Shown one piece after another: positions 1 to 64,000 of a stretch of 64,000 bases of DNA. The notes under the pieces are model-generated. The model was given only the letters and a program-made list of their open reading frames with translations, was not told the DNA's origin and did not search any database. Both the position numbers and the translations under genes were made by a program. This DNA comes from Eledone cirrhosa (taxonomy: Eukaryota), in assembly GCA_964016885.1 (NCBI GenBank), contig OZ024760.1, positions 33,728,001-33,792,000 of the forward strand, given 5' to 3'. Position 1 is the stretch's first letter, and each line of letters opens with the position of its first letter.

Positions 1-1
<1 letters not shown>

Positions 2-49
<48 letters not shown>

Positions 50-64
50 ACACATATATATATA
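2..64. repeat. (CA)n microsatellite followed by a short (TA)n
   Basis: About 23 CA units read directly, then tatatatatatata. Confidence 0.95.
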
Positions 65-187
65 GTGTCTGATTGGTTAGAGAACTGGATTCACAATCGT
101 GAGGTTGTTAGTTCGATTCCTGGACCAGGCGATGCGTTATGTCCTTGAGCAAGACACTTTATTTCACGTTGCTCCTTCTAACTGGAG
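65..187 (+). mobile_element. Truncated tRNA-derived SINE with CORE-like central domain
   Basis: A-box-like TGATTGGTTAGAG (~70-82) and B-box GTTCGATTCC (111-120) at tRNA-like spacing. These are followed by TGTCCTTGAGCAAGACACTTT (~140-160), which resembles the CORE-SINE motif TGTGACCTTGGGCAAGTCACTT. No intact cloverleaf. The 3' boundary is approximate. Confidence 0.75.
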
Positions 188-835
188 TTGCGACCGATAG
201 ATAGTATTAGCAATTGGAAAGACCAACGGAAACATTGTTTCCTCGGTCCACTCCCTCAATATGTTTTATATACTACCCTCTACTCTCTACTTCACCCTCA
301 TCCGCGTACACACCACACTTATCCCTTTCTTTCTCCTTTTCTTTCTCGTTGTATTCTTAATCTTATTTTATAATTTACTTTAATTTTTTTTTTCCTTTGT
401 TCCGACCATCTGACCAACACAATCCCTCTGTTCCTCTTTCGTATCCTTTCATCCCCGCGTCCGATATCGCTTCTACTCATCCCTGCAATCTCACCCAGCA
501 CCCTCACATCACCACATAAACGCTAAATTGCCTACAAAACACCACACCTTCACAACTTCCACCAAGCAATGCTTCCCCTTCACCACCATCTCTCTTTCAC
601 CATCGCTTCATTATAATTCTCCCCCTCACCTATCACACATAACCAAAACATTCCTTCTAGCAAAACCACCTATCAAAACGAACTAAAACTGACCGCCATG
701 TATGAATGTAAATCGTTATATACTGTTTCAAAGCCTTAAGAGGTTCATTCTGTCATTACCACAACAGCCGACGAGATTTTGATTCCAGAGTCTCTACTCA
801 ATAAACGCAATGAAGACCTAACAAATCGTCTTTTT

Positions 836-945
<110 letters not shown>

Positions 946-996
946 GTCTTATGGTAGCTAGGATCCGTCCATAGGCGGTATGCCGGTTGTGTGTGC

Positions 997-999
<3 letters not shown>

Positions 1000-1027
<28 letters not shown>
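1000..1027. repeat. (TA)n microsatellite
   Basis: Read directly. Confidence 0.9.
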
Positions 1028-1322
1028 CTATAAAGTATGTCCATAGAATCATTTGATAATATATATACACCATTTCCTCTCACAATAAGCATAATCAACC
1101 ACACAAAAAACCAATTGAACCAGGCTATAAGATTAAAATGCATCTATGAAGAAATAGTAGATAAATAAACGACAGCAATCTATTCGCGATCAACCGCTAT
1201 TTGAATATTTACCCAACATTTCAATAGCATGTGTCAACCATACACAATTAGGTATAACATTAAAGTTAGAAAAAAAAATGCATATACACATACCAGGATT
1301 ACGTTTCTACCGCTTATATATA

Positions 1323-1387
1323 TAAAGAATGCAACCATTACTGTTGGAAGCTCCCAGAGCTTCCAACAGTAATGGTTGCATTCTTTA
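1323..1387. repeat. Perfect 31-bp inverted repeat with 3-nt loop (hairpin; possible minimal MITE)
   Basis: TAAAGAATGCAACCATTACTGTTGGAAGCTC (1323-1353), loop CCA, exact reverse complement at 1357-1387. Begins and ends with TA. Confidence 0.92.
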
Positions 1388-1531
1388 AGGGTATGTCAAT
1401 ATTTATTTATAAAACTGCTCTATATTATATTTTATCTGATGAAAGCACACCATAATTTAACTTGGTGTCCTTGAAATATGTATAATGAAATAAATATGGT
1501 TTTATAAATATAGTTTCCATTTGTTAATATC

Positions 1532-1532
<1 letters not shown>

Positions 1533-1588
<56 letters not shown>
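1533..1588. repeat. (TA)n microsatellite
   Basis: Read directly. Confidence 0.95.
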
Positions 1589-1593
<5 letters not shown>

Positions 1594-2386
1594 ACAAATA
1601 AAGATTCAGCGAGAGTCGCATTTTCGGCGGGCAGGAAAAAAAAAGCGAAGCGAAACGCAAATATATATATATAAAGAATTAGTATATCTAGTAACATATA
1701 TATACACACAGATGCATACTTATGCTAGCAAATATATAGGTTTTGTCTTAGTAACTTTGTAGTTCAATGCATGGGGTTGCAGAACAATAATATGAGAGAC
1801 GTAAAATAAGAAAATTATAAAATTAACTTACTTACTAAAATTTCACTCCCAACTAATTAGTTTCTGAAAGGGAATAAACATACTTTCCGAAGAAGTGTAC
1901 AGAGAAGCCTTTCGTCATCAGGGAAGTCTATTCTCAGCTAAGTTTCCAGGCAATACGTGGACACTGGGAACTTATACAAAAATAATTCAGTGGATAGAAA
2001 AAAGCAAAGCGTGGACTAAATTCCTAGCCATTGAGAAAATCACTGCCTACTGCGTCGGTGGCAAATTCAAAAGAATCAATCACGTGACATATATATATAT
2101 ATATATTGTTATATATGGGGAGGGTCATATTGTTATCATATTGCCAGAAATAACAACAGAACACACTCACTGTTTGGTTTGGATTGGTTTTCGCTTCTGT
2201 ATCTTTTATATCTCCATAGTTAATTTATCTGGCAATCAATTTTTATCATAGATTGACCAACGGTTAAAAATACAGATATAAATATATATAATCTATCAAA
2301 GTTCTTTCGTCACACATCTGTGACATCATCAGTGGTACTATTATGTTTCCTCCCGTTATATGTGTGTGTATGTGTCTGTCTGTCTT

Positions 2387-2494
<108 letters not shown>

Positions 2495-2764
2495 TTATTC
2501 CGGGTTGAATCGGAGGTAACCACAGAAGTAAGGTACTCAATACATAGCAGAGTATAAAAGTTTTAATATAGATGGCCTTTGTCACTCTAAGTAGAGCTTT
2601 AAAGAATTAGCTTTTAATGATTTCCCTTTTCTTTCAACCAATGACCTCCACCCATCCCACTCCTACCACATGAACAGATATAAATACCACTACATTTATT
2701 TTTGGAAAGCCAGATTCCTGGTGATTTCTAAAGAATGAAACAGTTCTAGTCTTGTCGAATCTCA

Positions 2765-2765
<1 letters not shown>

Positions 2766-2801
<36 letters not shown>
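2766..2801. repeat. (TA)n microsatellite
   Basis: Read directly. Confidence 0.9.
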
Positions 2802-2809
<8 letters not shown>

Positions 2810-2962
2810 TAATGGAAAATATTATTTATAATACCATATTTATTTTATTATAAGTATTTCAATCACACAAAGTTTTTGTGTGCTTTCATCAGATGAAATA
2901 TAATATTTGGTGTTAAGATACTCACTTTGTGGAATGATAATCAACAAACCATATAACTCATT

Positions 2963-2965
<3 letters not shown>

Positions 2966-3017
<52 letters not shown>
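2966..3017. repeat. (TA)n microsatellite
   Basis: Read directly. Confidence 0.95.
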
Positions 3018-3019
<2 letters not shown>

Positions 3020-3260
3020 TGAAGAATAACATGGTCGGCTGTACAAAAAGGGTTTTATTTACAATATTAACAATTGTTTCATTGATCAGATGAGTCTAAA
3101 GGCCGCTAATCACTCGAAGTTGCGTCACTCGACCTTAAATACAGTGTGTCTCTGATCAAATCATCGGAATACTGGAAGGTATTTAGCAGCTTCTACCATG
3201 GTCGGCCGCCCTCATTCCATACGGAATGACCAGTTCTATCCAGTGGTGAACCAACAAACC

Positions 3261-3271
3261 TAAATAAATAA

Positions 3272-3366
<95 letters not shown>
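3261..3366. repeat. (TAAA)4 followed by a long (TA)n microsatellite
   Basis: Read directly; about 45 TA units. Confidence 0.95.
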
Positions 3367-3367
<1 letters not shown>

Positions 3368-3443
3368 CGAAGGAGGTGTGGTAAGGAACCAGATGGATCA
3401 TAACGCACCAGAGTACTTAATACTTAGGGTAGTAGAGTTGGTA

Positions 3444-3585
3444 ATAGGAAAAAGTATGACTCCGACGGCAGAGCTCAAGCCGTTTCGACGGCTATTTCTG
3501 GACTGAAATAGCCATCGAAATAACCGTCCAGAAATAGCCGTCGAAACGGTTTGAGCTCTACCGTCGGGGTCATACTTTTTCCTAT
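3444..3585. mobile_element. MITE-like foldback element with 60-bp arms and a 22-bp spacer
   Basis: Arms 3444-3503 and 3526-3585 are reverse complements with 3 mismatches. Termini read TA-GGAAAAAGTATGAC...GTCATACTTTTTCC-TA, consistent with a TA target duplication as in Tc1/mariner-type MITEs. The inverted repeat is seen directly; the MITE assignment is inferred. Confidence 0.7.
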
Positions 3586-3588
3586 ATA

Positions 3589-3620
<32 letters not shown>

Positions 3621-4242
3621 CTAGCAGCAGTACCCAGCGTTGCCTGGGTAGGTAAAATAATATCTGCTTTGGTGAAAAGGTGTTGATCTTAGCGACTGCT
3701 TCTCGATGACTCATCTATGGCCACACGCAGGCCATGCGGGAGGAGGGTGGTGCTGACCTCTATCACTGAGAAACGCGGGTGACTGACGAAGGGGCATGCT
3801 GGGGGAGGGAGTTTCGAATTTGAAAGAAATCGGTTGAAAAATGTGGGAGCTAGAGCAGGAAAGGCGGAAATTTGAGCGAAAAGGTGGTATTTTCGAAAGT
3901 GGCTGCCACGCCGTTCCTGAACAAAAAATTAAAAATGTAAAGCCATTACAAGATGTGCAATGATAAATTCTATTTTGCTTTAAAATTTGAACGAAATCGA
4001 TGGCAAAATGTGGGAGCTAGAGCCAAAAATCTTATTTTTCGATACCTAAAAAAAGGTGACCCCTCTATCGATTTTTATCTGCAGAATGACTCCGGAATAA
4101 AAAAAAAACGATACGCTGATATATAGTAAACACTCCCCGATCACTAATCTATGAGCCTGTAAAGTTTCATGAAAATCGGTCGTAAGATGTAGGCCCCTAT
4201 AGATAACACACACACGCATAGTTAATTTTATATATATACAGA
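3621..4242 (-). mobile_element. Non-autonomous Helitron, ~622 bp
   Basis: The minus strand begins A|TCTGTATATATATAAAA (4242 downward) and ends with the hairpin TACCCAG-GCAACG-CTGGGTA, a 6-nt spacer and CTAG|T (3621). A 5' TC, 3' CTRR, subterminal hairpin and A/T insertion site without TSD are the Helitron hallmarks. No RepHel ORF. Confidence 0.8.
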
Positions 4243-4304
4243 TATATCCCTATCTCTCTATCTCTCTTTATGTATAAACATTCTTTCTTTCTATCCTCCC
4301 CCTA

Positions 4305-4323
4305 CCCCCCCCCCCCCCCCCCC
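4305..4323. repeat. Poly-C tract in the pyrimidine-rich region upstream of the exon A acceptor
   Basis: About 19 C, flanked on both sides by CTATCCTCCCCCTA. Confidence 0.8.
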
Positions 4324-4373
4324 TATCTACCTATCCTCCCCCTATCTTATGCTCTTCTTTACATGTTTTCCAG

Positions 4374-4793
4374 GTGACCAGTGCAACGAACCAGGTTACA
4401 GTTGTTCAGTTTACGAAGTCAACAAATGTCAGAATCCTTTGTTTGTCTGTCCGGATAAGATAAACCCGGCCGTGTACTATTGTGTTAAAAATATCACAAT
4501 AACCACCACCACCCCTACTCCTACCACAACCCCTGCTCCCACCACCACCACCACCACCACCCCTGCTCCCACCACCACCACCCCTGCTCCCACCACCACC
4601 ACCCCTGCTCCCACCACCACCACCACCACCACCACCCCTGCTCCCACCACCACCACCACCACCCCTGCTCCCACCACCACCCCCACCACCCCTGCTCCTG
4701 CCACCACCACTGCCCCTACCACCACCACTACAACAACCGCCCCCACCACTACAACCCCCGGCACCACAACGACACCAGCACCAGGCAGGGCAG
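4374..4793 (+). CDS. Internal coding exon A (420 bp, phase 1-1): 5-Cys module plus Pro/Thr mucin-like stalk of a probably extracellular protein
   Basis: Acceptor ctcttctttacatgttttccAG|GT at 4373/4374 and consensus donor CAG|GTAAGT at 4793/4794. Open frame xDQCNEPGYSCSVYEVNKCQNPLFVCPDKINPAVYYCVKNITITTTTPTP(T)nPAP...PAPGRA. An N-glycosylation sequon (NIT) sits at the domain junction. Confidence 0.85.
4501..4785 (+). repeat. Coding VNTR: CCTGCTCCC(ACC)n, i.e. PAP(T)n units
   Basis: About 7 CCTGCTCC units separated by ACC runs of variable length; all length changes are in frame. Confidence 0.9.
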
Positions 4794-4965
4794 GTAAGTG
4801 AGAGGAGGGGTGAGAGGAGGTGAGTGGGGGGGTAGAGTCGGGAGGAGGTAAAAGAAGGGATAAATAAGATGATGCTGATGATGATGAGTAATAATTAAGA
4901 GTTCACCTTCGGTCAATCAGATGTAGAAAGACGCTCCACCCGTAACCATCCCGTCTGTTTGAGTG

Positions 4966-7365
4966 CACCCCGATGGTGTAGGGCCTCCAGTATATTACCC
5001 TAGAGCCCCCCCCCCCGAGGGTGTAGGACCACCAGTATATTACTCTCGTGCCCCCCGAGGGTGTAGGACCGCCAGTATATTACTCTAGTGCCCCCCGAGG
5101 GTGGAGGGCCACCAGTATATTACTCTAGTGCCCCCCGAGGGTGTAGGACCGCCAGTATATTACTCTAGTGCCCCCCGAGGGTGGAGGGCCACCAGTATAT
5201 TACTCTAGTGCCCCCCGAGGGTGTAGGACCGCCAGTATATTACTCTAGTGCCCCCCCGGGGGTGTAGGGCCACCAGTATATTACTCTAGTGCCCCCCGAG
5301 GGTGTAGGACCGCCAGTATATTACTCTAGTGCCCCCCGAGGGTGGAGGGCCACCAGTATATTACTCTAGTGCCCCCCGAGGGTGTAGGACCGCCAGTATA
5401 TTACTCTAGTGCGCCCCGAGGGTGGAGGGCCACCAGTATATTACTCTAGTGCCCCCCGAGGGTGTAGGACCGCCAGTATATTACTCTAGTGCCCCCCGAG
5501 GGTGGAGGGCCACCAGTATATTACTCTAGTGCCCCCCGAGGGTGTAGGACCGCCAGTATATTACTCTAGTGCCCCCCGAGGGTGTAGGACCACCAGTATA
5601 TTACTCTAGTGCCCCCCGAGGGTGGAGGGCGACCAGTATATTACTCTAGTGCCCCCCGAGGGTGTAGGACCGCCAGTATATTACTCTAGTGCCCCCCGAG
5701 GGTTTAGGACCGCCAGTATATTATTCTAGTGCCCCCCGGGGGTGTAGGGCCACCAGTATATTACTCTAGTGCCCCCCGAGGGTGTAGGACCGCCAGTATA
5801 TTACTCTAGTGCCCCCCGAGGGTGGAGGGCCACCAGTATATTACTCTAGTGCCCCCCGAGGGTGTAGGACCGCCAGTATATTACTCTAGTGCCCCCCGAG
5901 GGTGTAGGACCACCAGTATATTACTCTAGTGCCCCCCGAGGGTGGAGGGCGACCAGTATATTACTCTAGTGCCCCCCGAGGGTGTAGGACCGCCAGTATA
6001 TTACTCTAGTGCCCCCCGAGGGTGGAGGGCCACCAGTATATTACTCTAGTGCCCCCCGAGGGTGTAGGACCGCCAGTATATTACTCTAGTGCCCCCCGAG
6101 GGTGTAGGACCACCAGTATATTACTCTAGTGCCCCCCGAGGGTGGAGGGCGACCAGTATATTACTCTAGTGCCCCCCGAGGGTGTAGGACCGCTAGTATA
6201 TTACTCTAGTGCCCCCCGAGGGTGTAGGACCGCCAGTATATTACTCTAGTGCCTCCCGAGGGTGGAGGGCCACCAGTATATTACTCTAGTGCCCCCCGAG
6301 GGTTTAGGACCGCCAGTATATTATTCTAGTGCCCCCCGGGGGTGTAGGGCCACCAGTATATTACTCTAGTGCCCCCCGAGGGTGTAGGACCGCCAGTATA
6401 TTACTCTAGTGCCCCCCGAGGCTGGAGGGCCACCAGTATATTACTCTAGTGCCCCCCGAGGGTGGAGGGCCCCCAGTATATTACTCTAGTGCCCCCCGGG
6501 GGTGTAGGACCGCCAGTATATTACTCTAGTGCGCCCCGAGGGTGGAGGGCCACCAGTATATTACTCTAGTGCCCCCCGGGGGTGTAGGGTCGCTAGTATA
6601 TTACTCTAGTGCCCCCTGAGGGTGGAGGGCCACCAGTATATTTCTCTAGAGCCCCCCGAGGGTGTAGGACCGCCAGTATATTATTCTAGTGCCCCCCGAG
6701 GGTGGAGGGCCACCAGTATATTACTCTAGTGCCCCCCGAGGGTGGAGGGCCACCAGTATATTACTCTAGTGCCCCCCGAGGGTGGAGGGCCACTAGTATA
6801 TTACTCTAGTGCCCCCCGGGGGTGTAGGACCGCCAGTATATTACTCTAGTGCCCCCCCGAGGGTGGAGGGCCACCAGTATATTACTCTAGTGCCCCCCGG
6901 GGATGTAGGACCGCCAGTATATTACTCTAGTGCCCCCCGAGGGTGGAGGGCCACCAGTATATTACTCTAGAGCCCCCCGAGGGTGTAGGGCCACCAGTAT
7001 ATTACTCTAGTGCCCCCCCCCGGGGTGTAGGGCCACCAGTATATTACTCTAGTGCCCCCCTCCCCCCGGGGGTGTAGGGCCACCAGCATATTACTCTAGT
7101 GCCCTCCCGGGGGTGTAGGGCCACCAGTATATTACTCTAGTGCCCCCGAGGGTGTAGGGCCACCAGTATATTACTCTAGAGCCCCCCGAGGGTGTAGGGC
7201 CACCAATATATTACTTTAATACCATCCCCCGAGGGTGTAGGACCGCCAGTATATTACTCTAGTGCCTCCCAGGGGTGTAGGGCCGCTAGTATATTACTCT
7301 AGAGCCCCACAAGGGTGTAGGCCCGCCAGTATATTACTCTAGTGCCCCCTGGGGTGTAGAGCCAC
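4966..7365. repeat. Intronic 40-bp GC-rich minisatellite, ~60 copies, two main variants
   Basis: Unit CCCGAGGGTGTAGGACCGCCAGTATATTACTCTAGTGCCC, interspersed with the variant ...GGTGGAGGGCCACCAG.... The 40-bp phase is exact over 5281-6840 and degenerates at both ends. Confidence 0.97.
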
Positions 7366-7404
7366 GATGTTAATCTATGTCTGCTTAAACTTTTATATTG
7401 TCTA

Positions 7405-8535
7405 TGTTAGTGTGTCTCTGTAGACACCACATGTTTTACAGTGTATCTTTGTTAGTGCTCCATGTTTGTCGTGTCTCTCTGTAGACACCACATGTTTTGT
7501 ATTATCATTCTGTAGACACCACATTTTCTAGTGTCTCTCTGTAGACACCACATGTTTAGTATTGTGTCCCTGTAGACACCAGATGTTTTGTATTGAGTCT
7601 CAGTAGACACCACATGTTTTGTATTGTCTCTCTGTAGATACCACATGTTTTCTAGTTTCTCTCTGTAGACACCACATGTTTTCTAGTGTCTCTCTGTAGA
7701 CACCACATGTTTTCTAGTGCCTCAGTAGACACCACATGTTTTGTATTGTGTCTCTGTAGACACCACATGTTTTGTATTGTCTCAGTAGACACCAGATGTT
7801 TTGAATTGTGTCTCTGTTAGTGCTACATGCTTAGTATTGTTTCTCTGTAGACACCACATCTTTTGAATTGTGTCTCTGTTAGTGCTACATGCTCAGTATT
7901 GTTTCTCTATAGACACCACATGTTTTGTATTGTGTCTCTGATAGTGCTACATGCTTAGCATTGTTTCTCTGTAGACACCACATCTTTTGAATTGTGTCTC
8001 TGTTAGTGCTACATGCTTAGTATTGTTTCTCTGTAGACAACACATCTTTTGAATTGTGTCTCTGTTAGTGCTACATGCTTAGTATTGTTTCTCTGTAGAC
8101 ACCACATCTTTTGAATTGTGTCTCTGTTAGTGCTACATGCTTAGTATTGTTTCTCTGTAGACACCACATCCTTTGAATTGTGTCTCTGATAGTGCTACAT
8201 GCTTAGCATTGTTTCTCTGTAGACACCACATCTTTTGAATTGTGTCTCTGTTAGTGCTACATGCTTAGTATTGTTTCTCTGTAGACACCACATCTTTTGA
8301 ATTGTGTCTCTGTTAGTGCTACATGCTTAGTATTGTTTCTCTGTAGACACCACATCTTTTGAATTGTGTCTCTGATAGTGCTACATGCTTAGCATTGTTT
8401 CTCTGTAGAAACCACATCTTTTGAATTGTGTCTCTGTTAGTGCTACATGCTTAGTATTGTTTCTCTGTAGACACCACATCTTTTGAATTGTGTCTCTGTT
8501 AGTGCTACATGCTTAGTATTGTGTCTCTGTAGACA
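7405..8535. repeat. Intronic ~31-bp minisatellite changing into a 62-bp (31+31) dimer array
   Basis: Monomers of about 29-32 bp (TGTGTCTCTGTAGACACCACATGTTTTGTAT) at 7405-7800. Then about 12 copies of TTGTTTCTCTGTAGACACCACATCTTTTGAA+TTGTGTCTCTGTTAGTGCTACATGCTTAGTA; GTAGAC at 7971, 8033 and 8095 gives a period of 62. Confidence 0.95.
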
Positions 8536-8562
8536 TTAAATATTTATATTGTGTCCTTGCAG

Positions 8563-8741
8563 GAGCTGGATGTCAGGAACCAGACGGACTTAGCTTGCCT
8601 AAGCCAAACTTTTGTCTCTACTCGACAAACGGAAAATGTCCAGCAATTGTGTTCCAAGTAGCCGACTTGGGTGCATGCGATCCTGGTTACAAGTGCTGCG
8701 TCTTAAAACAAACGGTAATTGTTATGGCACCTAACAACTGA
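8563..8741 (+). CDS. Coding exon B: 6-Cys beta-defensin-like module (ends at donor 8714/8715 or at stop TGA 8739-8741)
   Basis: Acceptor tattgtgtccttgcAG|GA at 8562/8563, phase 1, in frame with exon A. Translation (G)AGCQEPDGLSLPKPNFCLYSTNGKCPAIVFQVADLGACDPGYKCCVLKQT[VIVMAPNN*]. Cys spacing C-x13-C-x7-C-x12-C-x5-CC. It is a unique-sequence island between two tandem arrays and is not in the ORF track. Confidence 0.8.
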
Positions 8742-8756
8742 CCAGTATTGTGAGCG

Positions 8757-11700
8757 TTGTTGTTGTGGTGGAAGTGTTGGTGATGTGATGGTTGTTGTTG
8801 TGGTGGTAGTGTTGGTGATGTGATGGTTGTTGTGATGGTTGTTGTGATGGTGGTAGTGATGGTGTTGTGAGGGTTGTTGTTGTGGTGGTAGTGTTGGTGA
8901 TGAGATGGTTGTTGTTGTGGTGGTAGTGTTGGTGTTGTGATGGTTGTTGTTGTGGTGGTAGTGTTGGTTTGGTGGTTATTGTTGTTGTGGTGGTAGTGTT
9001 TGTGATGTGATGGTTGTTGTTGTGGTGGTAGTGTTGGTGTGGTGGTTGTTGTGGTGGTAGTGTTGGTGATGTGATGGTTGTTGTTGTGGTGGTAGTGTTG
9101 GTGTGGTGGTTGTTGTTGTGGTGGTAGTGTTTGTGATGTGATGGTTGTTGTTGTGGTGGTAGTGTTGGTGATGTGATGGTTGTTGTTGTGGTGGTAGTGA
9201 TGGTGTAGTGATGGTTGTTGTTTTGGTGGTAGTGTTGGTGTGGTGGTTGTTGTTGTGGTGGTAGTGTTGGTGATGTGATGGTTGTTGTGGTGGTGGTAGT
9301 GTTGGTGTGGTGGTTGTTGTTGTGGTGGTAGTGTTGGTGATGTGATGGTTGTTGTTGTGGTGGTAGTGTTGGTGTGGTGGTTGTTGTTGTGGTGGAAGTG
9401 TTGGTGATGTGATGGTTGTTGTTGTGGTGGTAGTGTTGGTGTGGTGGTTGTTGTGCTGGTAGTGTTGGTGATGTGATGGTTGTTGTTGTGGTGGTAGTGT
9501 TGGTGATGTGATGGTTGTGTTGTGGTGGTAGTGATGGTGTTGTGATGGTTATTGTTGTGGTGGTAGTGCTGGTGTGGTGGTTGTTGTTGTGGTGGTAGTG
9601 TTGGTGATGTGATGGTTGTTGTTGTGGTGATAGTGTTGGTGATGTGATGGTTGTTGTTGTGGTGGTAGGGTTGGTGATGTGATGGTTGTTGTTGTGGTGG
9701 TAATGTTGGTTTGGTGGTTATTGTTGTTGTGGTGGTAGTGTTTGTGATGTGATGGTTGTTGTTGTGGTGGTAGTGTTGGTGTGGTGGTTGTTGTTGTGGT
9801 GGAAGTGTTGGTGAGGTGATGGTTGTTGTTGTGGTGGTAGTGTTGGTGATGTGATGGTTGTGTTGTGGTGGTAGTGATGGTGTTGTGATGGTTATTGTTG
9901 TGGTGGTAGTGTTGGTGTGGTGGTTGTTGTTGTCGTGGTAGTGTTGGTGATGTGATGGTTGTTGTTGTGGTGGTAGTGTTGGTGATGTGATGGTTGTTGT
10001 TGTGGTGGTAGTGATGGTGTTGTGATGGTTGTTGTTGTGGTGGTAGTGTTGGTGATGTGATGGTTGTGGTTGTGGTGGTAGTGTTTGTGTGGTGGTTGTT
10101 GTTGTGGTGGTAGTGTTGGTGATGTGATGGTTGGTGTTGTGGTGGTAGTGTTGGTGATGTGATGGTTGTTGTTGTGGTGGTAGTGATGGTGTTGTGATGG
10201 TTGTTGTGGTGGTGGTAGTGTTGGTGTGGTGGTTGTTGTTGTGGTGGTAGTGTTGGTGATGTGATGTTTGTGGTTGTGGTGGTAGTGTTAGTGTGGTGGT
10301 TGTTGTTGTGGTGGTAGTGTTGGTGATGTGATGGTTGGTGTTGTGGTGGTAGTGTTGGTGATGTGATGGTTGTTGTTGTGGTGGTAGTGTTGGTGATGTG
10401 ATGGTTGTTGTTGTGGTGGTAGTGTTGGTGTGGTGGTTGTTGTTGTTGTGGTGGTAGTGTTGGTGTGGTGGTTGTTGTTGTTGTGGTGGTTTTGTTGGTG
10501 ATGTGATGGTTGTTGTTGTAGTGTTGGTGATGTGATGGTCGTTGTTGTGGTGGTAGTGATGGTGTTGTGAAGGTTGTTGTTGTGGTGGTAGTGTTGGTGA
10601 TGTGATGGTTGTTGTTGTGGTGGTAGTATTGGTGTTGTGATGGTTGTTGTTGCTGTGGTAGTGTTGGTGATGTGGTGGTTGTTGTTGTGGTGGTAGTGAT
10701 GGTGTTGTGATGGTTGTTGTTGTGGAGGTGTTGGTGTTGTGATGGTTGTTGTTGTGGTGGTAGTGTTGGTGTTGTGATGGTTGTTGTTGTTGTGGTAGTG
10801 TTGGTGATGTGATGGTTGTTGTTGTGGTGGTAGTGTTGGTGTTGTGATGGTTGTTGTTGTGGTGGTAGTGTTGGTGTTGTGATGGTTGTTGTTGTGGTGG
10901 TAGTTTTGGTGTTGTGATAGTTGTTGTTGTGGTGGTAATGTTGGTGTGGTGGTTGTTGTTGTGGTGGTAGTGTTGGTGTTGTGATAGTTGTTGTTGTGGT
11001 GGTAATGTTCGTGTGATGGTTGTTGTTGTGGTGGACCTGTTGGTGATGTGATGGTTGTTGTTGTGGTGGTAGTGTTGGTGTGTTGGTTGTTGTTGGTGAT
11101 GTGATGGTTGTTGTTGTGGTGGTAGTGTTGGTGTGGTGGTTGTTGTTTTGGTGGTAGTGATGGTGTTGTGATGGTTATTGTTGTGGTGGTAGTGTTGGTG
11201 TGGTGGTTGTTGTTGTGGTGGTAGTGTTGGTGATGTGATGGTTGTTGTTGTGGTGGTAGTGTTGGCGATGTGATGGTTGTTGTTGTGGTGGTAGTGTTGG
11301 TGTGGTGTTTGTTGTTGTGGTGGTAGTGTTGGTGATGTGATGGTTGTTGTTGTGGTGGTAGTGTTGGTGATGTGATGGTTATTGTTGTGGTGGTAGTGTT
11401 GGTGTGGTGGTAGTGTTGGTGATGTATTGGTTGTTGTTGTGGTGGTAGTGTTGGTGATGTGTTGGTTGCTGTTGTGGTGGTAGTGATGGTGTTGTGATGG
11501 TTATTGTTGTGGTGGTAGTGTTGGTGTGGTGGTTTTTGTTGTGGTGGTAGTGTTGGTGATGTGATGGTTGTTGTTGTGGTGGTAGTGTTGGTGTGGTGGT
11601 TGTTGCTGTGGTGGTAGTGTTGGTGATGTGATGGTTGTTGTTGTGGTGGTAGTGTTGGTGATGTGATGGTTGTTGTTGTGGTGGTAGTGTTGGTGATGTG

Positions 11701-14700
11701 ATGGTTGTTGTTGTGGTGGTTTTGTTGGTGATGTGATGGTTGTTGTTGTGGTGGTAGTGTTGGTGATGTGATGGTTGTTGTTGTGGTGGTAGTGTTGGTG
11801 TGGTGGTTGTTGCTGTGGGATTTGTGTTGGTGATGTGATGGTTGTTGTTGTGGTGGTAGTGTTGGTGATGTGATGGTTGTTGTTGTGGTGGTAGTGTTGG
11901 TGATGTGATGGTTGTTGTTGTGGTGGTAGTGTTGGTGTGGTGGTTGTTGTTGTGGTGGTAGTGTTGGTGATGTGATGGTTGTTCTTGTGGTGGTAGTGTT
12001 GGTGTTTTGATGGTTGTTGTTGTGGTGGTAGTGTTGGTGTTGTATTGGTTGTTGTTGTGGTTGTAGTGTTGGTGTTGTGATGGTTGTTGTTGTTGTGGTA
12101 GTGTTGGTGATGTGGTGGTTGTTGTTGTGGTGGTAGTGTTGGTGTTGTGATGGTTATTGCTGTGGTGGTAGTGTTGGTGTGGTGGTTGTTGTTGTGGTGG
12201 TAGTGTTGGTGATGTGATGGTTGTTGTTGTGGTGGTAGTGTTGGTGATGTGATGCTTGTTGTTGTGGTGGTAGTGTTGGTGTTGTGATGGTTGTTGTTGT
12301 GGTGGTAGTGTTGGTGTTGTGATGGTTGTTGTTGTGGTGGTAGTGTTGGTTTGGTGGTGGTTGTTGTGGTCGTAGTGTTTGTGATGTAATGGTTGTTGTA
12401 GTGGTGGTAGTGTTGGTGTTGTGGTGGTTGTTGTTGTGGTGGTAGTATTGGTGTTGTGATGGTTGTTGTTGTGGTGGTAGTGTTGGTGTGGTGGTTGTTG
12501 TTGTGGTGGTAGTGTTGGTGATGTGATGGTTGTTGTTGTGGCGGTAGTGTTGGTGTGGTGGTTATTGTTGTTGTGGTGGTAGTGTTTGTGATGTGATGGT
12601 TGTTGTTGTGGTGGTGGTGTTGGTGTTGGGATAGTTGTTGTTGTGGTGGTAATGTTGGTGTGATGGTTGTTGTTGTGGTGGACCTGGTGGTGATGTGATG
12701 GTTGTTGTTGTGGTGGTAGTGTTGGTGATGTGATGGTTGTTGTTGTGTTGGTAGTGTTGGTGATGTTATGATTGTTGTTGTGGTGGTAGTGATGGTGTTG
12801 TGATGGTTATTGTTGTGGTGGTAGTGTTGGTGTGGTGGTTGTTGTTGTGGTGGTAGTGTTGGTGATGTGATGTTTGTTTTTGTGGTGGTAGTGTTGGTGA
12901 TGTGATGGTTGTTTTTGTGGTGGTAATGATGGTGTTGTGATGGTTGTATGTTGTGGTGGTAGTGTTGGTTTGGTGGTTATTGTTGTTGTGGTGGTAGTGT
13001 TTGTGATGTGGTGGTTGTTGTTGTGGTGGTAGTGTTGGTGTGGTGGTTGTTGATGTGGTGGTAGTGTTGGTGATGTGATCGTTGTTGTTGTGGTGGTAGT
13101 GTTGGTGTGGTGGTTGTCGTTGTGGTGGTAGTGTTGGTGATGTGATGGTTGTTGTTGTGGTGGTAGTGTTGGTGATGTGATGGCTGTTGTTGTGGTGGTA
13201 GTGTTGGTGTGGTGGTTGTTGTTGTTGTGGTGGTAGTGTTGGTGTGGTGGTTGTTGTTGTTGTGGTGGTTTTGTTGGTGATGTGATGGTTGTTGTTGTGG
13301 TGGTAGTGTTGGTGATGTGATGGTCGTTGTTGTGGTGGTAGTGATGGTGTTGTGATGGTTGTTGTTGTGGTGGTAGTGTTGGTGATGTGATGGTTGTTGT
13401 TGTGGTGGTAGTGTTGGTGATGTGATGGTTGTTGTTGTGGCGGTACTGTTGGTGTGGTGGTTGTTATTGTGGTGGTAGTGTTGGTGATGTGATGGTTGTT
13501 GTGGTGGTGGTAGTGTTGGTGATGTGATGATTGTTGTTGTGGTTGTAGTGATGGTGTTGTGATGGTTATTGTTGTGGTGGTAGTTTTGGTGTGGAGGTTG
13601 TTGTTGTGGTGGTAGTGTTGGTGATGTGATGGTTGTTGTTGTGGTGGTAGTGTTGGTGATGTGATGGTTGTTGTTGTGGTGGTAGTGTTGGTGTTGTGAT
13701 AGTTGTTGTTGTGGTGTTATTGTTGGTGTTGTGATGGTTGTTGTTGTGGTGGTAATGTTGGTGTGATGGTTGTTGTTGTGGTGGACCTGTTGGTGATGTG
13801 ATGGTTTTTGTTGTGGTGGTAGTGTTGGTGTGGTGGGTGTTGTTTTGGTGGTAGTGTTGGTGATGTGATGGTTGTAGTTGTGGTGGTAGTGTTGGTGTTG
13901 TGATAGTTGTTGTTGTGGTGGTATGGTTGGTGTGATGGTTGTTGTTGTGGTGGACCTGTTGGTGATGTGATAGTTGTTGTTGTGGTGGTAATGTTGGTGT
14001 GGTGGTTGTTGTTGTGGTGGTAGTGTTGGTGATGTCATGGTGGTTGTTGTGGTGGTAGTGTTGATGTGATGGTTGTTATTGTGGTGGTAGTGATGGTGTT
14101 GTGATGGTTAGTGTTGTGGTGGTAGTTTTGGTGTGGGGGTTGTTGTTGTGATGGTACTTTTGGTGATGTGATGGTTGTTGCTGTGGTGGTAGTGTTGGTG
14201 ATGTGATGGTTGTTGTTGTGGTGGTAGTGTTGGTGTGGTGGTTGTTGTTGTGGTGGTAGTGTTGGTGATGTGATGGTTGTTCTTGTGGTGGTAGTGTTGG
14301 TGTTGTGATGGTTGTTGTTGTGGTGGTAGTGTTGGTGTTGTATTGGTTGTTGCTGTTGTGGTAGTGTTGGTGATGTGGTGGTTGTTGTTGTGGTGGTAGT
14401 GTTGGTGTTGTGATGGTTATTGCTGTGGTGGTAGTGTTGGTGTGGTGGTTGTTGTTGTGGTGGTAGTGTTGGTGATGTGATGGTTGTTGTTGTGGTGGTA
14501 GTGTTGGTGATGAGATGCTTGTTGTTGTGGTGGTAGTGTTGGTGTTGTGATGGTTGTTGTTGTGGTGGTAGTGTTGGTGTTGTGATGGTTGTTGTTGTGG
14601 TGGTAGTGTTGGTTAGGTGGTGGTTGTTGTGGTCGTAGTGTTGGTGATGTAATGGTTGTTGTAGTGGTGGTAGTGTTGGTGTGGTGGTTATTGTTGTTGT

Positions 14701-17700
14701 GGTGGTAGTGTTTGTGATGTGATGGTTGTTGTTGTGGTGGTAGTGTTGGTGTTGGGATAGTTGTTGTTGTGGTGGTATTGTTGTGATGGTTGTTGTTGTG
14801 GTGGACCTGGTGGTGATGTGATGGTTGTTGTTGTGGTGGTAGTGTTGGTGATGTGATGGTTGTTGTTGTGTTGGTAGCGTTGGTGATGTTATGATTGTTG
14901 ATGTGGTGGTAGTGATGGTGTTGTGATGGTTATTGTTGTGCTGGTAGTGTTGGTGTGGTGGTTGTTGTTGTGGTGGTAGTGTTGGTGATGTGATGTTTGT
15001 TTTTGTGGTGGTAGTGTTGGTGATGTGATGGTTGTTTTTGTGGTGGTAATGATGGTGTTGTGATGGTTGTATGTTGTGGTGGTAGTGTTGGTTTGGTGGT
15101 TATTGTTGTTGTGGTGGTAGTGTTTGTGATGTGGTGGTTGTTGTTGTGGTGGTAGTGTTGGTGTGGTGGCTGTTGATGTGGTGGTAGTGTTGGTGATGTG
15201 ATCGTTGTTGTTGTGGTGGTAGTTTTGGTGTTGTGATAGTTGTTGTGGTGGTGGTAATGTTGGTGTGGTGGTTGTTGTTGTGGTGGTAGTGTTGGTGTTG
15301 TGATAGTTGTCGTGGTGGTAGTGTTGGTGATGTGATGGTTGCTGTTGTGGTGGTAGTGGTGGTGTTGTGATGGTTATTGTTGTGGTGGTAGTGTTGGCGT
15401 GGTGGTTGTTGTTCTGGTGGTAGTGTTGGTGATGTGATGGTTGTTGTTGTGGTGGTAGTGTTGGTGTGGTTGTTGTTGCTGTGGTGGTAGGGTTGGTGAT
15501 GTGATGGTTGTTGTTGTGGTGGTAGTGTTGGTGATGTGATGGTTGTTGTTGTGGTGGTAGTGTTGGTGATATGATGGTTGTTGTTGTGGTGGTAGTGTTG
15601 GTGATGTGATGATTGTTGTTGTGGTTGTAGTGATGGTGTTGTGATTGTTATTGATGTGGTGGTAGTTATGGTGTGGAGGTTGTTGTTGTGGTGGTAGTGT
15701 TGGTGATGTGATGGTTGTTGTTGTGGTGGTATTGTTGGTGTTGTGATGGTTGTTGTTGTGGTGGTAATGTTGGTGTGATGGTTGTTGTTGTGGTGGACCT
15801 GTTGGTGATGTGATGGTTTTTGTTGTGGTGGTAGTGTTGGTGTGGTGGTTGTTGTTTGGTGGTAGTGTTGGTGATGTGATGGTTGTAGTTGTGATGGTAG
15901 TGTTGGTGTTGTGATAGTTGTTGTTGTGGTGGTAATGTTGGTGTGATGGTTGTTGTTGTGGTGGACCTGTTGGTGATGTGATAGTTGTTGTTGTGGTGGT
16001 AATGTTGGTGTGGTGGTTGTTGTTGTGGTGGTAGTGTTGGTGATGTCATGGTTGTTGTTGTGGTGGTAGTGTTGGTGATGTGATGGTGTTGTGATGGTTA
16101 TTGTTGTGGTGGTAGTTTTGGTGTGGGGGTTGTTGTTGTGATGGTACTTTTGGTGATGTGATGGTTGTTGTTGTGGTGGTAGTGTTGGTGATGTGATGGT
16201 TGTTGTTGTGGTGGTAGTGTTGGTGTGGTGGTTGTTGTTGTGGTGGTAGTGTTGGTGATGTGATGGTTGTTCTTGTGGTGGTAGTGTTGGTGTTTTGATG
16301 GTTGTTGTTGTGGTGGTAGTGTTGGTGTTGTATTGGTTGTTGTTGTGGTGGTAGTGTTGGTGTTGTGATGGTTGTTGTTGTTGTGGTAGTGTTGGTGATG
16401 TGATGGTTGTTGTTGTTGTGGTAGTGTTGGTGATGTGGTGGTTGTTGTTGTGGTGGTAGTGTTGGTGTTGTGATGGTTATTGCTGTGGTGGTAGTGTTGG
16501 TGTTGGGATAGTTGTTGTTGTGGTGGTAATGTTGGTGTGATGGTTGTTGTTGTGGTGGACCTGGTGGTGATGTGATGGTTGTTGTTGTGGTGGTAGTGTT
16601 GGTGATGTGATGGTTGTTGTTGTGTTGGTAGTGTTGGTGATGTTATGATTGTTGTTGTGGTGGTAGTGATGGTGTTGTGATGGTTATTGTTGTGGTGGTA
16701 GTGTTGGTGTGGTGGTTGTTGTTGTGGTGGTAGTGTTGGTGATGTGATGTTTGTTTTTGTGGTGGTAGTGTTGGTGATGTGATGGTTGTTTTTGTGGTGG
16801 TAATGATGGTGTTGTGATGGTTGTATGTTGTGGTGGTAGTGTTGGTTTGGTGGTTATTGTTGTTGTGGTGGTAGTGTTTGTGATGTGGTGGTTGTTGTTG
16901 TGGTGGTAGTGTTGGTGTGGTGGTTGTTGATGTGGTGGTAGTGTTGGTGATGTGATCGTTGTTGTTGTGGTGGTAGTGTTGGTGTGGTGGTTGTCGTTGT
17001 GGTGGTAGTGTTGGTGATGTGATGGTTGGTGTTGTGGTGGTAGTGTTGGTGATGTGATGGTTGTTGTTGTGGTGGTAGTGTTGGTGATGTGATGGCTGTT
17101 GTTGTGGTGGTAGTGTTGGTGTGGTGGTTGTTGTTGTTGTGGTGGTAGTGTTGGTGTGGTGGTTGTTGTTGTTGTGGTGGTTTTGTTGGTGATGTGATGG
17201 TTGTTGTTGTGGTGGTAGTGTTGGTGATGTGATGGTCGTTGTTGTGGTGGTAGTGATGGTGTTGTGATGGTTGTTGTTGTGGTGGTAGTGTTGGTGATGT
17301 GATGGTTGTTGTTGTTGTGGTAGTGTTGGTGATGTGATGGTTGTTGTTGTTGTGGTAGTGTTGGTGATGTGATGGTTGTTGTTGTGGTGGTAGTGTTGGT
17401 AATGAGATGGTTGTTGTTGTGGTGGTAGTGTTGGTGATGTGATGGTTGTTGTTGTGGTGGTAGTGTTGGCGTTGTGATAGTTGTTGTGGTGGTAATGTTG
17501 GTGTGATGGCTGTTGTTGTGGTGAACCTGTTGGTGATGTGATGGTTGTTGTTGTGGTGGTAGTGTTGGTGTGGTGGTTGTTGTTGTGGTGGTAGTGTTGG
17601 TGATGTGATGGTTGTTGTTGTGGTGGTAGTGTTGGTGATGTGATGGTTGTTGTTGTGGTGGTAGTGTTGGTGTGGTGGTTGTTGTTTTGATGGTAGTGAT

Positions 17701-20700
17701 GGTGTTGTGATGGTTATTGTTGTGGTGGTAGTGTTGGTGTGGTGGTTGTTGTTGTGGTGGTAGTGTTGGTGATGTGATGGTTGTTGTTGTGGTGGTAGTG
17801 TTGGTGATGTGATGGTTGTTGTTGTGGTGGTAGTGTTGGTGTGGTGTTTGTTGTTGTGGTGGTAGTGTTGGTGATGTGATGGTTGTTGTTGTGGTGGTAG
17901 TGTTGGTGATGTGATGGTTATTGTTGTGGTGGTAGTGTTGGTGTGATGGTTGTTGTTGTGGTGGTAGTGTTGGTGATGTGATGGTTGTTGTGGTGGTAGT
18001 GTTGGTGATGTGATGGTTGCTGTTGTGGTGGTAGTGATGGTGTTGTGATGGTTATTGCTGTGGTGGTAGTGTTGGTGTGGTGGTTGTTGTTGTGGTGGTA
18101 GTGTTGGTGATGTGATGGTTGTTGTTGTGGTGGTAGTGTTGGTGTGGTGGTTGTTGCTGGGGTGGTAGTGTTGGTGATGTGATGGTTGTTGTTGTGGTGG
18201 TAGTGTTGGTGATGTGATGGTTGTTGTTGTGGTGGTTTTGTTGGTGATGTGATGGTTGTTGTTGTGGTGGTAGTGTTGGTGATGTGATGGTTGTTGTTGT
18301 GGTGGTAGTGTTGGTGTGGTGGTTGTTGCTGTGGGATTTGTGTTGGTGATGTGATGGTTGTTGTTGTGGTGGTAGTGTTGGTGATGTGATGGTTGTTGTT
18401 GTGGTGGTAGTGTTGGTGATGTGATGGTTGTTGTTGTGGTGGTAGTGTTGGTGTGGTGGTTGTTGCTGTGGGGGTTGTGTTGGTGATGTGATGGTTGTTG
18501 TTGTGGTGGTAGTGTTGGTGATGTGATGGTTGTTGTTGTGGTGGTTTTGTTGGTGATGTGATGGTTGTTGTTGTGGTGGTAGTGTTGGTGATGTGATGGT
18601 TGTTGTTGTGTTGGTAGTGTTGCTGTGGTGGTTGTTGTTGTGGTGGTAGTGTTGGTGATGTGATGGTTGTTGTTGTGGCGGTAGTGTTGGTGTGGTGGTT
18701 GTTGTTGTGGTGGTAGTGTTGGTGTGGTGGTTGTTGTTGTGGTGGTAGTGTTGGTGATGTGATGGTTGTTGTTGTGGCGGTAGTGTTGGTGTGGTGGTTG
18801 TTATTGTGGTGGTAGTGTTGGTGATGTGATGGTTGTTGTGGTGGTGGTAGTGTTGGTGATGTGATGATTGTTGTTGTGGTTGTAGTGATGGTGTTGTGAT
18901 GGTTATTGTTGTGGTGGTAGTTTTGGTGTGGAGGTTGTTGTTGTGGTGGTAGTGTTGGTGATGTGATGGTTGTTGTTGTGGTGGTAGTGTTGGTGATGTG
19001 ATGGTTGTTGTTGTGGTGGTAGTGTTGGTGTTGTGATAGTTGTTGTTGTGGTGTTATTGTTGGTGTTGTGATGGTTGTTGTTGTGGTGGTAATGTTGGTG
19101 TGATGGTTGTTGTTGTGGTGGACCTGTTGGTGATGTGATGGTTTTTGTTGTGGTGGTAGTGTTGGTGTGGTGGGTGTTGTTTTGGTGGTAGTGTTGGTGA
19201 TGTGATGGTTGTAGTTGTGGTGGTAGTGTTGGTGTTGTGATAGTTGTTGTTGTGGTGGTAATGTTGGTGTGATGGTTGTTGTTGTGGCGGACCTGTTGGT
19301 GATGTGATAGTTGTTGTTGTGGTGGTAATGTTGGTGTGGTGGTTGTTGTTGTGGTGGTAGTGTTGGTGATGTCATGGTTGTTGTTGTGGTGGTAGTGTTG
19401 GTGATGTGATGGTTGTTATTGTGGTGGTAGTGATGGTGTTGTGATGGTTATTGTTGTGGTGGTAGTTTTGGTGTGGGGGTTGTTGTTGTGATGGTACTTT
19501 TGGTGATGTGATGGTTGTTGCTGTGGTGGTAGTGTTGGTGATGTGATGGTTGTTGTTGTGGTGGTAGTATTGGTGTGGTGGTTGTTGTTGTGGTGGTAGT
19601 GTTGGTGATGTGATGGTTGTTCTTGTAGTGGTAGTGTTGGTGTTGTGATGGTTGTTGTTGTGGTGGTAGTGTTGGTGTTGTATTGGTTGTTGTTGTGGTG
19701 GTAGTGTTGGTGTTGTGATGGTTGTTGTTGTTGTGGTAGTGTTGGTGATGTGATGGTTGTTGCTGTTGTGGTAGTGTTGGTGATGTGGTGGTTGTTGTTG
19801 TGGTGGTAGTGTTGGTGTGGTGGTTGTTGTTGTGGTGGTAGTGTTGGTGATGTGATGGTTGTTGTTGTGGTGGTAGTGTTGGTGTTGTGATGGTTGTTGT
19901 TGTGGTGGTAGTGTTGGTGTTGTGATGGTTGTTGTTGTGGTGGTAGTGTTGGTTTGGTGTTGGTTGTTGTGGTCGCAGTGTTGGTGATGTAATGGTTGTT
20001 GTAGTGGTGGTAGTGTTGGTGTGGTGGTTATTGTTGTTGTGGTGGTAGTGTTTGTGATGTGATGGTTGTTGTTGTGGTGGTAGTGTTGGTGTTGGGATAG
20101 TTGTTGTTGTGGTGGTATTGTTGTGATGGTTGTTGTTGTGGTGGACCTGGTGGTGATGTGATGGTTGTTGTTGTGGTGGTAGTGTTGGAGATGTGATGGT
20201 TGTTGTTGTGTTGGTAGTGTTGGTGATGTTATGATTGTTGATGTGGTGGTAGTGATGGTGTTGTGATGGTTATTGTTGTGGTGGTAGTGTTGGTGTGGTG
20301 GTTGTTGTTGTGGTGGTAGTGTTGGTGATGTGATGTTTGTTTTTGTGGTGGTAGTGTTGGTGATGTGATGGTTGTTTTTGTGGTGGTAATGATGGTGTTG
20401 TGATGGTTGTATGTTGTGGTGGTGGTGTTGGTTTGGTGGTTATTGTTGTTGTGGTGGTAGTGTTTGTGATGTGGTGGTTGTTGTTGTGGTGGTAGTGTTC
20501 ATGTGGTGGTTGTTGATGTGGTGGTAGTGTTGGTGATGTGATCGTTGTTGTTGTGGTGGTAGTTTTGGTGTTGTGATAGTTGTTGTGGTGGTGGTAATGT
20601 TGGTGTGGTGGTTGTTGTTGTGGTGGTAGTGTTGGTGTTGTGATAGTTGTTGTGGTGGTAGTGTTGGTGATGTGATGGTTGCTGTTGTGGTGGTAGTGGT

Positions 20701-23700
20701 GGTGTTGTGATGGTTATTGTTGTGGTGGTAGTGTTGGTGTGGTGGTTGTTGTTCTGGTGGTAGTGTTGGTGATGTGATGGTTGTTGTTGTGGTGGTAGTT
20801 TTGGTGTGGAGGTTGTTGTTGTGGTGGTAGTGTTGGTGATGTGATGGTTGTTGTTGTGGTGGTAGTGTTGGTGATGTGATGGTTGTTGTTGTGGTGGTAG
20901 TGTTGGTGTTGTGATAGTTGTTGTTGTGGTGGTATTGTTGGTGTTGTGATGGTTGTTGTTGTGGTGGTAATGTTGGTGTGATGGTTGTTGTTGTGGTGGA
21001 CCTGTTGGTGATGTGATGGTTTTTGTTGTGGTGGTAGTGTTGGTGTTGTGGTTGTTGTTTTGGTGGTAGTGTTGGTGATGTGATGGTTGTAGTTGTGATG
21101 GTAGTGTTGGTGTTGTGATAGTTGTTGTTGTGGTGGTAATGTTGGTGTGATGGTTGTTGTTGTGGTGGACCTGTTGGTGATGTGATAGTTGTTGTTGTGG
21201 TGGTAATGTTGGTGTGGTGGTTGTTGTTGTGGTGGTAGTGTTGGTGATGTCATGGTTGTTATTGTCGTGGTAGTGTTGGTGATGTGATGGTTGTTATTGT
21301 GGTGGTAGTGATGGTGTTGTGATGGTTATTGTTGTGGTGGTAGTTTTGGTGTGGGGGTTGTTGTTGTGATGGTACTTTTGGTGATGTGATGGTTGTTGCT
21401 GTGGTGGTAGTGTTGGTGATGTGATGGTTGTTGTTGTGGTGGTAGTGTTGGTGTGGTGGTTGTTGTTGTGGTGGTAGTGTTGGTGATGTGATGGTTGTTC
21501 TTGTGGTGGTAGTGTTGGTGTTTTGATGGTTGTTGTTGTGGTGGTAGTGTTGGTGTTGTATTGGTTGTTGTTGTGGTGGTAGTGTTGGTGTTGTGATGGT
21601 TGTTGTTGTTGTGGTAGTGTTGGTGATGTGATGGTTGTTGTTGTTGTGGTATTGTTGGTGATGTGGTGGTTGTTGTTGTGGTGGTAGTGTTGGTGTTGTG
21701 ATGGTTATTGCTGTGGTGGTAGTGTTGGTGTGGTGGTTGTTGTTGTGGTGGTAGTGTTGGTGATGTGATGGTTGTTGTTGTGGTGGTATTGTTGGTGATG
21801 CTTGTTGTTGTGGTGGTATTGTTGGTGATGCTTGTTGTTGTGGTGGTAGTGTTGGTGTTGTGATGGTTGTTGTTCTGGTGGTAGTGTTGGTGTTGTGATG
21901 GTTGTTGTTGTGGTGGTAGTGTTGGTTTGGTGGTGGTTGTTGTGGTCGTAGTGTTGGTGATGTAATGGTTGTTGTAGTGGTGGTAGTGTTGGTGTTGTGG
22001 TGGTTGTTGTTGTGGTGGTAGTATTGGTGTTGTGATGGTTGTTGTTGTGGTGGTAGTGTTGGTGTTGTGGTTGTTGTGGTGGTAGTGTTGGTGATGTGAT
22101 GGTTGTTGTTGTGGCGGTAGTGTTGGTGTGGTGGTTATTGTTGTTGTGGTGGTAGTGTTTGTGATGTGATGGTTGTTGTTGTGGTGGTAGTGTTTGTGTT
22201 GGGATAGTTGTTGTTGTGGTGGTAATGTTGGTGTGGTGGTTGTTGTTGTGGTGGTAGTTTGGTGATGTGATGGTTGTTGTTGTGGTGGTAGTGTTGGTGA
22301 TGTGATGGTTGTTGTTGTGTTGGTAGTGTTGGTGAAGTTATGATTGTTGTTGTGGTGGTAGTGATGGTGTTGTGATGGTTATTGTTGTGGTGGTAGTGTT
22401 GGTGTGGTGGTTGTTGTTGTGGTGGTAGTGTTGGTGATGTGATGTTTGTTTTTGTGGTGGTAGTGTTGGTGATGTGATGGTTGTTTTTGAGGTGGTAGTG
22501 TTTGTGATGTGGTGGTTGTTGTTGTTGTGGTGGTAGTGTTGGTGTGGTGGTTGTTGATGTGGTGGTAGTGTTGGTGATGTGATCGTTGTTGTTGTGGTGG
22601 TTGTGTTGGTGTGGTGGTTGTTGTTGTGGTGGTAGTGTTGGTGATGTGATGGTTGGTGTTGTGGTGGTAGTGTTGGTGATGTGATGGTTGTTGTTGTGGT
22701 GGTAGTGTTGGTGATGTGATGGCTGTTGTTGTGGTGGTAGTGTTGGTGTGGTGGTTGTTGTTGTTGTGGTGGTAGTGTTGGTGTGGTGGTTGTTGTTGTT
22801 GTGGTGGTTTTGTTGGTGATGTGATGGTTGTTGTTGTGGTGGTAGTGTTGGTGATGTGATGGTCGTTATTGTGGTGGTAGTGTTGGTGTGGTGGTTGTTG
22901 TTGTTGTGGTGGTAGTGTTGGTGTGGTGGTTGTTGTTGTGGTGGACCTGTTGGTGATGTGATAGTTGTTGTTGTGGTGGTAATGTTGGTGTGGTGGTTGT
23001 TGTTGTGGTGGTAGTGTTGGTGATGTCATGGTTGTTGTTGTGGTGGTAGTGTTGGTGATGTGATGGTTGTTATTGTGGTGGTAGTGATGGTGTTGTGATG
23101 GTTATTGTTGTGGTAGTGTTGATGATGTGATGGTTGTCCTTGTGGTGGTAGTGTTGGTGTTTTGATGGTTGTTGTTGTGGTGATAGTGTTGGTGTTGTAT
23201 TGGTTGTTGTTGTGGTGGTAGTGTTGGTGTTGTGATGGTTGTTGTTGTTGTGGTAGTGTTGGTGATGTGATGGTTGTTGTTGTTCTGGTAGTGTTGGTGA
23301 TGTGGTGGTTGTTGTTGTGGTGGTAGTGTTGGTGTTGTGATGGTTATTGCTGTGGTGGTAGTGTTGGTGTGGTGGTTGTTGTTGTGGTGGTAGTGTTGGT
23401 GATGTGATGGTTGTTGTTGTGGTGGTAGTGTTGGTGATGTGATGCTTGTTGTTGTGTTGGTAGTGTTGGTGTTGTGATGGTTGTTGTTGTGGTGGTAGTG
23501 TTGGTGTTGTGATGGTTGTTGTTGTGGTGGTAGTGTTGGTTTGGTGGTGGTTGTTGTGGTCGTAGTGTTGGTGATGTAATGGTTGTTGTAGTGGTGGTAG
23601 TGTTGGTGTTGTGGTGGTTGTTGTTGTGGTGGTAGTGTTGGTGTGGTGGTTGTTGTTGTGGTGGTAGTGTTGGTGATGTGATGGTTGTTGTTGTGGCGGT

Positions 23701-26700
23701 AGTGTTGGTGTGGTGGTTATTGTTGTTGTGGTGGTAGTGTTTGTGATGTGATGGTTGTTGTTGTGGTGGTACTGTTGGTGTTGGGATAGTTGTTGTTGTG
23801 GTGGTAATGTTGGTGTGATGGTTGTTGTTGTGGTGGACCTGGTGGTGATGTGATGGTTGTTGTTGTGGTGGTAGTGTTGGTGATGTGATGGTTGTTGTTG
23901 TGTTGGTAGTGTTGGTGATGTTATGATTGTTGTTGTGGTGGTAGTGATGGTGTTGTGATGGTTATTGTTGTGGTGGTAGTGTTGGTGTGGTGGTTGTTGT
24001 TGTGGTGGTAGTGTTGGTGATGTGATGTTTGTTTTTGTGGTGGTAGTGTTGGTGATGTGATGGTTGTTTTTGTGGTGGTAATGATGGTGTTTTGATGGTT
24101 GTATGTTGTGGTGGTAGTGTTGGTTTGGTGGTTATTGTTGTTGTGGTGGTAGTGTTTGTGATGTGGTGGTTGTTGTTGTGGTGGTAGTGTTGGTGTGGTG
24201 GTTGTTGATGTGGTGGTAGTGTTGGTGATGTGATCGTTGTTGTTGTGGTGGTAGTGTTGGTGTGGTGGTTGTTGTTGTGGTGGTAGTGTTGGTAATGTGA
24301 TGGTTGGTGTTGTGGTGGTAGTGTTGGTGATGTGATGGTTGTTGTTGTGGTGGTAGTGTTGGTGATGTGATGGCTGTTGTTGTGGTGGTAGTGTTGGTGT
24401 GGTGGTTGTTGTTGTTGTGGTGGTAGTGTTGGTGTGGTGGTTGTTGTTGTTGTGGTGGTTTTGTTGGTGATGTGATGGTTGTTGTTGTGGTGGTAGCGTT
24501 GGTGATGTGATGGTCGTTGTTGTGGTGGTAGTGATGGTGTTGTGATGGTTGTTGTTGTGGTGGTAGTGTTGGTGATGTGATGGTTGTTGTTGTGGTGGTA
24601 GTGTTGGTGATGTGATGGTTGTTGTTGTTGTGGTAGTGTTGGTGATGTGATGGTTGTTGTTGTTGTGGTAGTGTTGGTGATGTGATGGTTGTTGTTGTGG
24701 TGGTAGTGTTTGTGATGAGATGGTTGTTGTTGTGGTAGTAGTGATGGTGTTGTGATGGTTGTTGTTGTGGTGGTAGTGTTGGTTTGGTGGTTGTTGTTGT
24801 GGTGGTAGTGTTGGTGATGTGATGGTTGTTGTTGTGGTGGTAGTGGTGGTGTTGTGATGTTTGTTGTTGTGATGGTAGAGTTGGTGATGTGATGGTTGTT
24901 GTTGTGGTGGTATAGTGTTGGTGTTGTGATGGTTGTGGTTGTGGCGGTAGTGTTGGTGATGTGATGGTTGTTGTTGTGGTGGTAGTTTTGTTGATGTGAT
25001 GGTTGTTGTTGTGGTGGTAGTGTTGGTGATGTGATGGTTGTTGTTGTGGTGGTATAGTGTTGCTGTTGTGATGGTTGTTGTTGTGGTGGTAGTGTTGGTG
25101 ATGTGATGGTTGTTGTTGTGGTGGCAGTGTTGGTGATGTGATGGTTGTTGTTGTGGTGGTAGTGTTGGTGATGTGATGGTTGTTGTTGTGGTGGTATAGT
25201 GTTGGTGTTGTGATGGTTGTTGTTGCTGTGGTAGTGTTGGTGATGTGGTGGTTGTTGTTGTGGTGGTAGTGTTGGTGATGTGATGGTTGATGTTGTGGAG
25301 GTGTTGGTGTTGTGATGGTTGTTGTTGTGGTGGTAGTGTTGGTGTTGTGATGGTTGTTGTTGTTGTGGTAGTGTTGGTGATGTGATGGTTGTTGTTGTGG
25401 CGGTAAAGTTGGTGTGGAGGTTGTTGTTGTGGTGGTAGTGTTGCTGTTGTGATAGTTGTTGTTGTGGTGGTAATGTTGGTGTGATGGTTGTTGTTGTGGT
25501 GGACCTGTTGGTGATGTGATGGTTGTTGTTGTGGTGGTAGTGTTGGTGTGGTGGTTGTTGTGGTGGTAGTGTTGGTGATGTGATGGTTGTTGTTGTGGTG
25601 GTAGTGTTGGTGATGTGATGGTTGTTGTTGTGGTGGTAGTGTTGGTGTGGTGGTTGTTGTTTTGGTGGTAGTGATGGTGTTGTGATGGTTATTGTTGTGG
25701 TGGTAGTGTTGGTGTGGTGGTAGTTGTTGTGGTGGTAGTGTTGGTGATGTGATGGTTGTTGTTGTGGTGGTAGTGTTGGTGATGTGATGGTTGTTGTTGT
25801 GGTGGTAGTGTTGGTGTGGTGTTTGTTGTTGTGGTGGTAGTGTTGGTGATGTGATGGTTGTTGTTGTGGTGGTAGTGTTGGTGATGTGATGGTTATTGTT
25901 GTGGTGGTAGTGTTGGTGTGGTGGTTGTTGTTGTGGTGGTAGTGTTGGTGATGTATTGGTTGTTGTTGTGGTGGTAGTGTTGGTGATGTGATGGTTGTTG
26001 TTGTGGTAGTGTTGGTGATATGATGGTTGCTGTTGTGGTGGTAGTGATGGTGTTGTGATGGTTATTGTTGTGGTGGTAGTTTTGGTGTGGTGGTTGTTGT
26101 TGTGGTGGTATTGTTGGTGATGTGATGGTTGTTGTTGTGGTGGTAGTGTTGGTGATGTGATGGTTGTTGTTGTGGTGGTAGTGTTGGTGTGGTTGTTGTT
26201 GCTGTGGTGTTAGTGTTGGTGATGTGATGGTTGTTGTTGTGGTGGTAGTGTTGGTGATGTGATGGTTGTTGTTGTGGTGGTAGTGTTGGTGATATGATGG
26301 TTGTTGTTGTGGTGGTTTTGTTGGTGATGTGATGGTTGTTGTTGTGGTGGTAGTGTTGGTGATGTGATGGTTGTTGTTGTGGTGGTAGTGTTGGTGTGGT
26401 GGTTGTTGCTGTGGGGGTTGTGTTGGTGATGTGATGGTTGTTGTTGTGGTGGTAGTGTTGGTGATGTGATGGTTCGTGTTGTGGTGGTAGTGTTGGTGAT
26501 GTGATGGTTGTTGTTGTGGTGGTAGTGTTGGTGATGTGATGGTTCTTGTTGTGGTGGTTTTGTTGGTGATGTGATGGTTGTTGTTGTGGTGGTAATGTTG
26601 GTGATGTGATGGTTGTTGTTGTGGTGGTTGTGTTGGTGTGGTGGTTGTTGTTGTGGTGGTAGTGTTGGTGATGTGATGATTGTTGTTGTGGTGGTAGTGA

Positions 26701-29700
26701 TGGTGTTGTGATGGTTATTGTTGTGGTGGTAGTTTTGGTGTGGTGGTTGTTGTTGTGGTGGTATTGTTGGTGATGTGATGGTTGTTGTTGTGGTGGTAGT
26801 GTTGGTGATGTGATGGTTGTGTAGTGGTGGTAGTTTTGGTGTTGTGATAGTTGTTGTTGTGGTGGTATTGTTAGTGTTGTGATGGTTGTTGTTGTGGTGG
26901 TAGTGTTGGTGATGTGATGGTTGTAGTTGTGGTGGTACTGTTGGTGTTGTGATAGTTGTTGTTGTGGTGGTAATGTTGGTGTGATGGTCGTTGTTGTGGT
27001 GGACCTGTTGGTGATGTGATAGTTGTTGTTGTGGTGGTAATGTTGGTGTGGTGGTTGTTGTTGTGGTGGTAGTGTTGGTGATGTGATGGTTGTTGTTGTG
27101 GTGGTAGTGTTGGTGATGTGATGGTTGTTGTTGTGGTGGTAGTGTTTGTGTGGTGGTTGTTGTTGTGGTGGTAGTGTTGGTGATGTGGTGGTTGTTGTTG
27201 TGGTGGTAGTGTTGGTGATGTGATGGTTGTTGTTGTGGTGGTAGTTGGTGATGTGATGGTTGTTGTTGTGGTGGTAGTGATGGTGTTGTGATGGTTATTG
27301 TTGTGGTGGTAGTGTTGGTGTGGTGGTTGTTGTTGTGGTGGTAGTTTGGTGATGTGATGGTTGTTGTTGTGGTGGTACAGTTGGTGATGTGATGGTTGTT
27401 GTTGTGGTGGTAATGTTGGTGTTGTGATGGTTGTTGTTGTTGTGGTGGTAGTGTTGGTGATGTGATGGTTGTTGTTGTTGTGCTGGTAGTGTTGGTGATG
27501 TGATTGTTGTTGTGGTGGTGTTGGTGTTGTGATCGTTGTTGTTGTGGTGGTAGTAATGGTATTGTGATGGTTGTTGTTGTGGTGGTAGTGTTGGTGATGT
27601 GATGGTTGTTCTTGTGGTGGTAGTGTTGGTGTTGTGATGGTTGTTGTTGTGGTTGTAGTGTTGGTGTTGTATTGGTTGTTGTTGTGGTGGTAGTGTTGGT
27701 GTTGTGATGGTTGTTGTTGTTGTGGTAGTGTTGGTGATGTGATGGTGTTGTTGTGGTGGTAGTGTTGGTGTTGTGATGGTTGTTGTTGTTGTTGTGGTAG
27801 TGTTGGTGATGTGGTGGTTGTTGTTGTGGTGTTAGTGTTACTGTTGTGATGGTTGTTGTTGTGGTGGTAATGTTGGTTTGGTGTTTGTTGTTGTGGTAGT
27901 AGTGTTGGTGATGTGAGGGTTGTTGTTCTTGTGGTAGTGTTGGTGATGTGATGGTTGTTGTTGTGGTGGTAGTGTTGGTTTGTTGGTTGTTGTTGTGGTT
28001 GTAGTGATGGTGTTGTGATGGTTGTTGTTGTGGTGGTAGTGTTGGTGATGTGATGGTTGTTGTTGTGGTGGTAGTGTTGGTGATGTGATGGTTGTTGTTG
28101 TGGTGGTAGTGATGGTGTTGTGATGGTTATTGCTGTGTTGGTAGTGTTGGTGTGGTGGTTGTTGTTGTAGTGTTGGTGATGTGATGGTTGTTGTTGTGGT
28201 GGTAGTGTTGGTGGTGTGATGCTTGTTGTTGTGGTGGTAGTGTTGGTGTTGTGATGGTTGTTGTGGTGGTAGTGTTGGTGATGTGATGGTTGTTGTTGTG
28301 GTGGTAGTGTTGGTGATGTGATGCTTGTTGTTGTGGTGGTAGTGTTGGTGTTGTGATGGTTGTTGTTGTGGTGGTAGTGTTGGTGTTGTGATGGTTGTTG
28401 TTGTGGTGGTAGTGTTGGTGTGGTGGTTGTTGTTGTGGTGGTAGTGTTGGTGATGTGATGGTTGTTGTTGTGGCGGTAGTGTTGGTGTGGTGGTTATTGT
28501 TGTTGTGGTGGTAGTGTTTGTGATGGTTGTTGTTGTGGTGGTAGTGTTGGTGTTGGGATAGTTGTTGTTGTGGTGGTAATGTTGGTGTGATGGTTGTTGT
28601 TGTGGTGGACCTGGTGGTGATGTGATGGTTGTTGTTGTGGTGGTAGTGTTGGTGATGTGATGGTTGTTGTTGTGTTGGTAGTGTTGGTGATGTTATGATT
28701 GTTGTTGTGGTGGTAGTGATGGTGTTGTGATGGTTATTGTTGTGGTGGTAGTGTTGGTGTGGTGGTTGTTGTTGTGGTGGTAGTGTTGGTGATGTGATGG
28801 TTGTTTTTGTGGTGGTAGTGATGGTGTTGTGATGGTTGTGTGTTGTGGTGGTAGTGTTTGTGATGTGATGGTTGGTGTTGTGGTGGTAGTGTTGGTGATG
28901 TGATGATTGTTGTTGTGGTGGTAGTGTTGGTGATGTGATGGTTGTTGTTGTGGTGGTAGTGTTGGTGTGGTGGTTGTTGTTGTTGTGGTGGTAGTGTTGG
29001 TGTGGTGGTTGTTGTTGTGGTGGTGGTTTTGTTGGTGATGTGATGGTTGTTGTTGTGGTGGTAGTGTTGGTGATGTGATGGTCGTTGTTGTGGTGGTAGT
29101 GATGGTGTTGTGATGGTTGTTGTTGTGGTGGTAGTGTTGGTGATGTGATGGTTGTTGTTGTGGTGGTAGTGTTGGTGATGTGATGGTTGTTGTTGTTGTG
29201 GTAGTGTTGGTGATGTGATGGTTGTTGTTGTGGTGGTAGTGTTGGTGATGTGATGGTTGTTGTTGTTGTGGTAGTGTTGGTGATGTGATGGTTGTTGTTG
29301 TTGTGGTAGTGTTGGTGATGTGATGGTTGTTGTTGTGGTGGTAGTGTTGGTGATGTGATGGTTGTTGTTGTGGTGGTAGTGATGGTGTTGTGATGGTTGT
29401 TGTTGTGGTGGTAGTGTTGGTTTGGTGGTTGTTGTGGTGGTGGTAGTGTTGGTGATGTGATGGTTGTTGTTGTGGTGGTAGTGGTGGTGTTGTGATGGTT
29501 GTTGTGGTGGTAGTGTTGGTGATGTGATGGTTGTTGTTGTGGTGGTAGTGTTGGTGATGTGATGCTTGTTGTTGTGGTGGTAGTGTTGGTGTTGTGATGG
29601 TTGTTGGTGTGGTGGTAGTGTTGGTGTCGTGATGGTTGTTGTTGTGGTGGTAGTGTTGGTGTTGTGATGGTTGTTGTTGTGGTGGTAGTGTTGGTGTGGT

Positions 29701-32700
29701 GGTTGTTGTTGTGGTGGTAGTGTTGGTGATGTGATGGTTGTTGTTGTGGCGGTAGTGTTGGTGTGGTGGTTATTGTTGTTGTGGTGGTAGTGTTTGTGAT
29801 GTGATGGTTGTTGTTGTGGTGGTAGTGTTGGTGTTGGGATAGTTGTTGTTGTGGTGGTAATGTTGGTGTGATGGTTGTTGTTGTGGTGGACCTGGTGGTC
29901 ATGTGATGGTTGTTGTTGTGGTGGTAGTTTTGGTGATGTGATGGTTGTTGTTGTGTTGGTAGTGTTGGTGATGTTATGATTGTTGTTGTGGTGGTAGTGA
30001 TGGTGTTGTGATGGTTATTGTTGTGGTGGTAGTGTTGGTGTGGTGGTTGTTGTTGTGGTGGTAGTGTTGGTGATGTGATGGTTGTTGTTGTGGTGGTAGT
30101 GTTGGTGATGTGATGGTTGTTTTTGTGGTGGTAGTGATGGTGTTGTGATGGTTGTGTGTTGTGGAGGTAGTGTTGGTTTGGTGGTTGTTGTTGTGGTGGT
30201 AGTGTTGGTGATGTGATGGTTGTTGTTGTGGTGGTAGTGGTGGTGTTTTGATGTTTGTTGTTGTGATGGTAGTGTTGGTGATGTGATGGTTGTTGTTGTG
30301 GTGGTATAGTGTTGGTGTTGTGATGGTTGTGGTTGTAGTGGTAGTGTTGGTGATGTGATGGTTGTTGTTGTGGTGGTAGTTTTGTTGATGTGATGGTTGT
30401 TGTTGAGGTGGTAGTGTTGGTGATGTGATGGTTGTTGTTGTGGTGGTATAGTGTTGGTGTTGTGATGGTTGTTGTTGTGGTGGTAGTGTTAGTGATGTGA
30501 TGGTTGTTGTTGTGGTGGTAGTGTTGGTGATGTGATGGTTGTTGTTGTGGTGGTAGTGTTGGTGTTGTGATGTTTGTTGTTGCTGTGGTAGTGTTGGTGA
30601 TGTGGTGGTTGTTGTTGTGGTGGTAGTGTTGGTGATGTGATGGTTGATGTTGTGGAGGTGTTGGTGTTGTGATGGTTGTTGTTGTGGTGGTAGTGTTGGT
30701 GTTGTGATGGTTGTTGTTGTTGTGGTAGTGTTGGTGATGTGATGGTTGTTGTTGTGGTGGTAGTGTTGGTGATGTGATGGTTGTTGTTGTGGTGGTAGTG
30801 TTGGTGTTGTGATGGTTGTTGTTGCTGTGGTAGTGTTGGTGATGTGATGGTTGTTGTTGTGGTGGTAGTGTTGGTGTTGTGATGGTTGTTGTTGTGGTGG
30901 TAGTGTTGGTGTTGTGATGGTTGTTGTTGTGGTGGTAGTTTTGGTGTTGTGATAGTTGTTGTTGTGGTGGTAATGTTGGTGTGGTGGTTGTTGTTGTGGT
31001 GGTAGTGTTGGTGTTGTGATAGTTGTTGTTGTGGTGGTAATGTTGGTGTGATGGTTGTTGTTGTGGTGGACCTGTTGGTGATGTGATGGTTGTTGTTGTG
31101 GTGGTAGTGTTGGTGATGTGATGGTTGTTGTTGTGGTGGTAGTGATGGTGTTGTGATGGTTATTGTTGTGGTAGTAGTTTTGGTGTGGTGGTTGTTGTTG
31201 TGGTGGTAGTGTTGGTGATGTGATGGTTGTTGTTGTGGTGGTAGGGTTGGTGATGTGATGGTTGTTGTTGTGGTGGTAATGTTGGTGTGATGGCTGTTGT
31301 TGTGGTGAACCTGTTGGTGATGTGATGGTTGTTGTTGTGGTGGTAGTGTTGGTGTGGTGGTTGTTGTTGTGGTGGTAGTGTTGGTGATGTGATGGTTGTT
31401 GTTGTGGTTGGTAGTGTTGGTGTTGTAATAGTTGATGTTGTGCTGGTAATGTTGGTGTGATGGTTGTTGTTGTGGTGGACCTGTTGGTGATGTGATGGTT
31501 GTTGTTGTGGTGGTAGTGTTGGTGTGGTGGTTGTTGTTGTGGTGGTAGTGTTGGTGATGTGATGGTTGTTGTTGTGGTGGTAGTGTTGGTGATGTGATGG
31601 TTGTTGTTGTGGTTGTATCGTTGGTGTGGTGGTTGTTGTTTTGGTGGTCGTGATGGTCTTGTGATGGTTATTGTTGTGGTGGTAGTGTTGGTGTGGTGGT
31701 TGTTGTTGTGGTGGTAGTGTTGGTGATGTGATGGTTGTTGTTGTGGTGGTAGTGTTGGTGATGTGATGGTTGTTGTTGTGGTGGTAGTGTTGGTGTGGTG
31801 TTTGTTGTTGTGGTGGTAGTGTTGGTGATGTGATGGTTGTTGTTGTGGTGGTAGTGTTGGTGATGTGATGGTTATTGTTGTGGTGGTAGTGTTGGTGTGG
31901 TGGTTGTTGTTGTGGTGGTAGTGTTGGTGATGTATTGGTTGTTGTTGTGGTGGTAGTGTTGGTGATGTGATGGTTATTGTTGTGGTGGTAGTGTTGGTGA
32001 TGTGATGGTTGTTGTTGTGGTGGTAGTGTTGGTGTGGTGTTTGTTGTTGTGGTGGTAGTGTTGGTGATGTGATGGTTGTTGTTGTGGTGGTAGTGTTGGT
32101 GATGTGATGGTTATTGTTGTGGTGGTAGTGATGGTGTTGTGATGGTTATTGTTGTGGTGGTAGTGTTGGTGTGGTGGTTGTTGTTGTGGTGGTAGTGTTG
32201 GTGATGTGATGGTTGTTGTTGTGGTGGTAGTGTTGGTGTGGTGGTTGTTGCAGTGGTGGTAGTGTTGGTGATGTGATGGTTGTTGTTGTGGTGGTAGTGT
32301 TGGTGATGTGATGGTTGTTGTTGCGGTGGTAGTGTTGGTGATGTGATGGTTGTGTTGTGGTGGTAGTGTTGGTGTGGTGGTTGTTGCTGTGGGTGTTGTG
32401 TTGGTGATGTGATGGTTGTTGTTGTGGTGGTAGTGTTGGTGATGTGATGGTTCTTGTTGTGGTGGTAGTGTTGGTGATGTGATGGTTGTTGTTGTGGTGG
32501 TTTTGTTGGTGATGTGATGGTTGTTGTTGTGGTGGTAGTGTTGGTGATGTGATGGTTGTTGTTGTGGTTGTAGTGTTGGTTTGGTGGTTGTTGTTGTGGT
32601 GGTAGTGTTGGTGATGTGATGGTTGTTGTTGTGGCGGTAGTGTTGGTGTGGTGGTTATTGTTGTTGTGGTGGTAGTGTTTGTGATGTGATGGTTGTTGTT

Positions 32701-35700
32701 GTGGTGGTAGTGTTGGTGTTGTGATAGTTGTTGTTGTGGTGGTAATGTTGGTGTGGTGGTTGTTGTTGTGGTGGTATTGTTCGTGTTGTGATGGTTGTTG
32801 TTGTGGTGGTAATGTTGGTGTGATGGTTGTTGTTGTGGTGGACCTGTTGGTGATGTGATGGTTGTTGTTGTGGTGGTAGTGTTGGTGTGGTGGTTGTTGT
32901 TGTGGTGGTTGTGTTGGTGATGTGATGGTTGTTGTTGTGGTGGTAGTGTTGGTGATGTGATGATTGTTGTTGTGGTGGTAGTGATGGTGTTGTGATGGTT
33001 ATTGTTGTGGTGGTAGTTTTGGTGTGGTGGTTGTTGTTGTGGTGGTAGTGTTGGTGATATGATGATTGTTGTTGTGGTGGTTGTGTTGGTGATGTGATGG
33101 TTGTTGTTGTGGTGGTAGTGTTGGTGTTGTGATAGTTGTTGTTGTGGTGGTATTGTTGGTGTTGTGATGGTTGTTGTTGTGGTGGTAATGTTGGTGTGAT
33201 GGTTGTTGTTGTGGTGGACCTGTTGGTGATGTGATGGTTTTTGTTGTCGTGGTAGTGTTGGTGTGGTGGTTGTTGTTTTGGTGGTAGTGTTGGTGATGTG
33301 ATGGTTGTAGTTGTGGTGGTAGTGTTGGTGTTGTGATAGTTGTTGTTGTGGTGGTAATGTTGGTGTGATGGTTGTTGTTGTGGTGGACCTGTTGGTGATG
33401 TGATAGTTGTTGTTGTGTTGGTAATGTTGGTGTGGTGGTTGTTGTTGTGGTGGTAGTGTTGGTGATGTCATGGTTGTTGTTGTGGTGGTAGTGTTGGTGA
33501 TGTGATGGTTGTTGTTGTGGTGGTAGTGATGGTGTTGTGATGGTTATTGTTGTTGTGGTAGTTTTGGTGTGGGGGTTGTTGTTGTGATGGTAGTTTTGGT
33601 GATGTGATGGTTGTTGTTGTGGTGGTAGTGTTGGTGATGTGATGGTTGTTGTGTGGTGGTAGTGTTGGTGTGGTGGTTGTTGTTGTGGTGGTAGTGTTGG
33701 TGATGTGATGGTTGTTGTTGTGGTGGTAGTGTTTGTGTGGTGGTTGTTGTTGTGGTGGTAGTGTTGGTGATGTGATGGTTGTTGTTGTGGTGGTAGTTGG
33801 TGATGTGATGGTTGTTGTTGTGGTGGTAGTGATGGTGTTGTGATGGTTTTTGTTGTGGTGGTAGTGTTGGTGTGGTGGTTGTTGTTGTGGTGGTAGTTTG
33901 GTGATGTGATGGTTGTTGTTGTGGTGGTAGTGTTGGTGATGTGATGGTTGTTGTTGTGGTTGTAATGTTGGTGTTGTGATGGTTGTTGTTGTGGTGGTAG
34001 TGTTGGTGATGTGATGTTTGTTGTTGTGCTGGTAGTGTTGGTGATGTGATTGTTGTTGTGGTGGTGTTGGTGTTGTGATCGTTGTTGTTGTGGTGGTAGT
34101 AATGGTATTGTGATGGTTGTTGTTCTGGTGGTAGTGTTGGCGATGTGATGGTTGTTGTTGTGGTGGTAGTGTTGGTGTTGTGATGGTTGTTGTTGTGGTG
34201 GTAATGTTGGTTTGGTGTTTGTTGTTGTGGTAGTAGTGTTGGTGATGTGAGGGTTGTTGTTCTTGTGGTAGTGTTGGTGATGTGATGGTTGTTGTTGTGG
34301 TGGTAGTGTTGGTGATGTGATGGTTGTTGTTGTGGTGGTAGTGATGGTGTTGTGATGGTTATTGCTGTGTTGGTAGTGTTGGTGTGGTGGTTGTTGTTGT
34401 AGTGTTGGTGATGTGATGGTTGTTGTTGTGGTGGTAGTGTTGGTGATGTGATGCTTGTTGTTGTGGTGGTAGTGTTGATGTTGTGATGGTTGTTGTGGTG
34501 GTAGTGTTGGTGATGTGATGGTTGTTGTTGTGGTGGTAGTGTTGGTGATGTGATGCTTGTTGTTGTGGTGGTAGTGTTGGTGTTGTGATGGTTGTTGTTG
34601 TGGTGGTAGTGTTGGTGTTGTGATGGTTGTTGTTGTGGTGGTAGTGTTGGTTTGGTGGTGGTTGTTGTGGTCGTAGTGTTGGTGATGTAATGGTTGTTGT
34701 AGTGGCGGTAGTGTTGGTGTTGTGATGGTTGTTGTTGTGGTGGTAGTGTTGGTGTTGTGATGGTTGTTGTTGTGGTGGTAGTATTGGTGTGGTGGTTGTT
34801 GTTGTGGTGGTAGTGTTGGTGATGTGATGGTTGTTGTTGTGGCGGTAGTGTTGGTGTGGTGGTTATTGTTGTTGTGGTGGTAGTGTTTGTGATGGTTGTT
34901 GTTGTGGTGGTAGTGTTGGTGTTGGGATAGTTGTTGTTGTGGTGGTAATGTTGGTGTGATGGTTGTTGTTGTGGTGGACCTGGTGGTGATGTGATGGTTG
35001 TTGTTGTGGTGGTAGTGTTGGTGATGTGATGGTTGTTGTTGTGTTGGTAGTGTTGGTGATGTTATGATTGTTGTTGTGGTGGTAGTGATGGTGTTGTGAT
35101 GGTTATTGTTGTGGTGGTAGTGTTGGTGTGGTGGTTGTTGTTGTGGTGGTAGTGTTGGTGATGTGATGGTTGTTTTTGTGGTGGTAGTGATGGTGTTGTG
35201 ATGGTTGTGTGTTGTGGTGGTAGTGTTGGTGATGTGATGGTTGGTGTTGTGGTGGTAGTGTTGGTGATGTGATGATTGTTGTTGTGGTGGTAGTGTTGGT
35301 GATGTGATGGTTGTTGTTGTGGTGGTAGTGTTGGTGATGTGATGGTTGTTGTTGTGGTGGTAGTGTTGGTGATGTGATGGTTGTTGTTGTTGTGGTAGTG
35401 TTGGTTTGGTGGTTGTTGTTGTGGTGGTAGTGTTGGTGATGTGATGGTTGTTGTTGTGGTGGTAGTGATGGTGTTGTGATGGTTATTGTTGTGGTGGTAG
35501 TGTTGGTGTGGTGGTTGTTGTTGTGGTGGTAGTGTTGGTGTGGTGGTTGTTGTTGTTGTGGTGGTAGCGTTGGTGTGGTGGTTGTTGTTGTGGTGGTGGT
35601 TTTGTTGGTGATGTGATGGTTGTTGTTGTGGTGGTAGTGTTGGTGATGTGATGGTCGTTGTTGTGGTGGTAGTGATGGTGTTGTGATGGTTGTTGTTGTG

Positions 35701-38700
35701 GTGGTAGTGTTGGTGATGTGATGGTTGTTGTTGTTGTGGTAGTGTTGGTTTGGTGGTTGTTGTTGTGGTGGTAGTGTTGGTGATGTGATGGTTGTTGTTG
35801 TGGTGGTAGTGGTGGTGTTGTGATGTTTGTTGTTGTGATGGTAGTGTTGGTGATGTGATGGTTGTTGTTGTGGTGGTATAGTGTTGGTGTTGTGATGGTT
35901 GTGGTTGTAGTGGTAGTGTTGGTGATGTGATGGTTGTTGTTGTGGTGGTAGTGTTTGTGTTGTGATGGTTGTTGTGGTGGTAGTGTTGGTGATGTGATGG
36001 TTGTTGTTGTGGTGGTAGTGTTGGTGATGTGATGCTTGTTGTTGTGGTGGTAGTGTTGGTGTTGTGATGGTTGTTGGTGTGGTGGTAGTGTTGGTGTTGT
36101 GATGGTTGTTGTTGTGGTGGTAGTGTTGGTGTTGTGATGGTTGTTGTTGTGGTGGTAGTGTTGGTGTGGTGGTTGTTGTTGTGGTGGTAGTGTTGGTGAT
36201 GTGATGGTTGTTGTTGTGGCGGTAGTGTTGGTGTGGTGGTTATTGTTGTTGTGGTGGTAGTGTTTGTGATGTGATGGTTGTTGTTGTGGTGGTAGTGTTG
36301 GTGTTGGGATAGTTGTTGTTGTGGTGGTAATGTTGGTGTGATGGTTGTTGTTGTGGTGGATATGGTGGTGATATGATGGTTGTTGTTGTGGTGGTAATGT
36401 TGGTGATGTGATGGTTGTTGTTGTGTTGGTAGTGTTGGTGATGTTATGATTGTTGTTGTGGTGGTAGTGATGGTGTTGTGATGGTTATTGTTGTGGTGGT
36501 AGTGTTGGTGTGGTGGCTGTTGTTGTGGTGGTAGTGTTGGTGATGTGATGGTTGTTGTTGTGGTGGTAGTGTTGGTGATGTGATGGTTGTTTTTATGGTG
36601 GTAGTGATGGTGTTGTGATGGTTGTGTGTTGTGGTGGTAGTGTTGGTGATGTGATGGTTGGTGTTGTGGTGGTAGTGTTGGTGATATGATGATTGTTGTT
36701 GTGGTGGTAGTGTTGGTGATGTGATGGTTGTTGTTGTGGTGGTAGTGTTGGTGTGGTGGTTGTTGTTGTTGTGGTGGTAGTGTTGGTGTGGTGGTTGTTG
36801 TTGTTGTGGTGGTTTTGTTGGTGATGTGATGGTCGTTGTTGTGGTGGTAGTGTTGGTGATGTGATGGTCGTTGTTGTGGTGGTAGTGATGGTGTTGTGAT
36901 GGTTGTTGTTGTGGTGGTAGTGTTGGTGATGTGATGGTTGTTGTTGTGGTGGTAGTGTTGGTGATGTGATGGTTGTTGTTGTTGTGGTAGTGTTGGTGAT
37001 GTGATGGTTGTTGTTGTGGTGGTAGTGTTGGTGATGTGATGGTTGTTGTTGTTGTGGTAGTGTTGGTGATGTGATGGTTGTTGTTGTTGTGGTAGTGTTG
37101 GTGATGTGATGGTTGTTGTTGTGGTGGTAGTGTTGGTGATGTGATGGTTGTTGTTGTGGTGGTAGTGATGGTGTTGTGATGGTTGTTGTTGTGGTGGTAG
37201 TATTGGTTTGGTGGTTGTTGTTGTGGTGGTAGTGTTGGTGATGTGATGGTTGTTGTTGTGGTGGTAGTGGTGGTGTTGTGATGTTTGTTGTTGTGATGGT
37301 AGTGTTGGTGATGTGATGGTTGTTGTTGTGGTGGTATAGTGTTGGTGTTGTGATGGTTGTGGTTGTAGTGGTAGTGTTGGTGATGTGATGGTTGTTGTTG
37401 TGGTGGTAGTTTTGTTGATGTGATGGTTGTTGTTGTGGTGGTAGTGTTGGTGATGTGATGGTTGTTGTTGTGGTGGTATAGTGTTGGTGTTGTGATGGTT
37501 GTTGTTGTGGTGGTAGTGTTAGTGATGTGCTGGTTGTTGTTGTGGTGGTAGTGTTGGTGATGTGATGGTTGTTGTTGTGGTGGTAGTGTTGGTGTTGTGA
37601 TGGTTGTTGTTGCTGTGGTAGTGTTGGTGATGTGGTGGTTGTTGTTGTGGTGTAGTGTTGGTGATGTGATGGTTGATGTTGTGGAGGTGTTGGTGTTGTG
37701 ATGGTTGTTGTTGTGGTGGTAGTGTTGGTGTTGTGATGGGTGTTGTTGTTGTGGTAGTGTTGGTGATGTGATGGTTGTTGTTGTGGTGGTAGTGTTGGTG
37801 ATGTGATGGTTGTTGTTGTGGTGGTAGTGTTGGTGTTGTGATGGTTGTTGTTGCTGTCGTAGTGTTGGTGATGTGATGGTTGTGTTGGTGTTGTGATGGT
37901 TGTTGTTGTGGTGGTAGTGTTGGTGTTGTGATGGTTGTTGTTGTGGTGGTAGTTTTGGTGTTGTGATAGTTGTTGTTGTGGTGGTAATGTTGGTGTGGTG
38001 GTTGTTGTTGTAGTGGTAGTGTTGCTGTTGTGATAGTTGTTGTTGTGGTGGTAATGTTGGTGTGGTGGTTGTTGTTGTGGTGGACCTGTTGGTGATGTGA
38101 TGGTTGTTGTTGTGGTGGTAGTGTTGGTGTGTTGGTTGTTGTTGGTGATGTGATGGTTGTTGTTGTGGTGGTAGTTTTGGTGATGTGATGGTTGTTGTTG
38201 TGGTGGTAGTGATGGTGTTGTGATGGTTATTGTTGTGGTAGTAGTTTTGGTGTGGTGGTTGTTGTTGTGGTGGTAGTGTTGGTGATGTGATGGTTGTTGT
38301 TGTGGTGGTAGGGTTGGTGATGTGATGGTTGTTGTGGTGGTAATGTTGGTGTGATGGCTGTTGTTGTGGTGAACCTGTTGGTGATGTGATGGTTGTTGTT
38401 GTGGTGGTAGTGTTGGTGTGGTGGTTGTTGTTGTGGTGGTAGTGTTGGTGATGTGATGGTTGTTGTTGTGGTTGGTAGTGTTGGTGTTGTGATAGTTGAT
38501 GTTGTGCTGGTAGTGTTGGTGTGATGGTTGTTGTTGTGGTGGACCTGTTGGTGATGTGATGGTTGTTGTTGTGGTCGTAGTGTTGGTGATGTAATGGTTG
38601 TTGTAGTGGCGGTAGTGTTGGTGTTGTGATGGTTGTTGTTGTGGTGGTAGTGTTGGTGTTGTGATGGTTGTTGTTGTGGTGGTAGTGTTGGTGTGGTGGT

Positions 38701-41700
38701 TGTTGTTGTGGTGGTAGTGTTGGTGATGTGATGGTTGTTGTTGTGGCGGTAGTGTTGGTGTGGTGGTTATTGTTGTTGTGGTGGTAGTGTTTGTGATGTG
38801 ATGGTTGTTGTTGTGGTGGTAGTGTTGGTGTTGGGATAGTTGTTGTTGTGGTGGTAATGTTGGTGTGATGGTTGTTGTTGTGGTGGACCTGGTGGTGATG
38901 TGATGGTTGTTGTTGTGGCGGTAGCGTTGGTGATGTGATGGTTGTTGTTGTGTTGGTAGTGTTGGTGATGTTATGATTGTTGTTGTGGTGGTAGTGATGG
39001 TGTTGTGATGGTTATTGTTGTGGTGGTAGTGTTGGTGTGGTGGTTGTTGTTGTGGTGGTAGTGTTGGTGATGTGATGGTTGTTTTTGTGGTGGTAGTGAT
39101 GGTGTTGTGATGGTTGTGTGTTGTGGTGGTAGTGTTGGTGATGTGATGGTTGGTGTTGTGGTGGTAGTGTTGGTGATGTGATGATTGTTGTTGTGGTGGT
39201 AGTGTTGGTGATGTGATGGTTGTTGTTGTGGTGGTAGTGTTGGTGTGGTGGTTGTTGTTGTTGTGGTTGTAGTGTTGGTGATGTGATGGTTGTTGTTGTG
39301 GTGGTAGTGTTGGTGATGTGATGGTTGTTGTTGTTGTGGTAGTGTTGGTGATGTGATGGTTGTTGTTGTGGTGGTAGTGTTGGTGATGTGATGGTTGTTG
39401 TTGTGGTGGTAGTGTTGGTGATGTGATGGTTGTTGTTGTTGTGGTAGTGTTGGTGATGTGATGGTTGTTGTTGTTGTGGTAGTGTTGGTGATGTGATGGT
39501 TGTTGTTGTGGTGGTAGTGTTGGTGATGTGATGGTTGTTGTTGTGGTGGTAGTGTTGGTTTGGCGGTTGTTGTTGTGGTGGTAGTGTTGGTGATGTGATG
39601 GTTGTTGTTGTTGTGGTGGTAGTGTTGGTGATGTGATGGTTGTTGTTGTGGTGGTAGTGGTGGTGTTGTGATGTTTGTTGTTGTGATGGTAGTGTTGGTG
39701 ATGTGATGGTTGTTGTTGTGGTGGTATAGTGTTGGTGTTGTGACGGTTGTGGTTGTAGTGGTAGTGTTGGTGATGTGATGGTTGGTGTTGTGGTGGTAGT
39801 TTTGTTGATGTGATGGTTGTTGTTGTGGTGGTAGTGTTGGTGATGTGATGCTTGTTGTTGTGGTGGTAGTGTTGGTGTTGTGATGGTTGTTGTGGTGGTA
39901 GTGTTGGTGATGTGATGGTTGTTGTTGTGGTGGTAGTGTTGGTGATGTGATGCTTTTTGTTGTGGTGGTAGTGTTGGTGTTGTGATGGTTGTTGGTGTGG
40001 TGGTAGTGTTGGTGTTGTGATGGTTGTTGTTGTGGTGGTAGTGTTGGTGTTGTGATGGTTGTTGTTGTGGTGGTAGTGTTGGTGTGGTGGTTGTTGTTGT
40101 GGTGGTAGTGTTGGTGATGTGATGGTTGTTGTTGTGGCGGTAGTGTTGGTGTGGTGGTTATTGTTGTTGTGGTGGTAGTGTTTGTGATGTGATGGTTGTT
40201 GTTGTGGTGGTAGTGTTGGTGTTGGGATAGTTGTTGTTGTGGTGGTAATGTTGGTGTGATGGTTGTTGTTGTGGTGGACCTGGTGGTGATGTGATGGTTG
40301 TTGTTGTGGTGGTAATGTTGGTGATGTGATGGTTGTTGTTGTGTTGGTAGTGTTGGTGATGTTATGATTGTTGTTGTGGTGGTAGTGATGGTGTTGTGAT
40401 GGTTATTGTTGTGGTGGTAGTGTTGGTGTGGTGGTTGTTGTTGTGGTGGTAGTGTTGGTGATGTGATGGTTGTTGTTGTGGTGGTAGTGTTGGTGATGTG
40501 ATGGTTGTTTTTGTGGTGGTAGTGGTGGTGTTGTGATGGTTGTGTGTTGTGGTGGTAGTGTTGGTGATGTGATGGTTGGTGTTGTGGTGGTAGTGTTGGT
40601 GATATGATGATTGTTGTTGTGGTGGTAGTGTTGGTGATGTGATGGTTGTTGTTGTGGTGGTAGTGTTGGTGTGGTGGTTGTTGTTGTTGTGGTGGTAGTG
40701 TTGGTGTGGTGGTTGTTGTTGTTGTGGTGGTTTTGTTGGTGATGTGATGGTTGTTGTTGTGGTGGTAGTGTTGGTGATGTGATGGTCGTTGTTGTGGTGG
40801 TAGTGATGGTGTTGTGATGGTTGTTGTTGTGGTGGTAGTGTTGGTGATGTGATGGTTGTTGTTGTGGTGGTAGTGTTGGTGATGTGATGGTTGTTGTTGT
40901 TGTTGTGGTAGTGTTGGTGATGTGATGGTTGTTGTTGTGGTGGTAGTGTTGGTGATGTGATGGTTGTTGTTGTTGTGGTAGTGTTGGTGATGTGATGGTT
41001 GTTGTTGTTGTGGTAGTGTTGGTGATGTGATGGTTGTTGTTGTGGTGGTAGTAATGGTGTTGTGATGGTTGTTGTTGTGGTGGTAGTGTTGGTTTCGTGG
41101 TTGTTGTTGTGGTGGTAGTGTTGGTGATGTGATGGTTGTTGTTGTGGTGGTAGTGGTGGTGTTGTGATGTTTGTTGGTGTGATGGTAGTGTTGGTGATGT
41201 GATGGTTGTTGTTGTGGTGGTATAGTGTTGGTGTTGTGATGGTTGTTGTTGTGGTGGTAGTGTTAGTGATGTGCTGGTTGTTGTTGTGGTGGTAGTGTTG
41301 GTGATGTGATGGTTGTTGTTGTGGTGGTAGTGTTGGTGTTGTGATGGTTGTTGTTGCTGTGGTATTGTTGGTGATGTGGTGGTTGTTGTTGTGGTGGTAG
41401 TGTTGGTGATGTGATGGTTGAGGTTGTTGTGGTAGTGTTGGTGTTGTGATGGTTGTTGTTGTTGTGGTAGTGTTGGTGATGTGATGGTTGTTGTTGTGGT
41501 GGTAGTGTTGGTGATGTGATGGTTGTTGTTGTGGTGGTAGTGTTGGTGTTGTGATGGTTGTTGTTGCTGTGGTAGTGTTGGTGATGTGATGGTTGTTGTT
41601 GTGGTGGTAGTGTTGGTGTTGTGATGGTTGTTGTTGTGGTGGTAGTGTTGGTGTTGTGATGGTTGTTGTTGTGGTGGTAGTTTTGGTGTTGTGATAGTTG

Positions 41701-44700
41701 TTGTTGTGGTGGTAATGTTGCTGTGGTGGTTGTTGTTGTGGTGGTAGTGTTGGTGTTGTGATAGTTGTTGTTGTGGTGGTAATGTTGGTGTGATGGTTGT
41801 TGTTGTGGTGGACCTGTTGGTGATGTGATGGTTGTTGTTGTGGTGGTAGTGTTGGTGTGTTGGTTGTTGTTGGTGATGTGATGGTTGTTGTTGTGGTGGT
41901 AGTGTTGGTGATGTGATGGTTGTTGTTGTGGTGGTAGAGATGGTGTTGTGATGGTTATTGTTGTTGTAGTAGTTTTGGTGTGGTGGTTGTTGTTGTGGTG
42001 GTAGTGTTGGTGATGTGATGGTTGTTGTTGTGGTGGTAGGGTTGGTGATGTGATGGTTGTTGTTGTGGTGGTAATGTTGGTGTGATGGCTGTTGTTGTGG
42101 TGAACCTGTTGGTGATGTGATGGTTGTTGTTGTGGTGGTAGTGTTGGTGTGGTGGTTGTTGTTGTGGTGGTAGTGTTGGTGATGTGATGGTTGTTGTTGT
42201 GGTTGGTAGTGTTGGTGTTGTGATAGTTGATGTTGTGCTGGTAATGTTGGTGTGATGGTTGTTGTTGTGGTGGACCTGTTGGTGATGTGATGGTTGTTGT
42301 TGTGGTGGTAGTGTTGGTGTGGTGGTTGTTGTTGTGGTGGTAGTGTTGATGTGATGGTTGTTGTTGTGGTGGTAGTGTTGGTGATGTGATGGTTGTTGTT
42401 GTGGTGGTAGTGTTGGTGTGGTGGTTGTTGTTTTGGTGGTAGTGATGGTGTTGTGATGGTTATTGTTGTGGTGGTAGTGTTGGTGTGGTGGTTGTTGTTG
42501 TGGTGGTAGTGTTGGTGATGTGATGGTTGTTGTTGTGGTGGTAGTGTTGGTGATGTGATGGTTGTTGTTGTGGTTGTCGTGTTGGTGTGGTGTTTGTTGT
42601 TGTGGTGGTAGTGTTGGTGATGTGATGGTTGTTGTTGTGGTGGTAGTGTTGGTGATGTGATGGTTATTGTTGTGGTGGTAGTGTTGCTGTGGTGGTTGTT
42701 GTTGTGGTGGTAGTGTTGGTGATGTATTGGTTGTTGTTGTGGTGGTAGTGCTGGTGTGGTGGTTGTTGTGTGGTGGTAGTGTTGGTGATGTGATGGTTGT
42801 TGTGGTGGTAGTGTTGGTGATGTGATGGTTGCTGTTGTGGTGGTAGTGATGGTGTTGTGTAGGTTATTGTTGTGGTGATAGTGTTGGTGTGGTGGTTGTT
42901 GTTGTGGTGGTAGTGTTGGTGATGTGATGGTTGTTGTTGTGGTGGTAGTGTTGGTGTGGTGGTTGTTGCAGTGGTGGTAGTGTTGGTGATGTGATGGTTG
43001 TTGTTGTGGTGGTAGTGTTGGTGATGTGATGGTTGTTGTTGTGGTGGTAGTGTTGGTGATGTGAGGGTTGTTGCTGTGGTGGTAGTGTTGGTGTGGTGGT
43101 TGTTGCTGTGGGGTTTGTGTTGGTGATGTGATGGTTGTTGTTGTGGTGGTAGTGTTGGTGATGTGATGGTTCTTGTTGTGGTGGTAGTGTTAGTGATGTG
43201 ATGGTTGTTGTTGTGGTGGTTTTGTTGGTGATGTGATGGTTGTTGTTATGGTGGTAGTGTTGGTGATGTGATGGTTGTTGTTGTGGTTGTAGTGTTGGTT
43301 TGGTGGTTGTTGTTGTGGTGGTAGTGTTGGTGATGTGATGGTTGTTGTTGTGGCGGTAGTGTTGGTGTGGTGGTTATTGTTGTTGTGGTGGTAGTGTTTG
43401 TGATGTGATGGTTGTTGTTGTGGTGGTAGTGTTGGTGTGGTGGTTGTTGTTGTGGTGGTTGTGTTGGTGATGTGATGGTTGTTGTTGTGGTGGTAGTGTT
43501 GGTGATGTGATGATTGTTGTTGTGGTGGTAGTGATGGTTTTGTGATGGTTATTGTTGTGGTGGTAGTTTTGGTGTGGTGGTTGTTGTTGTGGTGGTAGTG
43601 TTGGTGATATGATGGTTGTTGTTGTGGTGGTAGTGTTGGTGATGTTATGGTTGTTGTTGTGGTGGTAGTGTTGGTGTTGTGATAGTTGTTGTTGTGGTGG
43701 TATTGTTGGTGTTGTGATGGTTGTTGTTGTGGTGGTAATGTTGGTGTGATGGTTGTTGTTGTGGTGGACCTGTTGGTGATGTGATGGTTTTTGTTATCGT
43801 GGTAGTGTTGGTGTGGTGGTTGTTGTTTTGGTGGTAGTGTTGGTGATGTGATGGTTGTAGTTGTGGTGGTAGTGTTGGTGTTGTGATAGTTGTTGTTGTG
43901 GTGGTAATGTTGGTGTGATGGTTGTTGTTGTGGTGGACCTGTTGGTGATGTGATGGTTTTTGTTATCGTGGTAGTGTTGGTGTGGTGGTTGTTGTTTTGG
44001 TGGTAGTGTTGGTGATGTGATGGTTGTAGTTGTGGTGGTAGTGTTGGTGTTGTGATAGTTGTTGTTGTGGTGGTAATGTTGGTGTGGTGGTTGTTGTTGT
44101 GGTGGTAGTGTTGGTGATGTCATGGTTGTTGTGGTGGTGGTAGTGTTGGTGATGTGATGGTTGTTGTTGTGGTGGTAGTAATGGTGTTGTCATGGTTATT
44201 GTTGTGGTGGTAGTTTTGGTGTGGGGGTTGTTGTTGTGATGGTAGTTTTGGTGATGTGATGGTTGTTGTTGTGGTGGTAGTGTTGGTGATGTGATGGTTG
44301 TTGTGTGGTGGTAGTGTTGGTGTGGTGGTTGTTGTTGTGGTGGTAGTGTTTGTGATGTGATGGTTGTTGTTGTGGTTGGTAGTGTTGGTGTTGTGATAGT
44401 TGATGTTGTGCTGGTAATGTTGGTGTGATGGTTGTTGTTGTGGTGGACCTGTTGGTGATGTGATGGTTGTTGTTGTGGTGGTAGTGTTGGTGTGGTGGTT
44501 GTTGTTGTGGTGGTAGTGTTGGTGATGTGATGGTTGTTGTTGTGGTGGTAGTGTTGGTGATGTGATGGTTGTTGTTGTGGTGGTAGTGTTGGTGTGGTGG
44601 TTGTTGTTTTGGTGGTCGTGATGGTGTTGTGATGGTTATTGTTGTGGTGGTAGTGTTGGTGTGGTGGTTGTTGTTGTGGTGGTAGTGTTGGTGATGTGAT

Positions 44701-47700
44701 GGTTGTTGTTGTGGTGGTAGTGTTGGTGATGTGATGGTTGTTGTTGTGGTGGTAGTGTTGGTGTGGTGTTTGTTGTTGTGGTGGTAGTGTTGGTGATGTG
44801 ATGGTTGTTGTTGTGGTGGTAGTGTTGGTGATGTGATGGTTATTGTTGTGGTGGTAGTGTTGGTGCTGTGGTTGTTGTTGTGGTGGTAGTGTTGGTGATG
44901 TATTGGTTGTTGTTGTGGTGGTAGTGTTGGTGATGTGATGGTTGTCGTTGTGGTGGTAGTGCTGGTGTGGTGGTTGTTGTGTGGTGGTAGTGTTGGTGAT
45001 GTGATGGTTGTTGTGGTGGTAGTGTTGGTGATGTGATGGTTGCTGTTGTGGTGGTAGTGATGGTGTTGTGATGGTTATTGTTGTGGTGATAGTGTTGGTG
45101 TGGTGGTTGTTGTTGTGGTGGTAGTGTTGGTGATGTGATGGTTGTTGTTGTGGTGGTAGTGTTGGTGTGGTGGTTGTTGCAGTGGTGGTAGTGTTGGTGA
45201 TGTGATGGTTGTTGTTGTGGTGGTAGTGTTGGTGATGTGATGGTTGTTGTTGTGGTGGTAGTGTTGGTGATGTGATGGTTGTTGCTGTGGTGGTAGTGTT
45301 GGTGTGGTGGTTGTTGCTGTGGGGTTTGTGTTGGTGATGTGATGGTTGTTGTTGTGGTGGTAGTGTTGGTGATGTGATGGTTCTTGTTGTGGTGGTAGTG
45401 TTGGTGATGTGATGGTTGTTGTTGTGGTGGTTTTGTTGGTGATGTGATGGTTGTTGTTGTGGTGGTAGTGTTGGTGATGTGATGGTTGTTGTTGTGGTTG
45501 TAGTGTTGGTTTGGTGGTTGTTGTTGTGGTGGTAGTGTTGGTGATGTGATGGTTGTTGTTGTGGCGGTAGTGTTGGTGTGGTGGTTATTGTTGTTGTGGT
45601 GGTAGTGTTTGTGATGTGATGGTTGTTGTTGTGGTGGTAGTGTTGGTGTGGTGGTTGTTGTTGTGGTGGTTGTGTTGGTGATGTGATGGTTGTTGTTGTG
45701 GTGGTAGTGTTGGTGATGTGATGATTGTTGTTGTGGTGGTAGTGATGGTGTTGTGATGGTTATTGTTGTGGTGGTAGTTTTGGTGTGGTGGTTGTTGTTG
45801 TGGTGGTAGTGTTGGTGATATGATGGTTGTTGTTGTGGTGGTAGTGTTGGCGATGTGATGGTTGTTGTTGTGGTGGTAGTGTTGGTGTTGTGATAGTTGT
45901 TGTTGTGGTGGTATTGTTGGTGTTGTGATGGTTGTTGTTGTGGTGGTAATGTTGGTGTGATGGTTGTTGTTGTGGTAGACCTGTTGGTGATGTGATGGTT
46001 TTTGTTATCGTGGTAGTGTTGGTGTGGTGGTTGTTGTTTTGGTGGTAGTGTTGGTGATGTGATGGTTGTAGTTGTGGTGGTAGTGTTGGTGTTGTGATAG
46101 TTGTTGTTGTGGTGGTAATGTTGGTGTGATGGTTGTTGTTGTGGTGGACCTGTTGGTGATGTGATGGTTTTTGTTATCGTGGTAGTGTTGGTGTGGTAGT
46201 TGTTGTTTTGGTGGTAGTGTTGGTGATGTCATGGTTGTTGTGGTGGTGGTAGTGTTGGTGATGTGATGGTTGTTGTTGTGGTGGTAGTGATGGTGTTGTG
46301 ATGGTTATTGTTGTGGTGGTAGTTTTGGTGTGGGGGTTGTTGTTGTGATGGTAGTTTTGGTGATGTGATGGTTGTTGTTGTGGTGGTAGTGTTGGTGATG
46401 TGATGGTTGTTGTGAGGTGGTGGTGTTGGTGTGGTGGTTGTTGTTGTGGTGGTAGTGTTGGTGATGTGATGGTTGTTGTTGTGGTGGTAGTGTTTGTGTG
46501 GTGGTTGTTGTTGTGGTGGTAGTGTTGGTGATGTGATGGTTGTTGTTGTGGTGGTAGTTGGTGATGTGATGGTTGTTGTTGTGGTGGTAGTGATGGTGTT
46601 GTGATGATTTTTGTTGTGGTGGTAGTGTTGGTGTGGTGGTTGTTGTTGTGGTGGTAGTTTGGTGATGTGATGGTTGTTGTTGTGGTGGTAGTGTTGGTGA
46701 TGTGATGGTTGTTGTTGTGGTGGTAATGTTGGTGTTGTGATGGTTGTTGTTGTGGTGGTAGTGTTGGTGATGTGATGGTTGTTGTTGTGCTGGTAGTGTT
46801 GGTGATGTGATTGTTGTTGTGGTGGTGTTGGTGTTGTGATCGTTGTTGTTGTGGTGGTAGTAATGGTATTGTGATGGTTGTTGTTGTGGTGGTAGTGTTG
46901 GTGATTTGATGGTTGTTCTTGTGGTGGTAGTGTTGGTGTTGTGATGGTTGTTGTTGTGGTGGTAGTGTTGGTGTTGTATTGGCTGTTGTTGTGGTGGTAG
47001 TGTTGGTGTTGTGATGGTTGTTGTTGTTGTGGTAGTGTTGGTGATGTGATTGTTGTTGTGGTAGTGTTGGTGTGGTGGTTGTTGTTGTGGTGGTAGTGTT
47101 GGTGATGTGATGGTTGTTGTTGTGGTGGTAGTGTTTGTGTGGTGGTTGTTGTTGTTTTGGTAGTGTTGGTGATGTGATGGTTGTTGTTGTGGTGGTAGTT
47201 GGTGATGTGATGGTTGTTGTTGTGGTGGTAGTGATGGTGTTGTGATGGTTTTTGTTGTGGTGGTAGTGTTGGTGTGGTGGTTGTTGTTGTGGTGGTAGTT
47301 TGGTGATGTGATGGTTGTTGTTGTGGTGGTAGTGTTGGTGATGTGATGGTTGTTGTTGTGGTTGTAATGTTGGTGTTGTGATGGTTGTTGTTGTGGTGGT
47401 AGTGTTGGTGATGTGATGTTTGTTGTTGTGCTGGTAGTGTTGGTGATGTGATTGTTGTTGTGGTGGTGTTGGTGTTGTGATCGTTGTTGTTGTGGTGGTA
47501 GTAATGGTATTGTGATGGTTGTTGTTCTGGTGGTAGTGTTGGCGATGTGATGGTTGTTGTTGTGGTGGTTGTGTTGGTGTTGTGATGGTTGTTGTTGTGG
47601 TGGTAATGTTGGTTTGGTGTTTGTTGTTGTGGTAGTAGTGTTGGTGATGTGAGGGTTGTTGTTCTTGTGGTAGTGTTGGTGATGTGATGGTTGTTGTTGT

Positions 47701-50700
47701 GGTGGTAGTGTTGGTGTGTTGGTTGTTGTTGTGGTTGTAGTGATGGTGATATGATGGTTGTTGTTGTGCTGGTAGTGATGGTGTTGTGATGGTTGTTGTT
47801 GTGGTTGTAGTGATGGTGATATGATGGTTGTTGTTGTGGTGGTAGTGTTGGTGATGTAATGGTTGTTGTTGTGGTGGTAGTGTTGGTGATATGATGGTTG
47901 TTGTTGTGGTGGTAGTGTTGGTTATGTGATGGTTGTTGTTGTGGTGGTAGTGTTGGTGTGGTGGTTGTTGTTGTGGTGGTAGTGTTGGTGATGTGATGTT
48001 TGTTGTTCTGGTGGTAGTGATGGTGTTGTGATGGTTATTGTTGTGGTGGTAGTGTTGGTGTGGTGGTTGTTGTTGTTGTGGTGGTAGTGTTGGTGATGTG
48101 ATGGTTGTTGTTGTTGTGGTAGTGTTGGTGTGGTGGTTGTTGTTGTGGTGGTAGTGTTGGTGATGTGATGTTTGTTGTTCTGGTGGTAGTGATGGTGTTG
48201 TGATGGTTATTGTTGTGGTGGTAGTGTTGGTGTGGTGGTTGTTGTTGTTGTGGTGGTAGTGTTGGTGATGTGATGGTTGTTGTTGTTGTGGCAGTGTTGG
48301 TGTTGTGATGGTTGTTGTTGTAGTGGTAGTGATGGTGTTGTGATGGTTGTTGTTGTGGTGGTAGTGTTGGTGATTTGATTGTTGTTGTTCTGGTGGTAGT
48401 GTTGGTGTGGTGGTTGTTGTTGTGGTGGTAGTGATGGTGTTGTGATGTTTTTTCTTGTGGTGGTAGTGTTGGTGTGGTGGTTGTTGTTGTGGTGGTAGTG
48501 TTGGTGATGTGATGGTTGTTGTTGTGGTGGTTTTGTTGGTGATGTGATGGTTGTTGTTGTGGTGGTAGTGTTCGTGATGTGATGGTTGTTGTTGTGGTGG
48601 TAGTGATGGTGTTGTGATGGTTGTTGTTGTGGTGGTTGTGTTGGTGATGTGGTGGTTGTTGTTGTGGTGGTAGTGATGGTGTTGAGATGGTTATTGTTGT
48701 GGTGGTAGTGTTGGTGTGGTGGTTGTTGTTGTGGTGGTAGTGTTGGTGATGTGATGGTTGTTGTTGTGGTGGTAGTGTTGGTGATGTGATGCTTGTTTTG
48801 TGGTGGTAGTGTTGGTGTTGTGATGGTTGTTGTTGTGGTGGTAGTGTTGGTGTTATGATGGTTGTTGTTGTGGTGGTAGTGTTGGTTTGGTGGTGGTTAT
48901 TGTGGTCGTAGTGTTGGTGATGTAATGCTTGTTGTAGTGGTGGTAGTGTTGGTGTTGTGATGGTTGTTGTTGTGGTGGTAGTGTTGGTGTTGTGATGGTT
49001 GTTGTTGTGGTGGTTGTGTTGGTGTGGTTGTTGTTGTTGTGGTGGTAGTGTTGGTGATGTGATGGTTGTTGTTGTGATGGTAGTGTTGGTGTTGTGATGG
49101 TTGTTGTTGTGGTGGTAGTGTTGGTGTGGTCGTTGTTGATGTGGTGGTAGTGTTGGTGCTGTGATGGTTGTTGTTGTGGTGGTAGTGTTGGTGTTGTGAT
49201 AGTTGTTGTTGTGGTGGTAATGTTTGTGTGGTGGTAGTGTTGGTGATGTGATTGTTGTTGTTGTGGTGGTAGTGTTAGTGATGTGATGGTTGTTGTTGTG
49301 CTGGTAGTAATGGTGTAGTGATGGCTGTTGTTGTGGTGGTAGTGTTGGTGAGGTGGTTGTTCTTGTGGTGGTAGTGATGGTGATGTGATGGTTGTTGTTG
49401 TGGTGGTAGTGTTGGTGTGGTGGTTGTTGTTGTGGTGGTAGTGTTGGTGATGTGATGTTTGTTGTTCTGGTGGTAGTGATGGTCTTGTGATGGTTATTGT
49501 TGTGGTGGTAGTGTTAGTGTGGTGGTTGTTGTTGTTGTGGTGGTAGTGTTGGTGATGTGATAGTTGTTGTTGTTGTGGTAGTGTTGGTGTTGTGATGGTT
49601 GTTGTTGTAGTGGTAGTGATGGTGTTGTGATGGTTGTTGTTGGTGTGGTAGTGTTGGTGATGTGATTTTTGTTGTTCTGGTGGTAGTGTTGGTGTGGTGG
49701 TTGTTGTTGTGGTGGTAGTGATGGTGATGTGATGGTTGTTGTTGTGGTGGTAGTGATGGTGTTGTGATAGTTGTTCTTGTGGTGGCAGTGTTGGTGTGGT
49801 TGTTGTTGTGGTGGTAGTGTTGGTGATGTGATGGTTGTTGTGGTTGTGGTAGTGTTGGTGTGGTGGTTGTTGTTGTGGTGGTAGTATTGGTGATGTGATG
49901 GTTGTTGTTGTGGTGGTAGTGTTGGTGATGTGATGGTTGTTGTTGTGGTGGTAGTGTTGGTGATGTGATGGTTGTTGTTGTGTGTGGTTTTGTTGGTGAT
50001 GTGATGTTTGTTGTTGTGGTGGTAGTGTTGGTGATGTGATGGTTGTTGTTGTGGTGGTAGTGTTGGTGATATGATGGTTGTTGTTGTGGTGGTAGTGATG
50101 GTGTTGTGATGGTTGTTGTTGTGTTGGTGATGTGGTTGTTGTTGTTGTGGTCGTAGTGATGGTGTTGAGATGGTTATTGTTGTGGTGGTAGTGTTGGTGA
50201 TGTGATGGTTGTTGTTGTGGTGGTTGTGTTGGTGATGTGGTGGTTGTTGTTGTGGTGGGAGTGTTGGTGATGTGATGGTTGTTGTTGTGGTGGTAGTGTT
50301 GGTGATGTGATGGTTGTTGTTGTGGTGGTAGTGTTGGTGATGTGATGGTTGTTGTTGTGGTGGTAGTCTTGGTGATGTGATGGTTGTTGTTGTGGTGGTA
50401 GTGTTGGTGATGTGATGGTTGTTGTTGTGGTGGTAGTGTTGTTGTTGTGATGGTTGTTGTTGTGGTGGTTGTGTTGGTGATGTGATGATTGTTGTTGTGG
50501 TTGTAGTGATGGTGTTGTGATGGTTTTTGTTGTGGTGGTAGTGTTGGTGATTTAATGGTTGTTGTTGTGGTGGTAGTGTTGGTGATGTGATGGTTGTTGT
50601 TGTGGTGGTAGTGTTGGTGTTGTGATGGTTGTTGTTGTGGTGTTAGTGTTAGTGTTGTTGTGCTGGTAGTGTTGGTGATGTGATTGTTGTTGTGGTGGTG

Positions 50701-53700
50701 TTGGTGTTGTGATGGTTGTTGTTGTCGTGGTAGTAATGGTGTTTTGATGGTTGTTGTTGTGGTGGTAGTGTTGGTGATGTGATGGTTGTTGTTGTGGTGG
50801 TAGTGTTGGTGTTGTGATGGTTGTTGTTGTGGTTGTAGTGTTGGTGTTGTATTGGTTGTTGTTGTGGTGGCAGTGTTGGTGTTGTGATGGTTGTTGTTGT
50901 GGTGGTAGTGTTGGTTTTGTGGTGGTTGTTTTTGTCGTAGTGTTGGTGATGTAATGGTTGTTGTAGTGGTGGTAGTGTTGGTGTTGTGATGGTTGTTGTT
51001 GTGGTGGTAGTGTTGGTGATGTGATTTTTGTTGTTCTGGTGGTAGTGTTGGTGTGGTGGTTGTTGTTGTGGTGGTAGTGATGGTGATGTGATGGTTGTTG
51101 TTGTGGTGGTAGTGATGGTGTTGTGATGGTTGTTGTTGTGGTGGTAGTGTTGGTGTGGTTGTTGTTGTTGTGGTGGTAGTGTTGGTGATGTGATGGTTGT
51201 TGTTGTGATGGTAGTGTTGGTGTTGTGATGGTTGTTGTTGTGGTGGTAGTGTTGGTGTGGTCGTTGTTGATGTGGTGGTAGTGTTGGTGCTGTGATGGTT
51301 GTGTTGTGGTGGTAGTGTTGGTGTTGTGATAGTTGTTGTTGTGGTGGTAATGTTCGTGTGGTGGTAGTGTTGGTGATGTGATGGTTGTTGTTGTGGTGGT
51401 AGTGTTAGTGGTGTGATGGTTGTTGTTGTGCTGGTAGTAATGGTGTAGTGATGGCTGTTGTTGTGGTGGTAGTGTTGGTGAGGTGGTTGTTCTTGTGGTG
51501 GTAGTGATGGTGATGTGATGGTTGTTGTTGTGGTGGTAGTGTTGGTGTGGTGGTTGTTGTTGTGGTGGTAGTGTTGGTGATGTGATGTTTGTTGTTCTGT
51601 TGGTAGTGATGGTGTTGTGATGGTTATTGTTGTGGTGGTAGTGTTGGTGTGGTGGTTGTTGTTGTTGTGGTGGTAGTGTTGGTGATGTGATAGTTGTTGT
51701 TGTTGTGGTAGTGTTGGTGTTGTGATGGTTGTTGTTGTAGTGGTAGTGATGGTGTTGTGATGGTTGTTGTTGTGGTGGTAGTGTTGGTGATGTGATTTTT
51801 GTTGTTCTGGTGGTAGTGTTGGTGTGGTGGTTGTTGTTGTGGTGGTAGTGATGGTGATGTGATGGTTGTTGTTGTGGTGGTAGTGATGGTGTTGTGATAG
51901 TTGTTCTTGTGGTGGCAGTGTTGGTGTGGTTGTTGTTGTGGTGGTAGTGTTGGTGATGTGATGGTTGTTGTGGTGGTGGTAGTGTTGGTGTGGTGGTTGT
52001 TGTTGTGGTGGTAGTATTGGTGATGTGATGGTTGTTGTTGTGGTGGTAGTGTTGGTGATGTGATGGTTGTTGTTGTGGTGGTAGTGTTGGTGATGTGATG
52101 GTTGTTGTTGTGGTGGTTTTGTTGGTGATGTGATGTTTGTTGTTGTGGTGGTAGTGTTGGTGATGTGATGGTTGTTGTTGTGGTGGTAGTGTTGGTGATA
52201 TGATGGTTGTTGTTGTGGTGGTAGTGATGGTGTTGTGATGGTTGTTGTTGTGTTGGTGATGTGGTTGTTGTTGTTGTGGTCGTAGTGATGGTGTTGAGAT
52301 GGTTATTGTTGTGGTGGTAGTGTTGGTGATGTGATGGTTGTTGTTGTGGTGGTTGTGTTGGTGATGTGGTGGTTGTTGTTGTGGTGGGAGTGTTGGTGAT
52401 GTGATGGTTGTTGTTGTGGTGGTAGTGTTGGTGATGTGATGGTTGTTGTTGTGGTGGTAGTGTTGGTGATGTGATGGTTGTTGTTGTGGTGGTAGTCTTG
52501 GTGATGTGATGTTTGTTCTTGTGGTGGTAGTCTTGGTGATGTGATGGTTGTTGTTGTGGTTGTAGTGATGGTGTTGTGATGGTTTTTGTTGTGGTGGTAG
52601 TGTTGGTGATTTAATGGTTGTTGTTGTGGTGGTAGTGTTGGTGATGTGATGGTTGTTGTTGTGGTGGTAGTGTTGGTGTTGTGATGGTTGTTGTTGTGGT
52701 GTTAGTGTTGGTGATGTGATGGTTGTTGTTGTGCTGGTAGTGTTGGTGATGTGATTGTTGTTGTGGTGGTGTTGGTGTTGTGATGGTTGTTGTTGTCGTG
52801 GTAGTAATGGTGTTTTGATGGTTGTTGTTGTGGTGGTAGTGTTGGTGATGTGATGGTTGTTGTTGTGGTGGTAGTGTTGGTGTTGTGATGGTTGTTGTTG
52901 TGGTTGTAGTGTTGGTTTTGTATTGGTTGTTGTTGTGGTGGCAGTGTTGGTGTTGTGATGGTTGTTGTTGTGGTGGTAGTGTTGGTTTTGTGGTGGTTGT
53001 TTTTGTCGTAGTGTTGGTGATGTAATGGTTGTTGTAGTGGTGGTAGTGTTGGTGTTGTGATGGTTGTTGTTGTGGTGGTAGTGTTGGTGTTGTGATGGTT
53101 GTTGTTGTGGTGGTAGTGTTGGTGTGGTTGTTGTTGTTGTGGTGGTAGTGTTGGTGATGTGATGGTTGTTGTTGTGATGGTAGTGTTGGTGTTGTGATGG
53201 TTGTTGTTGTGGTGGTAGTGTTGGTGATGTGATAGTTGTTGTTGTTGTGGTAGTGTTGGTGTTGTGATGGTTGTTGTTGTAGTGGTAGTGATGGTGTTGT
53301 GATGGTTGTTGTTGTGGTGGTAGTGTTGGTGATGTGATTTTTGTTGTTCTGGTGGTAGTGTTGGTGTGGTGGTTGTTGTTGTGGTGGTAGTGATGGTGAT
53401 GTGATGGTTGTTGTTGTGGTGGTAGTGATGGTGTTGTGATAGTTGTTCTTGTGGTGGCAGTGTTGGTGTGGTTGTTGTTGTGGTGGTAGTGTTGGTGATG
53501 TGATGGTTGTTGTGGTGGTGGTAGTGTTGGTGTGGTGGTTGTTGTTGTGGTGGTAGTATTGGTGATGTGATGGTTGTTGTTGTGGTGGTAGTGTTGGTGA
53601 TGTGATGGTTGTTGTTGTGGTGGTAGTGTTGGTGATGTGATGGTTGTTGTTGTGGTGGTTTTGTTGGTGATGTGATGTTTGTTGTTGTGGTGGTAGTGTT

Positions 53701-56700
53701 GGTGATGTGATGGTTGTTGTTGTGGTGGTAGTGTTGGTGATATGATGGTTGTTGTTGTGGTGGTAGTGATGGTGTTGTGATGGTTGTTGTTGTGTTGGTG
53801 ATGTGGTTGTTTTTGTTGTGGTCGTAGTGATGGTGTTGAGATGGTTATTGTTGTGGTGGTAGTGTTGGTGTGGTGGTTGTTGTTGTGGAGGTAGTGTTGG
53901 TGATGTGATGGTTGTTGTTGTGGTGGTAGTGTTGGTGATGTGATGGTTGTTGTTGTGGTTGTTTTGTTGGTGATGTGATGGTTGTTGTTGTGGTGGTAGT
54001 GTTGGTGATGTGATGGTTGTTGTTGTGGTGGTAGTGTTGGTGATGTGATGGTTGTTGTTGTGGTGGTAGTCTTGGTGATGTGATGGTTGTTGTTGTGGTG
54101 GTAGTGTTGGTGATGTGATGGTTGTTGTTGTGGTGGTAGTGTTGTTGTTGTGATGGTTGTTGTTGCGGTGGTTGTGTTGGTGATGTGATGATTGTTGTTG
54201 TGGCTGTAGTGATGGTGTTGTGATGGTTTTTGTTGTGGTGGTAGTGTTGGTGATTTAATGGTTGTTGTTGTGGTGGTAGTGTTGGTGATGTGATGGTTGT
54301 TGTTGTGGTGGTAGTGTTGGTGTTGTGATGGTTGTTGTTGTGGTTGTAGTGTTGGTGTTGTATTGGTTGTTGTTGTGGTGGCAGTGTTGGTGTTGTGATG
54401 GTTGTTGTTGTGGTGGTAGTGTTGGTTTTGTGGTGGTTGTTTTTGTCGTAGTGTTGGTGATGTAATGGTTGTTGTAGTGGTGGTAGTGTTGGTGTTGTGA
54501 TGGTTGTTGTTGTGGTGGTAGTGTTGGTGTTGTGATGGTTGTTGTTGTGGTGGTAGTGTTGGTGTGGTTGTTGTTGTTGTGGTGGTAGTGTTGGTGATGT
54601 GATGGTTGTTGTTGTGATGGCAGTGTTGGTGTTGTGATGGTTGTTGTTGTGGTGGTAGTGTTGGTGTGGTCGTTGTTGATGTGGTGGTAGTGTTGGTGCT
54701 GTGATGGTTGTTGTTGTGGTGGTAGTGTTGGTGCTGTGATAGTTGTTGTTGTGGTGGTAGTGTTGGTGATGTGATGTTTGTTGTTGTGGTGGTAGTGTTG
54801 GTGTTGTGATGGTTGTTGTTGTGGTGGTAGTGTTGGTGATGTGATGTTTGTTGTTGTGGTGGTAGTGTTGGTGATGTGATGGTTGTTGTTGTGGTGGTAC
54901 TGTTGGTGTTGTGATGGTTGTTGTTGTGGTGGTAGTGTTGGTGATGTGATGTTTGTTGTTGTGGTGGTAGTGTTGGTGATGTGATGGTTGTTGTTGTGGT
55001 GGTAGTGATGGTGATGTGATGGTTGTTGTTGTGGTGGTAGTGTTGGTGTGGTGGTTGTTGTTGTGGTGGTGGTAGTGTTGGTGATGTGATGGTTGTTGTT
55101 GTTGTGGATGTGTTGGTGTTGTGATGGTTGTTGTTGTAGTGATGGTGTTGTGATGGTTGTTGTTGTGGTGGTAGTGTTGGTGATGTGATTGTTGTTGTTC
55201 TGGTGGTAGTGTTGGTGTGGTGGTTGTTGTTGTGGTGGTAGTGATGGTGATGTGACGGTCGTTGTTGTGGTGGTCGTGATGGTGTTGTGATGGTTGTTCT
55301 TGTGGTGGCAGTGTTGGTGTGGTTGTTGTTGTGGTGGTAGTGTTGGTGATGTGATGGTTGTTGTCGTGGTGGTAGTCTTGGTGATGTGATGGTTGTTGTT
55401 GTGGTGGTAGTGTTGGTGATGTGATGGTTGTTGTTGTGGTGGTAGTGTTGGTGATGTGATGGTTGTTGTTGTGGTGGTAGTGTTGGTGATGTGATGGTTG
55501 TTGTTGTGGTGGTTTTGTTGGTGATGTGATGGTTGTTGTTGTGGTGGTAGTGTTCGTGTTGTGATGGTTGTTGTTGTGGTGGTAGTGTTGGTGATATGAT
55601 GGTTGTTGTTGTGGTGGTAGTGATGGTGTTGTGATGGTTGTTGTTGTGTTGGTGATGTGGTGGTTGTTGTTGTGGTGGTAGTGATGTTGTTGAGATGGTT
55701 ATTGTTGTGGTGGTAGTGTTGGTGTGGTGGTTGGTGTTGTTGTGGTGGTAGTGTTGGTGATGTGATGGTTGTTGTTGTGGTGGTAGTGTTGGTTATGTGA
55801 TGGTTGTTGTTGTGGTGGTAGTGATTGTGTTGTGATGGTTATTGTTGTGGTGGTAGTGTTGGTGTGGTGGTTGTTGTTGTGGTGGTAGTGTTGGTGATGT
55901 GATGCTTGTTCTTGTGGTGGTAGTGTTGGTGATGTGATGTTTGTTGTTGTGGTGGTAGTGATGGTGTTGTGATGGTTGTTCTTGTGGTGGTAGTGTTGGT
56001 GTGCTGGTTGTTGTTGTTGTGGTGGTAGTGTTGGTTATGTGATGGTTGTTGTTGTGGTGGTAGTGTTGGTGTGGTGGTTGTTGTTGTGGTGGTAGTGTTG
56101 GTGATGTGATGGTTGTTGTTGTGGTGGTAGTGTTGGTGATGTGATGCTTGTTGTTGTGGTGGTAGTGTTGGTGATGTGATGGTTATTGTTGTGGTGGTAG
56201 TGTCGGTGTGGTGGTTGGTGTTGTTGTGGTGGTAGTGTTGGTGATGTGATGGTTGTTGTTGTGGTGGTAGTGTTGGTGATGTGATGCTTGTTGTTGTGGT
56301 GGTAGTGTTGGTGATGTGATGTTTGTTGTTGTGGTTGTTTTGTTGGTGATGTGATGGTTGTTGTTGTGGTGGTAGTGTTGGTGATGTGATGGTTGTTGTT
56401 GTGGTGGTAGTGATGGTGTTGTGGTGGTTGTTGTTGTGGTGGTTGTGTTGGTGATGTGGTGGTTGTTGTTGTGGTCGTAGTGTTGGTGATGTGATGGTTG
56501 TTGTTGTGGTGGTAGTGTTGGTGATGTGATGGTTGTTGTTGTGGTGGTAGTGTTGGTGATGTGATGGTTGTTGTTGTGGTGGTAGTCTTGGTGATGTGAT
56601 GGTTGTTGTTGTGGTGGTAGTGTTGGTGATGTGATGGTTGTTGTTCTGGTGGTAGTGTTGTTGTTGTGATGGTTGTTGTTGTGGTGGTTGTGTTGGTGAT

Positions 56701-59700
56701 GTGATGATTGTTGTTGTGGTTGTAGTGTTGGTGATGTGATTTTTGTTGTTCTGGTGGTAGTGTTGGTGTGGTGGTTGTTGTTGTGGTGGTAGTGATGGTG
56801 ATGTGATGGTTGTTGTTGTGGTGGTAGTGATGGTGTTGTGATAGTTGTTCTTGTGGTGGCAGTGTTGGTGTGGTTGTTGTTGTGGTGGTAGTGTTGGTGA
56901 TGTGATGGTTGTTGTGGTGGTGGTAGTGTTGGTGTGGTGGTTGTTGTTGTGGTGGTAGTATTGGTGATGTGATGGTTGTTGTTGTGGTGGTAGTGTTGGT
57001 GATGTGATGGTTGTTGTTGTGGTGGTAGTGTTGGTGATGTGATGGTTGTTGTTGTGGTGGTTTTGTTGGTGATGTGATGTTTGTTGTTGTGGTGGTAGTG
57101 TTGGTGATGTGATGGTTGTTGTTGTGGTGGTAGTGTTGGTGATATGATGGTTGTTGTTGTGGTGGTAGTGATGGTGTTGTGATGGTTGTTGTTGTGTTGG
57201 TGATGTGGTTGTTGTTGTTGTGGTCGTAGTGATGGTGTTGAGATGGTTATTGTTGTGGTGGTAGTGTTGGTGATGTGATGGTTGTTGTTGTGGTGGTTGT
57301 GTTGGTGATGTGGTGGTTGTTGTTGTGGTGGGAGTGTTGGTGATGTGATGGTTGTTGTTGTGGTGGTAGTGTTGGTGATGTGATGGTTGTTGTTGTGGTG
57401 GTAGTGTTGGTGATGTGATGGTTGTTGTTGTGGTGGTAGTCTTGGTGATGTGATGGTTGTTCTTGTGGTGGTAGTCTTGGTGATGTGATGGTTGTTGTTG
57501 TGGTTGTAGTGATGGTGTTGTGATGGTTTTTGTTGTGGTGGTAGTGTTGGTGATTTAATGGTTGTTGTTGTGGTGGTAGTGTTGGTGATGTGATGGTTGT
57601 TGTTGTGGTGGTAGTGTTGGTGTTGTGATGGTTGTTGTTGTGGTGTTAGTGTTGGTGATGTGATGGTTGTTGTTGTGCTGGTAGTGTTGGTGATGTGATT
57701 GTTGTTGTGGTGGTGTTGGTGTTGTGATGGTTGTTGTTGTCGTGGTAGTAATGGTGTTTTGATGGTTGTTGTTGTGGTGGTAGTGTTGGTGATGTGATGG
57801 TTGTTGTTGTGGTGGTAGTGTTGGTGTTGTGATGGTTGTTGTTGTGGTTGTAGTGTTGGTTTTGTATTGGTTGTTGTTGTGGTGGCAGTGTTGGTGTTGT
57901 GATGGTTGTTGTTGTGGTGGTAGTGTTGGTTTTGTGGTGGTTGTTTTTGTCGTAGTGTTGGTGATGTAATGGTTGTTGTAGTGGTGGTAGTGTTGGTGTT
58001 GTGATGGTTGTTGTTGTGGTGGTAGTGTTGGTGTTGTGATGGTTGTTGTTGTGGTGGTAGTGTTGGTGTGGTTGTTGTTGTTGTGGTGGTAGTGTTGGTG
58101 ATGTGATGGTTGTTGTTGTGATGGTAGTGTTGGTGTTGTGATGGTTGTTGTTGTGGTGGTAGTGTTGGTGATGTGATAGTTGTTGTTGTTGTGGTAGTGT
58201 TGGTGTTGTGATGGTTGTTGTTGTAGTGGTAGTGATGGTGTTGTGATGGTTGTTGTTGTGGTGGTAGTGTTGGTGATGTGATTTTTGTTGTTCTGGTGGT
58301 AGTGTTGGTGTGGTGGTTGTTGTTGTGGTGGTAGTGATGGTGATGTGATGGTTGTTGTTGTGGTGGTAGTGATGGTGTTGTGATAGTTGTTCTTGTGGTG
58401 GCAGTGTTGGTGTGGTTGTTGTTGTGGTGGTAGTGTTGGTGATGTGATGGTTGTTGTGGTGGTGGTAGTGTTGGTGTGGTGGTTGTTGTTGTGGTGGTAG
58501 TATTGGTGATGTGATGGTTGTTGTTGTGGTGGTAGTGTTGGTGATGTGATGGTTGTTGTTGTGGTGGTAGTGTTGGTGATGTGATGGTTGTTGTTGTGGT
58601 GGTTTTGTTGGTGATGTGATGTTTGTTGTTGTGGTGGTAGTGTTGGTGATGTGATGGTTGTTGTTGTGGTGGTAGTGTTGGTGATATGATGGTTGTTGTT
58701 GTGGTGGTAGTGATGGTGTTGTGATGGTTGTTGTTGTGTTGGTGATGTGGTTGTTTTTGTTGTGGTCGTAGTGATGGTGTTGAGATGGTTATTGTTGTGG
58801 TGGTAGTGTTGGTGTGGTGGTTGTTGTTGTGGAGGTAGTGTTGGTGATGTGATGGTTGTTGTTGTGGTGGTAGTGTTGGTGATGTGATGGTTGTTGTTGT
58901 GGTTGTTTTGTTGGTGATGTGATGGTTGTTGTTGTGGTGGTAGTGTTGGTGATGTGATGGTTGTTGTTGTGGTGGTAGTGTTGGTGATGTGATGGTTGTT
59001 GTTGTGGTGGTAGTCTTGGTGATGTGATGGTTGTTGTTGTGGTGGTAGTGTTGGTGATGTGATGGTTGTTGTTGTGGTGGTAGTGTTGTTGTTGTGATGG
59101 TTGTTGTTGCGGTGGTTGTGTTGGTGATGTGATGATTGTTGTTGTGGCTGTAGTGATGGTGTTGTGATGGTTTTTGTTGTGGTGGTAGTGTTGGTGATTT
59201 AATGGTTGTTGTTGTGGTGGTAGTGTTGGTGATGTGATGGTTGTTGTTGTGGTGGTAGTGTTGGTGTTGTGATGGTTGTTGTTGTGGTTGTAGTGTTGGT
59301 GTTGTATTGGTTGTTGTTGTGGTGGCAGTGTTGGTGTTGTGATGGTTGTTGTTGTGGTGGTAGTGTTGGTTTTGTGGTGGTTGTTTTTGTCGTAGTGTTG
59401 GTGATGTAATGGTTGTTGTAGTGGTGGTAGTGTTGGTGTTGTGATGGTTGTTGTTGTGGTGGTAGTGTTGGTGTTGTGATGGTTGTTGTTGTGGTGGTAG
59501 TGTTGGTGTGGTTGTTGTTGTTGTGGTGGTAGTGTTGGTGATGTGATGGTTGTTGTTGTGATGGCAGTGTTGGTGTTGTGATGGTTGTTGTTGTGGTGGT
59601 AGTGTTGGTGTGGTCGTTGTTGATGTGGTGGTAGTGTTGGTGCTGTGATGGTTGTTGTTGTGGTGGTAGTGTTGGTGCTGTGATAGTTGTTGTTGTGGTG

Positions 59701-62700
59701 GTAGTGTTGGTGATGTGATGTTTGTTGTTGTGGTGGTAGTGTTGGTGTTGTGATGGTTGTTGTTGTGGTGGTAGTGTTGGTGATGTGATGTTTGTTGTTG
59801 TGGTGGTAGTGTTGGTGATGTGATGGTTGTTGTTGTGGTGGTACTGTTGGTGTTGTGATGGTTGTTGTTGTGGTGGTAGTGTTGGTGATGTGATGTTTGT
59901 TGTTGTGGTGGTAGTGTTGGTGATGTGATGGTTGTTGTTGTGGTGGTAGTGATGGTGATGTGATGGTTGTTGTTGTGGTGGTAGTGTTGGTGTGGTGGTT
60001 GTTGTTGTGGTGGTGGTAGTGTTGGTGATGTGATGGTTGTTGTTGTTGTGGATGTGTTGGTGTTGTGATGGTTGTTGTTGTAGTGATGGTGTTGTGATGG
60101 TTGTTGTTGTGGTGGTAGTGTTGGTGATGTGATTGTTGTTGTTCTGGTGGTAGTGTTGGTGTGGTGGTTGTTGTTGTGGTGGTAGTGATGGTGATGTGAC
60201 GGTCGTTGTTGTGGTGGTCGTGATGGTGTTGTGATGGTTGTTCTTGTGGTGGCAGTGTTGGTGTGGTTGTTGTTGTGGTGGTAGTGTTGGTGATGTGATG
60301 GTTGTTGTCGTGGTGGTAGTCTTGGTGATGTGATGGTTGTTGTTGTGGTGGTAGTGTTGGTGATGTGATGGTTGTTGTTGTGGTGGTAGTGTTGGTGATG
60401 TGATGGTTGTTGTTGTGGTGGTAGTGTTGGTGATGTGATGGTTGTTGTTGTGGTGGTTTTGTTGGTGATGTGATGGTTGTTGTTGTGGTGGTAGTGTTCG
60501 TGTTGTGATGGTTGTTGTTGTGGTGGTAGTGTTGGTGATATGATGGTTGTTGTTGTGGTGGTAGTGATGGTGTTGTGATGGTTGTTGTTGTGTTGGTGAT
60601 GTGGTGGTTGTTGTTGTGGTGGTAGTGATGTTGTTGAGATGGTTATTGTTGTGGTGGTAGTGTTGGTGTGGTGGTTGGTGTTGTTGTGGTGGTAGTGTTG
60701 GTGATGTGATGGTTGTTGTTGTGGTGGTAGTGTTGGTTATGTGATGGTTGTTGTTGTGGTGGTAGTGATTGTGTTGTGATGGTTATTGTTGTGGTGGTAG
60801 TGTTGGTGTGGTGGTTGTTGTTGTGGTGGTAGTGTTGGTGATGTGATGCTTGTTCTTGTGGTGGTAGTGTTGGTGATGTGATGTTTGTTGTTGTGGTGGT
60901 AGTGATGGTGTTGTGATGGTTGTTCTTGTGGTGGTAGTGTTGGTGTGCTGGTTGTTGTTGTTGTGGTGGTAGTGTTGGTTATGTGATGGTTGTTGTTGTG
61001 GTGGTAGTGTTGGTGTGGTGGTTGTTGTTGTGGTGGTAGTGTTGGTGATGTGATGGTTGTTGTTGTGGTGGTAGTGTTGGTGATGTGATGCTTGTTGTTG
61101 TGGTGGTAGTGTTGGTGATGTGATGGTTATTGTTGTGGTGGTAGTGTCGGTGTGGTGGTTGGTGTTGTTGTGGTGGTAGTGTTGGTGATGTGATGGTTGT
61201 TGTTGTGGTGGTAGTGTTGGTGATGTGATGCTTGTTGTTGTGGTGGTAGTGTTGGTGATGTGATGTTTGTTGTTGTGGTTGTTTTGTTGGTGATGTGATG
61301 GTTGTTGTTGTGGTGGTAGTGTTGGTGATGTGATGGTTGTTGTTGTGGTGGTAGTGATGGTGTTGTGGTGGTTGTTGTTGTGGTGGTTGTGTTGGTGATG
61401 TGGTGGTTGTTGTTGTGGTCGTAGTGTTGGTGATGTGATGGTTGTTGTTGTGGTGGTAGTGTTGGTGATGTGATGGTTGTTGTTGTGGTGGTAGTGTTGG
61501 TGATGTGATGGTTGTTGTTGTGGTGGTAGTCTTGGTGATGTGATGGTTGTTGTTGTGGTGGTAGTGTTGGTGATGTGATGGTTGTTGTTCTGGTGGTAGT
61601 GTTGTTGTTGTGATGGTTGTTGTTGTGGTGGTTGTGTTGGTGATGTGATGATTGTTGTTGTGGTTGTAGTGATGGTGTTGTGATGGTTTTTGTTGTGGTG
61701 GTAGTGTTGGTGATGTGATGGTTGTTGTTGTGGTGGTAGTGTTGGTTTTGTGATGGTTGTTGTTGTGGTGTTAGTGTTGGTGATGTGATGGTTGTTGTTG
61801 TGCTGGTAGTGTTGGTGTTGTGATGGTTGTTGTTGTGGTGTTAGTGTTGGTGATGTGATGGTTGTTGTTGTGGTGGTAGTGTTGGTGTTGTGATGGTTGA
61901 TGTTGTGGTTGTAGTGTTGGTGTTGTATTGGTTGTTGTTGTGGTGTAAGTGTTGGTGATGTGATGGTTGTTTTTGTGCTGGTAGTGTTGGTGATGTGATT
62001 GTTGTTGTGGTGGTGTTGGTGTTGTGATGGTTGTTGTTGTCGTGGTAGTAATGGTGTTGTGATGGTTGTTGTTGTGGTGGTAGTGTTGGTGATGTGATGG
62101 TTGTTGTTGTGGTGGTAGTGTTGGTGTTGTGATGGTTGTTGTTGTGGTTGTAGTGTTGGTGTTGTATTGGTTGTTGTTGTGGTGGTAGTGTTGGTGTTGT
62201 GATGGTTGTTGTTGTGGTGGTAGTGTTGGTTTTGTGCAGGTTGTTGTGGTCGTAGTGTTGGTGATGTAATGGTTGTTGTAGTTGTGGTAGTGTTGTTGTT
62301 GTGATGGTTGTTGTTGTGGTGGTAGTGTTGGTGTTGTGATGGTTGTTGTTGTGGTGGTAGTGTTGGTGTGGTTGTTGTTGTTGTGGTGGTAGTGTTGGTG
62401 ATATGATGGTTGTTCTTGTGCTGGTAGTGTTGGCTATGTGATGGTTGTTGTTGTGGTGGTAGTGTTGGTGTGGTGGTTGGTGTTGTGGTGGTAGTGTTGG
62501 TGATGTGATGTTTGTTGTTCTGGTGGTAGTGATGGTGTTGTGATGGTTATTGTTGTGGTGGTAGTGTTGGTGATGTGATAGTTGTTGTTGTTGTGGTAGT
62601 GTTAATGTTGTGATGGTTGTTGTTGTAGTGGTATTGATGGTGTTGTGATGGTTGTTGTTGTGGTGGTAGTGTTGGTGATGTCTTTGTTGTTGTTCTGGTG

Positions 62701-64000
62701 GTAGTGTTGGTGTGGTGGTTGTTGTTGTGGTGGTAGTGATGGTGATGTGATGTTTGTTGTTCTGGTGGTAGTGATGGTGTTGTGATGGTTATTGTTGTGG
62801 TGGTAGTGTTGCTGATGTGATAGTTGTTGTTGTTGTGGTAGTGTTAGTGTTGTGATGGTTGTTGTTGTAGTGGTAGTGATGGTGTTGTGATGGTTGTTGT
62901 TGTGGTGGTAGTGTTGGTGATGTCTTTGTTGTTGTTCTGGTGGTAGTGTTGGTGCGGTGGTTGTTGTTGTGGTGGTAGTATTGGTGATGTGATGGTTGTT
63001 GTTGTGGTGGTAGTGATGGTGATGTGATGGTTGTTGTTGTGGTGGTAGTGATGGTGTTGTGATGGTTGTTCTTGTGGTGGCAGTGTTGGTGTGGTTGTTG
63101 TTGTGGTGGTAGTGTTGGTGATGTGATGGTTGTTGTGGTGGTGGTAGTGTTGGTGTGGTGGTTGTTGTTGTGGTGGTAGTATTGGTGATGTGATGGTTGT
63201 TGTTGTGGTGGTAGTGTTGGTGATGTGATGGTTGTTGTTGTGGTGGTAGTGTTGGTGATGTGATGGTTGTTGTTGTGGTGGTTTTGTTGGTGATGTGATG
63301 GTTGTTGTTGTGGTGGTAGTGTTTGTGATGTGATGGTTGTTGTTGTGGTGGTAGTGTTGGTGATATGATGGTTGTTGTTGTGGTGGTAGTGATGGTGTTG
63401 TGATGGTTGTTGTTGTGTCGGTGATGTGGTGGTTGTTGTTGTGGTGGTAGTGATGGTGTTGAGATGGTTATTGTTGTGGTGGTAGTTTTGGTGTGGTGGT
63501 TGGTGTTGTTGTGGTGGTAGTGTAGGTGATGTGATGGTTGTTGTTGTGGTGGTAGTGTTGGTTATGTGATGGTTGTTGTTGTGGTGGTAGTGATGGTGTT
63601 GTGATGGTTATTGTTGTGGTGGTAGTGTTGGTGTGCTGGTTGTTGTTGTGGTGGTAGTGTTGGTGATGTGATGCTTGTTCTTGTGGTGGTAGTGTTGGTG
63701 ATGTGATGTTTGTTGTTGTGGTGGTAGTGATGGTGTTGTGATGGTTGTTCTTGTGGTGATAGTGTTGGTGTGGTGGTTATTGTTGTTTTGTGGTAGTGTT
63801 GGTGATGTGATGGTTGTTGTTGTGGTGGTAGTGTTGGTGTGGTGGTTGTTGTTGTGGTGCTAGTGTTGGTGATGTGATGGTTGTTGTTGTGGTGGTAGTG
63901 TTGGTGATGTGATGGTTGTTGTTGTGGTGGTAGTGTTGGTGATGTCTTTGTTGTTGTTCTGGTGGTAGTGTTGGTGCGGTGGTTGTTGTTGTGGTGGTAG
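8757..64000. repeat. Giant G/T-strand satellite of 35-bp and 32-bp units, >55 kb (roughly 1,600 units), running off the window end
   Basis: Consensus GTGGTGGTAGTGTTGGTGATGTGATGGTTGTTGTT (35 bp) and GTGGTGGTAGTGTTGGTGTGGTGGTTGTTGTT (32 bp). Single orientation throughout, + strand almost C-free, no interrupting unique sequence seen. Confidence 0.98.
51778..61665. repeat. Near-identical 4,944-bp tandem duplication within the satellite
   Basis: Rare variants recur at a constant offset of 4,944: GGGA (A at 52389/57333), GTGACGGTC (C at 55256/60200), TGTCGG (C at 56204/61148). Junction at about 56722. Confidence 0.88.

What the first reader, a model, noticed from the sequence alone, without database searches (positions are those of the whole stretch)
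4374..8741. Spliced gene encoding two related Cys-rich, beta-defensin-like modules joined by a mucin-type Pro/Thr stalk
Seen: exon A (phase 1-1) splices in frame to exon B, which the ORF track misses. Exon B has six Cys ending GAC-x5-CC. The exon A module looks related: CNEPG vs CQEPDG, and CSVYEVNKC vs CLYSTNGKC, both with a 7-residue gap ending KC. Between the modules lie about 95 residues of PAP(T)n. Established: six Cys ending in CC, with G-x-C at the fourth Cys, is the pattern of the beta-defensin/big-defensin C-terminal fold, which some toxins and protease inhibitors also use. Phase-1 exon boundaries are typical of shuffled extracellular modules. Inference: a secreted multi-domain defensin-fold/mucin hybrid acting in mucus, skin, egg coat, venom or innate immunity. 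I do not recognise it as a named gene. The signal-peptide exon was not found and is presumably upstream.
Basis: partly seen in the sequence, partly recalled or inferred. Interest (0 to 1): 0.75.

Follow-up and report, generated by a model that had tools for sequence, protein, structure and literature searches.

The report
Octopus three-knot protein with mucin stalk
A four-exon gene in an octopus-type genome is predicted to encode a secreted 266-residue protein with two related cysteine-rich domains of no known family, a threonine/proline stalk and a likely defensin-fold head, and it probably works as a binding protein in mucus or a secretion, though no RNA, relative or activity confirms this yet.

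Summary
Left of the window lie a signal-peptide-like exon and a further cysteine-rich exon. The four exons join in frame over three phase-1 GT-AG introns into 266 codons. Two intron-split codons are Cys, so the protein has three six-Cys modules. Module 3 has the four-singles-plus-CC pattern and a three-strand model (pLDDT 56). Its fold matches are mostly defensin-like but none is significant. It is not a big defensin: the hydrophobic domain is absent, and a separate big-defensin-like exon lies on C11. Modules 1 and 2 match no family or fold. Net charges are near zero, which argues for binding rather than cationic killing. No homologue or RNA was found. Verdict: a probably real, lineage-restricted secreted protein with an architecture not found in ten paper searches; function inferred only.

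The parts
1..4373 (+). Right-hand part of intron 2 (5768 nt, GT-AG, phase 1). Two exons lie LEFT of the window. Exon 1: G000:C21:33726140-33726203 (L003 8140-8203), ATG plus 21 codons and 1 nt, signal-peptide-like. Exon 2: C21:33726468-33726605 (L003 8468-8605), 138 nt, phase 1-1, module 1 = C-x3-C-x6-C-x6-C-x8-C-x7-C with the first Cys codon split by intron 1 and one Lys-Arg pair after the last Cys.
   Evidence: Exon 1: A at -3 of the ATG, TATA-like box about 100 nt upstream, Lys at 6, hydrophobic core (7-residue hydropathy up to 3.0), small residues at -3/-1; judged by eye, no signal-peptide predictor available. Donor 1 reached by 4 of 5774 GT sites, acceptor 2 by 3 of 5972 AG sites, donor 2 by 18 of 5774. 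Exons 1-2 are covered without differences by contigs of DNA-like runs.
4374..4492 (+). Exon A (exon 3), first part. Module 2: C-x2-C-x6-C-x7-C-x6-C-x10-C, first Cys codon split by intron 2; one N-x-T sequon at its end.
   Evidence: related to module 1. Acceptor reached by 10 of 5972 AG sites.
4493..4793 (+). Exon A, Thr/Pro stalk (97 codons of PAP(T)n units, 4493-4783) and exon end; predicted O-glycosylated rod
   Evidence: Glycosylation is inferred from composition. Donor reached by 2 of 5774 GT sites.
4794..8562 (+). Intron 3 (3769 nt, GT-AG, phase 1), filled by a 40-bp minisatellite (4962-7365, 59.7 copies) and a 62-bp minisatellite (7411-8535, 18.3 copies)
8563..8741 (+). Exon B (exon 4) coding part. 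Module 3: C-x13-C-x7-C-x12-C-x5-CC, likely trans-defensin (beta-defensin-type) fold, then a short tail and TGA.
   Evidence: Acceptor weaker than the others: 140 of 5972 AG sites score as high.
8715..8720 (+). Possible alternative donor (phase 0) five codons after the CC pair
   Evidence: 113 of 5774 GT sites score as high; use untested
8748..64000 (.). 35-bp G/T-rich satellite, 67.5 kb in all, running on to about C21:33,804,245. Not coding; either a huge last intron or 3' flank. A candidate last exon lies RIGHT of the window (C21:33804343; L014 2343), 98 nt after the satellite; it would add only Ser then a stop, with poly(A)-type hexamers 0.6-1.0 kb further on.
   Evidence: stops in all six frames (60-92 per frame on -, over 1500 on +), no AATAAA/ATTAAA and no pyrimidine-rich acceptor inside. 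Candidate acceptor reached by 16 of 5972 AG sites; hypothetical.

Best explanation
Four exons join in frame into a 266-codon reading frame that likely encodes a secreted glycoprotein, in which a predicted O-glycosylated Thr/Pro rod would hold a likely beta-defensin-fold head apart from a tandem pair of related six-cysteine domains, so that it probably works as a tethered, multivalent binding protein in mucus or a glandular secretion rather than as a cationic pore-former. Shown: exon-intron anatomy, Cys arrays, stalk composition, the relation of modules 1 and 2, and near-neutral charge. Inferred: transcription and splicing, signal cleavage, nine disulfides, O-glycosylation, the fold of module 3, and the role. 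I think the most likely role is surface defence: one end binds microbes or their enzymes while the stalk and the other end keep the protein in the mucus layer. The gene likely arose by phase-1 exon shuffling plus one internal exon duplication.
For: Three GT-AG introns are all phase 1, the CDS is 801 nt without an internal stop, and two split codons supply the Cys that complete modules 1 and 2. Five of six splice sites rank within the top 0.4% of local AG/GT sites, exon B's acceptor within 2.3% (the matrix came from 12 neighbour exons picked by a similar rule, so it is partly circular). The blind exon scan returned otherwise only 12 exons of a neighbour gene (7 of 7 tested pass Pfam cut-offs) and 2 pieces of a retroelement-like ORF. 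Module 1 vs 2: 24 of 5000 full and 94 of 5000 Cys-fixed shuffles. Module 3: four single Cys plus CC is the stated beta-defensin-fold pattern (PMC6627431, passages); model has three strands with the CC on the last; 6 of 7 Foldseek rows are AvBD2, Ueq 12-1 and four hBD1 mutants; 2 of 3 VIA rows are a SCRiP and cryptdin-4. A phase-1 intron sits directly before the Cys domain, as in big and beta-defensin genes (PMC7203481, passages). Charges at pH 7 of the exon-encoded parts: +1.0, -1.3, -0.3. Precedent for a defensin core with an O-glycosylated tail acting in coating and adhesion: DEFB126 (PMC4744710, passages).
Against: No orthologue was found: word-seeded searches with exon B and modules 1+2, and a full HMMER search with exon B, whose single hit is a tandem-repeat ORF matched over 19 residues. 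So no conservation test was possible. All fold matches are below significance (E 5.9-9.7; Z 2.1-2.6, with aerolysin tied at 2.5; 0 of 7 reach Z 2 on re-alignment), and only 1 of 5 models of module 3 reached pLDDT 56 (others 39-42). The gaps 13 and 7 are longer than in avian beta-defensins (Cx4-7Cx3-4Cx9-10Cx5-6CC, PMC9138766) and cephalopod big defensins (5,3,13,4,0). BLASTP gave no alignment of modules 1 and 2. Phase 1 is common in secreted modules generally, so it is weak support for defensin ancestry. Nothing here shows tissue or target.
Confidence: 0.4

Rival explanations
1. Salivary or venom precursor: the modules are released by proteolysis (Lys-Arg after module 1) and act on prey ion channels or receptors.
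For: The beta-defensin fold is used by sea anemone neurotoxins (PMC6627431). Weak fold rows include toxins for module 3 and two scorpion toxins for module 1. Module 1 ends in a dibasic pair.
Against: Only one dibasic site, none flanking module 3. No gene cluster was found (these searches are insensitive). Four short motifs were absent from an O. vulgaris salivary-gland supplement, which was cut when stored and is from a possibly different species.
Confidence: 0.17
2. Multi-headed protease or glycosidase inhibitor, each disulfide module blocking one enzyme, with the stalk as spacer.
For: Small neutral three-disulfide modules in tandem are typical of inhibitors (established knowledge, recalled). 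A beta-defensin-like amylase inhibitor from anemone mucus is known (PMC6835510, search listing only).
Against: No inhibitor family in Pfam matched any module; a genome search with I68 did not hit the locus. These blanks are weak because Pfam also missed the C11 big-defensin-like exon.
Confidence: 0.15
3. Structural or coating protein of gametes, egg capsule, spermatophore or sucker cuticle, cross-linking through its Cys modules.
For: Fast divergence with no detectable relatives fits reproductive proteins (established knowledge, recalled); DEFB126 precedent.
Against: An even Cys count in each module leaves no spare Cys for intermolecular bonds. No tissue data.
Confidence: 0.15
4. Exon B does not belong to this transcript, or the locus is no longer expressed.
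For: Exon B's acceptor is the weakest; it is walled in by satellites, and no poly(A) signal follows for 67.5 kb. No protein-database trace.
Against: All four exons are intact and in frame; exon B is the only CC-type Cys array in 264 kb and follows 3.8 kb after an open phase-1 donor.
Confidence: 0.13

Closest known systems
Big defensins of cephalopods (PMC7203481; Pfam PF14862)
   Same: Signal peptide; last coding exon begins at a phase-1 intron and holds six Cys ending in CC with a short tail.
   Different: No hydrophobic N-terminal domain, the family hallmark. Cys gaps 13,7,12,5,0 against 5,3,13,4,0. No BLASTP alignment to the big-defensin-like exon on C11. Near neutral, whereas the three cephalopod entries have values of 8.6-9.4 in what appears to be the pI column.
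Multi-domain beta-defensins such as AvBD11 and helofensin (PMC9138766)
   Same: Several three-disulfide modules behind one signal peptide; in AvBD11 one module per exon.
   Different: Only the last module has the CC pattern; modules 1 and 2 do not; a 97-residue Thr/Pro stalk intervenes.
DEFB126, primate sperm-coating beta-defensin (PMC4744710)
   Same: Defensin-type core joined to a heavily O-glycosylated segment; works in coating and adhesion.
   Different: There the glycosylated tail is C-terminal and there is one Cys domain. An analogy only; no homology was tested.
Cnidarian SCRiPs, Ueq 12-1 and beta-defensin-fold anemone peptides (PMC6627431)
   Same: Top but non-significant fold rows for module 3; three-stranded core.
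   Different: SCRiPs have 8-10 Cys with a CCC triplet; module 3 has six and a CC pair.
EGF / follistatin-N-like modules (resemblance partly recalled)
   Same: The last hairpin of module 1 gives a weak Pfam EGF_BRNP1-3 match (E 0.12, residues 25-35) and weak Foldseek rows to EGF domains (3 of 11, E 5.6-9.8).
   Different: No C-x-C pair in modules 1 or 2; no match reaches a cut-off; VIA finds nothing at Z 2 or more.

Membership tests
Trans-defensin / beta-defensin fold (module 3) | Six Cys: four singles, then a CC pair near the C-terminus | tested here: met
   Gaps 13,7,12,5,0; definition in PMC6627431
Trans-defensin / beta-defensin fold (module 3) | Three antiparallel strands with the CC on the last | tested here: inconclusive
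   Strands 15-19, 29-31, 42-47 at pLDDT 56 in 1 of 5 models; fold matches not significant
Trans-defensin / beta-defensin fold (module 3) | Disulfides C1-C5, C2-C4, C3-C6 | not testable with these tools
   The model's coordinates are not returned; needs mass-spectrometric mapping or NMR
Beta-defensin / big defensin genes | Phase-1 intron at the 5' end of the Cys-rich exon | tested here: met
   G|GA junction, two residues before the first Cys; criterion in PMC7203481
Vertebrate beta-defensins | Cys spacing Cx4-7Cx3-4Cx9-10Cx5-6CC (avian monodomain) | tested here: not met
   Gaps 13, 7 and 12 lie outside; only the last gap fits
Big defensins | Hydrophobic N-terminal domain before the defensin-like domain | tested here: not met
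   A Thr/Pro stalk and two Cys modules stand there instead; hallmark stated in PMC7203481 section 3
Big defensins | Sequence match to the family | tested here: inconclusive
   No Pfam hit, but Pfam also missed the C11 big-defensin-like exon. No pairwise alignment to that exon; forced alignment is gappy.
Beta-defensin fold (modules 1 and 2) | CC pair at the end | tested here: not met
   Last gaps are 7 and 10
Cis-defensin / CS-alpha-beta (modules 1 and 2) | CXC motif on the last strand | tested here: not met
   No CXC in either module; definition in PMC9138766
EGF-like domains (modules 1 and 2) | C4-x-C5 pair (recalled consensus) and profile match | tested here: not met
   No CXC; best Pfam 12.7 bits against a cut-off of 27
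SCRiPs | 8-10 Cys with a CCC triplet | tested here: not met
   Six Cys, CC only
Clip-domain serine proteases (recalled resemblance of module 3) | Trypsin-type domain downstream of the clip | tested here: inconclusive
   No protease family among the 150 longest of 241 + strand open frames in the 88 kb after the satellite; short exons could be missed; both candidate 3' ends stop within 13 residues of the CC
Mucin-type domain | Long Pro/Thr/Ser-rich repeat | tested here: met
   97 residues, 63% Thr/Ser, 23% Pro
Mucin-type domain | O-glycosylation | not testable with these tools
   Needs glycoproteomics

The most novel reading that the evidence does not exclude
Modules 1 and 2 are a new three-disulfide domain family of octopods, and the gene is a natural case of the exon-shuffling route proposed for defensins: a big-defensin-type last exon recruited through its phase-1 intron behind a new leader of two unknown disulfide domains and a mucin stalk, giving a tethered defence or venom protein of a kind not described in cephalopods.
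Probability: 0.2. Interest if true: 0.62.

Novelty: new variant of a known kind. Interest (0 to 1): 0.4.

Why it matters
Cephalopod defence peptides are poorly catalogued; the Octopus and giant-squid big defensins were unannotated in their genomes (PMC7203481). If expressed, this gene adds an undescribed domain arrangement and an unassigned disulfide scaffold present twice, both small enough to synthesise and test. It would also give a test case for the idea that a defensin exon can be shuffled onto new leaders. It shows how satellite-filled introns and intron-split Cys codons hide such genes from ORF tracks. Without RNA, relatives or activity it remains one orphan secreted protein among many.

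Tried and rejected
Frame error: searches used exon 2 one base out of frame (shown), so their results are void; the genome search was redone and the database search was redone only as part of the module 1+2 alignment. Homologue searches: exon B among 103-2000 aa proteins, 0 of 8 candidates; modules 1+2 among 80-2000 aa proteins, 0 of 1; shorter proteins were covered only for exon B, by the HMMER search, whose one hit P0002 is a 939-aa singleton tandem repeat and was rejected as chance. PDB sequence searches of all three modules: 0. Metagenome contigs with exon B: 0 of 307 pattern matches confirmed. ESM Atlas gave no result for either module tried. RNA: no RNA holder listed; the three runs are one sample, and their contigs run across exon-intron borders like DNA, so they say nothing on expression. 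Fold of module 1 (modelled without its first Cys, pLDDT 66): 0 of 11 Foldseek rows significant, 0 of 48161 chains at Z 2 or more; module 2 was not modelled itself. Module 3 against viral structures: 0 of 8 rows significant. Paralogues: own-genome searches found only the locus itself, one chance match and the C28 fragment; a G-x-C-x-P-G-x-x-CC pattern gave 7 matches against 41 for the reversed control, and none of the 6 others is a similar exon. These searches are insensitive: the family search missed the C11 exon. The satellite as a giant mucin exon on the - strand: rejected (35-bp unit, stops in every frame). Literature: 10 searches showed no description of this architecture in their listings. 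Four short motifs were absent from two O. vulgaris proteome supplements (the second was cut); a third supplement could not be read and bioRxiv supplements are closed, so a match there is not excluded. Earlier scan notes: nothing near or alike. ShKT and lustrin/WR1 resemblances were considered from recalled spacings and dropped, as the gaps do not fit.
Full report
Setting. The window is G000:C21:33728001-33792000 in a 3.0-Gb genome. I take it to be octopod: earlier scan notes on this genome say so, and an exon on C11 closely resembles, by eye, the cephalopod big defensins printed in a paper's supplement. From 8748 to the end the window is one 35-bp satellite of 67.5 kb.

Observation. Exon A (4374-4793) and exon B (8563-8741) are as described, and join in phase 1 through a Gly codon. 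Exon B has six Cys with gaps 13,7,12,5,0; the stalk is 97 residues, 63% Thr/Ser and 23% Pro.

The gene is larger. In the 2 kb left of the window I found an ATG exon of 64 nt with signal-peptide features and, 264 nt on, a 138-nt phase-1-1 exon with five Cys. The codons split by introns 1 and 2 both read Cys, which brings modules 1 and 2 to six Cys each. The CDS is 801 nt, 266 residues, with introns of 264, 5768 and 3769 nt. A blind scan for Cys-rich phase-1-1 exons in 264 kb gave 16 hits: exon 2 and exon A on the + strand, 12 exons of a neighbour gene on the - strand (7 of 7 tested pass Pfam cut-offs) and 2 nested pieces of a retroelement-like ORF. The scan cannot see exon B, which has no strong phase-1 donor, nor short or Cys-poor exons. 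Against a matrix from the neighbour's exons, five of six splice sites rank in the top 0.4% of local sites and exon B's acceptor in the top 2.3%; the matrix is partly circular.

3' end. No poly(A) hexamer lies inside the satellite, which starts 7 nt after the stop. A strong acceptor lies 98 nt beyond it. Joined to a moderate donor at 8714/8715 it would add one Ser and a stop. Either way no further domain follows. No protease family was found among the 150 longest of 241 open frames further right.

Which modules are related. Modules 1 and 2 align at 30%; 24 of 5000 full shuffles and 94 of 5000 Cys-fixed shuffles score as high, modest but positive, though BLASTP reported no alignment. Module 2 against 3 gives 318 and 500 of 5000; module 1 against 3 gives 1083 and 1360.

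Module 3. It meets the pattern given for the beta-defensin fold (PMC6627431, passages) and has the phase-1 intron that big and beta-defensin genes share (PMC7203481, abstract, passages and sections 3 and 14). The single-sequence model has three strands, but pLDDT is 56 and four of five models are near 40. Foldseek returned 7 rows, all at E 5.9-9.7: AvBD2, Ueq 12-1, four hBD1 mutants and a luciferase. VIA gave 3 of 48161 chains at Z 2.1-2.6: a SCRiP, aerolysin and cryptdin-4. Re-alignment of the 7 gave none at Z 2. The fold is likely, not shown. Loops are longer than in avian beta-defensins (PMC9138766, passages). It is not a big defensin: the hydrophobic domain is missing, and the big-defensin-like exon on C11 has gaps 5,3,13,4,0 and no local alignment to it. 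That exon also got no Pfam hit, so Pfam blanks here carry little weight.

Modules 1 and 2. No CC and no CXC, so neither trans- nor cis-defensin. Module 1, folded without its first Cys, gives strand-helix-strand-strand at pLDDT 66 with no significant match; the last hairpin faintly recalls EGF. They are unassigned.

Relatives and expression. None found in protein collections, PDB or metagenomes; one database search was void through a frame error. Expression could not be tested. Contigs of one DNA-like sample cover exons 1-2 with no differences; it may be the source individual. A 90-bp copy of part of exon A on C28 has 4 substitutions, no splice sites and a stop.

Mechanism. Shown: anatomy and composition. 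Inferred: a secreted protein with nine disulfides and an O-glycosylated rod that separates two kinds of binding head. Near-neutral modules argue against cationic membrane lysis, although big defensins range from anionic to cationic. I favour a tethered binding protein of mucus or secretion with a surface-defence role (0.40), over a venom precursor (0.17), an enzyme inhibitor (0.15), a gamete or cuticle coat (0.15; DEFB126 precedent, PMC4744710 passages), or a partly unexpressed locus (0.13). That the gene is real and secreted I put at about 0.85.

Literature. Ten searches showed no such architecture in their listings. The main texts of bioRxiv 10.64898/2026.04.09.716377 (passages) and PMC7693380 (passages) hold no occurrence of 'defensin' or 'mucin'. 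Supplements searched: PMC10138644, PMC7693380 (cut), PMC7203481; that of PMC11431876 was unreadable.

Verdict. A probably real orphan gene with a new domain arrangement around a likely known fold. New variant of a known kind; interest 0.40.

Noticed in passing
L057 478-612, - strand (G000:C11 near 2,863,290): An exon that looks like the last exon of a cephalopod big defensin: phase-1 acceptor, Cys gaps 5,3,13,4,0, five residues then a stop after the CC. By eye it is closer to the giant-squid entry than to the Octopus sinensis entry in the supplement of PMC7203481. Pfam and the PF14862 genome search both missed it.
   Followed up: partly
L058 near 537 (G000:C5:35,221,636): A short match resembling the end of the O. 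sinensis big defensin, but with a stop just before it in that frame; a decayed copy or chance.
   Followed up: partly
L065 380-526 (G000:C275) and four matches about 5.1 kb apart on C1002: A 49-codon open frame with eight Cys including a CC pair, whose motif recurs on small contigs; no Pfam hit; may be a tandem-repeat element.
   Followed up: partly
L025 1504-1593 (G000:C28 near 70,486,600): A 90-bp copy of the Cys-coding part of exon A, 4 substitutions, between TA and GT microsatellites, without splice sites and with a stop: a dispersed non-coding fragment.
   Followed up: yes
L007 and L009-L012, - strand (C21:33,630,600-33,682,600): Divergently oriented neighbour gene with LDLa, Sushi, EGF-Ca, ephrin-receptor-like and PAN exons in phase 1; usable as a synteny anchor.
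   Followed up: partly
window 8748-64000 and on to C21:33,804,245: 67.5-kb strand-asymmetric 35-bp satellite starting 7 nt after the stop codon; if the alternative 3' end is used it would lie in a single intron of about 67.6 kb.
   Followed up: partly
L003 8238-8390 (intron 1): A short, very high-copy dispersed repeat fills most of the 264-nt first intron (summed contig depth up to about 100,000 against 2 in the exons).
   Followed up: no
L003 about 1000-3370 and the end of L004: Reverse-transcriptase-like ORFs of a retroelement, by eye Penelope-like (recalled), 5-8 kb upstream of the ATG.
   Followed up: no
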